Both the position numbers and the translations under genes were made by a program. The notes under the pieces were generated by a model. It saw only the letters and a program-made list of their open reading frames with translations. It was not told where the DNA came from and searched no databases. This document shows, one piece after another, positions 1 to 64,000 of a stretch of DNA of 64,000 nt (position 1 is the first letter of the stretch; each line of letters opens with the position of its first letter). The stretch comes from Cyanophyceae cyanobacterium (GTDB taxonomy: Bacteria > Cyanobacteriota > Cyanobacteriia > Cyanobacteriales > JBHJGN01): NCBI GenBank assembly GCA_050331735.1, contig JBHJGN010000011.1:1-64000 (forward strand). The letters run 5' to 3'.

Positions 1-139
1 CTGAGACAGTTTTCTCCCAAGACCGCTAAAAAAGTTGATTTGCTCATCAAAATAGCGATGTATCTCATAAATCCTCAGCATTTGCGTAACTGGTTTACCC
101 ACTGCTGTTATTGTCCCTCATAAACCTGCAAAGCGCTGT

Positions 140-615
140 AATGCTCGGAGTTTTGGTCGGTGAAGCAAATAGCTCTGAGCGCTCAGGAGCAGTGGTTCTT
201 CATGAAGCTAAAGAAAAGCTGTCCCGCTTGCAACTGGCTCGTAGATCAAGGCTACTGCGGTTAAAACTTTCAACACGCTGCTCAACAGGTCTGCGGTGAC
301 AGCGTTCGCGTCGAGGTGATCAGGCGCACCTCCACAGAGTTTGAGGTTTTACGGAGTGACCAGTTTTTGGCCGGAGGTTTCCTCCGGCCAAAAACTGGTC
401 ACCTCACGTTGAATTGTCGAGGGGCTGCGGGCGGGAACTACTTCCGCCCTTTAAAAGCCCGTCGAACGCAGTTGCGGCTGGCTCAATCGCTACCGTCGTT
501 TGAGTAAGGACTATGAACTATACGCTCACAGCAGCGAAGCGATGATTTATGGAGCGTTTATTCGCTTGATGATTCGCCGCCTCGCCGCTTAAGATTTACG
601 TTAGAAATCAGCTCT
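140..615 (+). mobile_element. Degraded IS5-family (IS1031-like) transposase, 3' part and right end
   Basis: Reading through frameshifts and two small inserts gives ...VDQGY...VEVIRRTSTEFEVLP-R*IVERSCGWLNRYRRLSKDYELYAHSSEAMIYGAFIRLMIRRLAA*, a typical IS5 C-terminus. Confidence 0.8.
356..402. repeat. Perfect hairpin (22-bp arms, TTT loop), small dispersed repeat-like insert
   Basis: GTGACCAGTTTTTGGCCGGAGG-TTT-CCTCCGGCCAAAAACTGGTCAC interrupts the IS5 reading frame. Confidence 0.85.
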
Positions 616-824
616 CAATGTAACTGGTGACCACTATCAATAACCAGTGCCGGTAGCTGTTACCGTTCTCAAAAACAGCAACTTAACTTTTCTATAGCTT
701 GATGATTCTCTTCCCGTTCATTACTTAATAATTTCCCTAAGTTTTCTCCCTGTTGCTGAGGAAGAATAACTGATGAGATAGAAGCAACAAACAGAAAACG
801 CCATTCGTAACAGGAAAAAAGCTC

Positions 825-1895
825 GTGATTTATAGCGCTACCAATCTATTCAATACTTATCTAAGAACTAAACCAAAGAATATTTTCCCGTCTGCAAAAA
901 AGCAATCTCAAACCTATTTCAGTCAGGATGCAACTCTCCCTCTCAAGATTGTCAGGACGGGAATGTATGTTCCGCCTGGAGTAGAAACCGCAGCAGAAGT
1001 GGCAACTCGCATCGGACGTTCTGAAGAGTGGGTTATCTCTCATGCGGGAGTTAAATATCGCCATGTTGCTAAAGAACCAATGGAAGTCATGGCAGCCAAA
1101 GCAGCCAAGCAGGCTTTAGGAGATGTCCCACCAGATTTAATTATCAATGCCTCTCTCACTCCAAGACAGCTAATTCCCGATAGTTCGGTATTTATTCAGC
1201 GAGAACTCGGTTTAACGGGGATTCCTTCATTCTCTATTCATGCAACCTGTTTATCTTTTCTGGTGGCATTGCGTACATCGGCTAGCTTACTCTCATCGGG
1301 GGCGTATCGTCGTATTCTGATTATTTCATCTGAAGTTGGAAGTATCTGTCGAAACTTCAACGAACCAGAAAGTGCAGCCCTAATTGGGGACGGCGCAGCA
1401 GCAGCCGTAGTAGAAGCTCCCCCAGAAGGCGAAAGTAGCAAACTGCTGGGGTGGAAAATGCTTACTTTTCCCGAAGGAGCAGAATTGACGGAAATTCGAG
1501 GCGGGGGAGTAGAGAGACATCCGGATAATGCCTTGACTCGCCCAGAAGATAACTTGTTCAACATGGATGGACCAGGAATTTATAAGCTAGCGATGCGTAA
1601 GTTAATCGTCACTTTGGAGCAGCTATTTGGGGAAGTAGGAATCAAAAAAGAAGAGATCGATTTAGTCATTCCTCATCAAGCTTCTGGTCGCGGTTTGAAA
1701 TTAGTGCCTCGTTTGGGTTTTCCAGAAGACCGCATCGTTAATATTGTTGGCGACTACGGTAACTGTATTGCCGCTTCGATCCCGATGGCAATGGCTCATG
1801 CTAACGCTACAGGAAGATTACACAAAGGTGATCGCGTTTTATTAACGGGAACTGGTGCGGGTCTTTCCATCGCAGGAGCTATAATCCAATGGTAA
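825..1895 (+). CDS. Stand-alone 3-oxoacyl-ACP synthase III (FabH-like ketosynthase)
   Basis: Cys-His-Asn triad in HATCLSF, IPHQAS and YGNCIAAS; GDGAAA motif; GTG start with AGGA upstream. Confidence 0.9.
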   Translation: MIYSATNLFNTYLRTKPKNIFPSAKKQSQTYFSQDATLPLKIVRTGMYVPPGVETAAEVATRIGRSEEWVISHAGVKYRHVAKEPMEVMAAKAAKQALGDVPPDLIINASLTPRQLIPDSSVFIQRELGLTGIPSFSIHATCLSFLVALRTSASLLSSGAYRRILIISSEVGSICRNFNEPESAALIGDGAAAAVVEAPPEGESSKLLGWKMLTFPEGAELTEIRGGGVERHPDNALTRPEDNLFNMDGPGIYKLAMRKLIVTLEQLFGEVGIKKEEIDLVIPHQASGRGLKLVPRLGFPEDRIVNIVGDYGNCIAASIPMAMAHANATGRLHKGDRVLLTGTGAGLSIAGAIIQW

Positions 1896-3007
1896 AAAGT
1901 AATTTGACTTTAAGCGATCGCCTTTTAGGAGCTTATCAGATTGTCTGTGAAACTTTTGGCATCTGGCGATCGCCTCTGTTTACTCTATTTTTCTACAGCT
2001 CGCTTCGCCTCATTGTATCTTTCGGACAGTATCTCGATCGCCTTTTCTATCCTCAACTGAGAACAAAAGCAATTACCAAACCGATTATCTTAATGGGAAA
2101 TCCCCGTAGCGGTACGACTTTTTTGCAACGCTTTCTAGTCGAGCATAATATCGGATCGGGATTGGAATTGTGGGAAATGGTTTTTCCTTCCTTAACTTTA
2201 CAGAAGTTGTTGCAACCATTTATTCCCCTGCTAGAAAAAATCAGTCCCGTGCGCCATCATGCTTCTGTGGCTCATGCTACTAGCTTGACTTCTATTGAAA
2301 CCGATGATGCTGCTGTATTTCTGCACTATTTAGATGGATTTTTCTTGTACGGTTACTTATTTGCTTTTGCTACAGAAGATTTGAGCGAGTTATTTATTAA
2401 CCAGCAGAGTAAGAATGCGGAACGAGATTTTAACTGGTTGAGTAATATTTGGCAGCGCAATCTCGTGAAAAAAAGGGGGAATAGGGTTGTGGCGAAACTT
2501 TTTTCTTTGGGAATCTATTTACCACAATTTCTAACCGCTCTTCCCGACGCACGTATTCTCTATTTGGTTCGCGACCCTGTGGAGTCAATACCTTCGGCGA
2601 TGAATCTAGTTACAGATGTCTTAGACAAAACATTTGGTTTTTGGTCGTTGCCAGAAGATGTCAAACAGCGTTATTTAGAACGTCTTTATTGGGCTTTGGT
2701 GAAATTGTTCGAGCGGTTTCATCGCGACTATACCACTGGTGCAATCGACCACGAAAGAGTCAAAGTTGTCTCTTATTCACGTCTAATGAGTGATTTTGAC
2801 AATTTAATGGCGGAGATTCTGGAATTTACCGAAATAGAACCAGACAGAAAACTACAAGTAGCAATTGCACATCAGGCAGAAATTCAATGTAACTATCGCA
2901 GCAAACATAAATACGACTTAGAACGTTTTGGCTTAAATAGCGATCACATTTACCGAGATTGTGCTTTTGTTTACGAAACATTCTTACAGCAAACAACAGT
3001 TATTTAG
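1889..3007 (+). CDS. PAPS-dependent sulfotransferase (Stf3-like)
   Basis: 5'-PSB motif GNPRSGTT; 3'-PB motif LVRDP..S; start overlaps the ketosynthase stop. Confidence 0.88.
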   Translation: MVKSNLTLSDRLLGAYQIVCETFGIWRSPLFTLFFYSSLRLIVSFGQYLDRLFYPQLRTKAITKPIILMGNPRSGTTFLQRFLVEHNIGSGLELWEMVFPSLTLQKLLQPFIPLLEKISPVRHHASVAHATSLTSIETDDAAVFLHYLDGFFLYGYLFAFATEDLSELFINQQSKNAERDFNWLSNIWQRNLVKKRGNRVVAKLFSLGIYLPQFLTALPDARILYLVRDPVESIPSAMNLVTDVLDKTFGFWSLPEDVKQRYLERLYWALVKLFERFHRDYTTGAIDHERVKVVSYSRLMSDFDNLMAEILEFTEIEPDRKLQVAIAHQAEIQCNYRSKHKYDLERFGLNSDHIYRDCAFVYETFLQQTTVI

Positions 3008-3014
3008 AGAGAAG

Positions 3015-4388
3015 ATGATGGTAACTACAACTTCAATTAAAGCTAAGGCTCTACCAAAAAAAAGTTTATGGCAAAATACCCGTTTATTATTGAAGTTTAG
3101 ACGCCAACCTTTAGAAACTTTGCGGAAAATTTGCGATTACCACGGCGATTTGGTTAATTTTGAAATTGGCAATCGTAGCATAGCTATCGTGCGCGATCCA
3201 GAATATATTGAACAAATTCTCGTTAGAAAACGTAAAAACTTTACTAAAAATACACCTGGATATAAAAATCTCAAGCTGTTGCTCGGAGAAGGATTGCTGA
3301 CTAGCGAAGGGGATTTTTGGGTAAAACAAAGACGGATGGCTCAACCTAGTTTTCATCGCGAAACAATTGCAGGTTTTGCCGAGATTATGACTCAAGCAAC
3401 AAAGGAATTTGTATTTGATTGGAAATTATCAGCTAAACAAGAACGAGTCATTGATGTCTCAAATGAGATGCAAAAGTTGACTCTAAAAATTATTGGATTG
3501 TGTTTGCTCAGTGTCGATCTGAGCGACGAAGCGCAAACAATTTCTCAGGTACTACCAATCGTAACTAAATATATTACTAATAGAGTTCAACCGATTCAAC
3601 TGGTTCCCGATTGGCTACCAAATGGAGAAAAACGCCAATTTCAAAAGGCAGTCGCAGAATGCAATCGTGTAGTCTATGAAATCATTAATCAAAGAAAACA
3701 ACAACAGGATAAGGGTCGAGATTTACTAGGAATGTTCCTCGAAATGTACGATGAGGAGACAGGGGAGAGAATGAGCGAGGTTCAAGTTAGGGACGAAGTC
3801 ATGACTATGTTTTTAGCTGGTCATGAAACTACTGCTTCTAGTTTGAGTTGGACTTTTTATCTAATAGCACGACATCCCCAGATAGAAGCCGATCTTAGAG
3901 CAGAATTACGCACAGTATTAGGCGATCGTTTGCCTTCTTTATCCGATTTGTCTCAGCTACAGCTTTTAGACAGAGTAATTAAAGAATCAATGCGACTGTA
4001 TCCACCACTTCCCTTGATAGCACGCAAAGTGGAAACTGATGATGTCGTCGGCGATTATCATTTTCCCGCTCGAATGCAGATAATAGTTAGTTCTTATGTC
4101 ACCCATCGACATCCTAAATATTGGGACAATCCAGATCGCTTCGATCCAGATCGCTTTTTATCCGTTCTTTCTGCATCATTACCTCGATCTACTTATATTC
4201 CTTTCAGCGATGGCGCACATAGATGCATCGGCGACCAATTTGCTCTGATGGAAATGAAGTTAGTTTTGGCAACGATTTTACAGCACTTCAAGTTGTCTCT
4301 TAGTTTAGGACAAAAAGTCGCGATGGATCCTAATATTACTCTGCGTCCTAAAGATGGTTTACCGATGTTGCTACAACCTCTCAATTAG
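3015..4388 (+). CDS. Cytochrome P450
   Basis: I-helix AGHETT, ExxR (ESMR), FDPDRF, heme ligand FSDGAHRCIG. Confidence 0.96.
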   Translation: MMVTTTSIKAKALPKKSLWQNTRLLLKFRRQPLETLRKICDYHGDLVNFEIGNRSIAIVRDPEYIEQILVRKRKNFTKNTPGYKNLKLLLGEGLLTSEGDFWVKQRRMAQPSFHRETIAGFAEIMTQATKEFVFDWKLSAKQERVIDVSNEMQKLTLKIIGLCLLSVDLSDEAQTISQVLPIVTKYITNRVQPIQLVPDWLPNGEKRQFQKAVAECNRVVYEIINQRKQQQDKGRDLLGMFLEMYDEETGERMSEVQVRDEVMTMFLAGHETTASSLSWTFYLIARHPQIEADLRAELRTVLGDRLPSLSDLSQLQLLDRVIKESMRLYPPLPLIARKVETDDVVGDYHFPARMQIIVSSYVTHRHPKYWDNPDRFDPDRFLSVLSASLPRSTYIPFSDGAHRCIGDQFALMEMKLVLATILQHFKLSLSLGQKVAMDPNITLRPKDGLPMLLQPLN

Positions 4389-4419
4389 TCGATTGCATAC
4401 TCATTCAAGGTAACAAAAC

Positions 4420-5529
4420 ATGAATCGTCACAATCCCCTCGGTTATATACATCCTCTTGCTGGTAGCTCTATCTTTCACTTGCTTAATTTATACTTCAAA
4501 AGTGGTGGAGTTGATCGCCTTTATTTAGCCAAGATACTTCTCATCTCAGTTATGAGTTTGTTGACTACTCCGCTAATAATCTTAGAAAAGATAAGATTTG
4601 AACGAAGAATTACTCGAACTAAGATCGAAGACTCGCCTATTTTTATTGTCGGTCATTGGCGTAGCGGTACGACCTATTTGCATAATTTATTGAATTGCGA
4701 TTCTCAGTTTGGCTATCTCAATACACTACAATCATTTAGAGCTTCGGAAATTTATTTGATTGCACGAAAAGCGATCGAGCGAGTAGCAAAAAAACAATTT
4801 CCGATGGAAAGACCAATGGATCGGGTGAAAATTACAGCAGATTCTCCTCAAGAAGAAGAGTTTGCTTTAGCTAACTCTTCTACCTATTCTTTTTATCACG
4901 GTTTTTACTTTCCTCAGCAAATGTGGCAATTATTCAATCGCTTTGTTTTACTAGATCGCCAATCAGAACCAATTAAAGAAAAATGGAAAAAACTTTATTG
5001 GCGGCAGCTACAAAAAATGACTCTTAGTTCGGGAAACAAAAGATTAATTATTAAAAACCCTGTTAACACAGCTAGAATCAAACTCTTATTAGAGCTATTT
5101 CCCAAAGCGAAGTTTATTCACATTTATCGCGATCCCCATATTGTTTATGTTTCTACCAAAAGGATGTATCAAAAAATGATTGATACTTGGGGATTACAAG
5201 ATATTTCTGAAGTAGCGATTTCTGAAAATATTTTATATTTCTATCGAGCAATGATGCAGGAGTATTTAAGAGCTAAAACGGCAATACCAACCCAGAGCTT
5301 AATCGAAATTAAATACGAACATTTTATTGGTTGCGAACTTGAATACTTAGCGTATATCTATCAACAATTTGATCTATCTAATTGGGAGGAGGTGCAACAA
5401 CAATTCCAGCTTTATCTTCAATCACAGAGTGAATATCGACGGAATAATTATCAATTAGATAATAAGACTGTTTCTCTAATTAAAAGTCATTGGCAGTTTG
5501 CTTTACAAGAATGGCAATACAGTATTTGA
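4420..5529 (+). CDS. PAPS-dependent sulfotransferase (Stf3-like)
   Basis: GHWRSGTT, RPMD, PQEEE, IKNP, HIYRDP motifs. Confidence 0.9.
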   Translation: MNRHNPLGYIHPLAGSSIFHLLNLYFKSGGVDRLYLAKILLISVMSLLTTPLIILEKIRFERRITRTKIEDSPIFIVGHWRSGTTYLHNLLNCDSQFGYLNTLQSFRASEIYLIARKAIERVAKKQFPMERPMDRVKITADSPQEEEFALANSSTYSFYHGFYFPQQMWQLFNRFVLLDRQSEPIKEKWKKLYWRQLQKMTLSSGNKRLIIKNPVNTARIKLLLELFPKAKFIHIYRDPHIVYVSTKRMYQKMIDTWGLQDISEVAISENILYFYRAMMQEYLRAKTAIPTQSLIEIKYEHFIGCELEYLAYIYQQFDLSNWEEVQQQFQLYLQSQSEYRRNNYQLDNKTVSLIKSHWQFALQEWQYSI

Positions 5530-5578
5530 CAGTACGGGCGAATATCCATTCCCCATAATCGATTTATTTAGTGTAATT

Positions 5579-6091
5579 ATGAAAAGTCTCAAACTACCCC
5601 GACCCGTTATCTGGAGAAATACAGCTTTAGTAGTCTTTAATCTATTTTTAATCGGTAATGCCATCTGGTTGCACCGTTACATCCTTCGGAACACCGCAAC
5701 TATTAACAAGACTACAGCTTCGGAACAAACTATTTCTGAAATTAATAAAGTCATCCCTAGTCAAATCAATGGGGTAGCTGTGCTAGGAACAATCGAGCCT
5801 GAAGGAGAAGTAATTCGTGTTGCACCCCCACCATCATTTGAAGGCTCTTTACTAAAGCAATTATTAGTAAAAGTAGAGGAGCGAGTTACAGCAGGACAAA
5901 CCATTGCCATTCTCGATAATTGCGATCACCTCCAAGCAGCCTTAGATCGAGCAAAAGCTCAGGTAAAAACAGCCCAGGCTCGGTTAGAGCAGGTCAAAGC
6001 TGGTATATCTCATTTTCAAGCTAGAACCCAAAAATATAAAAACCCTAATAATTACTGCATCTATCAAATGATAACAACAATAACGATATAG
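5579..6091 (+). pseudogene. Truncated DevB/HlyD-family ABC exporter membrane-fusion protein
   Basis: N-terminal TM, VAVLGTIEPEGEVI, biotinyl-like LLVKVEERVTAGQTIAILD and a coiled coil ending LEQVKAG; homology stops near 6004 and no DevC/DevA genes follow. Confidence 0.75.
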
Positions 6092-6272
6092 GTTTTTCCA
6101 GTCAGAGATTATTTCGATCCCGCTTGACGGGACTCCGCCGTAAAACAACGGAGCCTGTCTTGAGGCGCGTTCCTTGGGGAATGAAGCATCGCCAGGGTCG
6201 CCTCGCTGCTCTGACCGACTGTTGAAACTCCCTAATAGCGATGCGATCGCTTATTAACAATATTCATAAATT

Positions 6273-7544
6273 ATGAGTAGTCTAATGTCACAAACAAATT
6301 TACCTACTAGAAAAGAAAAATCTGCATCTTCGGATTATACGAATGTTTATGGTAGTCAAAATCTCAAGCAGGTTGAGAAAATTTATCAGACTAACAAAAA
6401 TTCTAACTACACCGAACGAATAGAAGAACTTCAAAAACAATATAATTACGACGATAATTGTGAATATAACTGGCTCGATCCAGAATTTTCCCTACTTTAT
6501 GGCAGTCGTCTCTACGAATCTGCTTCAGAGACGCAAAAAAAAGCTCTCAATCATCTTTACTGGATTTGCTTTTATAACTACAGTATTGGTGGCGAAATTG
6601 CCACAATGATGTTTAATCAATTGACCTGTGGGGCTTTCTACCATTTAGGTGGCTATGAAACCCTCTGTCACGAACTCGATCTCGAAACTGCTCAGGAAAG
6701 AGTACACGTAGAAGCATTTCGCCACATCGGTCAATTAACCGAGCGTGCTTTATTAGGCAAACAAATCTTTAATCGTCCAATTCCTGACTACCTAGATGCA
6801 GCCTTAGTTCATCCGCAAAAACAATTCAAACTAAACTTTGGTCGTAAATTAATCGGTATGTTCGTGGGTTCGGGAATCAGTCGTTCTCCTTTTCTAGCAA
6901 GTCAATACTATGTGCTTAGAGGATTGCGTAATAATCAACTGAAAGTAAAAGAGTACAGACATTCTCTCTACAGTCGCGAACTAGCCAAGCAGAAAGAGTT
7001 TGTAGCTGCTCCCACTTTAGTCTCTCACTATCACTGTTTAGATGAAGCTTTCCACACTTCGACTTCTAAATTAGTCAGCCATGAAATGTACAAAGATTTT
7101 GCTAAACCAACTGCTTTAGAGCTTTTGTCGGTCAATCTTTTGGTGAGAAACTTGCAATTTACCATGAGTACTCTTTCTGGTGCAGTACCAGGTATTTTTT
7201 CTGACGATGCTGCTTATATGCCTTTAGTCTACGAAATGTTGCGATCGCCTTTATTCGCTCTCTCAGCCGAAGAAGCATTGCAAATGGTGGAGGATAGCTT
7301 TTGTCGAGAACACGATGGGTTTCACGTAGCTGCTAAGTATCATCAACGCGCCCTCAAACAAAATTTGGAGTATGTCGAAGGAATAGAACATTTGTCAGGT
7401 GTCAATCGCGAACTCAAAGTGATGGCTTCAGCTTCTGTCTCCAAGAGCCTTCAGAATAACATCGAAACTTTCCACAACTTTGTCAATCGTTACTCAAAAA
7501 TAACTGTAAGTAAACCATGCTGCATTTTCAGGGCATATTTTTAG
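6273..7544 (+). CDS. CylC-type dimetal-carboxylate halogenase (AurF-like ferritin fold)
   Basis: PEFSLLYG..LY, LNHLYW, EIAT, LDLETAQERVH (ExxH) and HYHCLDEAFH (HxxDExxH), hallmark motifs of cyanobacterial CylC homologs. Confidence 0.85.
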   Translation: MSSLMSQTNLPTRKEKSASSDYTNVYGSQNLKQVEKIYQTNKNSNYTERIEELQKQYNYDDNCEYNWLDPEFSLLYGSRLYESASETQKKALNHLYWICFYNYSIGGEIATMMFNQLTCGAFYHLGGYETLCHELDLETAQERVHVEAFRHIGQLTERALLGKQIFNRPIPDYLDAALVHPQKQFKLNFGRKLIGMFVGSGISRSPFLASQYYVLRGLRNNQLKVKEYRHSLYSRELAKQKEFVAAPTLVSHYHCLDEAFHTSTSKLVSHEMYKDFAKPTALELLSVNLLVRNLQFTMSTLSGAVPGIFSDDAAYMPLVYEMLRSPLFALSAEEALQMVEDSFCREHDGFHVAAKYHQRALKQNLEYVEGIEHLSGVNRELKVMASASVSKSLQNNIETFHNFVNRYSKITVSKPCCIFRAYF

Positions 7545-8392
7545 CGATCTCTCGCGGTACAATCGTCGGCTGTTTCTTTTTATGTTTGTATCTTCTCTTT
7601 TTTTCTGCTTATACTCGGCTGAATATCCACGAGCGATTTGGTGTTTTTAAAACAGCAGAACCAACCATTCATTACCAGACTGCTCTAAAAAACTGGAAAA
7701 TTCCGTTGATGTGGGGAATTGGGATTACTCTTAGTAGCTACTTTTTAGGACTCAAGCTAGGCGATCAACCCAAACTCGTATTTACAATTCCAGAACAATA
7801 TGTATTTCTGCACTCCCCCAATTTCTTAACCGATATTATCTATGCCATTGTTGGTTTTTATGCAATCGATCTAACGGATTACTGGGCGCATCGTCTCAAC
7901 CATCGCTATCGAATACTGTACGACCGATTTCCTTTTGCCCATTTTGTCCATCATAACTGCGTCTACCTCAACCCTTTAGTAGTTGCTAGCTCGCCTCCAG
8001 TTCATTTGGCTGCTTTAAGCGGAATGCTGATGTATGTTCTTTATCTCAGCCAGGGCTTAGTTACCTCGGTTACTTTACTTCACGTAGTTAAAGTTGCCAG
8101 TAACTACCTTTCCCACCAAGGCTGCGATCCTCTACCCTGGTTGAGTCGTTTGAATCATCGAGTAGGAGGCTGGATTCCTTGGATACCACTACATCATCAG
8201 TATCACCATTTGCCTTTTGTGCAAACTGGCAATTATGGTAATGTCACTTGCTTGTGGGATTATGTTTTCAATACTGTGGTTCCCGAATGCATTTATCATC
8301 TTGAAACAGGTAAGCCCACGGCTGAAGTGGCAGCTAAAGTCCGAGATCGGAAAAAAATTACTGAGTTTCTCACAGACAAAACTTGTTGGTAG
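7517..8392 (+). CDS. Sterol desaturase / fatty acid hydroxylase family membrane enzyme
   Basis: His boxes HRLNH, HFVHH, HHQYHH; GNYG...LWDYVFNT; several TM segments. Confidence 0.85.
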   Translation: MLHFQGIFLAISRGTIVGCFFLCLYLLFFSAYTRLNIHERFGVFKTAEPTIHYQTALKNWKIPLMWGIGITLSSYFLGLKLGDQPKLVFTIPEQYVFLHSPNFLTDIIYAIVGFYAIDLTDYWAHRLNHRYRILYDRFPFAHFVHHNCVYLNPLVVASSPPVHLAALSGMLMYVLYLSQGLVTSVTLLHVVKVASNYLSHQGCDPLPWLSRLNHRVGGWIPWIPLHHQYHHLPFVQTGNYGNVTCLWDYVFNTVVPECIYHLETGKPTAEVAAKVRDRKKITEFLTDKTCW

Positions 8393-8424
8393 TGGGGTTT
8401 GAGTAGCAACTGATACTGCTGACG

Positions 8425-9255
8425 GGCATTGTCAACTTAACGGTACTGGCGCAACCTCCCTATCTATGCGAAGCTGAGGGAATGAGCATTAGTTATAAAC
8501 GACATCGTTTTCCTGCCGAGATCATCTCCTATTGCGTCTGGTTGTATTTCACCTTCCCCCTCAGTTTCAGAGATATCGAGAAAATGATGCTCTATTGAGG
8601 CATCGAGATTACTTATGAAGCGATCCGCAAGTGGTGCCTCAAATTTGCCCAAGTCTATGCCAACCAAATTCGCCGCCGTCGTCCTAAGCCTTCTGATAAG
8701 TGGCATCTCGATGAAGTCGTCATCAAGATTAAAGGCAAGAAGTTCTATCTCTGGCGAGCTGTGGACAAGGATGGTCAGGTGATTGATATCCTGATGCAGA
8801 GTAGACGGAACGAAGCCGCCGCTGACAAATTTTTTCGGAAACTGCTTAAGCCTCAAGAGACTGCTCCTAGGGTGGTTGTTAGCGATAAACTCAAGAGCTA
8901 CGGTGCTGCTCTGAAGAAGCTATTTCCAAGAATAGACCATAGTCAGCATAAGGGATTGAATAACCGAGCGGAGAACTCTCGTCGACCGACTAGGGTTCGA
9001 GAAAGGCGGATGGGACGGTTTAAATCCCCAGGTCAAGCTCAACGCTTCCTCTCCGCTTTTGAACCGATAAGAGGACATTTTTATCCCCATCAGCATCAAC
9101 TCAATGCCACAGAATACCGAGACATTATGTGTCAGCGATTTGAGAGCTGGCTGGAAATAACTTGTCTAAAGGCCATGGCTTAGATAATTCTCTTGCTTCT
9201 TTCGTTAGAAAAACAGTGCCACTTTTCGGAAATGCTCAGTTAAGTTGACAATGTC
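8425..9255 (+). mobile_element. IS6-family insertion sequence
   Basis: Terminal IRs GGCATTGTCAACTTAAC (8425-8441) and GTTAAGTTGACAATGTC (9239-9255), 16/17 match; IS6 transposase inside. Confidence 0.92.
8482..9183 (+). pseudogene. IS6 transposase with in-frame TGA at 8596-8598
   Basis: MSISYKRHRFPAEII...LY*GIEITYEAIRKW...WHLDEV...YLWRAVD...NNRAENSRRP in a single frame. Confidence 0.88.
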
Positions 9256-9430
9256 AAGATAGATGGTGTCTCTTGCTACCTTGATCCCTTGAGGAAAACC
9301 GACAGACTGTTTGCCGTGCTTGGACTTAAACCGAGGGTACTTAGCTCTTTTCTCAAAGAAGTCGATAAAAGCACGAGATAGGTTGAGCGTTGTCTGTTGC
9401 AAGCTCTGGGAGTAGACATCAGTAGCTCAC
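9256..9430 (-). pseudogene. tnpB: Internal fragment of IS200/IS605 TnpB, cut by IS6
   Basis: DVYSQSLQQTTLNLSRAFIDFFEKRAKYPRFKSKHGKQS is a typical TnpB N-terminal segment. Confidence 0.8.
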
Positions 9431-9443
9431 CACTTAAGCTGCT

Positions 9444-11297
9444 TTAGAGCTTGGTTCCGCAGTCAGGACAGAACTTGTTTGTGCTGGAATTTTCGGCTCC
9501 GCAGTTGCTACAGGTTTGCTCGGTCAACTGGTCAACTAGCTCCGGTATCCCGATCATTTGAGCGTTGTTTTTCCCGGGAGCGACCATTGGGTAGCAGTTT
9601 TCGTCTTTAACCACGTGGGCATCGAGCAATACCGGACCGTCGTGAGCGAGCACTTCGGCGATCACCTCGGATAGCTGGCTGCGATCGCGCAGCGTCATGC
9701 CCTTCACGCCGTAAGCTTGCGCCAGCAGCTCAAAGTCGGGCATCCCAATTTGCATGTTAGAAGAGGAATAGCGCTCGCCAAAGAAAGCTTGCTGCCACTG
9801 CCGCACCATGCCCTGCCAGCCGTTGTTAATAATTACCGTCTTGACGTTGATGCCAAACTGAGCTAGGGTCGCCAGTTCCTGAGAGTTCATCTGAAAACTG
9901 GCATCGCCGCTGATGCAGATGACATCTTCAGTGGGCAGGGCGACTTTCACTCCCATGGCCGCCGGTAAACCAAATCCCATAGTTCCGAGTCCAGCGCTCG
10001 AAATCCAGCGACGGGGGCCATTTTTGAGGAACTGAGCCGCCCACATCTGATGCTGGCCAACATCGGTGGTGTAGTACGCATAGGGAGCCTGTCGTCCTAA
10101 CTCCACAATCACTTCCTGGGGAGCAATGCTGTGTTCGTAACTCGGCACCGCTAGGGGGTAATCTTTGCGCCAGCGCTGCACCCGCTGGAGCCACTCCTGA
10201 GTAAGCTCTCCTGTTGTCAATTTGCGCTCCTGCGCCCGTCGCAGGATTTGCTTCAAAACGTGCTGCACATCGCCCACAATTGGAACGTGAGGACGACGGT
10301 TTTTGCCGACTTCCGCCGGATCGATATCGATGTGAATTACCTTGGCGCGGGCGGCAAACTCGTCTAGCTTTCCGGTCACGCGATCATCAAATCTGGCCCC
10401 AACAGCAATCAGCAGATCGCACTCACTAACGGCAAAGTTAGCATAGGCGGTTCCGTGCATTCCAAGCATCCCGACCGACAGGGGGTGATGCTCGTCGAAC
10501 GCCCCAATGCCCATCAAGGTTGTCGTTACCGGAATTTGAAACCGTTCTGCCAGTTCGCGGATTTGAGCATGGGCATTGGCCGAAATTGCGCCACCGCCGA
10601 CATACAACAGCGGACGCGCACTCTCCTCAATTAAATCAAGGGCGGCATCAATTTGCCGAGGATTGCCCTTAACGGTGGGGCGATATCCGGCTAGCTTAAT
10701 TTTTCCGGGTTCCACCGGAACGTAGTCAAATTCTTCGATGCCAACGTCTTTCGGAACGTCGATTAACACCGGACCCGGGCGACCCGTGCGCGCAATATAG
10801 AATGCTTCAGCCACCGTTTGCGCCATTTCGACCGCATGACGTACCACGTAGGAATTTTTGACAATTGGCAGCGTAATCCCAAAGATATCGGTTTCTTGAA
10901 AAGCGTCGCTGCCAATAGCGTTACGAGGAACCTGACCCGTCACCACTACCATCGGGATCGAGTCCATATGGGCCGTGGCAATTCCGGTGACTAGGTTAGT
11001 TGCACCCGGACCAGAGGTAGCAAAACACACTCCTACTTTGCCTGTCGCCCGCGCATATCCATCCGCAGCGTGGGAGGCTCCCTGTTCGTGTCTGACTAAA
11101 ATATGCTCAATTTCTCCTCTCGCTTCAGCCTGGTAGAGAGCATCGTAAATGGGCAGAATAGCACCACCAGGATAGCCAAACACATGCTCAACGCCATGAC
11201 GGACTAGGCTATCAATTAAGGCAAAAGCACCTGTACGGCGAACAGGCGATGGTTGTGATGCAGATGATTGTTCAGGAACGCTTCTTGTAGAAACCAC
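9444..11297 (-). CDS. ilvB: Acetolactate synthase large subunit with C-terminal zinc-ribbon
   Basis: [39 protein letters not shown] motif GDASF...NN. Confidence 0.96.
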
Positions 11298-11527
11298 GGG
11301 GCTAATCTTATTAGTGTGCTTATTGTTTTATCTTAAAATTTGTTGCCAATGATGCAACGGCCAAACAAATAAATTGGTTTAATGGAAAATTTATTTTAAG
11401 TTATGCTCTGCCTATCTGTCGAGGGGAAGATAGAGTAGTTAAGGATTTTTTGGCGACAGTCACCCAGGTCAAAATTTGAGTAGACTGAATGTGCGTCAGC
11501 TTTTCCTAACAATTATAGCAACAACGG

Positions 11528-12067
11528 CTAAAGCTCTTGATATTTCTGAAAAAGCACCGTCAAGAACTCAGCAGCACAGCAGCGGACTCGACATCCGGGG
11601 GCTTTAAGCCACCATCCGCTCGTTTTATCGGGCGATCGCCACAGTTCCAGGTGCTCCACCGCTGGTTCTGCATAGAAGCTCTCTTGTCCAGCCCCCAACA
11701 GCGCTGAACTCCAGTGGGTAAAGGCATCGTGGCTAACGCGATGAATTGGGAAATTCCCAAGTAACGGCACTCCCCAGCCATCAAGAGCGATGAGTCCTCT
11801 AACTTTACCCAACTGCATCTGCCACACCGCTGCCGCTCCCATTGCCCCGACAACGCCAGCACTAAACCCGATAAACAGTAGTGGAGAAGCGTGGGCTGGA
11901 GCACCGAGATGTTTTCGTAGAAAAGACAATAGGTCAATGCTTGAATAGGCCGGATAATTTTGAGCAGGAAAAATCAGCCATTGATGAGACCTTAATGGAT
12001 GCAAGCTGTGCAAAAACTGTTGAGTGAGCTGAGGATCGTGCATACCGGGGCAGATTAAAATAGTCAT
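11528..12067 (-). CDS. Conserved cyanobacterial alpha/beta-hydrolase-like protein
   Basis: GFSAG nucleophile-elbow motif; DGWG. Confidence 0.7.
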   Translation of the reverse strand: MTILICPGMHDPQLTQQFLHSLHPLRSHQWLIFPAQNYPAYSSIDLLSFLRKHLGAPAHASPLLFIGFSAGVVGAMGAAAVWQMQLGKVRGLIALDGWGVPLLGNFPIHRVSHDAFTHWSSALLGAGQESFYAEPAVEHLELWRSPDKTSGWWLKAPGCRVRCCAAEFLTVLFQKYQEL

Positions 12068-12454
12068 TCTTAAAAAACACTATTTTCAGGTAAACTTGGC
12101 TTCAAAGTCTGAAAAAATGGAAAAAGAAGACGAAAAAGAATCTTATTCTTGCTTGCTCCAATTTCCTCTAGTTTTATCTAAATAAGCGGTCTGTAACAAG
12201 ATTAAGCAGGGCAAAATCTGAATTTTATTCGTAAAAGCCTAATCTTCTCTGGTCAAAACACGATGGTCAGGATTTAAATAGCTGTGATAGCAAATACCTC
12301 TCTGCTCGTCGGTGTACCTGCACGAACAAACATTCGTGTTTGGACTCTCTCAAGCTGGGCTAAAAGCTCAGTCAAATCCTGACTCATCTAAGCCAGAAGA
12401 TACATTGCCCGTTTCCGATCCATCTTATCTAGCTTTAACTCTTGAGGTGAAACG

Positions 12455-13261
12455 ATGAAAACTATCAAAAGACTTCAAAAGGCCGCGCTTTTTGCTTTAC
12501 CTCTCTGGGTAGCTTTGGCTGTATCTTTTGCTTCCCCTATTTTGGTAACGTCTTCTACACCAGCCCAGGCAGAAGGAGATTTGCCTCACTGGTCTTATGG
12601 TGGAGCGGCAAATCCGACCCAATGGGGACGGCTAGGACACGACTTTGCTTTGTGTGAAGTCGGCAGAGATCAATCTCCTATAAATATAGATGCTGATAAT
12701 GCCATCGTTGGTGCCAAAGCGGAAATTGACTTTAATTATGGATCAGTCCCACTTGTTGTAGTTAACAACGGTCATACTATTCAGGTTAACTATGCTGAAG
12801 GAAGTACGGTCAGGATTAGTGGCGAGGAGTATGAACTAGTCCAGTTTCATTTTCATACGCCTAGCGAGCATACTACCTCTGGACAAGCCTATGCTATGGA
12901 ACTGCATCTCGTACACCGGAACGCAGTTGGAGAGTTAGCGGTGCTCGGGATTATGATGACAGAGGGGATAGCCCATTCTGCCATCGCCACCATCTGGGAG
13001 CATGTTCCTGGAGAGAAAACTAAGGCCGTGGCGGAATCAACTATTAATGCTGCTGATTTGTTGCCCAGTAGCGTCAATTATTTCAGCTATGGTGGTTCGC
13101 TAACTACCCCCCCCTGTAGCGAAAATGTTCGCTGGTATGTTTTCGCCGAACCCATTCAAGTGTCTCAAGAGCAAATTGATAGATTTGAAAATCTCTATCC
13201 GGTCAATGCTCGTCCCACTCAGCCGATAAACGGACGCCAGATTGAATTTCATCAGGAATAA
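12455..13261 (+). CDS. ecaA: Secreted alpha-carbonic anhydrase
   Basis: Signal peptide; HWSY, QSPINI, NNGHT, Zn ligands QFHFH and ELHLVH, GSLTTPPCSE, NARP. Confidence 0.93.
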   Translation: MKTIKRLQKAALFALPLWVALAVSFASPILVTSSTPAQAEGDLPHWSYGGAANPTQWGRLGHDFALCEVGRDQSPINIDADNAIVGAKAEIDFNYGSVPLVVVNNGHTIQVNYAEGSTVRISGEEYELVQFHFHTPSEHTTSGQAYAMELHLVHRNAVGELAVLGIMMTEGIAHSAIATIWEHVPGEKTKAVAESTINAADLLPSSVNYFSYGGSLTTPPCSENVRWYVFAEPIQVSQEQIDRFENLYPVNARPTQPINGRQIEFHQE

Positions 13262-13301
13262 CGGCTAGAGCACACAAAAGTTAAGGGAAGAGCGAATAGA
13301 G

Positions 13302-13332
13302 AAAAAAGCCACCTCTTTAAAGAGGCGGCTTC
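13302..13332 (-). terminator. Rho-independent terminator of groEL
   Basis: AAAAAAGCCACCTCT-TTAA-AGAGGCGGCTT hairpin with U-tract on the minus strand. Confidence 0.75.
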
Positions 13333-13362
13333 AGGTGTAAGCTGATTAGTTTCTACTACGGA

Positions 13363-15006
<1,644 letters not shown>

Positions 15007-15042
15007 CTACTTAATAGATTGCGTTTGAATAACGGGGATGGC

Positions 15043-15354
15043 TTAGGAGACGACAGCCAGAATGTCTTTTTCAGACAGGAGAACGTAGTCTTCGCCGCTA
15101 AATTTGATGTCGGTTCCAGCGTACTTGGAGTAGAGCACCTGATCTCCTACTTTAACTTCCAAATCTGAGCGAGACCCGTCATCGTTGCGCTTACCAGGGC
15201 CCACCTGAACGACTTCACCCACCTGGGGCTTTTCTTTTGCTGTATCGGGAAGTAGAATTCCACCGGACGTTTTTTCTTCGCTTGGGCTAACTTTAACAAA
15301 GACGCGATCGCCCAAAGGCTTAACCGTCGAAACATTAATCGTAATAGCTGCCAT
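15043..15354 (-). CDS. groES: Co-chaperonin GroES
   Basis: [31 protein letters not shown]. Confidence 0.99.
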
Positions 15355-15434
15355 AAAAAATCCTCCAGATTACAGTGAGCTTGGTAAACACCAAACCCAT
15401 CAATTACGCGGTCGGCAAGGTTAAAGCTAAAAAA

Positions 15435-15461
15435 TTAGCACTCTCACCTTCCGAGTGCTAA
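15435..15461. promoter_or_regulatory. CIRCE operator (HrcA site)
   Basis: Perfect TTAGCACTC-N9-GAGTGCTAA upstream of groES. Confidence 0.97.
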
Positions 15462-15500
15462 TTTAGCGAAATTACCGAGGAGATGGCAACTAGTTTTTGA

Positions 15501-15516
15501 GTACGGTTTACCGAAC
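15501..15516 (-). promoter_or_regulatory. K-box of groESL
   Basis: Minus strand GTTCGG-TAAA-CCGTAC fits the K-box consensus GTTCGG-NNAN-CCNNAC. Confidence 0.85.
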
Positions 15517-17202
15517 CGCGGCTGCTTGCTGGTTTGGCAGCCTCTGGTCTTGTTGGGTTGCTAGGAACGCTACCGCTTGTGCTAAGTGACTAATCTTGAG
15601 CGGTTTAGCAATGTGCTGCTGATAGCCGCTGGCTAAAACTTGCTGGCAATCTTCAACCCGGGCAGAGGCCGTTAAAGCGATCGCCGGAATTCGGCCTCCT
15701 TTTTCGGAGGGGAGAGTGCGAATCCGCTGCACTAGGGTTAAGCCGTTCATGTCCGGCATACCAATATCGCTTACTAATACGTCAGGTTGAAAGGATTCTA
15801 GGAGCGCCAAAACTTCAGCCGCAGAAGCGACAGTCAGCACCTCTGCTCCGCATTCGGTGAGCAATACCGTCAAGAGCTTGCGGGCATCAGGTTCGTCATC
15901 AACCCCCAGGACTCGAATCCCAGCGAGATTAAATTCTTGACGGGGTAACTCGTCTAGCGGCTGAACCACTTCATCCTTCAGTAGAGGCAACTGGAGCGTA
16001 AAAGTGGCTCCTAACCCTTCCCCCGGACTGTTTGCCTCAATGGTGCCGCCATGCTCCTCAACTAACTGATGAACAATGGCTAACCCTAGCCCCAATCCTC
16101 CATACAGGCGAGTGATCGAAGCATCTTCTTGACAAAATGACTTAAAAACGTGGGGAAGAAAATCTGAGCTGATACCTTTACCCGTATCCCTGACGGCGAT
16201 CTGCGCCTGCTCGCCCACCCGTTTCAGTTCAAGGTAGACCTGTCCTCCTTCAGGGGTAAACTTAACAGCATTGGTGAGTAAGTTCCAGACAATCTGCTGG
16301 AGACGGGCAGCATCGCCAAATACTAGCCCAATATCAGGAAGAACGGCATGGAGGGCAATCGATTTGGCAACGGCGGTCATCCTGACCGTTTCGAGCGCAG
16401 CTTCAATTACAAGGGATAGATTAACAGCGGTTGGATTCAGTCTCAGTTTGCCCCGCAGAATCCCGGCGATATCGAGCAGATCGTTAATGAGCTGAACCTG
16501 CAATTGGGCATTTCGTTCGATGGTGGCAAGGGCTTCAGCCGTTTGGGTGGCATCAAACTGATAGGTTTGTAACGCCTGCGCCCAGCCTAAAATTGGGTTC
16601 AGCGGCGTTCGTAACTCATGGGAGAGAATCGCCAGAAATTCATCTTTGATGCGGTTAGCTCGTTCGGCAGCGGCTCTAGCCTCTTGCTCCCGCGCCAACA
16701 GGCGGTTGCGCTCGGCGGCGGCCTGTTGACGAGCCGCAATTTCCTTTTTAAGCACTTGATTGACCGCTTCTAATTGAGCCGTGCGTTTTAGAACTCGCTG
16801 TTCAAGGTGCTGATTGGTCTCCTCTAGTTGAGCCGGACTGGGCAGGGCTAAGGCTTGGGGAACAACGGGAATCAACTCGATGGCCGTATAGATGGAGATG
16901 AGAGCCGTCAATGATTTAAGGTAGCCTGAAACCCAGTAGTTTGAATGCCACAGCGACCAAATCTCCATGAGGTGGGTAGTGCCGCAGGCAATGATAAAAG
17001 CTCCAAACAGAATAAAGATTCTAGGGTAGGGGAAATCTGAACGCTTGCGGATAAAGTAAAAAAGTGTAATAGGAATCGAGTAGTAAGCTACCGCCGTCAA
17101 CAAGTCAGAGGCAACGTGAAGCCAGACTAGTCCTGGATTCCAAAGATAGCAATACCCGTGAGGCATATAGCCTGCTGTGGCTAAGGCCAGCGCTTCTAGC
17201 AT
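15508..17202 (-). CDS. Hybrid histidine kinase with ETR1-like ethylene-binding TM domain and receiver
   Basis: SDLLTAVAYYSIP...FGAFIIACGTTHL; H-box SHELRTPL; G boxes; receiver VDDE...SDIGMP...AKP. Confidence 0.9.
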   Translation of the reverse strand: MLEALALATAGYMPHGYCYLWNPGLVWLHVASDLLTAVAYYSIPITLFYFIRKRSDFPYPRIFILFGAFIIACGTTHLMEIWSLWHSNYWVSGYLKSLTALISIYTAIELIPVVPQALALPSPAQLEETNQHLEQRVLKRTAQLEAVNQVLKKEIAARQQAAAERNRLLAREQEARAAAERANRIKDEFLAILSHELRTPLNPILGWAQALQTYQFDATQTAEALATIERNAQLQVQLINDLLDIAGILRGKLRLNPTAVNLSLVIEAALETVRMTAVAKSIALHAVLPDIGLVFGDAARLQQIVWNLLTNAVKFTPEGGQVYLELKRVGEQAQIAVRDTGKGISSDFLPHVFKSFCQEDASITRLYGGLGLGLAIVHQLVEEHGGTIEANSPGEGLGATFTLQLPLLKDEVVQPLDELPRQEFNLAGIRVLGVDDEPDARKLLTVLLTECGAEVLTVASAAEVLALLESFQPDVLVSDIGMPDMNGLTLVQRIRTLPSEKGGRIPAIALTASARVEDCQQVLASGYQQHIAKPLKISHLAQAVAFLATQQDQRLPNQQAAAVR

Positions 17203-17606
17203 AACAATAGTAGTATGAGTCAAAATGGTTACCAACAGCCAACGAAGCTGTACCTTTGCTGATGCGTTAGTCGGCATCGCTAGCAATATCAGAAAGCTCG
17301 GTAACGATTCCTCTCAGTCACTCTCCTTAAAGTCGTTCATTGATAGCTATTGAAACGAGCGAGAGATAAAGCTCCTCGTTACTACAAGCAATATTCAACA
17401 GACAGAAACCACAAAATTTAAACAAACCGCTCGTTTTTTAATCAGGCTCCCCAATCGTGCTCGTTACACTTAGCTTTCTTCTCATTTTTTATGCCACAGA
17501 AGTTTTCTGGGCTGAAAGAGCAAATTCACGGAATTTCGCTTACGGCTTGTCAAGCTATAGCAATTTTCACTCAGAAGCTCCCAGTCTTTAGCAGAGCCAG
17601 GATACC

Positions 17607-17629
17607 AAAAAAGCCTGCTTAAGCAGGCT
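17607..17629 (-). terminator. Rho-independent terminator of clpB
   Basis: AAAAAAGCCTGCTT/AAGCAGGCT palindrome with U-tract on the minus strand. Confidence 0.7.
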
Positions 17630-17656
17630 GTGCAGATAGTGCTATTGGAAGCAACG

Positions 17657-20275
17657 CTATGACGTTAACATTTCGACAGGTACGCGCTTGAGGGACAACC
17701 GCTCATCCTCAACATCAACAAAGATGGTATCTCCAGGCTTAAATTCACCCCGCAGAATCGCCTTAGCGATCGCCGTTTCTAAATAACGCTGGATGGCTCG
17801 CTTCAAGGGTCTGGCTCCATAAACCGGGTCATACCCCACTTCTGATAAAAAGTCAAGCGCGGCTTCTGAGAGCTTCATCGATAACTTCTGCTCGGCTAAA
17901 CGCGCCTCTAGATGCCGCACCTGAAGCGTAATGATATGCCGTAGCTGCTCTTTAGCTAAGCCGTGGAAGATAATAATTTCGTCGATGCGGTTGAGGAACT
18001 CAGGACGGAAGCTATTGCGCATAGCATCCATGACGCGCGATCGCATTTCCTCGTACATGGCATCGTTCCCGGCTAGGTCAAGAATATACTGAGAACCGAT
18101 GTTGCTGGTCATGATGATAATCGTATTCTTGAAATCGACCACATGGCCTTGAGCGTCGGTTAAGCGTCCATCATCGAGAATTTGCAGCATCACGTTGAAG
18201 ACATCGGGATGAGCTTTCTCGATTTCGTCGAACAGAATGACCGAATAGGGTCTCCGCCGAATCGCTTCGGTGAGTTGACCACCTTCTTCGTAACCTACAT
18301 ATCCCGGAGGCGCACCCATCAGGCGAGCCACGCTGTGCTTCTCCATGTATTCGGACATATCGATCCGCACAATCGCTTCTTCGGTATCGAATAGGGTGGC
18401 GGCAAGGGCTTTAGCAAGCTCGGTTTTACCTACTCCGGTGGGACCAAGGAAAATAAAGGAAGCCGTGGGCCGATTGGGATCGGCAAGTCCTGCCCGAGAG
18501 CGCTGAATTGCGTCCGCAACAGCCAGCACCGCTTCCTCTTGCCCGACCACTCGCTGGTGCAGTTCCTCTTCGAGGTGCAGCAGCTTCTCTTTCTCCGACT
18601 CCACGAGCTTGGTTATGGGAATGCCCGTCCACTTGGAGATAATTTCGGCAATATCTGCCTCGACGACTTCTTCCCGTAGCAGCGATTTACCAGAGGTTTG
18701 CTTCTCCTGAAGCTGACTTGACCTGTCATTGACCTGCCGCTGGAGATCGGTAAGCTTGCCGTAGCGCAACTCGGCGGCACGGTTGAGGTCGTAATCCCGC
18801 TCGGCCTGCTGAATTTCGAGGTTAACCCGATCGATCTCCTCTTTGAGGGTACGGATCTTGTCGATCACTTCTTTCTCAGACTGCCACTGAGCGTTGAGCT
18901 GCGACTGTTCTTCTTTCAGGTCCGCTAGCTCTCGCTCAAGCTGCTCCAGTCTTTCTAACGAAGCCGGATCGTTCTCTTTGCGCAGAGACAGGCGCTCCAT
19001 TTCCCGCTGCAAAATCTTGCGGTCAATTTCGTCGAGTTCTTCGGGCTTGGAGGTAATTTCCATCTTGAGCTTAGCGGCAGATTCGTCCACTAAGTCAATC
19101 GCTTTGTCGGGCAGGAAGCGGTCTGAAATATAGCGGTTCGACAGCATTGCCGCCGCAACGAGAGCGGTATCGGCAATTTTGACTCCGTGGTGAACTTCGT
19201 AACGCTCTTTGAGTCCCCGCAGAATAGAAATTGTATCAACCACGCTTGGTTCATCGACATAAACCTCCTGGAAGCGTCGCTCTAACGCCGCATCCTTTTC
19301 TATATACTTGCGATACTCGTCGAGGGTGGTTGCTCCGATACAGCGCAGTTCCCCCCGCGCCAGCATCGGTTTGAGCAGGTTACCCGCATCCATCGCTCCT
19401 CCGGTTGCGCCAGCACCAACGACGGTATGAATTTCGTCGATGAACATGATGATCTGACCCTGGGAATCAGTTACTTCCTTGAGCACAGCTTTCAGGCGTT
19501 CCTCAAACTCGCCTCGGTACTTAGCTCCGGCAATCAGCGCTCCCATATCGAGGGCAACCAGGGTGCGATCGCGCAGGGACTCCGGTACGTCTCGATCGAT
19601 AATCCGCTGCGCGAGTCCTTCAACAATAGCAGTTTTACCCACGCCCGGTTCTCCAATCAGCACCGGGTTATTCTTCGTCCGCCGCGAGAGAATTTGAATG
19701 GTGCGGCGAATCTCGTCGTCTCGACCGATCACCGGGTCAAGTTTACCTTCCCTCGCCAACTGAGTTAAGTCGCGTCCGTATTTTTCTAGGGCTTCGTATT
19801 TGCCTTCTGGATTTTGATCCGTCACCTTCTGATTTCCTCGAATCTCTTTGATAATCTCTTTGAGTTTTTTCTCGTTGAGACCAAACTCTTGCAGTAGGGT
19901 GCGACCGAAGCGGTCATCTTTGGCATAGGCCAGAATGAGGTGCTCAATGGAAATATAGTCGTCCTCGTACTCCTGGCGGAACTGTTCGGCGCGGTCGAGG
20001 AGAGTATCTAAGCTGCGGCCTAGATAAATTGAATCACTCGGATTAGCGACGGTTGGCTGGCGGCGCAGAAATTCATCGGTGCGCTCGCGCAGCTTCTGTA
20101 CGCTAACATTGGCTTTATTAAAGATACTGCTAGCCAGTCCCTCTTGTTCAATGAGGGACTTCATCAAGTGTTCGCTTTCAATTTGTTGGTGCTTGTTTTG
20201 TTTGGCAATATCGGGAGTTCGAACGATAGCCTCCCATGCCTTTTCCGTAAATTGTTGGGGGTTGGTTGGCTGCAT
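17657..20275 (-). CDS. clpB: ATP-dependent disaggregase ClpB
   Basis: Two AAA+ domains ([16 protein letters not shown]) and a long coiled-coil M domain; 872 aa. Confidence 0.98.
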
Positions 20276-20575
20276 AATTTATCTGTACTAGCTACAAATA
20301 ATGAATCAAAGCAATAGAAACTGTAGAGTTAGTTTATTCTTCTAGTGTTATTGTATCTGGGTTCTAGCACTCTTCTTCAGTCGGAAACCCCTACCTGGAA
20401 CGGTTGGATTTCCGCTTGGTTGTGAAGGATTTTTAAAGAAGTTAGCGGGGAGTTTAGCGTGCTCAACGCAACACCCGAAATTTCTTCCGGGTAAATGTTT
20501 GGTAGCCTATTACTCCGTTTATCCGCCGGAAATCCTGTACTCTCCTATTTGAGAAGCGTGTAAAGTGTAAAGATT

Positions 20576-20857
20576 ATGAAAACTGCCGACAGCACCATTA
20601 CGGCTGAAAATTTAGTGAAGTTAGCAGAGGCTAAAGCTGAAGAAGGAGATTCCATTGAAGCTTTACAAAACTATAGTCAAGCGATTTCTCTGAATCCTCA
20701 GTATGCCCGAGCCTATGGGGAAAGAGGGCTTCTTAGAGCCAACCTAGGAGATAAACACGGGGCGCGTGAAGATTACCAACAAGCCGCACAGTTATTTCTC
20801 GCTCAAGGAAGCAAAGCCAATTACGAGATGGTTTTGGGCTATCTACAATCGCTTTAG
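20576..20857 (+). CDS. Small TPR protein
   Basis: TPR pattern YSQAISLNPQYARAYGERG...GAREDYQQAA. Confidence 0.85.
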   Translation: MKTADSTITAENLVKLAEAKAEEGDSIEALQNYSQAISLNPQYARAYGERGLLRANLGDKHGAREDYQQAAQLFLAQGSKANYEMVLGYLQSL

Positions 20858-20892
20858 CGCTAGCAGCCCAGTATATTAAACGCAGGCAATCC

Positions 20893-21624
20893 CTACTCCC
20901 CTTGGGGGTACTGCTCCCACAATTCCGTGATCTGTCGTAAACTCTGGTGATTGCCGTTCCCCAAAATTAGATGATCTAAGAGCGGAATATTTAAATATTG
21001 AGCGCCCTGAAGAAGCTGTTCTGTCAGGGCGATGTCTTCCGGGCTTGGTTCAACGTTTCCCGATGGATGATTGTGAGCAATAATCAGCTTGGTTGCTCCT
21101 TGGCGAATCACTTCTCGAAATACCTCGCGGGGATGAATGAGGGTTTCTGTGGCTGTCCCCACGGTAACGACATGGGTTCCAACTAAACAGTTTTTCACAT
21201 CGAGCAGCACAACCGCAAAGCGCTCTTGCTGCTGCCACATCAAGTCGTGACTGAGAGCAGCGGCGGCGGCGGTGGGGCTATCAATTAAGGCTCGTTGAGT
21301 AGGACGAAACTGAAACGTCCGTTTACCAAGTTCAACGGCAGCCAAAACCGTTGTCGCTTTAGCAGGACCAATCCCCGGAATAGCCATTAGTTCTTGAGGC
21401 TTAATGTCTCGCAGCACATCTAGCGGATCTCGCTGGTGCTGGCTCAGTTCTCGGAGAATAAACTGTCCTAAACCAACTGCTGACAGCTTCCCCTTGCCTT
21501 GACCTGTCCCTAGCAAAATTGCTAATAGCTCTGCTGTTGATAAGTTTTTGGCTCCTAGCTCTAGCAATCGTTCGCGAGGCCGTTCACTAGCAGGAATATC
21601 AGCAATTCTGAGGCTATAGGACAT
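20893..21624 (-). CDS. radC: RadC / JAB-domain protein
   Basis: RPRERL, HhH GIGPAKA, HNHPSG...S..D, LLDHLI. Confidence 0.95.
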
Positions 21625-21694
21625 GAAGACGAGTTTTAAGCGCTAAGCCTATGTTATAGCCGATCGCAGCTCAGAAATAGCAAGAGTAAGATTA

Positions 21695-21840
21695 AAGTAG
21701 CTGTTAGCTATTAACGAAAGCTAACAGCTAGGGAAATTAGCGCTCGCCACTCATTAAAACCCGCCAAATCCAGGATTTTGATGAAATTCGCTCCGACAAA
21801 GCCAAGAGCCAACAGCTAATGGCTAACAGCTAGTAGCTTA
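21695..21840. repeat. Degenerate heptamer (TAGCTAA-like) short tandem repeats
   Basis: TAGCTGTTAGCTA, AGCTAACAGCTA, AGCTAATGGCTAACAGCTA; similar runs at 24270-24300, 24450-24490 and 45875-45897. Confidence 0.6.
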
Positions 21841-22191
21841 TTTCGCTCCCGACTGGCTAGCTAGTTCATCTGTTTTTGCTGCCATGATGAAGTCGTTCTT
21901 GTGCAGTCCAGAAATGGCGTGAGTCCACCACGTTACCGTTACTTTTCCCCACTCGGTGAGTAAAGCCGGATGATGACCCTCGGCTTCGGCGGCTTCGCCT
22001 ACTTTATTCGTGAAGTCTAGCGCTGATTGAAAGTTAGAAAATTTGTAACTGCGTTCCAAATGCAGCTCACCGTCACGCTCGATAACTTCCCACTCAGGAA
22101 TTTCTGGCTTAAGCTGTTCAATTTCTTCCTGGCTAACTGGCTCGGAATCTTTTGAACACGCTTCGCACTTCTGCTGTGTGAGTTGCGCCAT
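21838..22191 (-). CDS. phhB: Pterin-4-alpha-carbinolamine dehydratase
   Basis: [26 protein letters not shown]. Confidence 0.92.
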
Positions 22192-22280
22192 AGAATGTTC
22201 CTCTCTCCAATTACGCTATAGACAATCATTGTAGATCGAGATCGAGACTAATCTGATGTCAAAAAACGTTGGTTTCGTCT

Positions 22281-23048
22281 TCAGATCCAAGCAGAAAAGT
22301 CTTGGTTAAACTGTTCGAGCGTTAGGAGTCTAATGCCTAGCTCACTCACAGAGTTTCTGGCCTGAGCGGTATTGTATCCCCAAGCTGCCAAAAACAGCCG
22401 CACCTGCTGCAAATCAGCCTGCTGCTGAACCTGTTGCAGGGTTTTGAGCCGATCTTCTACAAACCATACCTGAGCATCGCCAGCGCTAGCAATAATTTCC
22501 CGTAATGTTTGATGCTTAGGGCGCTGACTTTCTTTGCCAATGATATGATGGTCAGCCAACTCAAGATTCTGTTGCTGAAGGAGCTGTTGGACAAAGCGTC
22601 CTTCTTTGGTCGTTACAATATAAAGCCCTGTCGACTCTAGAATTTTGTGAATTCTGTCGAGAACTCCCGGATAAAAGTGATGAAGTTTGAGCCATTCATC
22701 CAAATCTGTTTCAATCCACCGATCTCTAGTCCTATCTAGCTTGCTACCAATCTCTCTAGCATCAAGAGCTTCTCGTTGCACAATACTCTGGCATACGGCG
22801 GACCAATGCTGGAGAATTTCGTCTTCCGATACTCCGAGAACCAATGCCCGCAGTAAGATTGGCATTTCCCATCCCGTTTCTATCACTGGACGCAGCCGAT
22901 AAAAGCTAGGTTCTAAACCGTCTGGAACGGGTTTATCTTGCCAGAGTTGTTCGTAGGTCCGTTTTGTTGTCTGAAAGTATTCAATTAAGCCATCGCAGAT
23001 AACGCCATCAAAATCGAGAGCCAGAATAGTCGGAGCTGTCAGCATCAA
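22281..23048 (-). CDS. HAD-family hydrolase
   Basis: DFDGVICD, VTTK, FVEDR, WGYN. Confidence 0.88.
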   Translation of the reverse strand: MMLTAPTILALDFDGVICDGLIEYFQTTKRTYEQLWQDKPVPDGLEPSFYRLRPVIETGWEMPILLRALVLGVSEDEILQHWSAVCQSIVQREALDAREIGSKLDRTRDRWIETDLDEWLKLHHFYPGVLDRIHKILESTGLYIVTTKEGRFVQQLLQQQNLELADHHIIGKESQRPKHQTLREIIASAGDAQVWFVEDRLKTLQQVQQQADLQQVRLFLAAWGYNTAQARNSVSELGIRLLTLEQFNQDFSAWI

Positions 23049-23293
23049 ATTGTTGTGCTAGCTTGTACCCCTGAATCTTAATATAGTGGTTCTTAGTTGG
23101 ATAGAGTACTGCCTTACATTCTAGACATTTGTTGATTGTTGATGGTTTTCTGTCTGCTACAAGAGGAGATGAGCGCTAATCGTTACAAGATGTAACGGAT
23201 TAGCCGGAAGCGCTTTACACCCAGTCAGTCCAAGATTGTCTCTGCGATACCCTAGATCGAGTGACTTTAAATCCTTAATTTAAATAATTCTCT

Positions 23294-24256
23294 ATGACAT
23301 CTGCCATCTCTGCTCGTACCGTTCGCATTGGTTCTCGCAAAAGCCAGTTGGCGCTTGTGCAAACTTACTGGGTGCAAGAACAGCTCCAGAAACATTTTCC
23401 TGACATCCAGTTTGAAGTGGAGACGATGAACACTCAAGGAGACAAGATTCTGGACGTGGCGCTGGCGAAAATTGGTGACAAGGGCTTGTTTACTAAAGAG
23501 TTAGAGGTGGGAATGCTCAATCATCAGACGGATTTAGCCGTTCATTCTCTCAAGGATCTGCCGACGAACCTGCCAGCAGGGTTAATGTTAGGATGCGTGA
23601 CGGAACGAGTCGATCCGGCTGATGCGTTGGTGGTGAATGAAAAACATAAAGATAAACAGCTCAATACATTGCCAGACGGCGCAGTAATTGGTACATCTTC
23701 TCTCCGACGGCTGGCGCAACTGCGGCATCATTTTCCCCACCTAACGTTTAAAGATGTCCGGGGCAACGTCAACACCCGGCTGGCAAAGCTGGATGCGGGA
23801 GAGTACGACGCGATTATTTTAGCGGCGGCTGGTTTGCAGCGACTCGAGATGAGCGATCGCATTCATCAAGTGATTCCGAGCGAGATCTCTCTGCATGCTG
23901 TTGGGCAAGGAGCGCTTGGCATCGAATGTCGAGCCGGCGATACGGAAATTCTGGAAATTCTCCGCGCCCTCGAACACGTCCCGACCCGCGATCGCTGCTA
24001 CGCGGAAAGAGCCTTTCTGCGGGAACTAGAGGGGGGATGCCAGGTTCCTATTGGTGTCAATACTAAAATTGAGGCAGATACGCTCACGCTGACAGGGTTA
24101 GTTGCTAGCCTAGACGGAAAGCAATTGATTAAGAATAGCATCAGCGGCAGCCAGCAGGAAGCCAAACAGCTTGGCATCGACTTAGCCCATCGCCTGCGCG
24201 AGCAGGGGGCCGGAGGAATTTTAGCAGAAATTTTTGCTCAAATCGAGAGAAGTTAG
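23294..24256 (+). CDS. hemC: Hydroxymethylbilane synthase
   Basis: [32 protein letters not shown]. Confidence 0.98.
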
Positions 24257-24514
24257 GCACATAGAAAGCGATTAGCTATTAGCTGCTAGCTCTTAGCTGG
24301 TCAACGTGCAAAAAGATTTAGTTTCTTCGTTGAGCGCTTAGCTTATGAGTTGAGGAGTCATCTCTCATGTTTTTCGTGAACAAGAAATTTAACCAATCAG
24401 GAGCAATGAGCTGACACGCTCTGCGCTCTGGAGTCCTCACTCATCAATCAACTAATTGCTAACAGCGCTCCAGCTAAAAGCTATAGTTATTAGTAACGGC
24501 TCGTTAATAAATCT

Positions 24515-25033
24515 ATGAACATACCCCCAATCGATTTTGCGGTGCTAACTCAGTGGTCAGGAATTTTAACAATCTCTATCCTGGTTCTCACAGTTATTGC
24601 CTTTGTCTTCGGGTGGGGCATTCGATTTCGCTTGGTTGGGGCTACCGGATTTATGGTAGTGTTAACTGCGGGCCTCTTTGCCCTCGGGCTGGGATTGTTT
24701 ACCCGTACCGTGATTCCTGGGGCAGTTCGTTTTGCACGGGTTTACGACAACGGAGCTAACCAGGTGGTCATCGCCGTTCCGCCTCGCATGGATGAATCAG
24801 CCGTAGAGGCGACGCTGCGCCAAGCTGCCGACGATCTTTATTCCCGGGGTCGGTTAGGATTAGGAAACAAGCTCACCATTCGGCTGCGGACTATTGTTCA
24901 TCCCGAACCCGGCTTGTCTCAACCGCTTTATTTAGGGAGAGTAGAGCGATCGCTCTCTCAACGAGAAGACAAGATGATGAACGTCGAAGTTTTTGCCGAT
25001 AACGTCGCTCAACTGCCCCAGGTCGAGGAATAG
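24515..25033 (+). CDS. ycf51: Ycf51 family protein
   Basis: WGIRFRLVGATGF, VYDNGANQVVI, TLRQAA motifs. Confidence 0.85.
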   Translation: MNIPPIDFAVLTQWSGILTISILVLTVIAFVFGWGIRFRLVGATGFMVVLTAGLFALGLGLFTRTVIPGAVRFARVYDNGANQVVIAVPPRMDESAVEATLRQAADDLYSRGRLGLGNKLTIRLRTIVHPEPGLSQPLYLGRVERSLSQREDKMMNVEVFADNVAQLPQVEE

Positions 25034-25056
25034 ATTCAGTATTGATGAATTACTCT

Positions 25057-26214
25057 ATGAGTCAAACGGCTTCCCCCCTATCCCTTTTAGTAGCGCCCGC
25101 GCTTGTCCAGCGCGGAGGAATCTCTCAAGCAGGCGCTGCTGTGGCCCAACTTGGCACTCGTCCCCTCGTCATTGGCGGCGATCGCACTCTAGACCTCGTC
25201 CAGCAGCAGCTCCAGTCCTGGAAATGCCATCAGCTCGCCACCGCCGAGGCTCGCTACGCTCCCGACTGCTCTGAAACCTCCTTAGAAGCTCTGCGAGCTG
25301 CCGTCGAACGCCATCAAGCCGATTTAGTTGTCGGCGTTGGCGGTGGCAAAGCGCTAGATGCGGCCAAACTGCTGGCTCATCAGCAGGGTCTCCCCGTAGT
25401 TACCATTCCGACCTCCGCCGCCACCTGCGCCGCCTGGACGGCTCTAGCGAATGTCTACTCCGATGAAGGAGCGTTCCAGTACGATGTGGCCCTCAGCCGC
25501 TGTCCTGACCTGCTAATTCTTGATTACACTCTCGTTCAGAGCGCGCCTCGGCGAACGCTCGTTGCTGGCATTGGCGATGCGATTGCTAAATGGTACGAAG
25601 CCTCTGTCAGTAGCGGTCATGCTACCGCCACCCTCACTATTGCTGCTGTTCAGCAGGCTAGAGTACTGCGGGATATTCTGTTCCAAAGAGCGGCAGCGGC
25701 CCTCGAGAATCCTGGCGGGGAAGACTGGCGCGAAGTGGTTGATGCTACCGTTCTCTTGGCGGGGGTGATTGGGGGTCTTGGCGGAGCCAATTGCCGTACC
25801 GTTGCGGCTCATGCTGTTCACAACGGTTTAACCCACGTTCGAGCTTCCCATCAAGCGCTCCACGGCGAGAAGGTGGCTTACGGTATTCTGGTCCAGTTAC
25901 GCCTCGAAGAAATTGTGCAGCATAATCAGCTAGCCGCGTCTGCACGGCAGCAGTTGCTGGCATTCTATGCCGAGATCGGCTTGCCAACAACGTTGGAAGA
26001 GTTAGGATTACAGCAGGTTACTTTAGCAGAACTGCGCCAAGCGGCCCATGTTTCCTGTCTGCCCCATTCAGATATTCATCGCTTACCTTTCTCCGTACTT
26101 CCAGAACAGTTAGTCGCGGCGATGGTGTCTACGACCCTTATTGATGGCGGTCTCGGGAGTGGGCGCTCATCCCATCGCTCTCGGCAACCAGAACCGATAG
26201 AACCCCAAAATTAG
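25057..26214 (+). CDS. gldA: Glycerol dehydrogenase-like iron/zinc alcohol dehydrogenase
   Basis: GVGGGKALD, PTSAATCA, AHAVHNGL, HGEKVA. Confidence 0.85.
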   Translation: MSQTASPLSLLVAPALVQRGGISQAGAAVAQLGTRPLVIGGDRTLDLVQQQLQSWKCHQLATAEARYAPDCSETSLEALRAAVERHQADLVVGVGGGKALDAAKLLAHQQGLPVVTIPTSAATCAAWTALANVYSDEGAFQYDVALSRCPDLLILDYTLVQSAPRRTLVAGIGDAIAKWYEASVSSGHATATLTIAAVQQARVLRDILFQRAAAALENPGGEDWREVVDATVLLAGVIGGLGGANCRTVAAHAVHNGLTHVRASHQALHGEKVAYGILVQLRLEEIVQHNQLAASARQQLLAFYAEIGLPTTLEELGLQQVTLAELRQAAHVSCLPHSDIHRLPFSVLPEQLVAAMVSTTLIDGGLGSGRSSHRSRQPEPIEPQN

Positions 26215-26364
26215 GAGGGAGCGCTCCTAAGACTTTTAAAAGTGACTGTATGACTGAAAAAAGACCCGCTGATCGTGAGAAGATCGACTAAAGGAACCTA
26301 TTATCTAAGCTGAGTAATGCAGTTGGCAAAAACCTAAAGAGCAAACTCAGGATTTAGACACACC

Positions 26365-27156
26365 ATGATGATCGCACAGCTATTTAAACTCAAACTCAGC
26401 AAGCTAACTCTGCTGCTGCTCGGGGTGCTTGCTTTAGGAGCTTTGGCTGTTGTGGTAGTCAAACGCTCGACCACTCCTGAAAATACTTTTTATGGAATAA
26501 GATTTCCAGCCGGAAAAGTATCTTTTGCCGATCAGGTGGTTTCCTATAATCCTGTTATTTATCTAGATGAAGATCTGCCCAACGTTAGTGCTCCATTTGA
26601 CAATCCCTCTACAGCTCTAGGAGGCCCTAACTCTAGCACGTTGGAAAAGCCTTTGTCTTCTCCCGATCGCCATGATGTTGCTTTAGGCATTGGTGGCAGT
26701 ATTACGCTCAAGTTTACAGATAATTTGCTCACCGGAAGCGGAGATGATGCTCCCGATCTGTGGATTTTTGAAGCCGGAGGAGTCACAGAATCGGTTCTGG
26801 TCGAAATTAGTAAAGACGGGGAAACCTGGCATTCGGTTGGACAAACAACTAGACAGCGCAGCGGAATTGATATCGATGCGTTTGGGTGGGGACCGCAAGA
26901 ATTTTTTTCCTATGTACGCCTAACCGACGATCCGCACGAAGGCGACCATAACGGGATTTGGAAGGATGGAGAATGGCTTGGATGGGGAGGAGCCAACATT
27001 GACGCAGTAGGAACAATTTCCTCGGCTTCCCTAGAAAAATCTGCTCCTGATGTGCTGACTTCTTCGCTGCCCTTATCTAGATTCGTGATTTCAGCGTTAA
27101 TAACCTTCACGGCTGGCTTCGTTGCTGGTTTTTTGTTTAGAAGACAAAAAAAATAA
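26365..27156 (+). CDS. Membrane-anchored cell-surface protein
   Basis: N- and C-terminal TM helices; FADQVVSY..LG.GGSITLKF..DLWIFE domain; basic C-tail. Confidence 0.6.
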   Translation: MMIAQLFKLKLSKLTLLLLGVLALGALAVVVVKRSTTPENTFYGIRFPAGKVSFADQVVSYNPVIYLDEDLPNVSAPFDNPSTALGGPNSSTLEKPLSSPDRHDVALGIGGSITLKFTDNLLTGSGDDAPDLWIFEAGGVTESVLVEISKDGETWHSVGQTTRQRSGIDIDAFGWGPQEFFSYVRLTDDPHEGDHNGIWKDGEWLGWGGANIDAVGTISSASLEKSAPDVLTSSLPLSRFVISALITFTAGFVAGFLFRRQKK

Positions 27157-27239
27157 GCAACCACAAAGTTGCCACGATTCGGGCAGACGGCCAGCCACGT
27201 CATTGAAGGCCTGTTGCTACCTCTACCGAGTGATTTGAG

Positions 27240-27320
27240 TGCGGATGGCGAGACTCGAACTCGCACGGATGAACCACACGCCCCTCAAGCGTGCGTGTCT
27301 ACCAATTCCACCACATCCGC
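27240..27320 (-). tRNA. trnL: tRNA-Leu(GAG)
   Basis: GCGGATG/CATCCGC acceptor stem, anticodon arm CACGC-TTGAGGG-GCGTG, long variable arm, GTTCGAG T-loop. Confidence 0.97.
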
Positions 27321-27735
27321 AAGGCGATTTCTACTGTATCATGTTTAAGCGCTTTTAAACGAAATTGATACCAATTAGAAAAAGTAATCGGAGACTTGAT
27401 GAGTTGGGGGAAAGGGGAAGGGGTCAAGGGGAAAGGAAAGCACAGCAGCTCTTTGCCCTTGAACCTCCAATGCTTGGTTCGTTTGGAACTATCTGACTAC
27501 TTTCGGTAAATGGTTATGAGAACAAGAAAAAACTCCAGCGTTTGGCTAGAGTTCTTGAGCAAGAGGAATGGAATGATTGGCTAGGAGATGATTTAACAGT
27601 AGGCGATCGCGCTGAGAAGATCATTGAGCTATGCTGAGAATTCCCTAAAAAATTTTTTTTCGATCAGTTTAGATACATTAGTAGCAGCCTGAATTGAACT
27701 CGCTATTAATTACTCCTGCTGTCGTCGAGAAAAAT

Positions 27736-28173
27736 ATGCGTATTCAGATTAAATCTGTAAACTACACAGAGGAACTAACGGCGATCGCCACCATTCGCTG
27801 CCGAGTATTTCAAGAAGAACAGGGAGTGGCTCCAGAGTTGGAGTTTGACGGTCAAGACGAAACGGCACTGCACCTGTTAGCCTATTTAGACGATCAGCCT
27901 GTCGGCACCGCCAGAATCAGAGCTTTGACCGAGCAGCAGGCCAAAATAGAGCGGTTAGCCGTCCTCCCCCAGGCGAGGGGAAAAGGAATTGCCAAGAAGC
28001 TGATGGCAAAAGCCATCGAAATAGTTAGCGAGAGCAACTACGATGAAGCTTTAGTCCACGCCCAGGCATACATTAAAGGACTCTACCACCAGCTAGGCTT
28101 TGAGCAAGTCGGAGACCCCTTTATAGAAGCGAACATTCCCCACATCAAAATGAGCAAAAAGCTAGCTTCTTAG
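27736..28173 (+). CDS. GNAT acetyltransferase (ElaA-like)
   Basis: VFQEEQGV, IERLAV..ARGKGIA, HAQ, FIEANIPHIKM. Confidence 0.9.
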   Translation: MRIQIKSVNYTEELTAIATIRCRVFQEEQGVAPELEFDGQDETALHLLAYLDDQPVGTARIRALTEQQAKIERLAVLPQARGKGIAKKLMAKAIEIVSESNYDEALVHAQAYIKGLYHQLGFEQVGDPFIEANIPHIKMSKKLAS

Positions 28174-28414
28174 CTCACTCCTGATTACTGCTATAAAAAT
28201 TATTTATATAAAATTTACTTGATTAAACATTATTTGAGGCTGTTATTGACGTTTCCTCCTAACCATTAACTCTCGATCAAGTAATATTGTGACTATTTAA
28301 ACGGATTTGATATAAGCTAATGGTACCCAAATAGAAAGGGTGTAATCCTTTGCCCTTTCCCCCTTCCCCTTATCCCCGCTTAACCCCTGATCTTTTTACT
28401 GTTCAGTCTTAATC

Positions 28415-29536
28415 TTAGTACAGCTCGTATTCTAGAAACTGACAGGCGATCGCTCCATTAAGAATTGGCACTCGCCGAGAAGACTTCAAGCCAATTGAGA
28501 GCGCTAACTCCTTGTTGCCGCTGAGCACGTAAGCTTTCCATCCTTTAAACCGCTGCTTGAATACATCTCCCAGCAGTTTGTAAAACTGGCCTAAGCGCTG
28601 GCGATCGCCGACTCGTTCTCCATAGGGAGGATTGCAGATAATCACGCCTCGATCGGATATCGGCTCGACATCCGCCAACTCGCGGCAGGCAAAGTCGATG
28701 TGTTGATCTAAACCACTAGAGCGGGCATTGGTAAGCGCCTGAGCCACAATTTCCGGATCGCGATCGCTGCCGGCGATCGGTGCTGCTAATGGCTGCCTCC
28801 CCGTTGCCGCCTCAGACAGCAGCCGCTCCCAGAGTTGACGATCGAAATCAGTCCAAGTCTCGAACCCAAAACGCTCTCTAAAGCTGCCAGGAGGGACGTT
28901 CAACCCCACCAATGCCGCCTCTAGCGGCAAGGTTCCAGAGCCACACAGCGGATCGAGAAACGCTACCTCCGGCTGCCACTCCGATAGCTCAATTAAAGCG
29001 GCTGCCAGGGTTTCTTTTAACGGAGCCTTGCCCACTGCTGGTCGATATCCGCGACGATGCAGACTGTTTCCCGAACTATCCAAGCTCAGGGTACAAACCT
29101 CCCGATGAAGGTGAACGTTGATCCATAAATCAGGATTTTGCGTATCAACATCTGAGCGTTCTCCCCAGTGCTGCCGCTGCCAATCAACGATGGCATTCTT
29201 CACCTGCAATGCCGTAAAGTGGCTGTGATTGAGCGCTTTTGTCTTCCCCGTTGCCCTCACTGCAAAAGACCGATCGGGGGGAAGGGAGTCTCGCCAATCC
29301 ACCGCTTGAACGCCTTTGTAGAGAGAATCAGCTTTAGAGCAGGGAAATTTACTCAGCACCTGGAGAATCCGAAAGGACAGTCGCGACCACAAGTTAGTGC
29401 GGTACAGCAGTTCTCGGGTTCCCCAAAATTCTACTCCGCAAAAGGCAGGCATGACCCGTTCTGCGCCCAGACGTTCTAATTCCTGAGCCGCTAACGATTC
29501 GAGTCCTCGAGCGACAGTGGCAAAATATTCTGGCAT
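28415..29536 (-). CDS. THUMP-domain rRNA methyltransferase (RlmL-like)
   Basis: LHRRGYR, APLKETLAA, DPLCGSGT, NPPYG. Confidence 0.92.
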   Translation of the reverse strand: MPEYFATVARGLESLAAQELERLGAERVMPAFCGVEFWGTRELLYRTNLWSRLSFRILQVLSKFPCSKADSLYKGVQAVDWRDSLPPDRSFAVRATGKTKALNHSHFTALQVKNAIVDWQRQHWGERSDVDTQNPDLWINVHLHREVCTLSLDSSGNSLHRRGYRPAVGKAPLKETLAAALIELSEWQPEVAFLDPLCGSGTLPLEAALVGLNVPPGSFRERFGFETWTDFDRQLWERLLSEAATGRQPLAAPIAGSDRDPEIVAQALTNARSSGLDQHIDFACRELADVEPISDRGVIICNPPYGERVGDRQRLGQFYKLLGDVFKQRFKGWKAYVLSGNKELALSIGLKSSRRVPILNGAIACQFLEYELY

Positions 29537-29807
29537 AGGTCAAGTCCTGGCGGGATGGGAAAAGGGTCAGGGGGAAAGGGGAAAGGAAAGCGACACAGCC
29601 ATTGCTCTTGTCTTTAAAGGCACGTTCTCTGTAGTCTCTCAAAAAACAGCGCTCATTTCTACGTAGGCTTCATAGACTGCTCCTGAAAATTTTGGCGCAG
29701 GGCTTGAGCGATCGCCTGAGTCAGGAAAATTCTGATGAAAGATAGAGTGATTCCCGCTCATTTTCAGCTAGAAAGGACGGAACAACATTCAATAATTGAT
29801 ACTCACT

Positions 29808-30881
29808 ATGCCAGAACCGTTTCTCCTCAGCCGTCTTCTCCTGCATTTCGAGCACAAGTCTGAGGATCTGCTTAGCGATATCTCAGCCGCTGCGTTTACG
29901 CCTGACGGCAATTTATGGGTAGGTTCTGATGAACTGATCGGCGTTGAGCGGCTGTCTCCGATTGGTCCCCACACTTACGGCAAACATCAGCAGTTTGCGC
30001 TCTCAAATTTTATTGACCTATTTAACACAGAAGATGAAATTGACATTGAAGGCATGGATTATTCCCATCCGTATCTGTGGTTAACGGGTTCCCACAGTAT
30101 GAAACGGGACAAGCCAGACGGTGACGATGAGGAGGAAGATATTGAAGCCCTCACGAAGGTAACAACAGACTTAAATCGCTTTATCTTGGCGCGTATTCCA
30201 GTGATTAATGGCGAGTTGGTTCAGTCTTGTTCTTTGAGCGATGAACCGAAAGGTAAGCTGAGAGCTGCTTGTTTGCAGAAAAGTGGCGAGCGCAATTTAC
30301 TGATAGATGCCATCGCGGAAGATGTTCATCTTCAGCCCTTTATTTCTGGGGCCATTCCTTCTAAGGATAACGGGCTAGACATTGAAGGGTTAGCCATTTA
30401 CGACGAGCGAGTATTTCTGGGCTTACGCGGTCCGGTCCTGAGGGGATGGGCCATCCTTCTCGAAATCGAGGTGGTCGAAACCGAACCGGGAGTATTAGGG
30501 TTAAAGGCGATCGGTGAGGACGGAGAACTGTATAGAAAGCATTTCGTCGATCTTAATGGCTTAGGGGTGCGAGAACTGTGCTGGCGGGGCGAAGACCTCA
30601 TTATTCTAGCGGGACCAACCCTGGATTTAGAAGGCTCGATGCGTGTTTTTTGTCTCCAGAATATTTTAGATAGTTCTGGGAATACTCTACACGGACAAGA
30701 CTCAGACGACTTGACGGTTCTGTTCGATTTACCCTTTACTTTTGGGACCGATCATGCTGAGGGACTGGCGCTTTATTCCTGCTTCGAGCAAGAAGGGTTA
30801 ATGGTGGTGTATGATTCGCCCGATGAGAAGAGACTGCCGGCAGCTAAACAGATTTTTGCAGATGTTTTTCGCTTGCCTTAA
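29808..30881 (+). CDS. DUF3616 family protein
   Basis: DIEG, TGSHS, KDNGLDIEGL, GLRGPVLRGW, HAEG, VVYDSP. Confidence 0.75.
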   Translation: MPEPFLLSRLLLHFEHKSEDLLSDISAAAFTPDGNLWVGSDELIGVERLSPIGPHTYGKHQQFALSNFIDLFNTEDEIDIEGMDYSHPYLWLTGSHSMKRDKPDGDDEEEDIEALTKVTTDLNRFILARIPVINGELVQSCSLSDEPKGKLRAACLQKSGERNLLIDAIAEDVHLQPFISGAIPSKDNGLDIEGLAIYDERVFLGLRGPVLRGWAILLEIEVVETEPGVLGLKAIGEDGELYRKHFVDLNGLGVRELCWRGEDLIILAGPTLDLEGSMRVFCLQNILDSSGNTLHGQDSDDLTVLFDLPFTFGTDHAEGLALYSCFEQEGLMVVYDSPDEKRLPAAKQIFADVFRLP

Positions 30882-30964
30882 GCAATATTCCTTTAGTGCC
30901 AAATCGTCATGATGCTATATCTTGACTGCGCTCCTTACGACCAACTCAAGCACTATGCTGAGGG

Positions 30965-32602
30965 TTAGGGCTGTGGCTTACGCCAGATGCGAATTTGTCC
31001 CTGCCAACCACCACTGACTAAAATTTGACGTTCAGGACTCGTGGCGATCGCCGTGACGGCATCAGCATGACTCAAGGTATGCTTCAGGGTTGCGGTGTGA
31101 ATATCCCACAGCTTCATCGTTCGATCCCAACTGCCGCTGACAACAGTGTGGGCATCGATAATGCTCACCGCCCAGACTCCATCGGTATGGCCTGCTAGCG
31201 TATGCACTAGCTGCCCTGACTTCAGATTCCAGATGCCGACCGTCCCCTCACCGCTACCAGAAGCTAAGGTGTTGCCGTCAGGACTAATCGCGAGGGAGAG
31301 CACAGATAGAGAATGACCCTCTAGAGTCCGCTGTGGTTTGCCAGTCGCCAGGTTCCAGAGGCGAACCGTGGCATCTTGACTGCCAGAGGCTAGGGTCGTG
31401 CCGTCGGGAGTAATGGCGAGAGCACTGACTACACCGGAATGGTCCGTCAGCGATCGCACCAGTTGACCGGTCGAGATTTGCCACAGCTTAATCGTTTTGT
31501 CCCAGCTACCGCTAGCTAATTGACCGCTAGCCGTAAACACCAAGGCGGAGACAGCATCCTGGTGTCCTGATAGAGTCCGAATTAGTTCTCCGGTGTCGGC
31601 TTGCCACAGCTTGATCGTGCGGTCGTCACTGCCGCTGGCGATGATCTGACCATCGACACTCATCGCTATAGCATTAACAGCGGCAGCATGAGCCTGCCAA
31701 GACCGCACCAGTTGACCATCCGTTGACCATACAGAAATTGTGCCGTCACTACTCCCCCCAACGATGTTAGAGCCTAGAGCAACCGCTGTCACCGAGGCGC
31801 TGCTGGCATTGAGAGTCGCGGCGATGGTATAGGGACTCGTTGCGGTTGCCGCTGGCTGAGCTTGCTCACAGCAGCCGCCGGAACCTTCAGGAGAAGGGTT
31901 AGAGGTCGGTAAACCCGAGCGAGAGTACCAGTTTAAGAACTGCTTAATGTCGATGCCCGAGGCTACAACCGTGTTAGCATCATCGGCTAATCTCACCAAT
32001 CCATTAATACCAATCAGTTCCCCCTGTTGATTGAGAATGGGTCCGCCGCTCATGCCAACTCTGACTAAATTAGTGTAGGTTAAAGCATACCCTTGAGGGA
32101 GCGCTGAAGTCGTTTCGGTTAACTCTCCCTGAGTGCTGACAAACACCCGCTGGTTCAATGAATTTCCAGAACGAGTCCAGCCGCCAACGGTGACAGGTTC
32201 GCCCTCGGTCACTGTTTTGGCAATCTGCACCGTGCGGTAGGAAGATAAGCTCGTAAAAGACAGCAACGCTAGGTCTAAGTTGGGGAGGCGTTGAATGGTG
32301 CTGGGGTCAACCGAGTAGCGATCGCCATTAGCGGTGATGACGGTGTAAGTACCAGGGCGTTCAACAACATGAGCATTGGTCAAAACCGAATAGGTATCTG
32401 CGTTGCGCTCAACAATAACCCCACTGCCAACAGCAGGTCCATTAACGCGAACAGTTACTTCTCGAGCAATCGTGGTAACATCTGGTATTGATCGAGCAAC
32501 AAACGTTTTTCTAGACGCTGCGGTGGCAACCTGGTGCCACCAAGATCCTCCGCTCGGACTGATGGCTAATAAAACGACTAAAGTAATTCTAGATATACTC
32601 AT
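30965..32602 (-). CDS. Trypsin-like serine protease fused to WD40 repeats
   Basis: TNAHVV, LDLALL and GMSGGP triad; repeated GH...SGS.D.TIKLW units. Confidence 0.92.
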   Translation of the reverse strand: MSISRITLVVLLAISPSGGSWWHQVATAASRKTFVARSIPDVTTIAREVTVRVNGPAVGSGVIVERNADTYSVLTNAHVVERPGTYTVITANGDRYSVDPSTIQRLPNLDLALLSFTSLSSYRTVQIAKTVTEGEPVTVGGWTRSGNSLNQRVFVSTQGELTETTSALPQGYALTYTNLVRVGMSGGPILNQQGELIGINGLVRLADDANTVVASGIDIKQFLNWYSRSGLPTSNPSPEGSGGCCEQAQPAATATSPYTIAATLNASSASVTAVALGSNIVGGSSDGTISVWSTDGQLVRSWQAHAAAVNAIAMSVDGQIIASGSDDRTIKLWQADTGELIRTLSGHQDAVSALVFTASGQLASGSWDKTIKLWQISTGQLVRSLTDHSGVVSALAITPDGTTLASGSQDATVRLWNLATGKPQRTLEGHSLSVLSLAISPDGNTLASGSGEGTVGIWNLKSGQLVHTLAGHTDGVWAVSIIDAHTVVSGSWDRTMKLWDIHTATLKHTLSHADAVTAIATSPERQILVSGGWQGQIRIWRKPQP

Positions 32603-32747
32603 TGGCAAACAACTAAATTGGTTCAGCTTTTGCTTTCCAGTTAGCTAATACTAACCTGACTAGATTTTGTAACGGACAACTGATAGAAGCAAAGGGCAAA
32701 GGTCGTATTTTTGTCTCTACAATGTAGTCTCTATAAAGAGTAAATAA

Positions 32748-33644
32748 ATGGCTTGTATTATTAGTACAGTGAACATGAAAGGTGGAGTTGGTAAAACTAC
32801 TCTAACCGTTAATCTCGCTACTTGTTTGGCTAAAAACCACGGCAAACGAGTGCTCGTTCTCGACTTAGATGCTCAAATTAGCGCCACCCTGAGTCTGCTG
32901 TCGCCCCACGACTTTGCCAAGACGAGAAAGAAAAGAAAAACGTTAAGCTACTTAATTAACAACATCATTCAACCTAATCCTAAAAGTAAATTAACCGTCC
33001 AAGATATTATTTATCCCAACGTTTGTAATATTGAAAATTTAGAGCTGCTGCCTGGAGATATCGAACTCTACGATGAGTATATAGTCTCTGAGACTCTCCA
33101 TCAACGGGCTTCTCAGGAGAACGCTGAATTCAATCAGGTTTGGAATCGGCTAGAAAGAACCCTCATCAAAACCATTTTGGAGCCAATCGTAGAGGAATAT
33201 GACTTTATTATTATGGACTGTGCTCCTGGCTATACTCTCTTGACTCGCAGTGGCATTACTTCTAGTAACTACTACTTGTTGCCAGCGCGGCCTGAACCTC
33301 TTTCTTTAGTGGGAATTCAACTCTTAGAAAGGCGCATCGCCAAACTGACAGAAACTCACCGAGAGGCGCATCCGATGAACATCAAACTCCTAGGCATTGT
33401 CTTTGTTCTATCAGGAGGCGGTTTAATGGGGAGATATTATCGCCAAGTCATGAAACGCATAGACCAAGACTTTAGCCCCGATCAGCTTTTCCAGACTGCC
33501 ATTCCAATGGATGTCAACGTTGCTAAAGCCGTCGATATGTTTATGCCTGTGGTGACAGCAATGCCAAACACGAGCGGTTCAAAAGCTTTCTTCAAGTTAA
33601 CCGAAGAGTTTCTCGAAAAAATATCGGCTGCTCATCCGGGTTAA
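32748..33644 (+). CDS. Orphan ParA-family ATPase
   Basis: KGGVGKTT, DLDAQ, DCAPG. Confidence 0.9.
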   Translation: MACIISTVNMKGGVGKTTLTVNLATCLAKNHGKRVLVLDLDAQISATLSLLSPHDFAKTRKKRKTLSYLINNIIQPNPKSKLTVQDIIYPNVCNIENLELLPGDIELYDEYIVSETLHQRASQENAEFNQVWNRLERTLIKTILEPIVEEYDFIIMDCAPGYTLLTRSGITSSNYYLLPARPEPLSLVGIQLLERRIAKLTETHREAHPMNIKLLGIVFVLSGGGLMGRYYRQVMKRIDQDFSPDQLFQTAIPMDVNVAKAVDMFMPVVTAMPNTSGSKAFFKLTEEFLEKISAAHPG

Positions 33645-33728
33645 AGAGGCCGGGGGATATTCTCCGTCTTGGCTGAATTGTGATGGTTGATTGTCTATTA
33701 CTTTAAAAAAACATATCGCTCTGCAATC

Positions 33729-34199
33729 CTATGCTTTCCTAGATACTCCGCGCTTTTCCAAATATTGCTGATGATGTTCGTCGGCTAAGTAATAGTCGGA
33801 AGCGGGTTTGATTTCTGTGACAATCTCCTTATCAAACCGACCAGACACCTGAAGCTGACGCTTAGATTTGTGCGCGACTTGTTTCTGTTGCAGGGTATGA
33901 ACAAAGATGACGGACCTGTACTGTTCTCCGCGGTCCGGACCCTGCCGGTTAAGGCTAGTGGGATCGTGAATATTCCAAAATACTTCTAGCAGGTCTTCGT
34001 AAGCGATCTGCTCTGGATCGTATTTTACTTGAGCAACCTCGGCATGACCCGTAATTCTAGACAGGATATCTAGATAAGAAGGATTAGGAAAATGCCCTCC
34101 CATGTAGCCAACTGAGGTATTAACAACTCCCTGAAGCTGGCGAAATGCGGCTTCTACTCCCCAAAAACAGCCGCCTCCAAACGTTGCTGTTTCTACCAT
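33729..34199 (-). CDS. msrA: Peptide methionine sulfoxide reductase A
   Basis: GCFWG, TGHAE, HDPT..NRQG.D.G.QYRS, HQQYL. Confidence 0.95.
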   Translation of the reverse strand: MVETATFGGGCFWGVEAAFRQLQGVVNTSVGYMGGHFPNPSYLDILSRITGHAEVAQVKYDPEQIAYEDLLEVFWNIHDPTSLNRQGPDRGEQYRSVIFVHTLQQKQVAHKSKRQLQVSGRFDKEIVTEIKPASDYYLADEHHQQYLEKRGVSRKA

Positions 34200-34462
34200 T
34201 AACTAGCAACCGCCCAAGCGTAAGTGAGAATCGCCAAGAAAGCGACTCCAGTGATCGTCTCGTGTTGCTCTCGCCACAAGCGGCGCAGGCTGTCCGTTAA
34301 GCAACTCAAGGCCGCACGACGCTCCCGACCTAGTTCCGCCATCAGTTCAGACACTCTCCGGTCAACCTCTTCTAAAGACACTTCTCCGCGCTGATAAGCG
34401 GCTTCTAATTCGTCTAGTTTTTTCCAGTAGTCCTTTGTTGCTGTCAGTAAATTCGGAAACAT
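34199..34462 (-). CDS. Small hypothetical protein, coiled coil plus C-terminal TM
   Basis: Open frame whose stop overlaps the msrA start; hydrophobic tail. Confidence 0.6.
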   Translation of the reverse strand: MFPNLLTATKDYWKKLDELEAAYQRGEVSLEEVDRRVSELMAELGRERRAALSCLTDSLRRLWREQHETITGVAFLAILTYAWAVAS

Positions 34463-34836
34463 TAATAAACTTACGTTACTTTTCTTCATCTAATGTAACA
34501 ATTGCGGGATTGATGTTTCATCTTCACAGAGGCAGAGCAGCACCGTGGGCGCGGGGAAGTTGGTCGCTCCGCGACGGGAAAATAGTTGCTGCGTCAGGGG
34601 GGAAAGCAGGGACCGGGACTTGAACACTGATACTGAAGCCATAGCAGCCTTTCGGACAGCGATGGCTTGTCATTTTGTGAGTTGGCTCAATAAAAATCGG
34701 GACGTATTTGTTGCTTACAAAGCTAGGTTAGGCTTTGTTGGGTCTGAGAATTTATTTAAAAGCAGTTATGGTGTTAAGCAGTGATCAATTAGATGCCAGT
34801 AAAGATGACGGTGGCTATCCTGCTGCCTAGCTTCAA

Positions 34837-36150
34837 GTGAGGAGAGAAATCTTGCAGCAACCGCTCTTAGCTAAACTAGTGCGTGGTGCTGGAGCAGCAT
34901 TGACAATCCAAGTCATCAGTGCCGGAGCTATCTATAGCTTGCAGGTGCTATTAGCCCGCTGGATGGGAACGGCTGAGTACGGAATTTATGACTATGCTAC
35001 CGCTGTTGGTGTTTTTCTCGCTTTTATTGCCGGATTAGGATTGCCCTCTGCGGTATTGCGATTTATCCCGCAATATGCTGCCCATCAAGATTGGGCTCAT
35101 TTGCGGGGAATTATGTGGGGCAGTTGGCAGCAGACTGTGATTGTCAGCATTTTGACCTCGAGCGGTGGAACAGCCATTTTGTTGATGATGAATGCGGCTC
35201 AGAGTTTAGAAGATTATACAGTTCCGCTCATTGTCGGGATCTGGACGCTCCCCACTGTAGCCTTAGCCAACCTCCAAAAGGAAATTGTCCGCGCTTGTGG
35301 GCAGATTGCCATCGCCTATGCCCCATCGCTGATTATTCATCCACTATTGCTGATGAGCATCGCCTTTCTCTGGCAGAGGCGGCAGCAGCTTACGGGGACA
35401 GCAACGCTGACCCTCTCACTACTGGCAGCGCTGCTGGCTTTAGCCATGCAGTTGGTGCTGTTTCAGCAAAACTTAGACACCAGAATCCGCACCGTTCGTC
35501 CCGCTTATGCCATCGTTGAGTGGTGGCAGGTGGCACTGCCGTTAATGTTCCTCGATGGTTCCCATATGGTGCTGAGCCAAACCGATACCCTGATGATTGG
35601 AGCCTTGTTGAACGCTGAACAGGTAGGCATCTACAGCGCTGCTCTCAAAACCTCGCTGTGGGTTCCGTTTATTCTCAGCGCCGTCAATGCGATCGCCGCT
35701 CCGATGTTTGCTTCTCTCTCTGCTCAAGGCGATCGCCGCAGTCTTCAGCAGCTAGTCTCCACCGTTGCCCGCTGGATGTTTTATCCAGCCTTAGCCATTG
35801 CGCTTGCATTGATCGGCTTTGCCGAACCGGTGCTGCAATTATTTGGCCCAGAATTTACGGCAGCTAGAGGAGCATTAATCATTCTCATCCTCGGACAGCT
35901 TGTTAATGTGGGAGCCGGATCGGTTGGGTATTTAATGATGATGACGGGGCATCATACGCAGTCAGCGTTGGTGATGGGAGCTAGTGCTGGTGTAAACGTG
36001 ATTTTAAACCTGATTGGCATTCATCTTTTTGGAATCGTCGGGGCAGCACTGGCAACGGCTTTATCAATGGCGCTATGGAACGTTTGGCTTCACGCTTTGG
36101 TCGTGCAGCGTCTTGGTGTTCGTCCCTCTATTCTAGCTGCCTGGCGCTAA
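34837..36150 (+). CDS. Polysaccharide flippase (Wzx/MOP family)
   Basis: LARWMG..EYG, TDTLMIG...VGIYS, many TM helices. Confidence 0.88.
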   Translation: MRREILQQPLLAKLVRGAGAALTIQVISAGAIYSLQVLLARWMGTAEYGIYDYATAVGVFLAFIAGLGLPSAVLRFIPQYAAHQDWAHLRGIMWGSWQQTVIVSILTSSGGTAILLMMNAAQSLEDYTVPLIVGIWTLPTVALANLQKEIVRACGQIAIAYAPSLIIHPLLLMSIAFLWQRRQQLTGTATLTLSLLAALLALAMQLVLFQQNLDTRIRTVRPAYAIVEWWQVALPLMFLDGSHMVLSQTDTLMIGALLNAEQVGIYSAALKTSLWVPFILSAVNAIAAPMFASLSAQGDRRSLQQLVSTVARWMFYPALAIALALIGFAEPVLQLFGPEFTAARGALIILILGQLVNVGAGSVGYLMMMTGHHTQSALVMGASAGVNVILNLIGIHLFGIVGAALATALSMALWNVWLHALVVQRLGVRPSILAAWR

Positions 36151-36425
36151 GCTCCGTTGAATATCTGACTCTGTTTGAATCTGTTGCTTGTAATTAAGCA
36201 GTACCAAATAGTGATGTTGATTTTCTGGTTGAATTTTCTTGACCTGTAGGACTATTTGGTCTCTTTCAGGTTAAGTATTACTTAGAGTCTGTTCTCGCCA
36301 TTGGAGTCTAATTGAAGTGCTACTCTCAACCGTTAAAAGAGCTGTTTGGAGGAAAGCGTCTCCCTTCCTACAGTACAATCAAAAAATATCAAAATTTGCT
36401 TGATTGAAAATTTATTCAAATATTA

Positions 36426-37028
36426 TTAAATAGGACTAAATAAAACAGAATTACTCAAAGATTTTGCTTCAACTCCTAATACAGTAGTTAAAGTTTCATT
36501 ATTGCCACTAATGATAGTATTATTATCACTGGTGACAAAGCTTAATTGCTCAAAACTTAGACTATTCCATAATTTGAAGGAATCTTCTAACTCATTAAAA
36601 TCGTGAATTATATCAGCACCTTCACCTACAGCAAGAACAAATTTATCTGCACCTTGTCCGCCGTAGAGATTATCATTTCCCAAACCACCATATAGCAAGT
36701 CATCTCCTCCGTTACCAATGAGATTATCGTTGCCATTTAAACCAAAGAGAATATTACTGTCTAAGTTACCTTGAAGATTGTTATTCTCAGGAGTTCCTTG
36801 AATGTCTGGTTCGACGCTGGGGTTAGCCATGAAAGCACTGTCAACGAACTCATAAATATCTGGAGTCGCAAAAATATGTAAGTGATAGGTAAACTTCTTA
36901 GAACTACCATCAGCTACATCTACCTGGTGACTCTCCTTGATGTAAGTGTCACGCCAGTCTTCATCAGAAAGGCGTACCCCCATTCTCAAAAACCTCGACA
37001 TTGAAGTTATCACTTTATCTAACTTCAC
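36426..37028 (-). CDS. RTX/hemolysin-type calcium-binding repeat protein, possibly a fragment
   Basis: GLNGNDNL, GNGGDDLL, GGLGNDNL, GGQGADKF nonapeptides; GADIIHDF. Confidence 0.7.
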   Translation of the reverse strand: MKLDKVITSMSRFLRMGVRLSDEDWRDTYIKESHQVDVADGSSKKFTYHLHIFATPDIYEFVDSAFMANPSVEPDIQGTPENNNLQGNLDSNILFGLNGNDNLIGNGGDDLLYGGLGNDNLYGGQGADKFVLAVGEGADIIHDFNELEDSFKLWNSLSFEQLSFVTSDNNTIISGNNETLTTVLGVEAKSLSNSVLFSPI

Positions 37029-37101
37029 ACAGCTGAGTTTTTCAACCCTGCCCTACTTAGCTTTTGCTAATCCATTAATACGAAATCTGCTTCTGACAAT
37101 T

Positions 37102-38019
37102 TTACTCTGATTGGGAAACCGTTCTGGCAACTTCTCGAAACTGTCTTAAGATATTCGATGAACTATGGCGATGCCAGAACATCATAGTGCGAATAGTAGA
37201 TGTGAAACCTTCAATATCTTTATAGATGACTCCTTTCCTTTTAAGATTAAGCACGTTAGTGGGAAGTAAGCTAATTCCCATTCCTCCAGCAACCAAGCCC
37301 AACACTGTAATCATGTTGGTTGCTTCCTGAGTAATGTGTGGGACAAATCCAACTCGATTGAGTAAAAGATGAATTTGTTCTGATAAGCCAGAAAAAGACT
37401 GGCGAGTAGGAAGAACAAACCTTTCGTTTGCTAGTACCTGCAAAGGAATTGTTGATTGAGTTCTTAAAGGATGATCTTCAGGCAAGATTAAAACTAATGG
37501 TTCTGTGAGAACCGTTAAATAATTTAAATCTTCCTGTTTAATAGCTTTTTCGTTGGGATGAAAAAAAGCCACATCAAGTTGCTCCTTTAGTAATCCTTCA
37601 ATTTGGTCGTCACACGCCATTTGGCGGCAGTTGAGTTTGACTTCAGGAGAACTGGTGCGGAAAGCATTCAATATATCTGGGAGAATCCCATTAGCGATTG
37701 AACTGGTGAAACCTATATTTAAGTTGCCTACCTCACCTCGATTGAGCTTTTGAGTTAAGTGTATTGCCTGTTCTAATCGAATTAGTATTGAACGGGCTTC
37801 TGCTAAAAATATACTCCCAGCTTGTGTTAGCTCTAAAGGGCGTTTTTTACGATTCAACAATAGACCATCGACCTTCTTCTCCAAAGCCTTGATCTTATTG
37901 CTTAGTTGAGGTTGTGTTGTATGCAGTCTTTCTGCTGCGTGAGTAAAATTACGTTCTTCAGCAACTGCAATAAAGAACTCAAGGTGTTGTAGATCTACTC
38001 CAAGTCGATGCAAATTCAT
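37102..38019 (-). CDS. LysR-family transcriptional regulator
   Basis: AVAEERNFTHAAERLHTTQPQLS HTH; LVAGGMGISLLP. Confidence 0.95.
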   Translation of the reverse strand: MNLHRLGVDLQHLEFFIAVAEERNFTHAAERLHTTQPQLSNKIKALEKKVDGLLLNRKKRPLELTQAGSIFLAEARSILIRLEQAIHLTQKLNRGEVGNLNIGFTSSIANGILPDILNAFRTSSPEVKLNCRQMACDDQIEGLLKEQLDVAFFHPNEKAIKQEDLNYLTVLTEPLVLILPEDHPLRTQSTIPLQVLANERFVLPTRQSFSGLSEQIHLLLNRVGFVPHITQEATNMITVLGLVAGGMGISLLPTNVLNLKRKGVIYKDIEGFTSTIRTMMFWHRHSSSNILRQFREVARTVSQSE

Positions 38020-38164
38020 AAAACAGGTGATACTATATGAATGCGTGTATAGTAGCATACGTTTTATGTTATTGACGGTATAGTAAAAGTTTCGCTCTAA
38101 TTAGGTAAGTTCATTCGAGTTGTCAAAACGACTCTGATTTAATAGTTAAAGCGAGATTTGTACA

Positions 38165-39076
38165 ATGTCTGATAAAAGTTTAAATCGGGTGGCAATAATA
38201 GGTGGAACTCATGGAGCCGAATTGACGGGAGCGTACCTAGTAAAGAAGTTCGAGCGTTTTCCTCATCTAGTTAAACGTTCTAGCTTTGAGACGGTGACTC
38301 TCTTAGCTAATCCACGTGCCTTCAAAGCGGGAACGAGATATATTCATAAAGATTTAAATAGGTCTTTTTCCCTAGAAGATCTAAACAACACGAACCTTTC
38401 CACTTATGAAGATCTTAGAGCCAAGGAAATCTATGGTCTTTTAGTGAATAACGAAAAAAGCAAAGTTGATTTCATCATCGACCTTCATAGCACCACTGCA
38501 AATATGGGGTTAACAGTTATTCTAGGAAAGCTATGGAAAGAGCCATTGATTCTTAATCTAGCGGCATACTTGACCGATGTGAACTCTTTAGTTAAGCTTT
38601 TCAACTGGTCTAACACGCAGAACAATTCATTCCTAAGATCAATATGCCCCAGAAACATTGCTATAGAAGTCGGCTCTATAGCGCACGGTACACTAAATCC
38701 TTGGTATTTCGAGAAGACTGAAAAGCTTATTCTTACAATACTTGATTTTCTAGAACTTTATAATCAAAAGCCTGTCAAGCCTACTACTTCTCAAATCACA
38801 GTTTTTAAAGGAAAAGACATTTTGGATTATCCTCGTAACCCCAACGGAGAGTTAGAAGCAATGATACACCCAAATTTAATAGCTAAAGATTACAAAGCTC
38901 TAAACCCTGGAGATCCTCTATTTCAGTCATTTCAGTTATCTGAAAATCAGACAATAACTTATCAAGGTTCATCAACTGTATTTCCTACATTTATTGGAGA
39001 AGCCAGTTACCAGGAAAAAGGAATGGCAATGTGCCTAGCTGATAAACAGGAAGTTGATTTAAGAGAAAATTTATGA
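38165..39076 (+). CDS. Aspartoacylase-family deacylase
   Basis: GGTHGAE, DLNR.F, IDLHSTT..MG, IEVG, DYPR, F..EASY.EK. Confidence 0.9.
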   Translation: MSDKSLNRVAIIGGTHGAELTGAYLVKKFERFPHLVKRSSFETVTLLANPRAFKAGTRYIHKDLNRSFSLEDLNNTNLSTYEDLRAKEIYGLLVNNEKSKVDFIIDLHSTTANMGLTVILGKLWKEPLILNLAAYLTDVNSLVKLFNWSNTQNNSFLRSICPRNIAIEVGSIAHGTLNPWYFEKTEKLILTILDFLELYNQKPVKPTTSQITVFKGKDILDYPRNPNGELEAMIHPNLIAKDYKALNPGDPLFQSFQLSENQTITYQGSSTVFPTFIGEASYQEKGMAMCLADKQEVDLRENL

Positions 39077-39193
39077 CTAGAGTAGCACAAATGCCACTAA
39101 TTTATAGTAGGTAAACATAGTCCGAAAATACTCATCTTCAAAATAGCCAACTGTAAATTTTGCATCGTTTTTAAACTTATTGGAGGTCAAAAA

Positions 39194-39690
39194 ATGAGAT
39201 TATCTTCTTTGAGTAAAACTTTTGTCATTGCTGGTAGCATTGCTATTGGAACATGGTTTGAACAAGAGCCAAAAGCATTTGCGCTACCTCAGCAGCAGGT
39301 AGTTCAAACACTACAACCCATTACAGTATTTGGAGTTGCTGACTCTAAAGGAACGCAATTATTTCATAAGAGAGAAAATGAAGTTATCGAAATAAAATTG
39401 TTTGTTAGTCAGCAAGATACCGCTCGCTATATTGAAAACTTACAAACTCAAAATTCTCAACTAGCAAATCAAATGCAGATTGTCTCATATTCCTTGGGAG
39501 ATCTGTACGAAATCAATATGCAAGCCAACGGAGGACAAAACGGGGTACTTTTTACTTTTGTACCAGCACAAGCAAAAGTATAGATAGCGCAACAACTTTT
39601 TAGAGAGAATGGCATTGAATATGATGGAGGTGTACCCTTATACCTGATCAAATCAAAAAGTGGACAGAGAATTCAATATGTTAAATTTAA
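39194..39690 (+). pseudogene. Tic22-family protein, interrupted and truncated
   Basis: Signal peptide, ALPQQQVVQTLQPITVF..., FTFVP; TAG at 39581-39583, then homology resumes (GVPLY) until the IS256 junction. Confidence 0.72.
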
Positions 39691-39972
39691 TCAAATTTTT
39701 CAATTTCCCCCAGAAATCCGCCGGATTATCTACACTACCAATGCCATTGAATCAATGAACATGACTCTCAGAAAAGTGCTGAAGAATCACCGTATTTTTC
39801 CCACTGATGAGGCGGCACTCAAGGTCATCTATCTTGCCCTTGAGCACTTGTCCCAGCGCTGGACAAGACCTTTACGAGATTGGAAAGCTGCCTTGAATCG
39901 GTTTGCTATCGAGTTTGAAGGACGACTTCCACTCTGACTTTCTTCCTTTGACACAATCTTATTGACAGATCC
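39691..39972 (+). mobile_element. IS256-family 3' fragment with right end
   Basis: FPPEIRRIIYTTNAIESMNMTLRK...W.AALNRFAIEFEGRL; terminus ACACAATCTTATTGACAGATCC. Confidence 0.87.
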
Positions 39973-40410
39973 TTCTTGAACGGTTCCAGGAAACGGCTGA
40001 TTGCTTAAGTGTGATTCAGACTTGTCGCTTTCAGGGTCGTTCTGTCGGGCATTTTTTCGCCTCCGCTTTGATAGCTACTGTTGGAGTTGGCGATCGCCCT
40101 TCTTTAATTCCTGATTTTGATACCTGAATTCTTACGAGTAGGCTTACCTGGCATCGCTGAATGGGTAATGTTTTCGATCTGATTGTCAACGAAGAACATG
40201 GATCGTAGACGACATCAATCCTGGTTAATATTTCCTAATCAGCAATGCGGTCAGTCTTTATGCTATTCCAAGTCTTTGAAGATGCTCTATTCGTCTTCTC
40301 CTTCACTATCTCAAGTTTCACTCGGTTGCTCTGAGCACCTGAAATATTACTATTCAGCAACGCCCTCAGTTCTACCCCAATTACTTGCTCCTTAGTTTAA
40401 CAACATAAAT

Positions 40411-41307
40411 TTAGATAGGTTCAAATATTTCTATTTTTCCGAGAGTAGATTGATTGTTGCTTTTATCGTATTCGTTACGATTTACGTGCAAAAAGCTTCC
40501 GTCAGAACGCCAATATATACTGCTAACAGAAATAACTTGACCTTGGGAGTCTTTGAGGATTAAGAATCCGTCAGCATATCCAGCATTGACGTATTCCCAA
40601 GTTCCAGAGAGTTGGGTTCTATCTATAAAAGAATCGTGAAGAGAACTACCATAGACAAGGTTCGCTTTTTTTCTTGCATATTGAAATGTTCCATCAGATT
40701 TTAATTCGATTCTCTCTTGAGTAAGAGTCACCGATTCACTAAGGGAGGCAAACCCGCTATCAGTTCTTTTTGTACCGAAGATATTCCAAGTTCCCAATAA
40801 TTGGCTTGCAGATAAGTTATTGTTTTGACTAACTCTCTGCCATTTATCTTCTTCATTAGCTTGATAATGAAATTCGTCGTCAGATATAAATTCTATAGCG
40901 CTCTCTTTTTCCTCACCATCTTCTGATTTTTTATATAGAGTACCGTCAGAAAACTGCCAAGTTCCTGTACCAAGAATAAACCAGTGTACATCTCTTATTG
41001 TAGCAATACTAAAGTAAGTGCCATCTGGCTGATAAAAAACGATCAAATCAACTTTTTCGCCGTCAAAAATTGTTGAAGAAAACCAACCGCCAACTAATGA
41101 CTTAGAAGATGACTTTTTGTCATTAGTTTTATAGCTAAAATTTTTAACTTTGCTTATTTCTTTAAATCTATTATTTTTATTTGCTTTAGCAAGAAGAAGC
41201 GATTTTTCTAAATTTGTGCCTGTGACCGTTTCTACCTCGTTTAGGAAAATCAAACCGCTACATATCAAAAAAATAAGCAGGGACGGTTTTATCATGAGCT
41301 TATTCAT
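40411..41307 (-). CDS. Hypothetical exported protein with two lipocalin-like beta repeats
   Basis: Signal-like N-terminus; LVGGW...GTWQ and LLGTW...GTWE duplicated pattern; AT-rich. Confidence 0.6.
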   Translation of the reverse strand: MNKLMIKPSLLIFLICSGLIFLNEVETVTGTNLEKSLLLAKANKNNRFKEISKVKNFSYKTNDKKSSSKSLVGGWFSSTIFDGEKVDLIVFYQPDGTYFSIATIRDVHWFILGTGTWQFSDGTLYKKSEDGEEKESAIEFISDDEFHYQANEEDKWQRVSQNNNLSASQLLGTWNIFGTKRTDSGFASLSESVTLTQERIELKSDGTFQYARKKANLVYGSSLHDSFIDRTQLSGTWEYVNAGYADGFLILKDSQGQVISVSSIYWRSDGSFLHVNRNEYDKSNNQSTLGKIEIFEPI

Positions 41308-41357
41308 AATGTTATCGCTGCCGTGATTGTGGTCGTCAATTTATTAAATCACCGACA

Positions 41358-41903
41358 AATCGCCCTTACCCAGAGGAGGTCAAACAACTGTGCCTGAAGA
41401 TGTATCATAACGGCATGGGTTTAAGAGGGATTGCACGAGTGACAGGAATTCATCATACAACAGCGATGCATCACCGCAGAAGCCGGGTTAAAGTTATCCG
41501 ATGCTTCCGAAGCAGACGAAATCCCTGAAATAGCCGAGATAGACGTTAGCGAAGCTCCTCTGAAAGAGGCACTACCAACCCCGGTCCGGGGTGCATTCCG
41601 CACCTACTGGCAGCCAGGAATCAACTTATGGACAGTCGGCGACCGCAGTAGTGCTAGTTTTCAGAGGCTTTGGTTCACCATCAAATGCTGGCATAGCTTT
41701 TGGTATGTCACTGATGGTGGAAAATTTACCCTAAATTCATTGCTCCTGAAGACTGCCGACCCAGCCTGAAGGCCTTCAGGCTGGAAAGCGGCAGTGCATT
41801 CCGCACCATCTGATTAGCAAAACCTACATGACCAGAGTTGAGGGCGAAAATACTAGATTGCGACACTACTTAGCTCATTTACATCATCAGACTTTATGCT
41901 ATT
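41358..41903 (+). mobile_element. Degraded IS1-family transposase remnant
   Basis: EEVKQLCLKMYHNGMGLRGIARVTGIHHTT...IPEIAEID...GDRS...WYVTDG...SKTYMTRVEGENTRLRHYLA..H..TLCYS across frameshifts and inserts. Confidence 0.85.
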
Positions 41904-42076
41904 CGGGGTTCGGGTAGCAGAGGAACCGATAACAACGCTAAGCCGTCCAGTTTTCTGGACAAAATAGCTCGATGCTTTACACCATCAAGCTATAGCGGTG
42001 GCAAGCCCATCTTTTCTCTCAAAATAGCTCGTTGTTCGTGCTGACTAAGAAACGCAGCGCTGCGATCGCCACCTGA

Positions 42077-42466
42077 CAAGCATTTGCTCAACACCTAAAA
42101 CCCCATAGACGAATATTTATCGATTTAGCATTGCCTGTGGAATCTTTCAAAACTGAGAACACTGTTCAACAGCGAGAGCCTGTTAAATGCCTAGATGGTG
42201 CAGTAATTCTGATGCAAACATCATCATACATTGACTGGATAGAACAAATCGAACATACTTTTATTCGCTACGAGAAATGGAAAGACGGCAAGCTAATTGA
42301 TACAGAACTACAGCATCTTCCCCTACATTGGTTCGGACGAGAGGAATTTATCATGCGTTTGCGAGAGAATGGTTACACTGATATAACGCTCTGTGCTAAC
42401 TACACAAACGGTTCAAAACCAGATTCCCATCACGATCAATTTTGTTTTTCAGCCACCCTTGCCTGA
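42077..42466 (+). pseudogene. C-terminal fragment of a class I SAM methyltransferase
   Basis: AFAQHLKP..RIFIDL...RYEKWKDGKLIDTELQ...LHWF..EEF...L...G; no N-terminal SAM motif. Confidence 0.55.
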
Positions 42467-42497
42467 AACTCCTCACGAATAGAATTGGAGTAGACGC

Positions 42498-42803
42498 TTG
42501 AACACAATACTGATGCAAAAATTGGAAGTGCTATCGATAGTCAGGTTCCACCAAGAGCAACTACAAGGCCTAGGCGTTAAATCTCTAACATTGTTCGGGT
42601 CTGTTGCCCGTAATCAGGCAGGACCGAACAGCGATGTTGATTTCCTCGTTGAGTTTTCTCGACCTATAGGTCTATTCGGTCTCTTTCAAGTTCAGCACTA
42701 TCTAGAGTCTGTTCTTGGCTGTTCCGTCGATCTTGGCACTATTAAAGCACTAAAAACTCATCTACGAGAGCCTGTTTTAAAGGATATTGTTCGTGTCTTC
42801 TAG
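42498..42803 (+). CDS. mntA: MNT antitoxin (minimal nucleotidyltransferase)
   Basis: LFGSVAR...SDVD (GSx10DxD), VDL. Confidence 0.9.
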   Translation: MNTILMQKLEVLSIVRFHQEQLQGLGVKSLTLFGSVARNQAGPNSDVDFLVEFSRPIGLFGLFQVQHYLESVLGCSVDLGTIKALKTHLREPVLKDIVRVF

Positions 42804-43152
42804 AAATTGGTTATTGCGAGTCAAGGATATTCTAGATGCCATTAATAGTATTCAAGAATGTACGAAGGATAAAACCTTTACAGAATTTGCAGCCAACATG
42901 CTTCTTGTTAAAGCAGTTCTTTATGACTTTATCGTTATTGGGGAAGCAGCCGTTAGTATCCCAGCAGAAGTACAGGCAAAGACACCTGAAATACCTTGGC
43001 GGCTTATGGGTGATATGCGAAACGTAGTGGCTCATGAATACTTACGCGTTGAGCCAGAAATCATTTGGGATACGGTCAACAATAATCTTCCTAGCCTAAT
43101 CGAGCCATTACAAAAGCTCTTGGAAGCTAATGAGGCGGAGGATAGCTGCTGA
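42793..43152 (+). CDS. hepT: HEPN (DUF86) RNase toxin
   Basis: IGEAA, IPW..M..MRNVVAHEY (Rx4H); overlaps mntA. Confidence 0.9.
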   Translation: MSSRNWLLRVKDILDAINSIQECTKDKTFTEFAANMLLVKAVLYDFIVIGEAAVSIPAEVQAKTPEIPWRLMGDMRNVVAHEYLRVEPEIIWDTVNNNLPSLIEPLQKLLEANEAEDSC

Positions 43153-43213
43153 ACGCAACAAAAATGCCTTCCTCCTGGAAGAGAAAGGCATTAACAAAAA
43201 AAGTATATCGGTC

Positions 43214-45562
43214 TTATCTAACTGCCTGCAATTGCAAAGCTTCCTGCTCAGACATTACCTGAACGCCGCTTTCGTTGGCATCAACAACAACCGTGTCTCC
43301 ATCCTTGACCTGACCAGATAGAATTGCCTCCGCTAAGCTATCCTCTAGCATCGACATGATGGCGCGGCGGAGGGGTCGAGCCCCGTATTTAGGATCGTAT
43401 CCTTGCTCGACGACGCGCTCTTTGAACGACTCGGTAACTTCCAACGACATCTCTCGCTCAGCGTGGAGACGAGTAGAGATTTCTTGGAGGAGGATATCGG
43501 CAATGTCCTTGACCTCATCTTTGGTCAACTGACGGAAGACGATGATCTCGTCAAGGCGGTTGAGGAACTCAGGACGGAAGTAATTTTTGAGTTCTTCGTG
43601 AACGCGATCGCGGATGCGATTGTACTGGGCTTCTTCGTGATCAGCAAACTCAAATCCAAGTCCGCTACCGCCTTTTTCGATGACCTTAGAACCAATGTTG
43701 GAGGTCATGATGACTACGGTATTCTTGAAGTCTACGGTGCGACCCTGAGCATCGGTGAGGCGACCGTCATCGAGAAGCTGAAGCATCAGGTTAAAGACAT
43801 CGGGATGCGCTTTTTCGATCTCGTCAAAGAGCAGCACCGAGTAGGGGCGACGACGCACGGCTTCGGTCAACTGTCCGCCTTCGTCGTAGCCGACGTATCC
43901 CGGAGGAGAACCGATCAGCTTAGAAACCGTATGCGGCTCCATAAATTCGGACATATCGAGTCGAATCATCGCGTCCTCAGACCCAAACAGATAGGTGGCG
44001 AGGGCTTTCGCTAGCTCGGTCTTACCGACCCCAGTCGGACCAGAGAACACTAGGCTAGCAATCGGACGATCCGGGTCTTTCATCCCGACGCGGGCGCGAC
44101 GCAGAGCGCGGGAAACGGCTTTCACTGCTTCGTCTTGACCAACCACCCGTTCGTGCAGAGTGGCTTCGAGGTGCAGCAGCAGCTCGGACTCTGATTCAGT
44201 CATCTTAGTCACGGGTACGCCAGTCCAAGAGGCGACAATCTGGGCAATTTCCTCGGCATCAACGACCGGAACTAAAGACTGAGGATTGATTACCGGAGCG
44301 TCTGACTCATCATTTGGCTTCTGCATCGAGTGGCGCAGATGGGTGCGAGAACCGGCTTCATCGATCAAGTCGATCGCCTTGTCGGGCAGAAAGCGGTCGG
44401 AAATGTAGCGATCGCTCAGCTCAGCAGCGGCTTTAAGCGCTCCGTCGGCAAACTTAACTTTGTGAAACTCCTCGTAGGTCTTTCTTAAGCCTTGCAGAAT
44501 TTCTAAGGTTTCTGCGACGGTCGGTTCGCCCACCATAATTGGCTGGAAACGGCGCTCTAGGGCAGCGTCTCGCTCGATGTACTGGCGGTACTCGTTCAGA
44601 GTGGTGGTGCCTAAGCACTGCAATTCTCCTCGCGCTAGAGCTGGCTTGAGCATATTGGCTGCATCCATGCTGCCGCCCATTGCACCAGCACCAACGAGAG
44701 TATGGATCTCATCGATGACGAGAATAATGTTGCCTTTCTCTTTGACCTCGTTAACAATCGTCTTGAGACGTTCTTCAAATTCGCCTCTAAACTTCGTTCC
44801 GGCAACTAGCGCCCCCATATCGAGGCTAATAACTTGCTTGTCGTGGAGCAGTTCGGGTACGTCGCCGCTAACGATGCGTTGCGCCAGTCCTTCGGCGATC
44901 GCCGTTTTACCGACTCCCGGTTCTCCGACTAAAACGGGATTGTTTTTAGTCCGGCGACTGAGAATCTGAATCGCTCGCTCGACTTCGCGATCGCGCCCAA
45001 TAATAGGGTCAATCTTGTCTTCAGCGGCTAGCTGAGTGAGGTTAGTGCTGAATTCTGCCAATTTCGCCTGTTGGCTACCGGATTCAAACCCAAACCCAGA
45101 ATTCTGTTTGGCTCCAACGATCGCAGCAGCCTCGCCAGAATTTTTGATGATGCGCGTTCGTAGCTGGGCTAGATCGACGCCCTGCTCGACCAAGACTTTT
45201 GTCGCAACGGATTCTTTATCTTTAATCAGGGCCAAGAGAAGATGTTCTGGAGCAAGATAATTTTGTCCGAGCTGACGAGCTTCTTGAAGAGATTGCTCAA
45301 AAATGCGCTTCACTTTGGGCGTAAACGGCAGATTTGCTGGACTATATCCCGGACCTTTGCCAGTTAATTTTTCTATAGTACTCCGCGTACTGGCCAGGGA
45401 GATTCCTAAATCTTTTAATGCTACGGCAGCGACAGACGTTCCCTCTCCCAGCAAGCCCAGGAGCAGGTGCTCGGTTCCTACCAAGTTATGACCAGAGCGC
45501 CGCGCTTCTTCCTGAGCGAGCATAATAGATTTAATGGCTTTATCTGTAAAATGTTCAAACAT
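43214..45562 (-). CDS. clpC: ClpC-type Clp protease ATPase paralog with shortened middle domain
   Basis: MFEHFT..A..AQEEARR Clp-N repeats, two AAA+ domains, LGF ClpP-docking loop. Confidence 0.9.
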
Positions 45563-45675
45563 AAAATATAAGGAGAAGAGGATTCGGTGTGGTCTATCCT
45601 TAATGTATCTTTACGTGCAGCATCTCCCCAGTGGGAAAAGCCGTAATCTATCAGGAGGTTTCCCGCCAATGAAGA

Positions 45676-45766
45676 TGTCCCTTTGGGACGGGGAAGCGCG
45701 CTAGAGGCGCGGGGGAAATGTCCCTTTGGGACGGGGAAAGGGGAAGGGGCAAAGGGGAAAGGAAAG
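45676..45766 (+). repeat. GGGGAAA-heptamer/hairpin composite repeat (partial)
   Basis: Two TGTCCCTTTGGGACGGGGAA units plus GGGGAAA runs. Confidence 0.75.
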
Positions 45767-45900
45767 CAAAAAGTATCTGAGTCAGCTCCTACACAGAGAG
45801 TCTGTCAGATTAGCTTACTCTCAATCAGGAGGTACTCTGCTGGAGAAACGCTTAACTTTTGAGGAGTAAGGCTAAGAGCTAATCGCTAACAGCTAAACCC

Positions 45901-46311
45901 TCATTTAGGTAAAATGTCTGTTGAGGACTGCAACAATTCAACGAGATTGCCGTCTGGATCGCGAAATAGAGTGGTGACGATTCCCCACTCGGTGAATTTC
46001 CAAGGCTCGTTGAGAAATTCTACCCCTTTAGACATTAAGTACTGACGCGCTCGATCGACATCTTGGACTTGAAAACTTAGAGCAATGCCATCGTCTTGCT
46101 GACCAAAGACAACGGCAGTTTGTTCGCCAAAGTACTCTTTGACCTTGTGGCGCTGAATGAGAGTGAGGATAGTATCTCCAGTTTCTAATTCGGCATATTG
46201 GTTTTCTGGGTCTTCGTACTTGACGGTTAATCCGAGTACGTCCCGGTAGAACTGCAAACAAGTGGGATAATCTTCTACTAAAAGTCGGGTGTAGGCAAAC
46301 GTAAACTGCAT
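45901..46311 (-). CDS. VOC/glyoxalase family protein
   Basis: FYRDVLGL, FQVQDVD, WG..TLFRDPDGNLVEL. Confidence 0.9.
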   Translation of the reverse strand: MQFTFAYTRLLVEDYPTCLQFYRDVLGLTVKYEDPENQYAELETGDTILTLIQRHKVKEYFGEQTAVVFGQQDDGIALSFQVQDVDRARQYLMSKGVEFLNEPWKFTEWGIVTTLFRDPDGNLVELLQSSTDILPK

Positions 46312-46425
46312 CGGTTCCTCCTGCTGATATCCGTTGATCACAATCTTCCTATGGAAGCACTAAATGAACAAAAAGTGTCGTGCTGCCAACTCACCTAATG
46401 GGGACAAGGAAGCTGGGCGGCTGCT

Positions 46426-47121
46426 CTAGTTCGTCGTTGGGGTACACGCTTGGGCATCAGGAGATGAGACTTCTACCTCAATAGCTTCGTGTCCAGACGT
46501 TTTCAGGAGTTGAGCCACGGCGAGTTCTGCCCGCTCGTTGGCTTCGGCTAAAATTCCTTGGCTACAGGCTGCTTCCACAACTTTTTGTAACGACCGTCGC
46601 TGAGCGAGGGTTTGAAGCTGGGTCGCTGCATCGGGTCCGAGTCCTAGCAATCCTTTGTTGTAATCGTAAACTTTGGAGCGCTCTACGTCTATTTTGCTGT
46701 CGAGAATTTGAGGCGGCGGTAGCTGAATCTGAACCGTATCTTCCCTAACGGCAACATCATCCGCCGTGAGCTGACTTAAATCCACCCCGGCTCTGACTTC
46801 TCCATGAGCAATGTAGAGTAGCTTAGTTTCAGCCACAACAATCTCTCCAAGCTTCCGTTCTTGGGACGTGGGAATGACGGCTTCCATCGTAAACACTGCC
46901 GTCGTTAGTTCGCTCGCTCCGCGGATTTGATTCACAATAACAGTGGAAATATCTACTTGAGGAGCAGAGGGTGGAGCAAACAGAGTGTGTACTCCAGCAA
47001 ACAGACGGTTTCCAGTTTGCCACACTCCGAGGAAAACTAGACCAATCGCTAAGGCAGTACTGCCTCCTGTTAGTAACAGTAAGTTTCTAAAAAGGCTGCT
47101 GCGTGGTTTTGATGAATCCAT
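46426..47121 (-). CDS. DUF4230 family membrane protein
   Basis: N-terminal TM; SELTT, GEVRAGVDL, LPPPQIL, GIL.EAN.RA. Confidence 0.8.
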   Translation of the reverse strand: MDSSKPRSSLFRNLLLLTGGSTALAIGLVFLGVWQTGNRLFAGVHTLFAPPSAPQVDISTVIVNQIRGASELTTAVFTMEAVIPTSQERKLGEIVVAETKLLYIAHGEVRAGVDLSQLTADDVAVREDTVQIQLPPPQILDSKIDVERSKVYDYNKGLLGLGPDAATQLQTLAQRRSLQKVVEAACSQGILAEANERAELAVAQLLKTSGHEAIEVEVSSPDAQACTPTTN

Positions 47122-47178
47122 TACTGAGAAAACAGGAGCTAATTTTCCTCCTATTCTACTGTTGACTGTGGCTGGGCT

Positions 47179-47826
47179 TCAACTTTTAACGTCAAGGGCG
47201 ATCGCTTTGAGCACTTGCAAGAGACTCGCTGAAGATTCAGCTTCAATGAGACTAAAAGCAGGCATAATTTGATAGACAGGGGAGGCTTCGGAAAAGATGC
47301 GCACAAATTGGTAACGAATTCCGTTGGTTGCTAAGCCCCATATTGTTTTTTGATGATTTAAGCTTTGAAAAGCATAGGTAAGAAGTTGTGGGAGTCCTAC
47401 TAATGCCTCTACTCCACTATTTTTGCATTCGATGACTATTATCCAAAAAGGGACATCCGTAATTGTTTGTCTCGTTTTATTCACTGCTAAAATGTCTAGC
47501 CGTCCTTCAATTTGGGTATCTTCATCTTCAACGACAATTCGCTCGATATTTTCTTCTAAAGTAATTTTAATAGGATGTTGATAGAAACCTGCCAGACGAA
47601 ATAGGGGAGCAACGGTCAGTAACTTAACCTGTCCTTCTGAAACTTTACCTTCAAAAACGTAATGCTCAAAGTCATTGCGGATTTGGTTGAGTTCCCGTTG
47701 CTCCAACTCACTTAGAGGTTCTAAGGTCAACGGGAAAGTCAATGAACCCGGTTTTCGTGGAAAACTCAATAGTCGATGAACATCACTTAAAGATAATTTA
47801 CGAGCCTGAAGAACTGTCATCAACAT
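47179..47826 (-). CDS. Type I restriction HsdR N-terminal-like nuclease-fold protein
   Basis: GRLDIL...VIECK (PD-(D/E)xK), QLLTY, GLATNG. Confidence 0.75.
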   Translation of the reverse strand: MLMTVLQARKLSLSDVHRLLSFPRKPGSLTFPLTLEPLSELEQRELNQIRNDFEHYVFEGKVSEGQVKLLTVAPLFRLAGFYQHPIKITLEENIERIVVEDEDTQIEGRLDILAVNKTRQTITDVPFWIIVIECKNSGVEALVGLPQLLTYAFQSLNHQKTIWGLATNGIRYQFVRIFSEASPVYQIMPAFSLIEAESSASLLQVLKAIALDVKS

Positions 47827-47992
47827 AAACCCAATGCGTTACTCCTACTTTAGGCTACTTGAGCGGATGTAGAGATCTAATGGAAAAAATGGAACTAAAC
47901 AGCGATCGCCCACTTCCCAAGCAGGAACAAACCACCGCTGTAGAGACCGCTATCGAGTTAAGCTGGATCGGGTTGGGAATTGCACTGCCATC

Positions 47993-48694
47993 ATGGAAAT
48001 ACTCATCGTCGAAGATGAGCCAAATATTGCTCAGTTAATTCAACAGACGTTAGAACGAGAAGGTTTTGCCTGTCGAACCGCGGCGGATGGTTTAGCAGCA
48101 CTCAAGCTTTTTGAGCAGCAACAGCCTGATTTAGTAGTTCTCGATTTGATGCTTCCGGGTTTAGACGGGCTAGAAGTGTGTACCCGCATTCGTCAACAGG
48201 CTAGTCACAAAGATCCCTACATTCTAATGCTGACAGCCAGAGGCGAGGAAATCGATCGCGTGATTGGGTTATCTACTGGTGCAGACGATTACTTAGTTAA
48301 ACCGTTCAGCCCTAGAGAGCTAGTAGCGAGGGTTAGAGCCTTGCTGCGACGCAGCCTTCGCTACGGCGGACAACAGCAGCAGGTCCATCGCACTCAGCAC
48401 TTCATTTTAGATCTAGACCAGCACACCGCGGCTCGGCAGCTTGGGACAGAAGCACCAGACCTCCTTGACCTCACGGGGCTGGAGTTTAATCTCCTCGCTA
48501 CTTTCATTGGCTATCCGGGTCGAGTTTGGAGCCGGACTCAACTGATCGAAAAACTGTGGGGCGATGACTTTTTTGGCGATGAGCGAGTAGTCGATACCCA
48601 TATTAGACGGTTGCGTAAAAAAATTGAGCCAGATGCCGCTAATCCAACCTTTATCAAGACCGTTGTTGGTGTCGGCTACAAATTTGAAGACTAA
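47993..48694 (+). CDS. OmpR-family response regulator
   Basis: VEDE, LDLMLP, KPFS; winged helix ERVVDTHIRRLRKK..TVVGVGYKF. Confidence 0.96.
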   Translation: MEILIVEDEPNIAQLIQQTLEREGFACRTAADGLAALKLFEQQQPDLVVLDLMLPGLDGLEVCTRIRQQASHKDPYILMLTARGEEIDRVIGLSTGADDYLVKPFSPRELVARVRALLRRSLRYGGQQQQVHRTQHFILDLDQHTAARQLGTEAPDLLDLTGLEFNLLATFIGYPGRVWSRTQLIEKLWGDDFFGDERVVDTHIRRLRKKIEPDAANPTFIKTVVGVGYKFED

Positions 48695-48932
48695 ATTCGC
48701 GTTACAGATAATAATCTTTCTCCGCAACTGCTTCCCTTAAGAGGTAAGCTAACTCAGAGGAGCTAATTCTGCGGAAGGGCGGACAGCGGGCACTATTTCA
48801 GGTTTTAGACTCTTAAAACCTTGAAGGTCACTCCGGTCTGAAGAAAACGGGCACCAATCGCGACCGTTCTCTTTTGTCTTCCCCATTTTCTCCCGTTTAG
48901 GCGTACACGGTCTTCCTAGCTAACATTTCGCC

Positions 48933-50447
48933 ATGCACATTGGATTTCTCAACCCCCAAGGCAACTTCGACCCGAACAACAGCCACATCGCCAAACATCC
49001 CGACTTTGGTGGTCAACTCGTCTATGTCAAGCAAGTGGCGATCGCAATGGCTCAAGAAGGTCATCGAGTCGATATTCTTACCCGCCGAATTGTCGATCCC
49101 GAGTGGCCGGAATTTTCCGAGTTTAAAGATGTGTATCCCGGCGTAGAAAATCTCCGCATTCTGCGCTTACCCGCCGGACCCGAAGCCTTTGTCCGGAAAG
49201 AATTGCTGTGGCCGCACCTCGTCAGGGATTGGGTTCCGAGCATTCTGAAATTTTATCGAGAAGAAGGAACGCTGCCAGATGCGTTTACCACTCACTACAG
49301 CGATGGCGGACTGGCCGGGGTGTTGATTGAAGAGCAAACCGGGATTCCATTTACCTTTACCGCTCACTCCCTCGGTGCTCAGAAAATGGACAAGCTCGAG
49401 GTCACGCCGGAAAATATTAAGGAGCTAGACGACTACTATTCTTTTCGCTACCGAATTATTGCAGAACGCTTGAGCATGAATCGCTCAGCCGTCAACATTA
49501 CCAGTACGCAGCAGGAACGCTTTGAACAGTATGGGCATCGTGCCTACCAAGGAGCCGTGGAGCCGAGCAACGACACTCGCTTTTCGATTATTCCTCCGGG
49601 AGTCAATCCGAAAATCTTTGGCGCTGACGTTCGGGCCTCCGATGAAGCAGACATTCACAAGCTTGTCCAAGAAAAACTCGTGCGAGATATCGACGAATCG
49701 AGAAGAGAGTTGCCAGCGATCGTTGCGTCAAGCCGTTTAGCGCCTAAGAAAAACGTTGCTGGTTTAGTTGAAGCTTTTGCTAAGAGCGAATCTCTTCAAG
49801 AGCAAGCCAATTTTGTCCTCATCACCAGTGCTTTAGATAACCCATTCCGCGAACAAGCCGACGATGAAGCCACCGAAAAAGTGCTGGCTCCCATCCGCGA
49901 AATGGTTCAAGACCAGAATTTATGGGGCAAAATTAGCGCCTTTAGCATTCCCAGTCAGGCAGCCTTGGCCGCTACGTATCGGTTTTTAGCAAAGCGTCGT
50001 TCGGTATTTGCCCTAACCTCTCACTTTGAGCCGTTTGGTTTAGCTCCTCTAGAAGCTGTTGTCGCAGGTTTGCCAGTCATCGTGACTCAGAATAGCGGCC
50101 TCGCTGACGATCTCCGCGAGGGCGAAAAGGACTATGCGATTCTAGTCGATCCAGCCGAACCGACCGACATGGCGCGAGGACTCGAAGAATTAGTCAGCAA
50201 TCCGCAGCGCTGGGAAGAATTATTAAACAATGCTCAACAGCACGTGCTTACCTACTATACCTGGGAAGCAACGGCCAAGAACTATTTAGAGATTATCAAG
50301 CAGATTGTAGCCGAACCGAGCTCGCGTCGAGCAGAGAATTTACTTTCCATTCCCGAATACTTTAAAGAGCCATCAGACAAGGATATTTCTCTAGAGCAGT
50401 TGCAACACCTTTACTTTGAAGCGCCGCAGGCGCGGGAAAAGGAATAG
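48933..50447 (+). CDS. Sucrose-phosphate synthase-like GT4 glycosyltransferase (Halothermothrix-type)
   Basis: FLNPQGNFDP..HPDFGGQLVYVK, THYSDGG, HSLGAQKM, SSRL..KKN, EPFGLAPLEA. Confidence 0.82.
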   Translation: MHIGFLNPQGNFDPNNSHIAKHPDFGGQLVYVKQVAIAMAQEGHRVDILTRRIVDPEWPEFSEFKDVYPGVENLRILRLPAGPEAFVRKELLWPHLVRDWVPSILKFYREEGTLPDAFTTHYSDGGLAGVLIEEQTGIPFTFTAHSLGAQKMDKLEVTPENIKELDDYYSFRYRIIAERLSMNRSAVNITSTQQERFEQYGHRAYQGAVEPSNDTRFSIIPPGVNPKIFGADVRASDEADIHKLVQEKLVRDIDESRRELPAIVASSRLAPKKNVAGLVEAFAKSESLQEQANFVLITSALDNPFREQADDEATEKVLAPIREMVQDQNLWGKISAFSIPSQAALAATYRFLAKRRSVFALTSHFEPFGLAPLEAVVAGLPVIVTQNSGLADDLREGEKDYAILVDPAEPTDMARGLEELVSNPQRWEELLNNAQQHVLTYYTWEATAKNYLEIIKQIVAEPSSRRAENLLSIPEYFKEPSDKDISLEQLQHLYFEAPQAREKE

Positions 50448-50592
50448 CGCCGGTGGCGCGGGAAAAGTTGCTCCGCAACGGGAAAAGGGGAAGGGGGAAA
50501 GGGGAAAGGGAGGATGTGGCCTATTCCTTAGTTCTGTGTTCTTTCCCGTCGCTAAGCGACGTTTTTCCCCTTCCCCGTCCCGAAGGGACATA
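50420..50592 (-). repeat. Composite hairpin/heptamer element, copy A
   Basis: Core AAGAACACAGAACTAAGGAATAGGC on the minus strand; GTCCCGAAGGGAC and GTTGCTCCGCAAC hairpins. Confidence 0.8.
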
Positions 50593-50624
50593 TTCTAGAA
50601 TGAGCATGATGACAGAGGGTAAGT

Positions 50625-51740
50625 ATGGCCAAATTGAGTTTAGGAAAGCGCCTGTTTCTTTCTCACCTGCTGGTAATGGTGGTGGCGTTGGGCAGTTTTG
50701 TGCTGATTGCTAAGGTGTCTTCTCGTCCTCAGTTTGTCCTGCGTCTTCAACAGTTGGAAAGAAGAGGCATTTTTACCATTCGTTCTGGTCGCACCTACTT
50801 AATTAAGGGGTTTGAAACAGCGTGGAATCGAACCGCTTTCTGGTCAATGATTGTGGGGGCAACGACTGCTGGAGGATTAAGCTACTGGGCCTCAGCGCGA
50901 ATCGTTCAGCCTTTGGAGCAGATGGAGCAAATTACCCGCAAGCTGGCTGCTGGGGATCTGCGGGAGCGAGTACCAGAAAGCGAAATTCCGGAGCTAGATC
51001 AGCTTGGCGTTAGCTTCAACCGCATGGCAAGTAGTTTAGAGGATGTCGAACAGCGACGGCGGGAGTTGATTAGCGATTTAACCCACGAACTCCGTACGCC
51101 GTTAACGATCGTGCGCGGCTATTTGGAGGAAATGGCGGATGGCTCGATGGCTCCTTCGCCCGAGCTATATCAGCGTCTCGTGCAAGAAACGCGAAGATTA
51201 GAGCGCCTAACCAAGGATTTACAGGAGCTTTCTAAAGCAGAGGCGGGGTACTTGTCCATTAAACTGGAAGCCGTTAATGTCTGCTCTTTATTACAGTCTC
51301 TGGTGGCTCGGTTTTCCGATCAGGTTTTAGAAGAAGGACCAGTTTTTCAGCTAGACTGTCCGCCTAGTTTACCCTTGCTCCTTGCTGATGTTGACCGCAC
51401 CGAACAGATTCTGGTTAACTTGCTCGGTAATGCCGTTCGCTACACTGAACGCGGCGCGATTACCGTTAAGGCCTGGAAGCAAGATGGCTATGGGTGGATT
51501 GCCGTCAGCGATACGGGGACCGGAATTGCTGCCGAAGATTTACCGCACGTATTTGAGCGCTTTTGGCGAGCCGATCGCTCTCGGGCTCGGCACTCCGGCG
51601 GAACCGGAATTGGGCTAGCGATCGCCCGCCGCCTCGTTGAGCTTCAGGGCGGACACATTGAGGTAGAGAGTGAACTCGGGCAAGGCAGCACCTTCCGCTT
51701 CTCTTTGCCCATTGCCCCAGGAAATCAACGCAGAAGTTAG
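50625..51740 (+). CDS. HAMP sensor histidine kinase
   Basis: Two TMs, HAMP (QPL...FNRMA), [10 protein letters not shown] boxes. Confidence 0.95.
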
Positions 51741-51923
51741 CTCACTAAATCTCTGAAAAATAACAATAAATTTAACATCGCTTAACAATAAATTAATGCT
51801 ACCGACAGATTTAATGAGACAGAGACTGCTCTACGGTAAAAACTATATTGGTAAGCTGTGTGGCGATCGCTTCCTAGTAAGGCAGTCGCCAAGGTTTACA
51901 GTTAATACAGTGGTTAATTAAAC

Positions 51924-52247
51924 ATGAGCGAAGAATCTAAAAAAGAAATTAAAAAAGACCTGCAAGAAATTAAGCCAGAACAAAGAATTCGAGAAGCCGA
52001 AGCCGGAAAAGGCGCACCGGGCGACCAAACAGCCGTGCAGATGGCCCAAACCACCGCTGTTAATCCCCCTGATGAAAAAATTCCCTCTAATGTAGATGTT
52101 CAAAAGAACGTTGCAGAAGTCCAAGCGGTAGACAAACAGGAAGAGGGCACCGGAATGACAACGACAGACGGCTACCGAGTTGAAGAGTCAGGGCGACTTG
52201 ATAACTTCCCTGTTGAGCCGGAAATGTACGTGGAGGAAGATAAGTAA
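51924..52247 (+). CDS. Small acidic hydrophilic hypothetical protein
   Basis: ATG start, E/K/Q-rich; TTDGY.V.ESGRLDNF.VEPEMY tail. Confidence 0.7.
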   Translation: MSEESKKEIKKDLQEIKPEQRIREAEAGKGAPGDQTAVQMAQTTAVNPPDEKIPSNVDVQKNVAEVQAVDKQEEGTGMTTTDGYRVEESGRLDNFPVEPEMYVEEDK

Positions 52248-52327
52248 ACCTACGCTAGCGCGTTATTTATCAGTGATTGCCACCAAGGATAAATCGGTGT
52301 TTTGTGCGCTTTGGCCGGAACACCGAT

Positions 52328-53626
52328 TTAATTCAATGCTGCTGTTAGTTGCTGTAGCGGCAGCGTAACGGTAAACGTCGAGCCACAGTTGACTTCGCTG
52401 GTAAAGCTAATCTCTCCATTGCTATAGTCAACTGACTTTTTGACAATGGCTAAGCCTAACCCGGTGCCAGAGAGGATCAGCGCTTGGTGAGCATTACTAC
52501 CGCGATAGAATGGCTCGAAGATGTGAGGCTGGTCTTCTGGAGGAATGCCGAGACCGCAGTCCTGAATTTGCAGGGTGACGCTGCTAGCCTCATAGACGAT
52601 GTTGATGCGGATCAAACTTTCCTCTGGGGAATACCACATCGAGTTAGTAAGTAGAGGACTCAAAATTTGCTGAAGCAGCTTAGCGTTTAAATAAACGGGG
52701 CGGCAGCGTTCCCCCTGAAGATCGACGGGATGAGACAGGCCAAACAGTTCCTGTAGCTCGGCAGTTAGGTGCTGACAAAACGGCTCTAGCTCAACAATCG
52801 CAGCGGATGTGTAGTCGAGGCGATCGCCTTCATGGAAAAACTCCACTTCTTCGAGGCGTTGAACCATGTGTTGAATGGCTAAGTGCATCCTGCGAAAAAC
52901 AGTCTGTTTCTGGTCTTCATTGAGAAAGGAAAAGAGCCGCTCGATGGTACTCGCCGACATGGAGAGAATGTTCAACGGGGTGCGAAACTCATGGGAAATA
53001 CTGTTGAGCAAATTGGTCTTAAACTCGCCTAGCTTTGTTTGTGCTTCTAGCTGCCTGAGAGTTGCTTCTGTTTGCTTGCGCTGGGTCAAATCTCGCATAA
53101 TCCAGCACCATCGCTGTTGCCGATGGGTCTGGGTAGACACAGAAATCTCGACAGGAATAGAAGCCGCGTCCCGGGGCTGGAGGTTGACTTCCCAGCCCAC
53201 AATTTTTTGTTGCCGTCCGAGGGCGACGATCTGAAGGCGAAACAGATCGCTGTCTGAGTCGGCGACAAAAATGCTGAGAGGCTTACCGAGCAGATACTGC
53301 TGCGGAACGCCTAGCAGGGTCGCTGCGGCCCGATTAGCACTTTGAATAGTGCCTCGGCTGTCTGTCTCTAAATAGCCGTCAGGCGCTTCTTCAAATAGCT
53401 CTAGGTAGCGCTGGCGTTCTGTTTCTAATGCGTGACGAGTTGCGATCAGTTCCTGGTTCTGCGTGTAGATTTCCTCCACCGCTACGTGCAGTTCCTCAAT
53501 GGCGATGGATAAAGCAGCGATCGCCGGCGGCAACAGTGACGGCGCCGTGCCTTTCGTTTGCTGCTCAATGAGCTGTAAGTGCTGCTGGACCGATGAAAAC
53601 CGATTTTCAAAATTAGCAATGTTCAT
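52328..53626 (-). CDS. Cytoplasmic PAS histidine kinase with N-terminal EE coiled coil
   Basis: LFEEAPDGY PAS, SHEFRTPL, DCGLGI, FYRG, GTGLGL. Confidence 0.92.
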   Translation of the reverse strand: MNIANFENRFSSVQQHLQLIEQQTKGTAPSLLPPAIAALSIAIEELHVAVEEIYTQNQELIATRHALETERQRYLELFEEAPDGYLETDSRGTIQSANRAAATLLGVPQQYLLGKPLSIFVADSDSDLFRLQIVALGRQQKIVGWEVNLQPRDAASIPVEISVSTQTHRQQRWCWIMRDLTQRKQTEATLRQLEAQTKLGEFKTNLLNSISHEFRTPLNILSMSASTIERLFSFLNEDQKQTVFRRMHLAIQHMVQRLEEVEFFHEGDRLDYTSAAIVELEPFCQHLTAELQELFGLSHPVDLQGERCRPVYLNAKLLQQILSPLLTNSMWYSPEESLIRINIVYEASSVTLQIQDCGLGIPPEDQPHIFEPFYRGSNAHQALILSGTGLGLAIVKKSVDYSNGEISFTSEVNCGSTFTVTLPLQQLTAALN

Positions 53627-53715
53627 AACTGATGTAGCAGTGCCGATGATTCCTCGCCATGAATGTCGGGGATGTTAGCAACTAGCAATTAGCTTAGCTC
53701 ATTTAAGATGACGAA

Positions 53716-54888
53716 TCACGTCACAAAAATTTTGTAATCAGCCCGCTCTTGTTTCGCTTGATACATAGCTGCATCGGCCTCTTGCAGAATGTCTTGAGGA
53801 TGTTGGTGAGCGGGACTAGAAAGCGCAATGCCGATGCTGAGGCAGACCACAAACTGCCGCTCGTCAACGGTCATCGGCACCTTCGACGCCTGGAGGATAC
53901 GATTGGCACAGTGCTCCGCGTCTTGGTAGCTGCCGATCTCCTCGAGCAAAATCACAAACTCATCCCCGCCTAGGCGAGCCGCCGTATCCGCTACTCTGAC
54001 ACATTGCGTTAGGCGAGCGGCGGTTTTTACCAAGATTTCATCGCCGATGAGATGACCAAAGCTGTCGTTAATTTGCTTAAAGTCGTTGACATCGATAAAC
54101 AAAACCGCAAATAGCCGCTCTGGATACCGCTTAAATAACTGGAGGGCATGGCTCAAGCGGTTAAATAGCAGAGTGCGATTGGGTAAAGTTGTCAGGCTAT
54201 CGTAAAGAGCTTGGTGGAGTAGCTCGGCTTCAAGCTGCTTTTTTTGCGTAATATCCCGGAATCGCCAGCGCATCCCCACCACCTCTTGAAAACGGCAAAT
54301 CCGAGACACAGCGATCACCACCGTCACCAGGTTTTCCTGGCGAGGCTGGAGCCGCGTTTCCCAGTCTTGAAGACGCTCATCCAGGCTGAGGTTTTCTGGG
54401 GATGACTGAGCGAGCTGATTGAGTAAGGCTCTGATTTGTGGGCGCTCTGCGGCAGCAAAATAGAGGATCAACGGTTTGCCAATCAAGAAATCCTGGCGAA
54501 TATTAAGCAAAGCCGCTGCGGCACCATTCGCTTTCAAAATGATGCCGCTTTTGTTAGTCACAATGAGAGCATCAGGAGCGAACTGAAGCTGCGGCGAGGT
54601 TCCTGCCGCTTGACAAATTGCGAGCCACTCTTCATTCCGGTACGATAGTTCTTCTGCTGCTGTTTGTAGCTCTTCTAAACTACTAGAAAGCACGGATAGC
54701 GTTTGCAACAAGAGCGATGGTAGAGTACTGGCAATTCTCTGCGAATTTTCTACCGAAGCAGCCTTAGACTGCACTTGGTGGGAAGCTTCTGTTCCCTGAG
54801 TTATGCGAAGAGCCTCATAAACAGATTGCTCTATTTCTGCTAATCGCTGACGCACTGTTTCAAGTTGTTGATGAAATACGTCAGTCAT
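53716..54888 (-). CDS. PAS-GGDEF diguanylate cyclase
   Basis: D.LT.LPNR, FKQINDSFGH, RVAD I-site, RLGGDEF. Confidence 0.93.
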   Translation of the reverse strand: MTDVFHQQLETVRQRLAEIEQSVYEALRITQGTEASHQVQSKAASVENSQRIASTLPSLLLQTLSVLSSSLEELQTAAEELSYRNEEWLAICQAAGTSPQLQFAPDALIVTNKSGIILKANGAAAALLNIRQDFLIGKPLILYFAAAERPQIRALLNQLAQSSPENLSLDERLQDWETRLQPRQENLVTVVIAVSRICRFQEVVGMRWRFRDITQKKQLEAELLHQALYDSLTTLPNRTLLFNRLSHALQLFKRYPERLFAVLFIDVNDFKQINDSFGHLIGDEILVKTAARLTQCVRVADTAARLGGDEFVILLEEIGSYQDAEHCANRILQASKVPMTVDERQFVVCLSIGIALSSPAHQHPQDILQEADAAMYQAKQERADYKIFVT

Positions 54889-54985
54889 AAAGGAGTGTTT
54901 GCAGTAGAGCGCTTTGAGAGGTCGCGGGTGTCGCTTGGCATTGTTACCGATGCGAATTGATTTGTCGGCTCGGTAGAGTACATAT

Positions 54986-55705
54986 TCAGGCGATGTAGTA
55001 ATGTAAGGCCAGTTTTTCGAGATACTGCTCTACCTTCGTTTGGTAATTGCGACAGTCCTCGCCCGCTTTTTCTACCAATACTTGTTGCTTTTTGATCAGA
55101 ATTTTTCCCCGGTGGTAGGCAATAATGCCTTGACGACCCCAAGCTGACGCAATTTCTGAAATCGTAGCGCGGCGGACCCCGAGCATCTCTGAAAGCAGCT
55201 CCTGAGTAAACGGCAGCTCATCTCGCTGCATACTGCTTTGAGCTAACAAGAGCCAGCGAGCTAGTCGTGTTTCAACGGGTCTAAGAGTGTTGTACATAAT
55301 GGTTTGCATCATTTGGAGCTGAAGAATTTGCGCAAATTCCAGTAGCTTTTGCTGAAGAACTTCTCTGCGCTTGAGTGCAGACCTTAACACCTCTACCGAT
55401 AACTGTTGAGCGGTCCCAGAAAACTGGAGCGTTGCGTTCGCCTCGCCGTAGCGACTACCAAAAATAACAGGCAAACCGACCATGCCTTCACTGCCAATAA
55501 TTCCCGCATCACACGTATTGCCATTCTGAGTAATCAGAACGAGGGAGACAAGGGCTTGTTCGGGAAAATAAACCGTCGTGATTTCCTCTTCCACGTGATA
55601 GAGAATTTGTCCTCGTTTGAGCGAGACGGGCTTTAAGTGAATATTAAGACGCTGATACTCACTTGGAGGGAGTGCGGCTAGTAATCTGTTGCGAGGAGCT
55701 ATCAT
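54986..55705 (-). CDS. Crp/Fnr-family transcriptional regulator
   Basis: NRLLAALP, RLARWLL, HTH TQELLSEMLGVRRATIS. Confidence 0.92.
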   Translation of the reverse strand: MIAPRNRLLAALPPSEYQRLNIHLKPVSLKRGQILYHVEEEITTVYFPEQALVSLVLITQNGNTCDAGIIGSEGMVGLPVIFGSRYGEANATLQFSGTAQQLSVEVLRSALKRREVLQQKLLEFAQILQLQMMQTIMYNTLRPVETRLARWLLLAQSSMQRDELPFTQELLSEMLGVRRATISEIASAWGRQGIIAYHRGKILIKKQQVLVEKAGEDCRNYQTKVEQYLEKLALHYYIA

Positions 55706-55940
55706 AATTTGCTGATGTAAAAATTTGAAGAAGGTGGAGCTGGAGACAAGATTGCTACGCGCTCGATTGGTGTTACAGACTTGACAGACGGAGGCAGATT
55801 AAATCGCAAAGATGAGAAAAAAGCTAGGTTGAGCTTACTACCATTTTCTACAACTTGACTGCTATTTTTGCTGTTTTCTTGCTGGCAAAAGTATGTTTGC
55901 ATGAGGAGCTGATGCACAGCAACAAGCTAAACAAGGGAGT

Positions 55941-55971
55941 AACGTGCTTTGAATCCTATTCAAAGCACGTT
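55941..55971. repeat. Perfect 14-bp-arm hairpin
   Basis: AACGTGCTTTGAAT-CCT-ATTCAAAGCACGTT. Confidence 0.8.
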
Positions 55972-56491
55972 CCGCGATTTTTTTTAGCTGTAGCTAACAT
56001 AGATATCAAGATAGATAACACGCAGTAGCAAATATATCTAAATAAAGGGTCTTGAGTAGGCGGGTAGAATTAAACTGAAAATCAAAGCAGATTAGCTCTT
56101 AGCTTTTCCTGCTTCTCTTTGCTTTCTTAGGTTTTACACTTTATTTCGTCTTCCTACTTATTTTTAAACTTTTGAGTACAAAAATAGAGGCCTGCGTTTA
56201 TTATATCAAAGCAGTTAAGTAATTTCTAGAATCAACCGACAGATTGAACTGTTAAGTTTGCCTGTATCTGGTGTAACAGCTTAAACGACGTGTAAGATTT
56301 AAAGTGAAAGGGAAAACAGTGACCAGTCTAGTTAGTTCATTGAACTGATAACTGATAACTGTTAAGTCCCTTTCCCCCTTACCCTTTCCCCTTTTCCCGC
56401 GCCAACGGCGCTTTCCCCTTTTCCCGTTGCGGAGCAACTATTTTCCCGTCTCAAAGTCCCGTCCCGATGACGCTTCAACTGGAGGTAGAGA

Positions 56492-57724
56492 GTGAAACCT
56501 GAGTTGGTACAAGATCTAGACGAGTTTCAAAGCAGACTAGAAAAGCTCTTTAAAGAAACGCTCGTCACTACTAATCCAAATGTGCAGCATCTGCTCGCCA
56601 ATGTTTACAAAGAACTTGGTCAGGCTTCCGAAAAACTACTGGTGGCCTCTGAAGAAATTCTGGCTCAGTCTCAGCAGTTAAAAACGTTACAGAGCCAGTT
56701 GAACCGCGAACGTTACCTCCTAGGCAATGAGGTTAACGAGCAGTCACATAGTATTCTCGTTACCAATGAGCAAGGCGTTATTCAGCAAGCAAGTTCGGCA
56801 GTTGGCTATCTGTTGAACATTGAGCCGCGTTTTTTATTAAATAAACCAGTAGAAACTTTTTTTACGCCTCGCGAGCGTCGCCTCTTTCCCTTCATGATGC
56901 AAAAACTCTGCGAGAGTCAACAGATCCAGCGGTGGACGGTTGAGATCCAGCCTCGCCACTGTCGTCCTATTGTCGTGCTGCTGCGGGCTGTTCCCGTTCG
57001 GGGGCAAGACTCGACAATTCGCTGGAGCTTTACCTGTTTAAGCTCCTCCCAGCGCAGTAAAAATTTTGCCTATCCTCACCGAAACACCCAGTCCTACAGG
57101 CAAGGAGAAATCGTTAGTTTACAGTCGCCAGAGTTGCTTTGGGTTGTTCGTGCAGGCATCGTTAAGCTGAGCACCACCAGCGAAACGGGAGAGGAGGTGC
57201 TGTTGGGCTTAGTTGGTCCTAATATGCCCTTCGGTGCTGCTTTAACGGCTTTGCCCATCTACCAAGCGACAGCGCTTTCAGAAACCGTGGAGCTGATACC
57301 TCTGTCTCAATTAGAGATTGAGCGGCGATCGCTGCTGCCAGACTTTATGCCACAGCTCATTCAGCGGCTACAGCAAACAGAAATCCTGCTAGCAATTTCC
57401 GGTAAGCGACACGTCCAAGAGCGGCTTGATTACCTCTTGCAGTGGCTCAAAGAGCACTTTGGTCAACCCCACCCCCAAGGAATCCGGCTCAGCATCCGCC
57501 TCACTCATCAAGACCTCGCCGATGCCTGCTGCACCACCCGAGTCACCATCAGCCGCCTGATCGGCAAACTCAAGCAACAGGGCAAAATTGCTTACGATTC
57601 TGAGTACAATATTGTCCTTTTAAGCGAGGGGAAAAATGTCCCGGAGGGACGGGGACAGGGGAAAGGGAAAATTGTCGCGTTCGCGACGGGGAAAGAACAC
57701 AGAACTAAGGAATCGGCTGAGTAA
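56492..57724 (+). CDS. Coiled coil-PAS-Crp/Fnr fusion regulator
   Basis: PAS-like LVTNEQGVIQ; cNMP-like GIVKL..GEEVLLGL; HTH RLTHQDLA....TTRVTISR. Confidence 0.85.
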   Translation: MKPELVQDLDEFQSRLEKLFKETLVTTNPNVQHLLANVYKELGQASEKLLVASEEILAQSQQLKTLQSQLNRERYLLGNEVNEQSHSILVTNEQGVIQQASSAVGYLLNIEPRFLLNKPVETFFTPRERRLFPFMMQKLCESQQIQRWTVEIQPRHCRPIVVLLRAVPVRGQDSTIRWSFTCLSSSQRSKNFAYPHRNTQSYRQGEIVSLQSPELLWVVRAGIVKLSTTSETGEEVLLGLVGPNMPFGAALTALPIYQATALSETVELIPLSQLEIERRSLLPDFMPQLIQRLQQTEILLAISGKRHVQERLDYLLQWLKEHFGQPHPQGIRLSIRLTHQDLADACCTTRVTISRLIGKLKQQGKIAYDSEYNIVLLSEGKNVPEGRGQGKGKIVAFATGKEHRTKESAE

Positions 57725-57803
57725 CCCCCCTTTACCCCTTCCCCCTTCCCCGTTGCGCAGCAACTATTTCCCCATTGCGCAGCAACCGCCCGCGCCTAGA
57801 AGC
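57627..57803 (+). repeat. Composite hairpin/heptamer element, copy B
   Basis: GTCCCGGAGGGAC, GTCGCGTTCGCGAC, core AAGAACACAGAACTAAGGAATCGGC, two TTGCGCAGCAAC units. Confidence 0.85.
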
Positions 57804-57804
57804 G

Positions 57805-59640
57805 CTACACGCTTTCCATCATTAAAATGACGCCGATATGCTCTTGAAGCTGATCGATCAGCGGAGTGATGGTAACGCGGCACTGAATTGTTTGACCGCG
57901 GCGATTGATGGCTTCTAGCTCAATGACTTGTCGGGCCTCCCTTCCGTCAAGACAGAGACGGATGGGATCGCGGAGCTGCTGAACCGGTAAGCCAATATCT
58001 AATCCTAAAAAAGATTGTCCCCGGACTTCATCTGTACGCAGTCCCCAGAGGTTTTCCGCTTCAACATTCCAGCTCAAAATATTAAACTGGCGATTAACCA
58101 CAACGACTCCAGCCTGAAGGCTTGTCAGAATCGAATTTAAGAAAGCGTTGGTCTGATTCAGTTCGGTGGTGCGCTGGCGAAGTTCGTCGTTGATCGTTTG
58201 CAGTTCTTCGTTGGTAGACTGGAGTTCTTCGTTCATGGTTTCCAGTTCTTCATTGGTAGACTGGAGTTCCTCGTTGGTCGTCTCTAGTTCTTCATTGGTA
58301 GACTGAAGTTCCTCGTTGGTCGTCTCCAGTTCTTCGTTACTAGACTGGAGTTCCTCGTTAGCCGTTTCTAGCTCTTGGTTAGCCTGCTGGAGTTCTTCAT
58401 TAAGGTCGTGATAGCGGCTGACGTCGACAAAGGTAATGCTGATGCCCAGCAGCACCCCCGACTCTTCCTGAAGAGGAGTAAACTGAACATCGAGATACTG
58501 AAGTTTGCCATCCGGCAGGTAACGGACCACGTTCTGGACTCGAATTGGCTGGCGATCGCTCAGAATCTGGTCGCATTTCGAGCGCAAGTCTAACGGTCGA
58601 TAGGAAATTTCTAAATCGCGGATCGGTTGATTGAGAGCCTGGGGTGAGATGTTGAAGGTCGATTGGGCAACTTCATTAACCAGAATCAGGGTTCCGTTAA
58701 CGTCAACAACGAGCTGAGCTAGCGAAACCGCATTAAACGCCAGTTCCCGCAGGCGCTCCTCGCGCTCCTGACGCTGGCTGAGAGCATTTCTGGTTAGTGA
58801 AGCTATCCGTCTGCGTTCATTATCTGTTGGCACTGTTCTAAAAATTCGGTGCTGAAGATTAATGGGCGTAAACAGATCTGAGTGAGTGAGCAGCATTTCT
58901 GCTTTGCCTAAAAACAAAAAGCCGGTATCGTTAAGGGCAAAGTGAAAACGGTTGAGGATGCGCCCTTGGGTCTCTGCGTTAAAGTACATCAGCGTATTGC
59001 GGCAAACCAACAGATCGAGGCGAGAAATGGGGGCATCTTGGACAAGATCGTGACGACCAAAAATGACGCTGCGCCGCAGATCGGCGCGGAACGCCCAGCG
59101 TTCCCCCTGGCGTTCAAAATAGCGCTCTTGCAGCTCGGGAGAAATCGTTTCTAGTGCTTCAGTACTGTAGCTAGCGTGACGAGCTTCACTCAACGCTTCT
59201 TCGTCTACATCCGTTGCATAAATCTTGACCCGCTGGCGACAGTCTTCAATTCCAAGCTCCTCAGAGAAGAGGATCGCTAGCGTATAGGCTTCTTCCCCCG
59301 AGGCACATCCAGCACTCCAAATGCGAATCGGCTGGGTATCTCGTCGCTCGCGGAGCAGATTCGGCAACACGTGAGTTTGTAAATAGGTCCAAGCTTCGGC
59401 ATCTCGAAAAAAACTGGTGACATTGATCAAAATCGTGTTAAACAACGGCAAGAATTCATCGGGACGAACCTGTAAATAATCGAGGTAGTCGCCAAAACTA
59501 TCAATTTGCTGGCGCTGCATTTGCCGAGTAATCCGGCGCTTGATGCTAGAGCGCTTGTAGCCCGTAAAATCAAAACCTCTTTTTTCTCTCAAAAACTCTA
59601 GAAGCGATTCAAAAACTTGATCTTCTTCGTTAGTATTCAT
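57805..59640 (-). CDS. cheR: CheR methyltransferase with PAS domains and heptad coiled coil
   Basis: INVTSFFRD, WSAGCASGEE, ATDVD, CRN..MYF; likely start MNTNEED at 59640. Confidence 0.94.
   Translation of the reverse strand: MNTNEEDQVFESLLEFLREKRGFDFTGYKRSSIKRRITRQMQRQQIDSFGDYLDYLQVRPDEFLPLFNTILINVTSFFRDAEAWTYLQTHVLPNLLRERRDTQPIRIWSAGCASGEEAYTLAILFSEELGIEDCRQRVKIYATDVDEEALSEARHASYSTEALETISPELQERYFERQGERWAFRADLRRSVIFGRHDLVQDAPISRLDLLVCRNTLMYFNAETQGRILNRFHFALNDTGFLFLGKAEMLLTHSDLFTPINLQHRIFRTVPTDNERRRIASLTRNALSQRQEREERLRELAFNAVSLAQLVVDVNGTLILVNEVAQSTFNISPQALNQPIRDLEISYRPLDLRSKCDQILSDRQPIRVQNVVRYLPDGKLQYLDVQFTPLQEESGVLLGISITFVDVSRYHDLNEELQQANQELETANEELQSSNEELETTNEELQSTNEELETTNEELQSTNEELETMNEELQSTNEELQTINDELRQRTTELNQTNAFLNSILTSLQAGVVVVNRQFNILSWNVEAENLWGLRTDEVRGQSFLGLDIGLPVQQLRDPIRLCLDGREARQVIELEAINRRGQTIQCRVTITPLIDQLQEHIGVILMMESV
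58171..58401 (-). repeat. Coding 21-bp tandem repeat (11 NEEL[Q/E]xx heptads) in cheR
   Basis: NEELQQA NQELETA NEELQSS NEELETT NEELQST ... NDELRQR. Confidence 0.9.
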
Positions 59641-59646
59641 TCGTCG

Positions 59647-59841
59647 AACGGGACGGGTAAAGGGGAAGGGGGAAATTGTCGCGTTCTCGACGGGAAAAGG
59701 GAAAAGGGGAAATTGTCGCGTTCGCGACGGGAAAGAACACAGGACTAAGGAATCGGCTGAGTACCCCCCCCTTTCCCCCTTCCCCTTTCCCCGTTGCGCA
59801 GCAACTATTTCCCCGTTGCGCAGCAACTGCGCCGACAGCGC
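59647..59841 (+). repeat. Composite hairpin/heptamer element, copy C
   Basis: Duplicated GGGGAAATTGTCGCGTTC(G/T)CGACGGGAAA, core AAGAACACAGGACTAAGGAATCGGC, two GTTGCGCAGCAAC. Confidence 0.85.
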
Positions 59842-60513
59842 TTATCCAATGGGACTCGAATCGTTATTAGACATTACCAAAGAAATTAGCTTGAGAGCAA
59901 TATGGTTCAGCGGTAAGACAAAATTGATTGCGCCTGTTTTAATGGCAGCACTCGGCATACTGAAGCATTCAGCCGTTCCTTCATCTTGGGCGATCGCAAT
60001 ACCGCCTAGTTCGTGAATTTTTTGAATTCCGGCTCCGCCATCCTTTCCGGCTCCGGTGAGCACAACAGCAATCGCGCGACTGCCATAGCTGACGGCGACG
60101 GAGTTGAATAAAATGTCCGCCGAAGGACGCACAAAATTCATGAGTTTGGTCTGGCTGAGGGAAAGAACGCCACCAGAATCGACCTGGAGATGATAATTAG
60201 GAGGTGCAATATAGACTACTCCTGGCTTGAGGCGATCGCCAACCTCGGCCTGCTTCACGACTAAATCAGTTTTTCGCCGCAGAATTTCTGCCATTAGGGA
60301 GCGGTGCTTGGGGTCAAGATGCTGTACTATTAAGATAGAGGCGGTAAAATTTGCGGGCAAATCTGAAAGAATTCGGCTAATCGCATTCAGTCCTCCAACA
60401 GAGGCGGCGATCGCCACAACCTCAAAGACTCTGTTAACAGACGACTCGCTTTTATTTTGTTTGAGCGCATCATCGCTCCCTTTAAGTGTTTTTCCCGCAT
60501 TAACGTTATTCAC
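59842..60513 (-). CDS. cheB: Stand-alone CheB methylesterase (no receiver domain)
   Basis: ASVGG (Ser), VQH (His), LTGAGKDG (Asp), RPSADILF, AQDE; start uncertain. Confidence 0.92.
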   Translation of the reverse strand: MNNVNAGKTLKGSDDALKQNKSESSVNRVFEVVAIAASVGGLNAISRILSDLPANFTASILIVQHLDPKHRSLMAEILRRKTDLVVKQAEVGDRLKPGVVYIAPPNYHLQVDSGGVLSLSQTKLMNFVRPSADILFNSVAVSYGSRAIAVVLTGAGKDGGAGIQKIHELGGIAIAQDEGTAECFSMPSAAIKTGAINFVLPLNHIALKLISLVMSNNDSSPIG

Positions 60514-60554
60514 TGAGCCGCTGCCCCAATCTTTTACTTCAATTCTACTCACAA

Positions 60555-60722
60555 AGCAACTTTCGCTGCGCAATGGGGCAAGCGCCGTTGGCGCAGTTGC
60601 TGCGCAACGGGTAAAGGGGAAGGGGGAAAGGGGGAAGTACTTAGCCGATTCCTTAGTCCTGTGTTCTTTTCCCCGTCCCGGAGGGACAAATTTCCCTTTC
60701 CCCGTCGCGTTCGCGACAATTG
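60555..60722 (-). repeat. Composite hairpin/heptamer element, copy D
   Basis: Reverse complement of the same core (GCCGATTCCTTAGTCCTGTGTTCTT) with the same hairpin modules. Confidence 0.85.
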
Positions 60723-60734
60723 CCTCTGACGCAT

Positions 60735-61139
60735 TTATGAGTGCTGATCGTTCAAATACTTCCGATTACACTCCACGATCTGTTTTGATTTTGCTAACTG
60801 CTTTCGCAGAACTTGATAGTATTCATTGGTGGCTTCAACGTGCTCCCAAACAGCTCTCACGTGTTCTGCGACCGCTTGCTCGTGCGACTGATGGGAGGAT
60901 TCGTTGTGTTCCTGCTCTGAATCCTGGGCATGCTTTCGCAGTTCCTGAGCATAACCCTGAATGACTTTTCCCCGTTCCTCGATTAATCTTCCTGCCTCCC
61001 GATCTGCTGTTTTAGCTACCGAACGCCCAGCTTTTGCAATCTCTTTTCCGTGTCTCTCTACGGTGTCTGCATGTTTCTGCGCGAGTTGTGCTGTGCTTTG
61101 AGCAACGTCGGGACTAATTTTTTTGTTTGGCGAAGGCAT
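60735..61139 (-). CDS. Hydrophilic helical hypothetical protein, His-rich
   Basis: GAGG upstream of ATG; charged, helical composition with about 9 His. Confidence 0.6.
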   Translation of the reverse strand: MPSPNKKISPDVAQSTAQLAQKHADTVERHGKEIAKAGRSVAKTADREAGRLIEERGKVIQGYAQELRKHAQDSEQEHNESSHQSHEQAVAEHVRAVWEHVEATNEYYQVLRKQLAKSKQIVECNRKYLNDQHS

Positions 61140-61312
61140 AGATACCTCTGGGTACAATACTGCAATTATTCGTTATGCCTTAGTCTTGCTGCCTCTTTCT
61201 ACAGAACTATCTAGAGACGTGAAAACCGCCGCCCCTTCCACGTCTTGAGGTAGCTCAAACTCCATCACCAATCAAGATTCGGCGATCGCGGTCATTGGCT
61301 CCTGGTCACTGC

Positions 61313-61900
61313 TTATTGTTCTACCACTACCAGAGTTCCAACCTCAACCTGTTCGTAGAGAGCCAACACATCGGCATTCCGCATTCTCACGCAGCCGTGG
61401 GAGACGGCTTGACCAATCAAGGATTCATCGGGCGTACCGTGAAAGCCGATTGAATTCACGCCATCTGTCCAAAAGCCAACCCAGCCAGCGCCCAGAGGAT
61501 TGTTCGGTCCTGGCGGAACAATTTCGCCTGTCCAGGGATGCTCCCAAGCCGGGTTTTTTAGCTTCTGGCGCACGGCAAACACTCCTGTCGGAGTTTCCCA
61601 TCCTCGTTTGCCAACGGCAATCGGATAGCTGGCTGTGAGTTCTTCGTCACTGTAGAGGTAGACGCGGCGATCACTGAGCCGAATCACCAGACGGATTTCT
61701 GCCTGCGGAACAGGAAGATATTGAGCCGGATCTCCCAGCGACGGTAGTTCGAGCTGATTCCAGCCTGTAGCCAGGACCGCTTGAGCGCTGACTGGAGATG
61801 CCCACATCGCCAACGGGGCTACAAAATACCCACCCCAGATCAAGGCATTGAGCAAGCGGAATGAGAGGCGAGTACCCATAAGCACCTCAACAGAATTCAT
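61313..61900 (-). CDS. L,D-transpeptidase (ErfK/YbiS/YkuD family)
   Basis: YPIAVG..GWETPTG, PGPNNPLG, HGT...SHGCVRM. Confidence 0.94.
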   Translation of the reverse strand: MNSVEVLMGTRLSFRLLNALIWGGYFVAPLAMWASPVSAQAVLATGWNQLELPSLGDPAQYLPVPQAEIRLVIRLSDRRVYLYSDEELTASYPIAVGKRGWETPTGVFAVRQKLKNPAWEHPWTGEIVPPGPNNPLGAGWVGFWTDGVNSIGFHGTPDESLIGQAVSHGCVRMRNADVLALYEQVEVGTLVVVEQ

Positions 61901-62006
61901 CTAGAGACAGCAAACGGGTAACTAGCCACTAGCAGAGAGTCACTAATGGAGCCGTTACCCATCCCTCAACTATTATGTCCTGATTTTTCTGATGAGAGTA
62001 GTGTGA

Positions 62007-62420
62007 TTACCAAAGTCCGCGGACTGGTTCGGATTCTTGAGTCGTAGAAAAGTCACTATCGTCATCCATAGCACCGCTATCCATGTCCATGTCGGTCGAG
62101 TCGGTAGAGGATGCGCCGCCTACTTCTGGAGTGACTCCCTGGGAAGCCGGAGAGGTTTGGTTGATCCCGTCGTTGGTGGTTTGGTCATCAATGACGGTGC
62201 TATCAGTGCCAGATTCCATCTCGTTCATTTCCATGTCGGTCGCTTCACCCTCACCAACACCGGTTGTGTCCTCTTGGGATTCTGGAGTCGTTTGGTTGAT
62301 GCTGTCGTTGGTGGTTTGGTCATCGACGATAGTGCCGTCGGTTTGAGCGATCGCCGGATACCCAACGCCGACAAACAGAGAAAGAGACAGTAGAGTGCTT
62401 GCTAATTTGTGATTCATCAT
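62007..62420 (-). CDS. Secreted acidic low-complexity protein with internal duplication
   Basis: Signal peptide ending PAIA; DDQTTND.INQT.P.SQ twice; C-terminal EPVRGLW. Confidence 0.75.
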   Translation of the reverse strand: MMNHKLASTLLSLSLFVGVGYPAIAQTDGTIVDDQTTNDSINQTTPESQEDTTGVGEGEATDMEMNEMESGTDSTVIDDQTTNDGINQTSPASQGVTPEVGGASSTDSTDMDMDSGAMDDDSDFSTTQESEPVRGLW

Positions 62421-62772
62421 AATCGTTGCTCGATCGTAGAGAGATCGATAGAAATATTTTAGTTTGCTGTAGTCGATACTACACAAATACTAAAAACAAT
62501 TTTAGAAACATCACATTATTCGTAAGGTAGATCTAATTTGCGGCTGTTTAGTTCCTCGGACAGAAACTGTAGCAAATTATCAAGTTTTTTACTTTTTTAA
62601 GTTAATCCCAATTCTGTTTAAACAGTCATAATATTGCTTGACCTAGAATTGGTAGTTAGTAGTTAGGAGGAAGTCGTCTTTGTGGTAACAACTAACCACT
62701 AACTCAAATGCTCCTCTCCTATGATTGAGTCTAAGCAAGCGGATGTAATGTTAATTGCTCCTTTGGCTGATT

Positions 62773-63513
62773 TTATAAATATGGCTTAACGACCTCTTGC
62801 CAGCGAAGATAAGCTTCACCAGTGAGATGAACGCCATCTAAAGTGTATTGAGAATCTAACTGATTCTCATGATTAGCTAAAACGCTGTGCAAATCGATAT
62901 ACGAAGCGGAAAAACGATCAGCGAGCTGCTGTAAACCTTGGTTAAGAGTATTGATGTCTTCGTTACTAATATCAACGGCAAAATCTTTGTAATTAACAGG
63001 GAGCACACTTTGAATAAATAGCTGAGTCTGAGGACTTTTTTCCTGAATCGTTTGCAATATTTCTTGATAGCTAGCTAAAATTTCAGAGACTTCTCGTTCT
63101 CCTAAAAGATCGTTAATTCCGACAAGCAAAAAGATTTTAGCTGGTTGAGAGCTGACCACTTCATCAAGCCGTTTGAGAATTCCTGTCGTTGTATCTCCAG
63201 CAATGCCCCGATTGATAATTTTTCCGTGAGGACTGTCCAAAATTTCTGCCCATTCTCCCTGATCGGTTAAACTATCTCCTAAAAAAATAATTTCGTTTTC
63301 AGCATCGGGCAGTCCTTCATACTGCTGCTTCTTCAACGTATAGTAGCTCGGTCTAGGCGTGTTTGGTCGAGACGGCGAGTCGGCTGGGGAAGAACTGGCG
63401 TTTAGATTTAGTCTATCGATGAGAGTATCGCTATTACCGACCAAAAACACCCCGATTAAAGAGAGAAGAGTAACGGCGACAAACCCTATCAGTGCTGTTC
63501 TGTTAGCAAACAT
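62773..63513 (-). CDS. GDSL/SGNH hydrolase
   Basis: GDSLT, NRGIAGD, GIND, DGVH. Confidence 0.93.
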   Translation of the reverse strand: MFANRTALIGFVAVTLLSLIGVFLVGNSDTLIDRLNLNASSSPADSPSRPNTPRPSYYTLKKQQYEGLPDAENEIIFLGDSLTDQGEWAEILDSPHGKIINRGIAGDTTTGILKRLDEVVSSQPAKIFLLVGINDLLGEREVSEILASYQEILQTIQEKSPQTQLFIQSVLPVNYKDFAVDISNEDINTLNQGLQQLADRFSASYIDLHSVLANHENQLDSQYTLDGVHLTGEAYLRWQEVVKPYL

Positions 63514-63599
63514 TTTTTGGCCTGAGCGAGAATAAATGGGCTTGGTTTTTTGTGGGTCGCGTTACCTAGAGAACGAGAGCAACTCGCAAACTGCTGAGG

Positions 63600-64000
63600 C
63601 TATGACCTCCGCTTTCTTCTGATGACGCGAACCAACATTACTAATCCTAATCCCCATCCTAGAATACTGGAAGGGGTCGGCACTGCTTCTGCTTCTGCTG
63701 CTAGAACATCATAATCGACGCGGGTTGCCGGGGAACGAGCGAGCAACTGGTAGTCTTCTGTGTTAAAGCCACCAGGATTGGCGAGCATGGGGTCAGCGCG
63801 CAGGTCGTCGGGGCTAGCAACCCCAGTAGCCCCAGCGTCTCCGCCGAAGCGAGTGCCGCCGTGCCAAAGATTCTCAGAGAACGACAGCCCGGCAGTACTG
63901 TCAATATTGGTGAGCCACTCAAAGCGCTCGGGTCGTGAAAAAATATTGTTAGTAATAGTCACATTTTCCGTATTCGGGTCTTCGTCAATGTGAAGAAATA
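63600..64000 (-). CDS. 3' end of a PEP-CTERM-sorted surface protein (partial)
   Basis: ITNNIF, DPML, YQL..SPA typical of a beta-helix C-terminus; VPTPSSILG + TM + RRKRRS. Confidence 0.75.
   Translation of the reverse strand, partial: FLHIDEDPNTENVTITNNIFSRPERFEWLTNIDSTAGLSFSENLWHGGTRFGGDAGATGVASPDDLRADPMLANPGGFNTEDYQLLARSPATRVDYDVLAAEAEAVPTPSSILGWGLGLVMLVRVIRRKRRS

Follow-up and report, generated by a model that had tools for sequence, protein, structure and literature searches.

Gene content of the island

The window, the whole stretch of 64 kb analysed here, covers positions 1-64000 of contig C11. The host organism is uncultured and its genome is known from a metagenome only. Between 825 and 8392, the window carries an island of seven ORFs, all on the plus strand: six intact enzyme genes and the remnant of another gene (Table 1). 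The original prediction named a ketosynthase III (KSIII), two sulfotransferases (ST1 and ST2), a P450 and a CylC halogenase, and the family models and intact motifs bore out these identities. It had counted seven genes; six are intact and the remaining one is a truncated devB fragment. Its "desaturase" is a membrane enzyme of the FA_hydroxylase superfamily (FAH) and could equally be a hydroxylase.

Table 1. Features of the island and its boundaries
Feature	Position	Strand	Length	Evidence
Dispersed repeat at contig end, island left boundary	1..141	no strand		blastn, contig depth
KSIII, MxnB/CorB-like	825..1895	+	356 aa	Pfam ACP_syn_III_C 9e-27, ACP_syn_III 7e-16
ST1	1889..3007	+	372 aa	Sulfotransfer_3 1.4e-17 (65 bits vs cut-off 27), Sulfotransfer_1 2.4e-08
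P450, CYP102/BM3-like	3015..4388 (longest ORF from GTG 2961)	+		Pfam p450 9.6e-101
ST2	4420..5529	+	369 aa	Sulfotransfer_3 3.2e-33 (116 bits)
DevB-family membrane-fusion (exporter) gene remnant	5498..6091	+	197 aa	TIGR02971 2.8e-21
CylC-like dimetal-carboxylate enzyme, putative aliphatic halogenase	6273..7544	+		PF28091 (CylC-like)
FAH, membrane FA_hydroxylase/sterol-desaturase family	7517..8392	+		PF04116 1.9e-17
IS240-type DDE transposase fragment, right boundary	8761..9183	+		DDE_Tnp_IS240 9.8e-22, profile positions 25-135 of 139

KSIII and ST1 overlap by 7 nt and the CylC-like gene and FAH by 28 nt. The gaps are 7 nt between ST1 and P450 (given a P450 start at ATG 3015) and 31 nt between P450 and ST2. 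The cluster GC content is 0.35-0.43, compared with 0.495 for the genome. HIP1 sites (GCGATCGC) lie at exactly 1914, 1966, 6243 and 7241, and both cluster halves are represented. Junctions, low GC and HIP1 positions were all as first described. The predicted cyanobacterial origin also held, with 48 HIP1 sites in the window against 1.16 +/- 0.97 expected from shuffles; judged by these sites, the host is a HIP1-rich cyanobacterium. As had been stated, no PKS or NRPS was found among the ORFs of the window, the largest of which has 872 aa. Neither a carrier protein nor an acyl-AMP ligase or PKS is encoded by the cluster ORFs, and the locus shows no acyl reductase that would give a C1 alcohol. An APS kinase is encoded on contig C46, which implies that the host can make PAPS.

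The best PDB matches of KSIII were MxnB (4v2p, 3.4e-66) and CorB (4yuc, 4.6e-66), ahead of FabH (1.7e-45). Its Cys-His-Asn triad aligns with C121/H264/N292 of MxnB, the Glu base is absent, and it shares with MxnB and CorB a stretch where the alignment to FabH has a gap. By likeness, KSIII looks like a chain-joining type. A ketosynthase for the predicted "chain building" is present, but plain elongation is unlikely as its role, since it is nearer to MxnB/CorB than to FabH. It may instead act by decarboxylation as FabH does, on an unusual primer. Homologs are 79-82% identical over the full 356 aa. In the database, the gene is called from ATG 963.

Both sulfotransferases carry a G-x-x-R-S-G-T-T loop and an R-D-P...S motif. 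ST2 has one strongly hydrophobic N-terminal segment by hydropathy (residues 34-58) and matches solved structures weakly (2zq5, 2z6v). ST1 has 1547 homologs, the named ones from Myxococcota, KSB1 and Bacteroidota, and a match in only one of 400 other cyanobacterial genomes (28% identity). The type of pair to which KSIII and ST1 belong is widespread outside cyanobacteria. The P450 has the ESMR (ExxR) and FSDGAHRCIG (heme-Cys) motifs, and fatty-acid hydroxylases of the BM3 type are among its PDB matches (about 1e-52 to 1e-60).

The CylC-like protein has an AlphaFold model with pLDDT 85.6. Its Atlas structural neighbour is a cluster named "ColE" (TM 0.84), and the fold resembles CmlI (VIA Z 17.4) and AurF (16.4). 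E108, E142xxH145, E227 and E258xxH261 were invariant in alignments of 20 and 16 sequences. Homology points to a putative halogenase, and we know of no residue signature that tells CylC-type halogenases from oxygenases or desaturases. A second CylC homolog of the same genome, 40% identical, lies on contig C49 in a canonical FAAL-ACP-CylC-PKS setting. FAH has three His boxes (HRLNH, HFVHH and HHQYHH). The dN/dS values against related locus L001 (0.13 for the CylC-like gene; 0.11 for FAH) indicate that both genes are under purifying selection.

The fifth ORF was rejected as a functional gene: the match to the DevB model is confined to its residues 93-182 and to model positions 1-90 of 327, and the next gene follows after only 181 nt. 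Full-length DevB paralogs are present elsewhere in the genome.

Boundaries of the island

The cluster begins 825 nt from the contig end, so additional upstream genes are possible. The repeat at the contig end recurs on 11 other contigs as blastn matches of 136-148 nt with 97.97-100% identity; on four of these contigs the match falls at the first base. Summed contig depth is 348 in the bin 1-534 versus about 49 within the cluster; the depth of the island itself (49.4) is close to that of its flank (47.9-52.8). On the right side, the assembly graph branches at 8424 with loose ends. The locus is rearranged, as the devB stump, the IS fragments and the contig edge show, and it may be incomplete.

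Related loci

A sulfotransferase stands in the gene row of this CylC subclade at five of eight loci (the window, L001, L002, L012 and L014). The three loci lacking it are L013, L015 and L016, with L013 and L016 on contigs below 3.8 kb. The CylC proteins of the closest relatives are 82% identical to ours. FAH directly follows CylC in the window, L001 and L012, with identities of 84% (L001) and 71% (L012). ST2 is 38-47% identical to the sulfotransferases adjoining CylC homologs in L001, L002 and L012. ST1 had no BLAST match to the sulfotransferases of other loci at E<=1e-5, and a laxer comparison gave weak matches (17.7-33.8% identity, E 5e-6 to 3e-4).

Both L001 and L002 also encode an Fe/2OG enzyme whose best PDB matches are SyrB2/CytC3 (E 5e-27 and 4e-23). 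In these relatives, a sulfotransferase would therefore stand beside aliphatic halogenases of two types. Because sulfotransferases stand beside CylC at five of eight loci and the closest relatives add a SyrB2-like halogenase, a cluster family joining predicted aliphatic halogenation with sulfation is real on this evidence. Both relatives further contain a KS-like, SDR, sulfotransferase and alpha/beta-hydrolase set. L012 adds to the core an AMP ligase and a reductase for ACP thioesters, a route that would lead to a primary alcohol, a possible sulfation site. The window's gene order KS-like, ST, P450, CylC recurs in L014, an unrelated contig of high GC. Between the window, L001 and L014, the KSIII-like genes show 23% identity or no BLAST match; they are not orthologs, and the scaffold may therefore vary from locus to locus.

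By this distribution, the island is a mosaic: a KSIII-ST1 pair, of a kind often met outside cyanobacteria, and the P450 appear to have been joined to an ST2-CylC-FAH core common to low-GC cyanobacteria. It was probably gained horizontally. The tight or overlapping junctions speak for one gene set.

Proposed pathway and alternative explanations

We think it about an even chance that the genes form one operon-like island making a halogenated, sulfated, fatty-acid-derived lipid, that is, a chlorosulfolipid in the broad sense. If true, this would be a chlorinated sulfated lipid whose genetics was never described before. From the family assignments, we infer the following course. Lacking its own carrier protein, acyl-AMP ligase and PKS, the island would draw its substrates from primary fatty-acid metabolism. 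KSIII would build the carbon skeleton by Claisen condensation of thioester intermediates. The BM3-like P450, possibly together with FAH, would insert hydroxyls into the alkyl chain, and ST1 and ST2 would move sulfate from PAPS onto two of them. The CylC-like diiron enzyme would chlorinate an unactivated sp3 carbon. A DevBCA-type exporter would formerly have been part of the locus, of which the stump is left.

The chloride, the sulfate or both might be only leaving groups, and the final lipid would then lack one or both. An alkene would result if sulfate were eliminated, and a ring or a C-C or C-O bond if chloride were displaced. The four-enzyme set of L001 and L002 resembles Ole/OLS logic. Sulfate serves as a leaving group in the mechanism of CurM and OLS. 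According to the available text of PMC8472315, a sulfotransferase domain precedes a hydrolase in olefin synthases, and that of PMC8406957 describes cryptic halogenation by CylC/CylK and BrtJ/BrtB. Among the ORFs of the window, however, there is neither a thioesterase or hydrolase nor an alkylating partner like CylK or BrtB, and two distinct sulfotransferases exceed the need of one elimination. Such cryptic activation seems unlikely. It is more doubtful still that the CylC-like protein and FAH are a hydroxylase or desaturase pair making a sulfated (poly)hydroxy lipid devoid of chlorine. The N-oxygenases AurF and CmlI share the fold of the CylC-like protein, as do acyl-ACP desaturases, a proven product exists for only few family members, and no homolog from beyond the subclade exceeds 49% identity. 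Nevertheless, the protein matches the CylC-like family model, its nearest structural cluster is named ColE, and its closest relatives adjoin a second enzyme with a halogenase signature. The CylC-homolog clusters listed in the available text of PMC8406957 (columbamides, bartolosides, microginin, puwainaphycins, chlorosphaerolactylates) all yield halogenated metabolites.

The KSIII-ST1-P450 and ST2-CylC-FAH modules might also be unrelated, united by mobile elements and not one pathway, or non-functional. The devB stump and the 181-nt gap separate the halves, IS fragments and repeats lie on both flanks with the graph branch nearby, and GC is about 0.40 against 0.495. Many relatives of KSIII and ST1 occur in other phyla, and ST1 is at most weakly similar to the sulfotransferases of other loci. 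Yet none of the six enzyme ORFs is disrupted and their catalytic residues are conserved, genes within each half overlap or are at most 31 nt apart, the four HIP1 sites spread over both halves, and L014 repeats the order of the first three genes and CylC. We regard an accidental or decaying mosaic as the least probable of these explanations.

Comparison with known systems

MxnB and CorB, the best solved relatives of KSIII (about 39% identity, counted on the printed alignment), form alpha-pyrones by joining two carrier-protein-bound beta-keto chains from PKS lines (PMC5724707). KSIII shares with them a hydrophobic residue (Ile; Val94 in MxnB) at the position of the catalytic Glu105 of PpyS, but the island encodes neither PKS nor carrier protein. 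The Fe/2OG proteins of L001 and L002, which are not encoded in the window, align their H-Q-A with that of SyrB2 (H-x-A signature) and keep the second His. Unlike SyrB2/CytC3, they have an extra N-terminal stretch of ~90 residues including a hydrophobic segment, and their tightly packed cluster has no carrier-protein gene.

In Mycobacterium tuberculosis, Cyp128 hydroxylates a lipid that Stf3 then sulfates. The island likewise has a neighbouring P450 and sulfotransferase pair that would act on a lipid, and several ST1 homologs carry the automatic JGI label "omega-hydroxy-beta-dihydromenaquinone-9 sulfotransferase". No menaquinone genes lie close to the island, however, and solved mycobacterial-type sulfotransferases match only weakly.

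With CylC, BrtJ, ColD/ColE and NocN/NocO, the island enzyme shares the family model PF28091 (a placement that comes from the model), a ferritin-like diiron fold nearest AurF/CmlI with the E/ExxH/E/ExxH set, and a predicted fatty-chain context. It differs in having no adjoining FAAL, ACP or PKS, and in being partnered by sulfotransferases, a P450 and FAH.

The gene set had been called unrecognised, but the architecture is already on record as an orphan category: the available text of Eusebio et al. 2021 (PMC8406957) lists one "cytochrome P450/sulfotransferase" CylC cluster (n = 1) in Stanieria sp. By that partial description, it resembles ours in combining a CylC homolog, a P450 and a sulfotransferase with no adjoining carrier protein, whereas the nearest relatives that we retrieved carry the SyrB2-like enzyme in place of the P450. 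No cluster matching the description was found in 61 genomes of the L002 genome's family or in other samples, and our literature search found no paper giving a P450/sulfotransferase CylC cluster a product.

The chlorosulfolipid reading is supported in part, by the co-occurrence of sulfotransferase and CylC in independent loci, the SyrB2-type halogenase of the relatives and the APS kinase; nothing singles out a danicalipin-type product. Chlorosulfolipid producers known so far are eukaryotic algae, as far as the available text of PMC13413282 goes, and the literature search found no biosynthetic gene for danicalipin A, malhamensilipin or mytilipins. Compared with those chrysophyte and mussel lipids, the window encodes a single halogenase and lacks a reductase for the 1-alcohol; the ketosynthase is chain-joining-like, and there is no evidence on chain length. 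Like danicalipin A, malhamensilipin and the mytilipins, the predicted product would have sulfate esters and chlorinated unactivated carbons on a long alkyl chain, and the two sulfotransferases would fit a disulfate.

Gene content of the island

The window covers the initial 64 kb of a contig of 299,118 nt (C11). This contig belongs to a genome of 5.57 Mb with a completeness of 99.98%; the host organism is represented by metagenome-derived sequence only. Seven open reading frames lie at 825-8392. The original prediction of seven co-oriented genes was right in the number of reading frames and their common orientation (all on the plus strand), but the fifth had only a partial match to DevB. Of its 197-aa product, only residues 93-182 matched TIGR02971, the model for DevB membrane-fusion proteins, and they covered the first 90 of its 327 positions. 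A full-length DevB was rejected: the score, 76 bits, lies below the cut-off of 129.

Features of the island and its surroundings in the window
Feature	Position	Strand	Assignment
Repeat at contig end	1-141		
KSIII (ketosynthase)	825-1895	+	Pfam/NCBIfam
ST1 (sulfotransferase)	1889-3007	+	Pfam/NCBIfam
Cytochrome P450	2961 or 3015 to 4388	+	Pfam/NCBIfam
ST2 (sulfotransferase)	4420-5529	+	Pfam/NCBIfam
197-aa ORF, partial DevB match	5498-6091	+	Pfam/NCBIfam
CylC-like protein, 423 aa	6273-7544	+	PF28091; no match in the Pfam copy used
FAH (FA_hydroxylase-family membrane protein)	7517-8392	+	Pfam/NCBIfam
Mobile-element ORF	8464-8856	-	No Pfam match
IS240-type DDE fragment	8761-9183	+	
Mobile-element ORF	9205-9402	-	No Pfam match
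Acetolactate-synthase-type thiamine-diphosphate enzyme, 617 aa	9444-11297	-	
Eukaryotic-type (alpha) carbonic anhydrase	12455-13261	+	Pfam, 2.8e-48

The tight or overlapping junctions claimed earlier were confirmed, with overlaps of 7 nt between KSIII and ST1 and of 28 nt between the CylC-like gene and FAH. The gap of 7 nt between ST1 and the P450 gene also holds, provided that the P450 starts at the ATG at 3015. The cluster is indeed AT-rich (GC 0.35-0.43, compared with 0.495 genome-wide), and its four HIP1 sites were recovered at exactly the predicted positions, within a window total of 48 where about 1.2 would be expected by chance. Catalytic motifs were intact in all six enzymes, as had been stated. 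Neither promoters (17 vs 18.1 in shuffled sequences) nor terminators (6 vs 8.2) were above background in our scans, and Rfam gave no match at E ≤ 0.1 in positions 1-9500.

The CylC-like protein

By its sequence, the 423-aa protein is a member of the CylC-like family. It had no Pfam match in the profile search because the PF28091 model was absent from the Pfam copy used. PF28091, named 'CylC-like' in the protein atlas, was carried by the protein itself and by 120 of 120 homologs among the matches listed. The closest atlas cluster by structure was 'ColE' (TM 0.84).

We used 20 of the 31 best matches to build an AlphaFold model (pLDDT 85.6), and it aligned best with the diiron N-oxygenases CmlI (VIA-align Z 17.4, 275 residues aligned, rmsd 3.9) and AurF (Z 16.4, 299 residues, rmsd 4.4), which predicts a ferritin-like diiron fold. 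Foldseek found no PDB entry at E ≤ 0.001 for this model (best E about 0.01), and a PDB sequence search with the CylC-like and FAH proteins gave no match at E ≤ 1. E108, E142xxH145, E227 and E258xxH261 were invariant in two alignments: A1 with 20 sequences, and A2 with 16, one of them the paralog on contig C49. The residues E108, E142, H145, E227, E258 and H261 are putative metal ligands.

The paralog, 449 aa long and 40% identical to the window's protein, belongs to a second biosynthetic cluster of the same genome (C49, about 40,100-51,800). The gene order of that cluster is canonical: FAAL, ACP, CylC homolog, PKS (KS-AT-KR-ACP-reductase), GT4 glycosyltransferase and methyltransferase. Its product is probably a chlorinated, reductively released, glycosylated lipid.

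The ketosynthase and the sulfation genes

KSIII has the KSIII fold in Pfam and, aligned to MxnB (numbering after PMC5724707), the Cys-His-Asn triad. Its best PDB matches were MxnB and CorB (E about 4e-66, 227 bits), compared with 2e-45 and 159 bits for the best FabH, and a stretch common to KSIII and MxnB/CorB is a gap in the FabH alignment. The genome's own FabH-like gene was only 27% identical to KSIII. Two other ketosynthase types were rejected. The catalytic residues of PpyS/NocG/OleA-type ketosynthases are listed in PMC9486936; these head-to-head enzymes have a catalytic Glu about 25 residues ahead of their active-site Cys, where KSIII has Ile. In the printed alignment this Ile stands opposite Val94 of MxnB, the position of Glu105 of PpyS. 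Therefore, KSIII is not of the PpyS/NocG type. The StlD/DarB dialkylresorcinol type scored 25 bits with NF005293, far below the cut-off of 450. KSIII could take doubly activated beta-keto thioesters as substrates, as MxnB does, or work in the manner of FabH with an unusual primer. The two carrier-protein-bound beta-keto substrates that MxnB and CorB receive from PKS lines have no counterpart here: the window contains no PKS, as originally noted, and we found no carrier protein in it either.

The P450 resembled BM3-type fatty-acid hydroxylases. ST1 and ST2 scored 65.1 and 116.3 bits with Sulfotransfer_3 (cut-off 27), and the 5′-phosphosulfate and 3′-phosphate loops, in their usual definition, were present in both and aligned to 2zq5. 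ST2 also has a single strongly hydrophobic N-terminal segment. No paralogs of ST1, ST2 or FAH were found in the genome, which encodes an APS kinase for PAPS supply.

Related loci

Two scans, of species-representative genomes and of metagenome contigs, gave two and five confirmed loci, respectively. The CylC subclade above 50% identity comprised eight distinct loci, including the window; L006 and L001 are one locus.

Gene content of related loci, with percentage identities in brackets
Locus	Content
L001	KS-like, fatty-acid desaturase, SDR, sulfotransferase, PhyH-family enzyme, alpha/beta hydrolase, CylC (82% to the window's), FAH (84% to the window's), rubrerythrin-like
L002	Set of L001 as far as the PhyH enzyme; CylC gene cut by a transposase and frameshifted
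L012	ACP-thioester reductase, sulfotransferase (47%), CylC (62%), FAH (71%), AMP ligase
L013	Contig too short to judge content
L014 (high-GC contig)	KS-like, sulfotransferase, P450 (33%), CylC (53%), ferredoxin-domain protein
L015, L016	FAAL, dehydratase, CylC; without sulfotransferase

A sulfotransferase gene accompanied the CylC gene of this subclade in five of the eight loci, in four different architectures, and in three of these loci FAH was directly 3′ of CylC. FAH was not found in L002. The sulfotransferase of L001 was 41% identical to ST2, and the gene row there is tightly packed, with no small carrier-protein ORF.

The PhyH enzymes of L001 (7345-8598) and L002 (5254-6405) had SyrB2 (5e-27) and CytC3 (4e-23) as their best matches, and carry H-Q-A at the position of the H-x-A halogenase signature of SyrB2. 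Both have about 90 extra N-terminal residues including a hydrophobic segment, and no carrier-protein gene was found in the clusters around them. These Fe/2OG enzymes may be membrane-anchored aliphatic halogenases that work without a dedicated carrier. At 3233-9888 of L001, a KS-like enzyme together with an SDR, a sulfotransferase and an alpha/beta hydrolase recalls the logic of Ole and olefin synthases. By this analogy one might speculate that sulfation serves there as an activating step.

CylC homologs were present in seven of 201 genome representatives of the order (E ≤ 1e-80) and in 33 of 401 of the phylum (E ≤ 1e-60), the latter never above 42% identity apart from the window itself. One of two genomes in the family of genome G043 and one of 61 in the family of genome G533, to which the genome of L002 belongs, had a match. 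Throughout the order, phylum and family samples, only G043 (81%) and G533 (a broken copy) joined the subclade.

Origin and boundaries

Repeats were found at both ends of the island. Positions 1-141 recur on 11 other contigs (136-148 nt, 97.97-100% identical), from the first base in four of them, and the summed depth of this repeat exceeds that of unique sequence roughly sevenfold. Probably, the assembly broke here at one end of a mobile element present in several copies. Downstream, overlapping mobile-element fragments extend over 8464-9402. The only run listed as containing the stretch was a DNA run, possibly the assembly's own source; no RNA run was listed. In independent unitigs of this DNA run, 112-8424 formed one piece and the graph branched at 8424; the depth of the island was 49.4, compared with 47.9-52.8 in the flank. 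The island thus lies between repeats. Its depth is that of the host genome, and it was probably acquired. Beyond the repeats, the acetolactate-synthase-type enzyme is an unusual fusion with a C-terminal zinc ribbon, and the carbonic anhydrase gene adjoins that of GroEL.

The DNA around the core relatives has 37-38% GC and contains HIP1 sites. ST1 and KSIII had 1547 and 3558 homologs, most of them 50-64% identical. The named ones among the best 120 of each list belonged to Myxococcota, KSB1 and Bacteroidota. Close relatives of KSIII (79-82% identical) and of ST1 (81-84%) included sequences on contigs of 3,856 and 14,380 nt. Among 400 other cyanobacterial genomes, ST1 had one match (28% identity), and tblastn against plasmids gave none.

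Besides the window's own contig, the two best-120 lists had five contigs of the same size in common, with matching sources (3856, 4941, 6670, 13917 and 166115 nt); that of 3856 nt carries a pair at 82-84% identity. Chance is not a reasonable explanation of the coincidences at 3856, 13917 and 166115 nt, while those at 4941 and 6670 nt might be chance. Because same-size contigs recur in both lists, adjacency being taken from size, these data suggest that KSIII and ST1 form a widespread ketosynthase-sulfotransferase pair from large uncharacterised families. Uncharacterised members of the two families number in the thousands beyond the cyanobacteria, which suggests a widespread and unexplored sulfated-lipid module.

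Possible product and competing explanations

The reading that we favour, at about even odds, is that the island encodes one pathway, fed by primary fatty-acid intermediates, to a chlorinated, sulfated, fatty-acid-derived lipid. Two different sulfotransferases and an APS kinase would provide the capacity, and the capacity only, for two sulfate esters. It is unlikely in our judgement that the chloride or the sulfate is cryptic. The CylC-like protein aligns best with N-oxygenases in structure and belongs to the CylC-like family in sequence, and that it is an oxygenase instead of a halogenase appears quite unlikely. An accidental or decaying mosaic is very unlikely. The CylC-like gene and FAH are under purifying selection (dN/dS 0.13 and 0.11, respectively, window vs L001).

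For the single pathway, the original prediction had a specific model, that of danicalipin-type chlorosulfolipids. This model is unsupported because the window has no reductase to the 1-alcohol, only one putative halogenase, and a ketosynthase nearer to chain-joining enzymes. No reductase for this step was present among the ORFs of the window's cluster; the related locus L012 has an ACP-reductase. As for candidate enzymes of a possible polychlorination, the window has one CylC-like gene, compared with CylC plus a SyrB2-like gene in relatives.

Among membrane lipids, chlorosulfolipids are unusual, and they are suspected of being shellfish toxins. To our knowledge, they have been known since the 1960s and only from algae, mussels and seawater. 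A 2021 review relays a suggestion that cyanobacteria might make them (PMC10077240), and a 2026 paper reports chlorosulfolipids in seawater with producers unknown (PMC13413282). Our full-text literature searches found no chlorosulfolipid gene cluster and no assigned product for a cluster of CylC with sulfotransferase. Tentatively, the island and its relatives with the core of sulfotransferase, CylC and FAH might represent the first loci behind chlorosulfolipid-type lipids, here bacterial chlorinated alkyl sulfates made in or at the membrane, though we consider this doubtful. If true, chlorosulfolipids, whose biosynthetic genes were not found in the literature searched, would have a bacterial origin open to testing.

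Comparison with known CylC systems

The acyl chain on which characterised CylC acts is tethered to ACP and comes from a FAAL and an ACP encoded next to it. The window's enzyme differs in having neither as a neighbouring source of acyl chains, and no PP-binding or AMP-binding ORF was found in 1-9300. A putative aliphatic halogenase of the CylC type with two sulfotransferases makes a concrete and compact six-gene construct for which a carrier protein is not needed. According to Eusebio et al. (2021; PMC8406957), a CylC-type enzyme without a tethered substrate is sought as a biocatalyst for C-H chlorination.

That paper distinguishes seven categories among 95 CylC clusters. One of them, 'cytochrome P450/sulfotransferase-containing (n = 1)', comes from Stanieria sp. 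and is described there as lacking both a carrier protein and a known product. We did not find a cluster of the Stanieria type in the sampled genome representatives of the order, the phylum and the families of G043 and G533. Compared by the text of that paper, the window, with no carrier protein found, likewise combines a CylC homolog with a P450 and a sulfotransferase.
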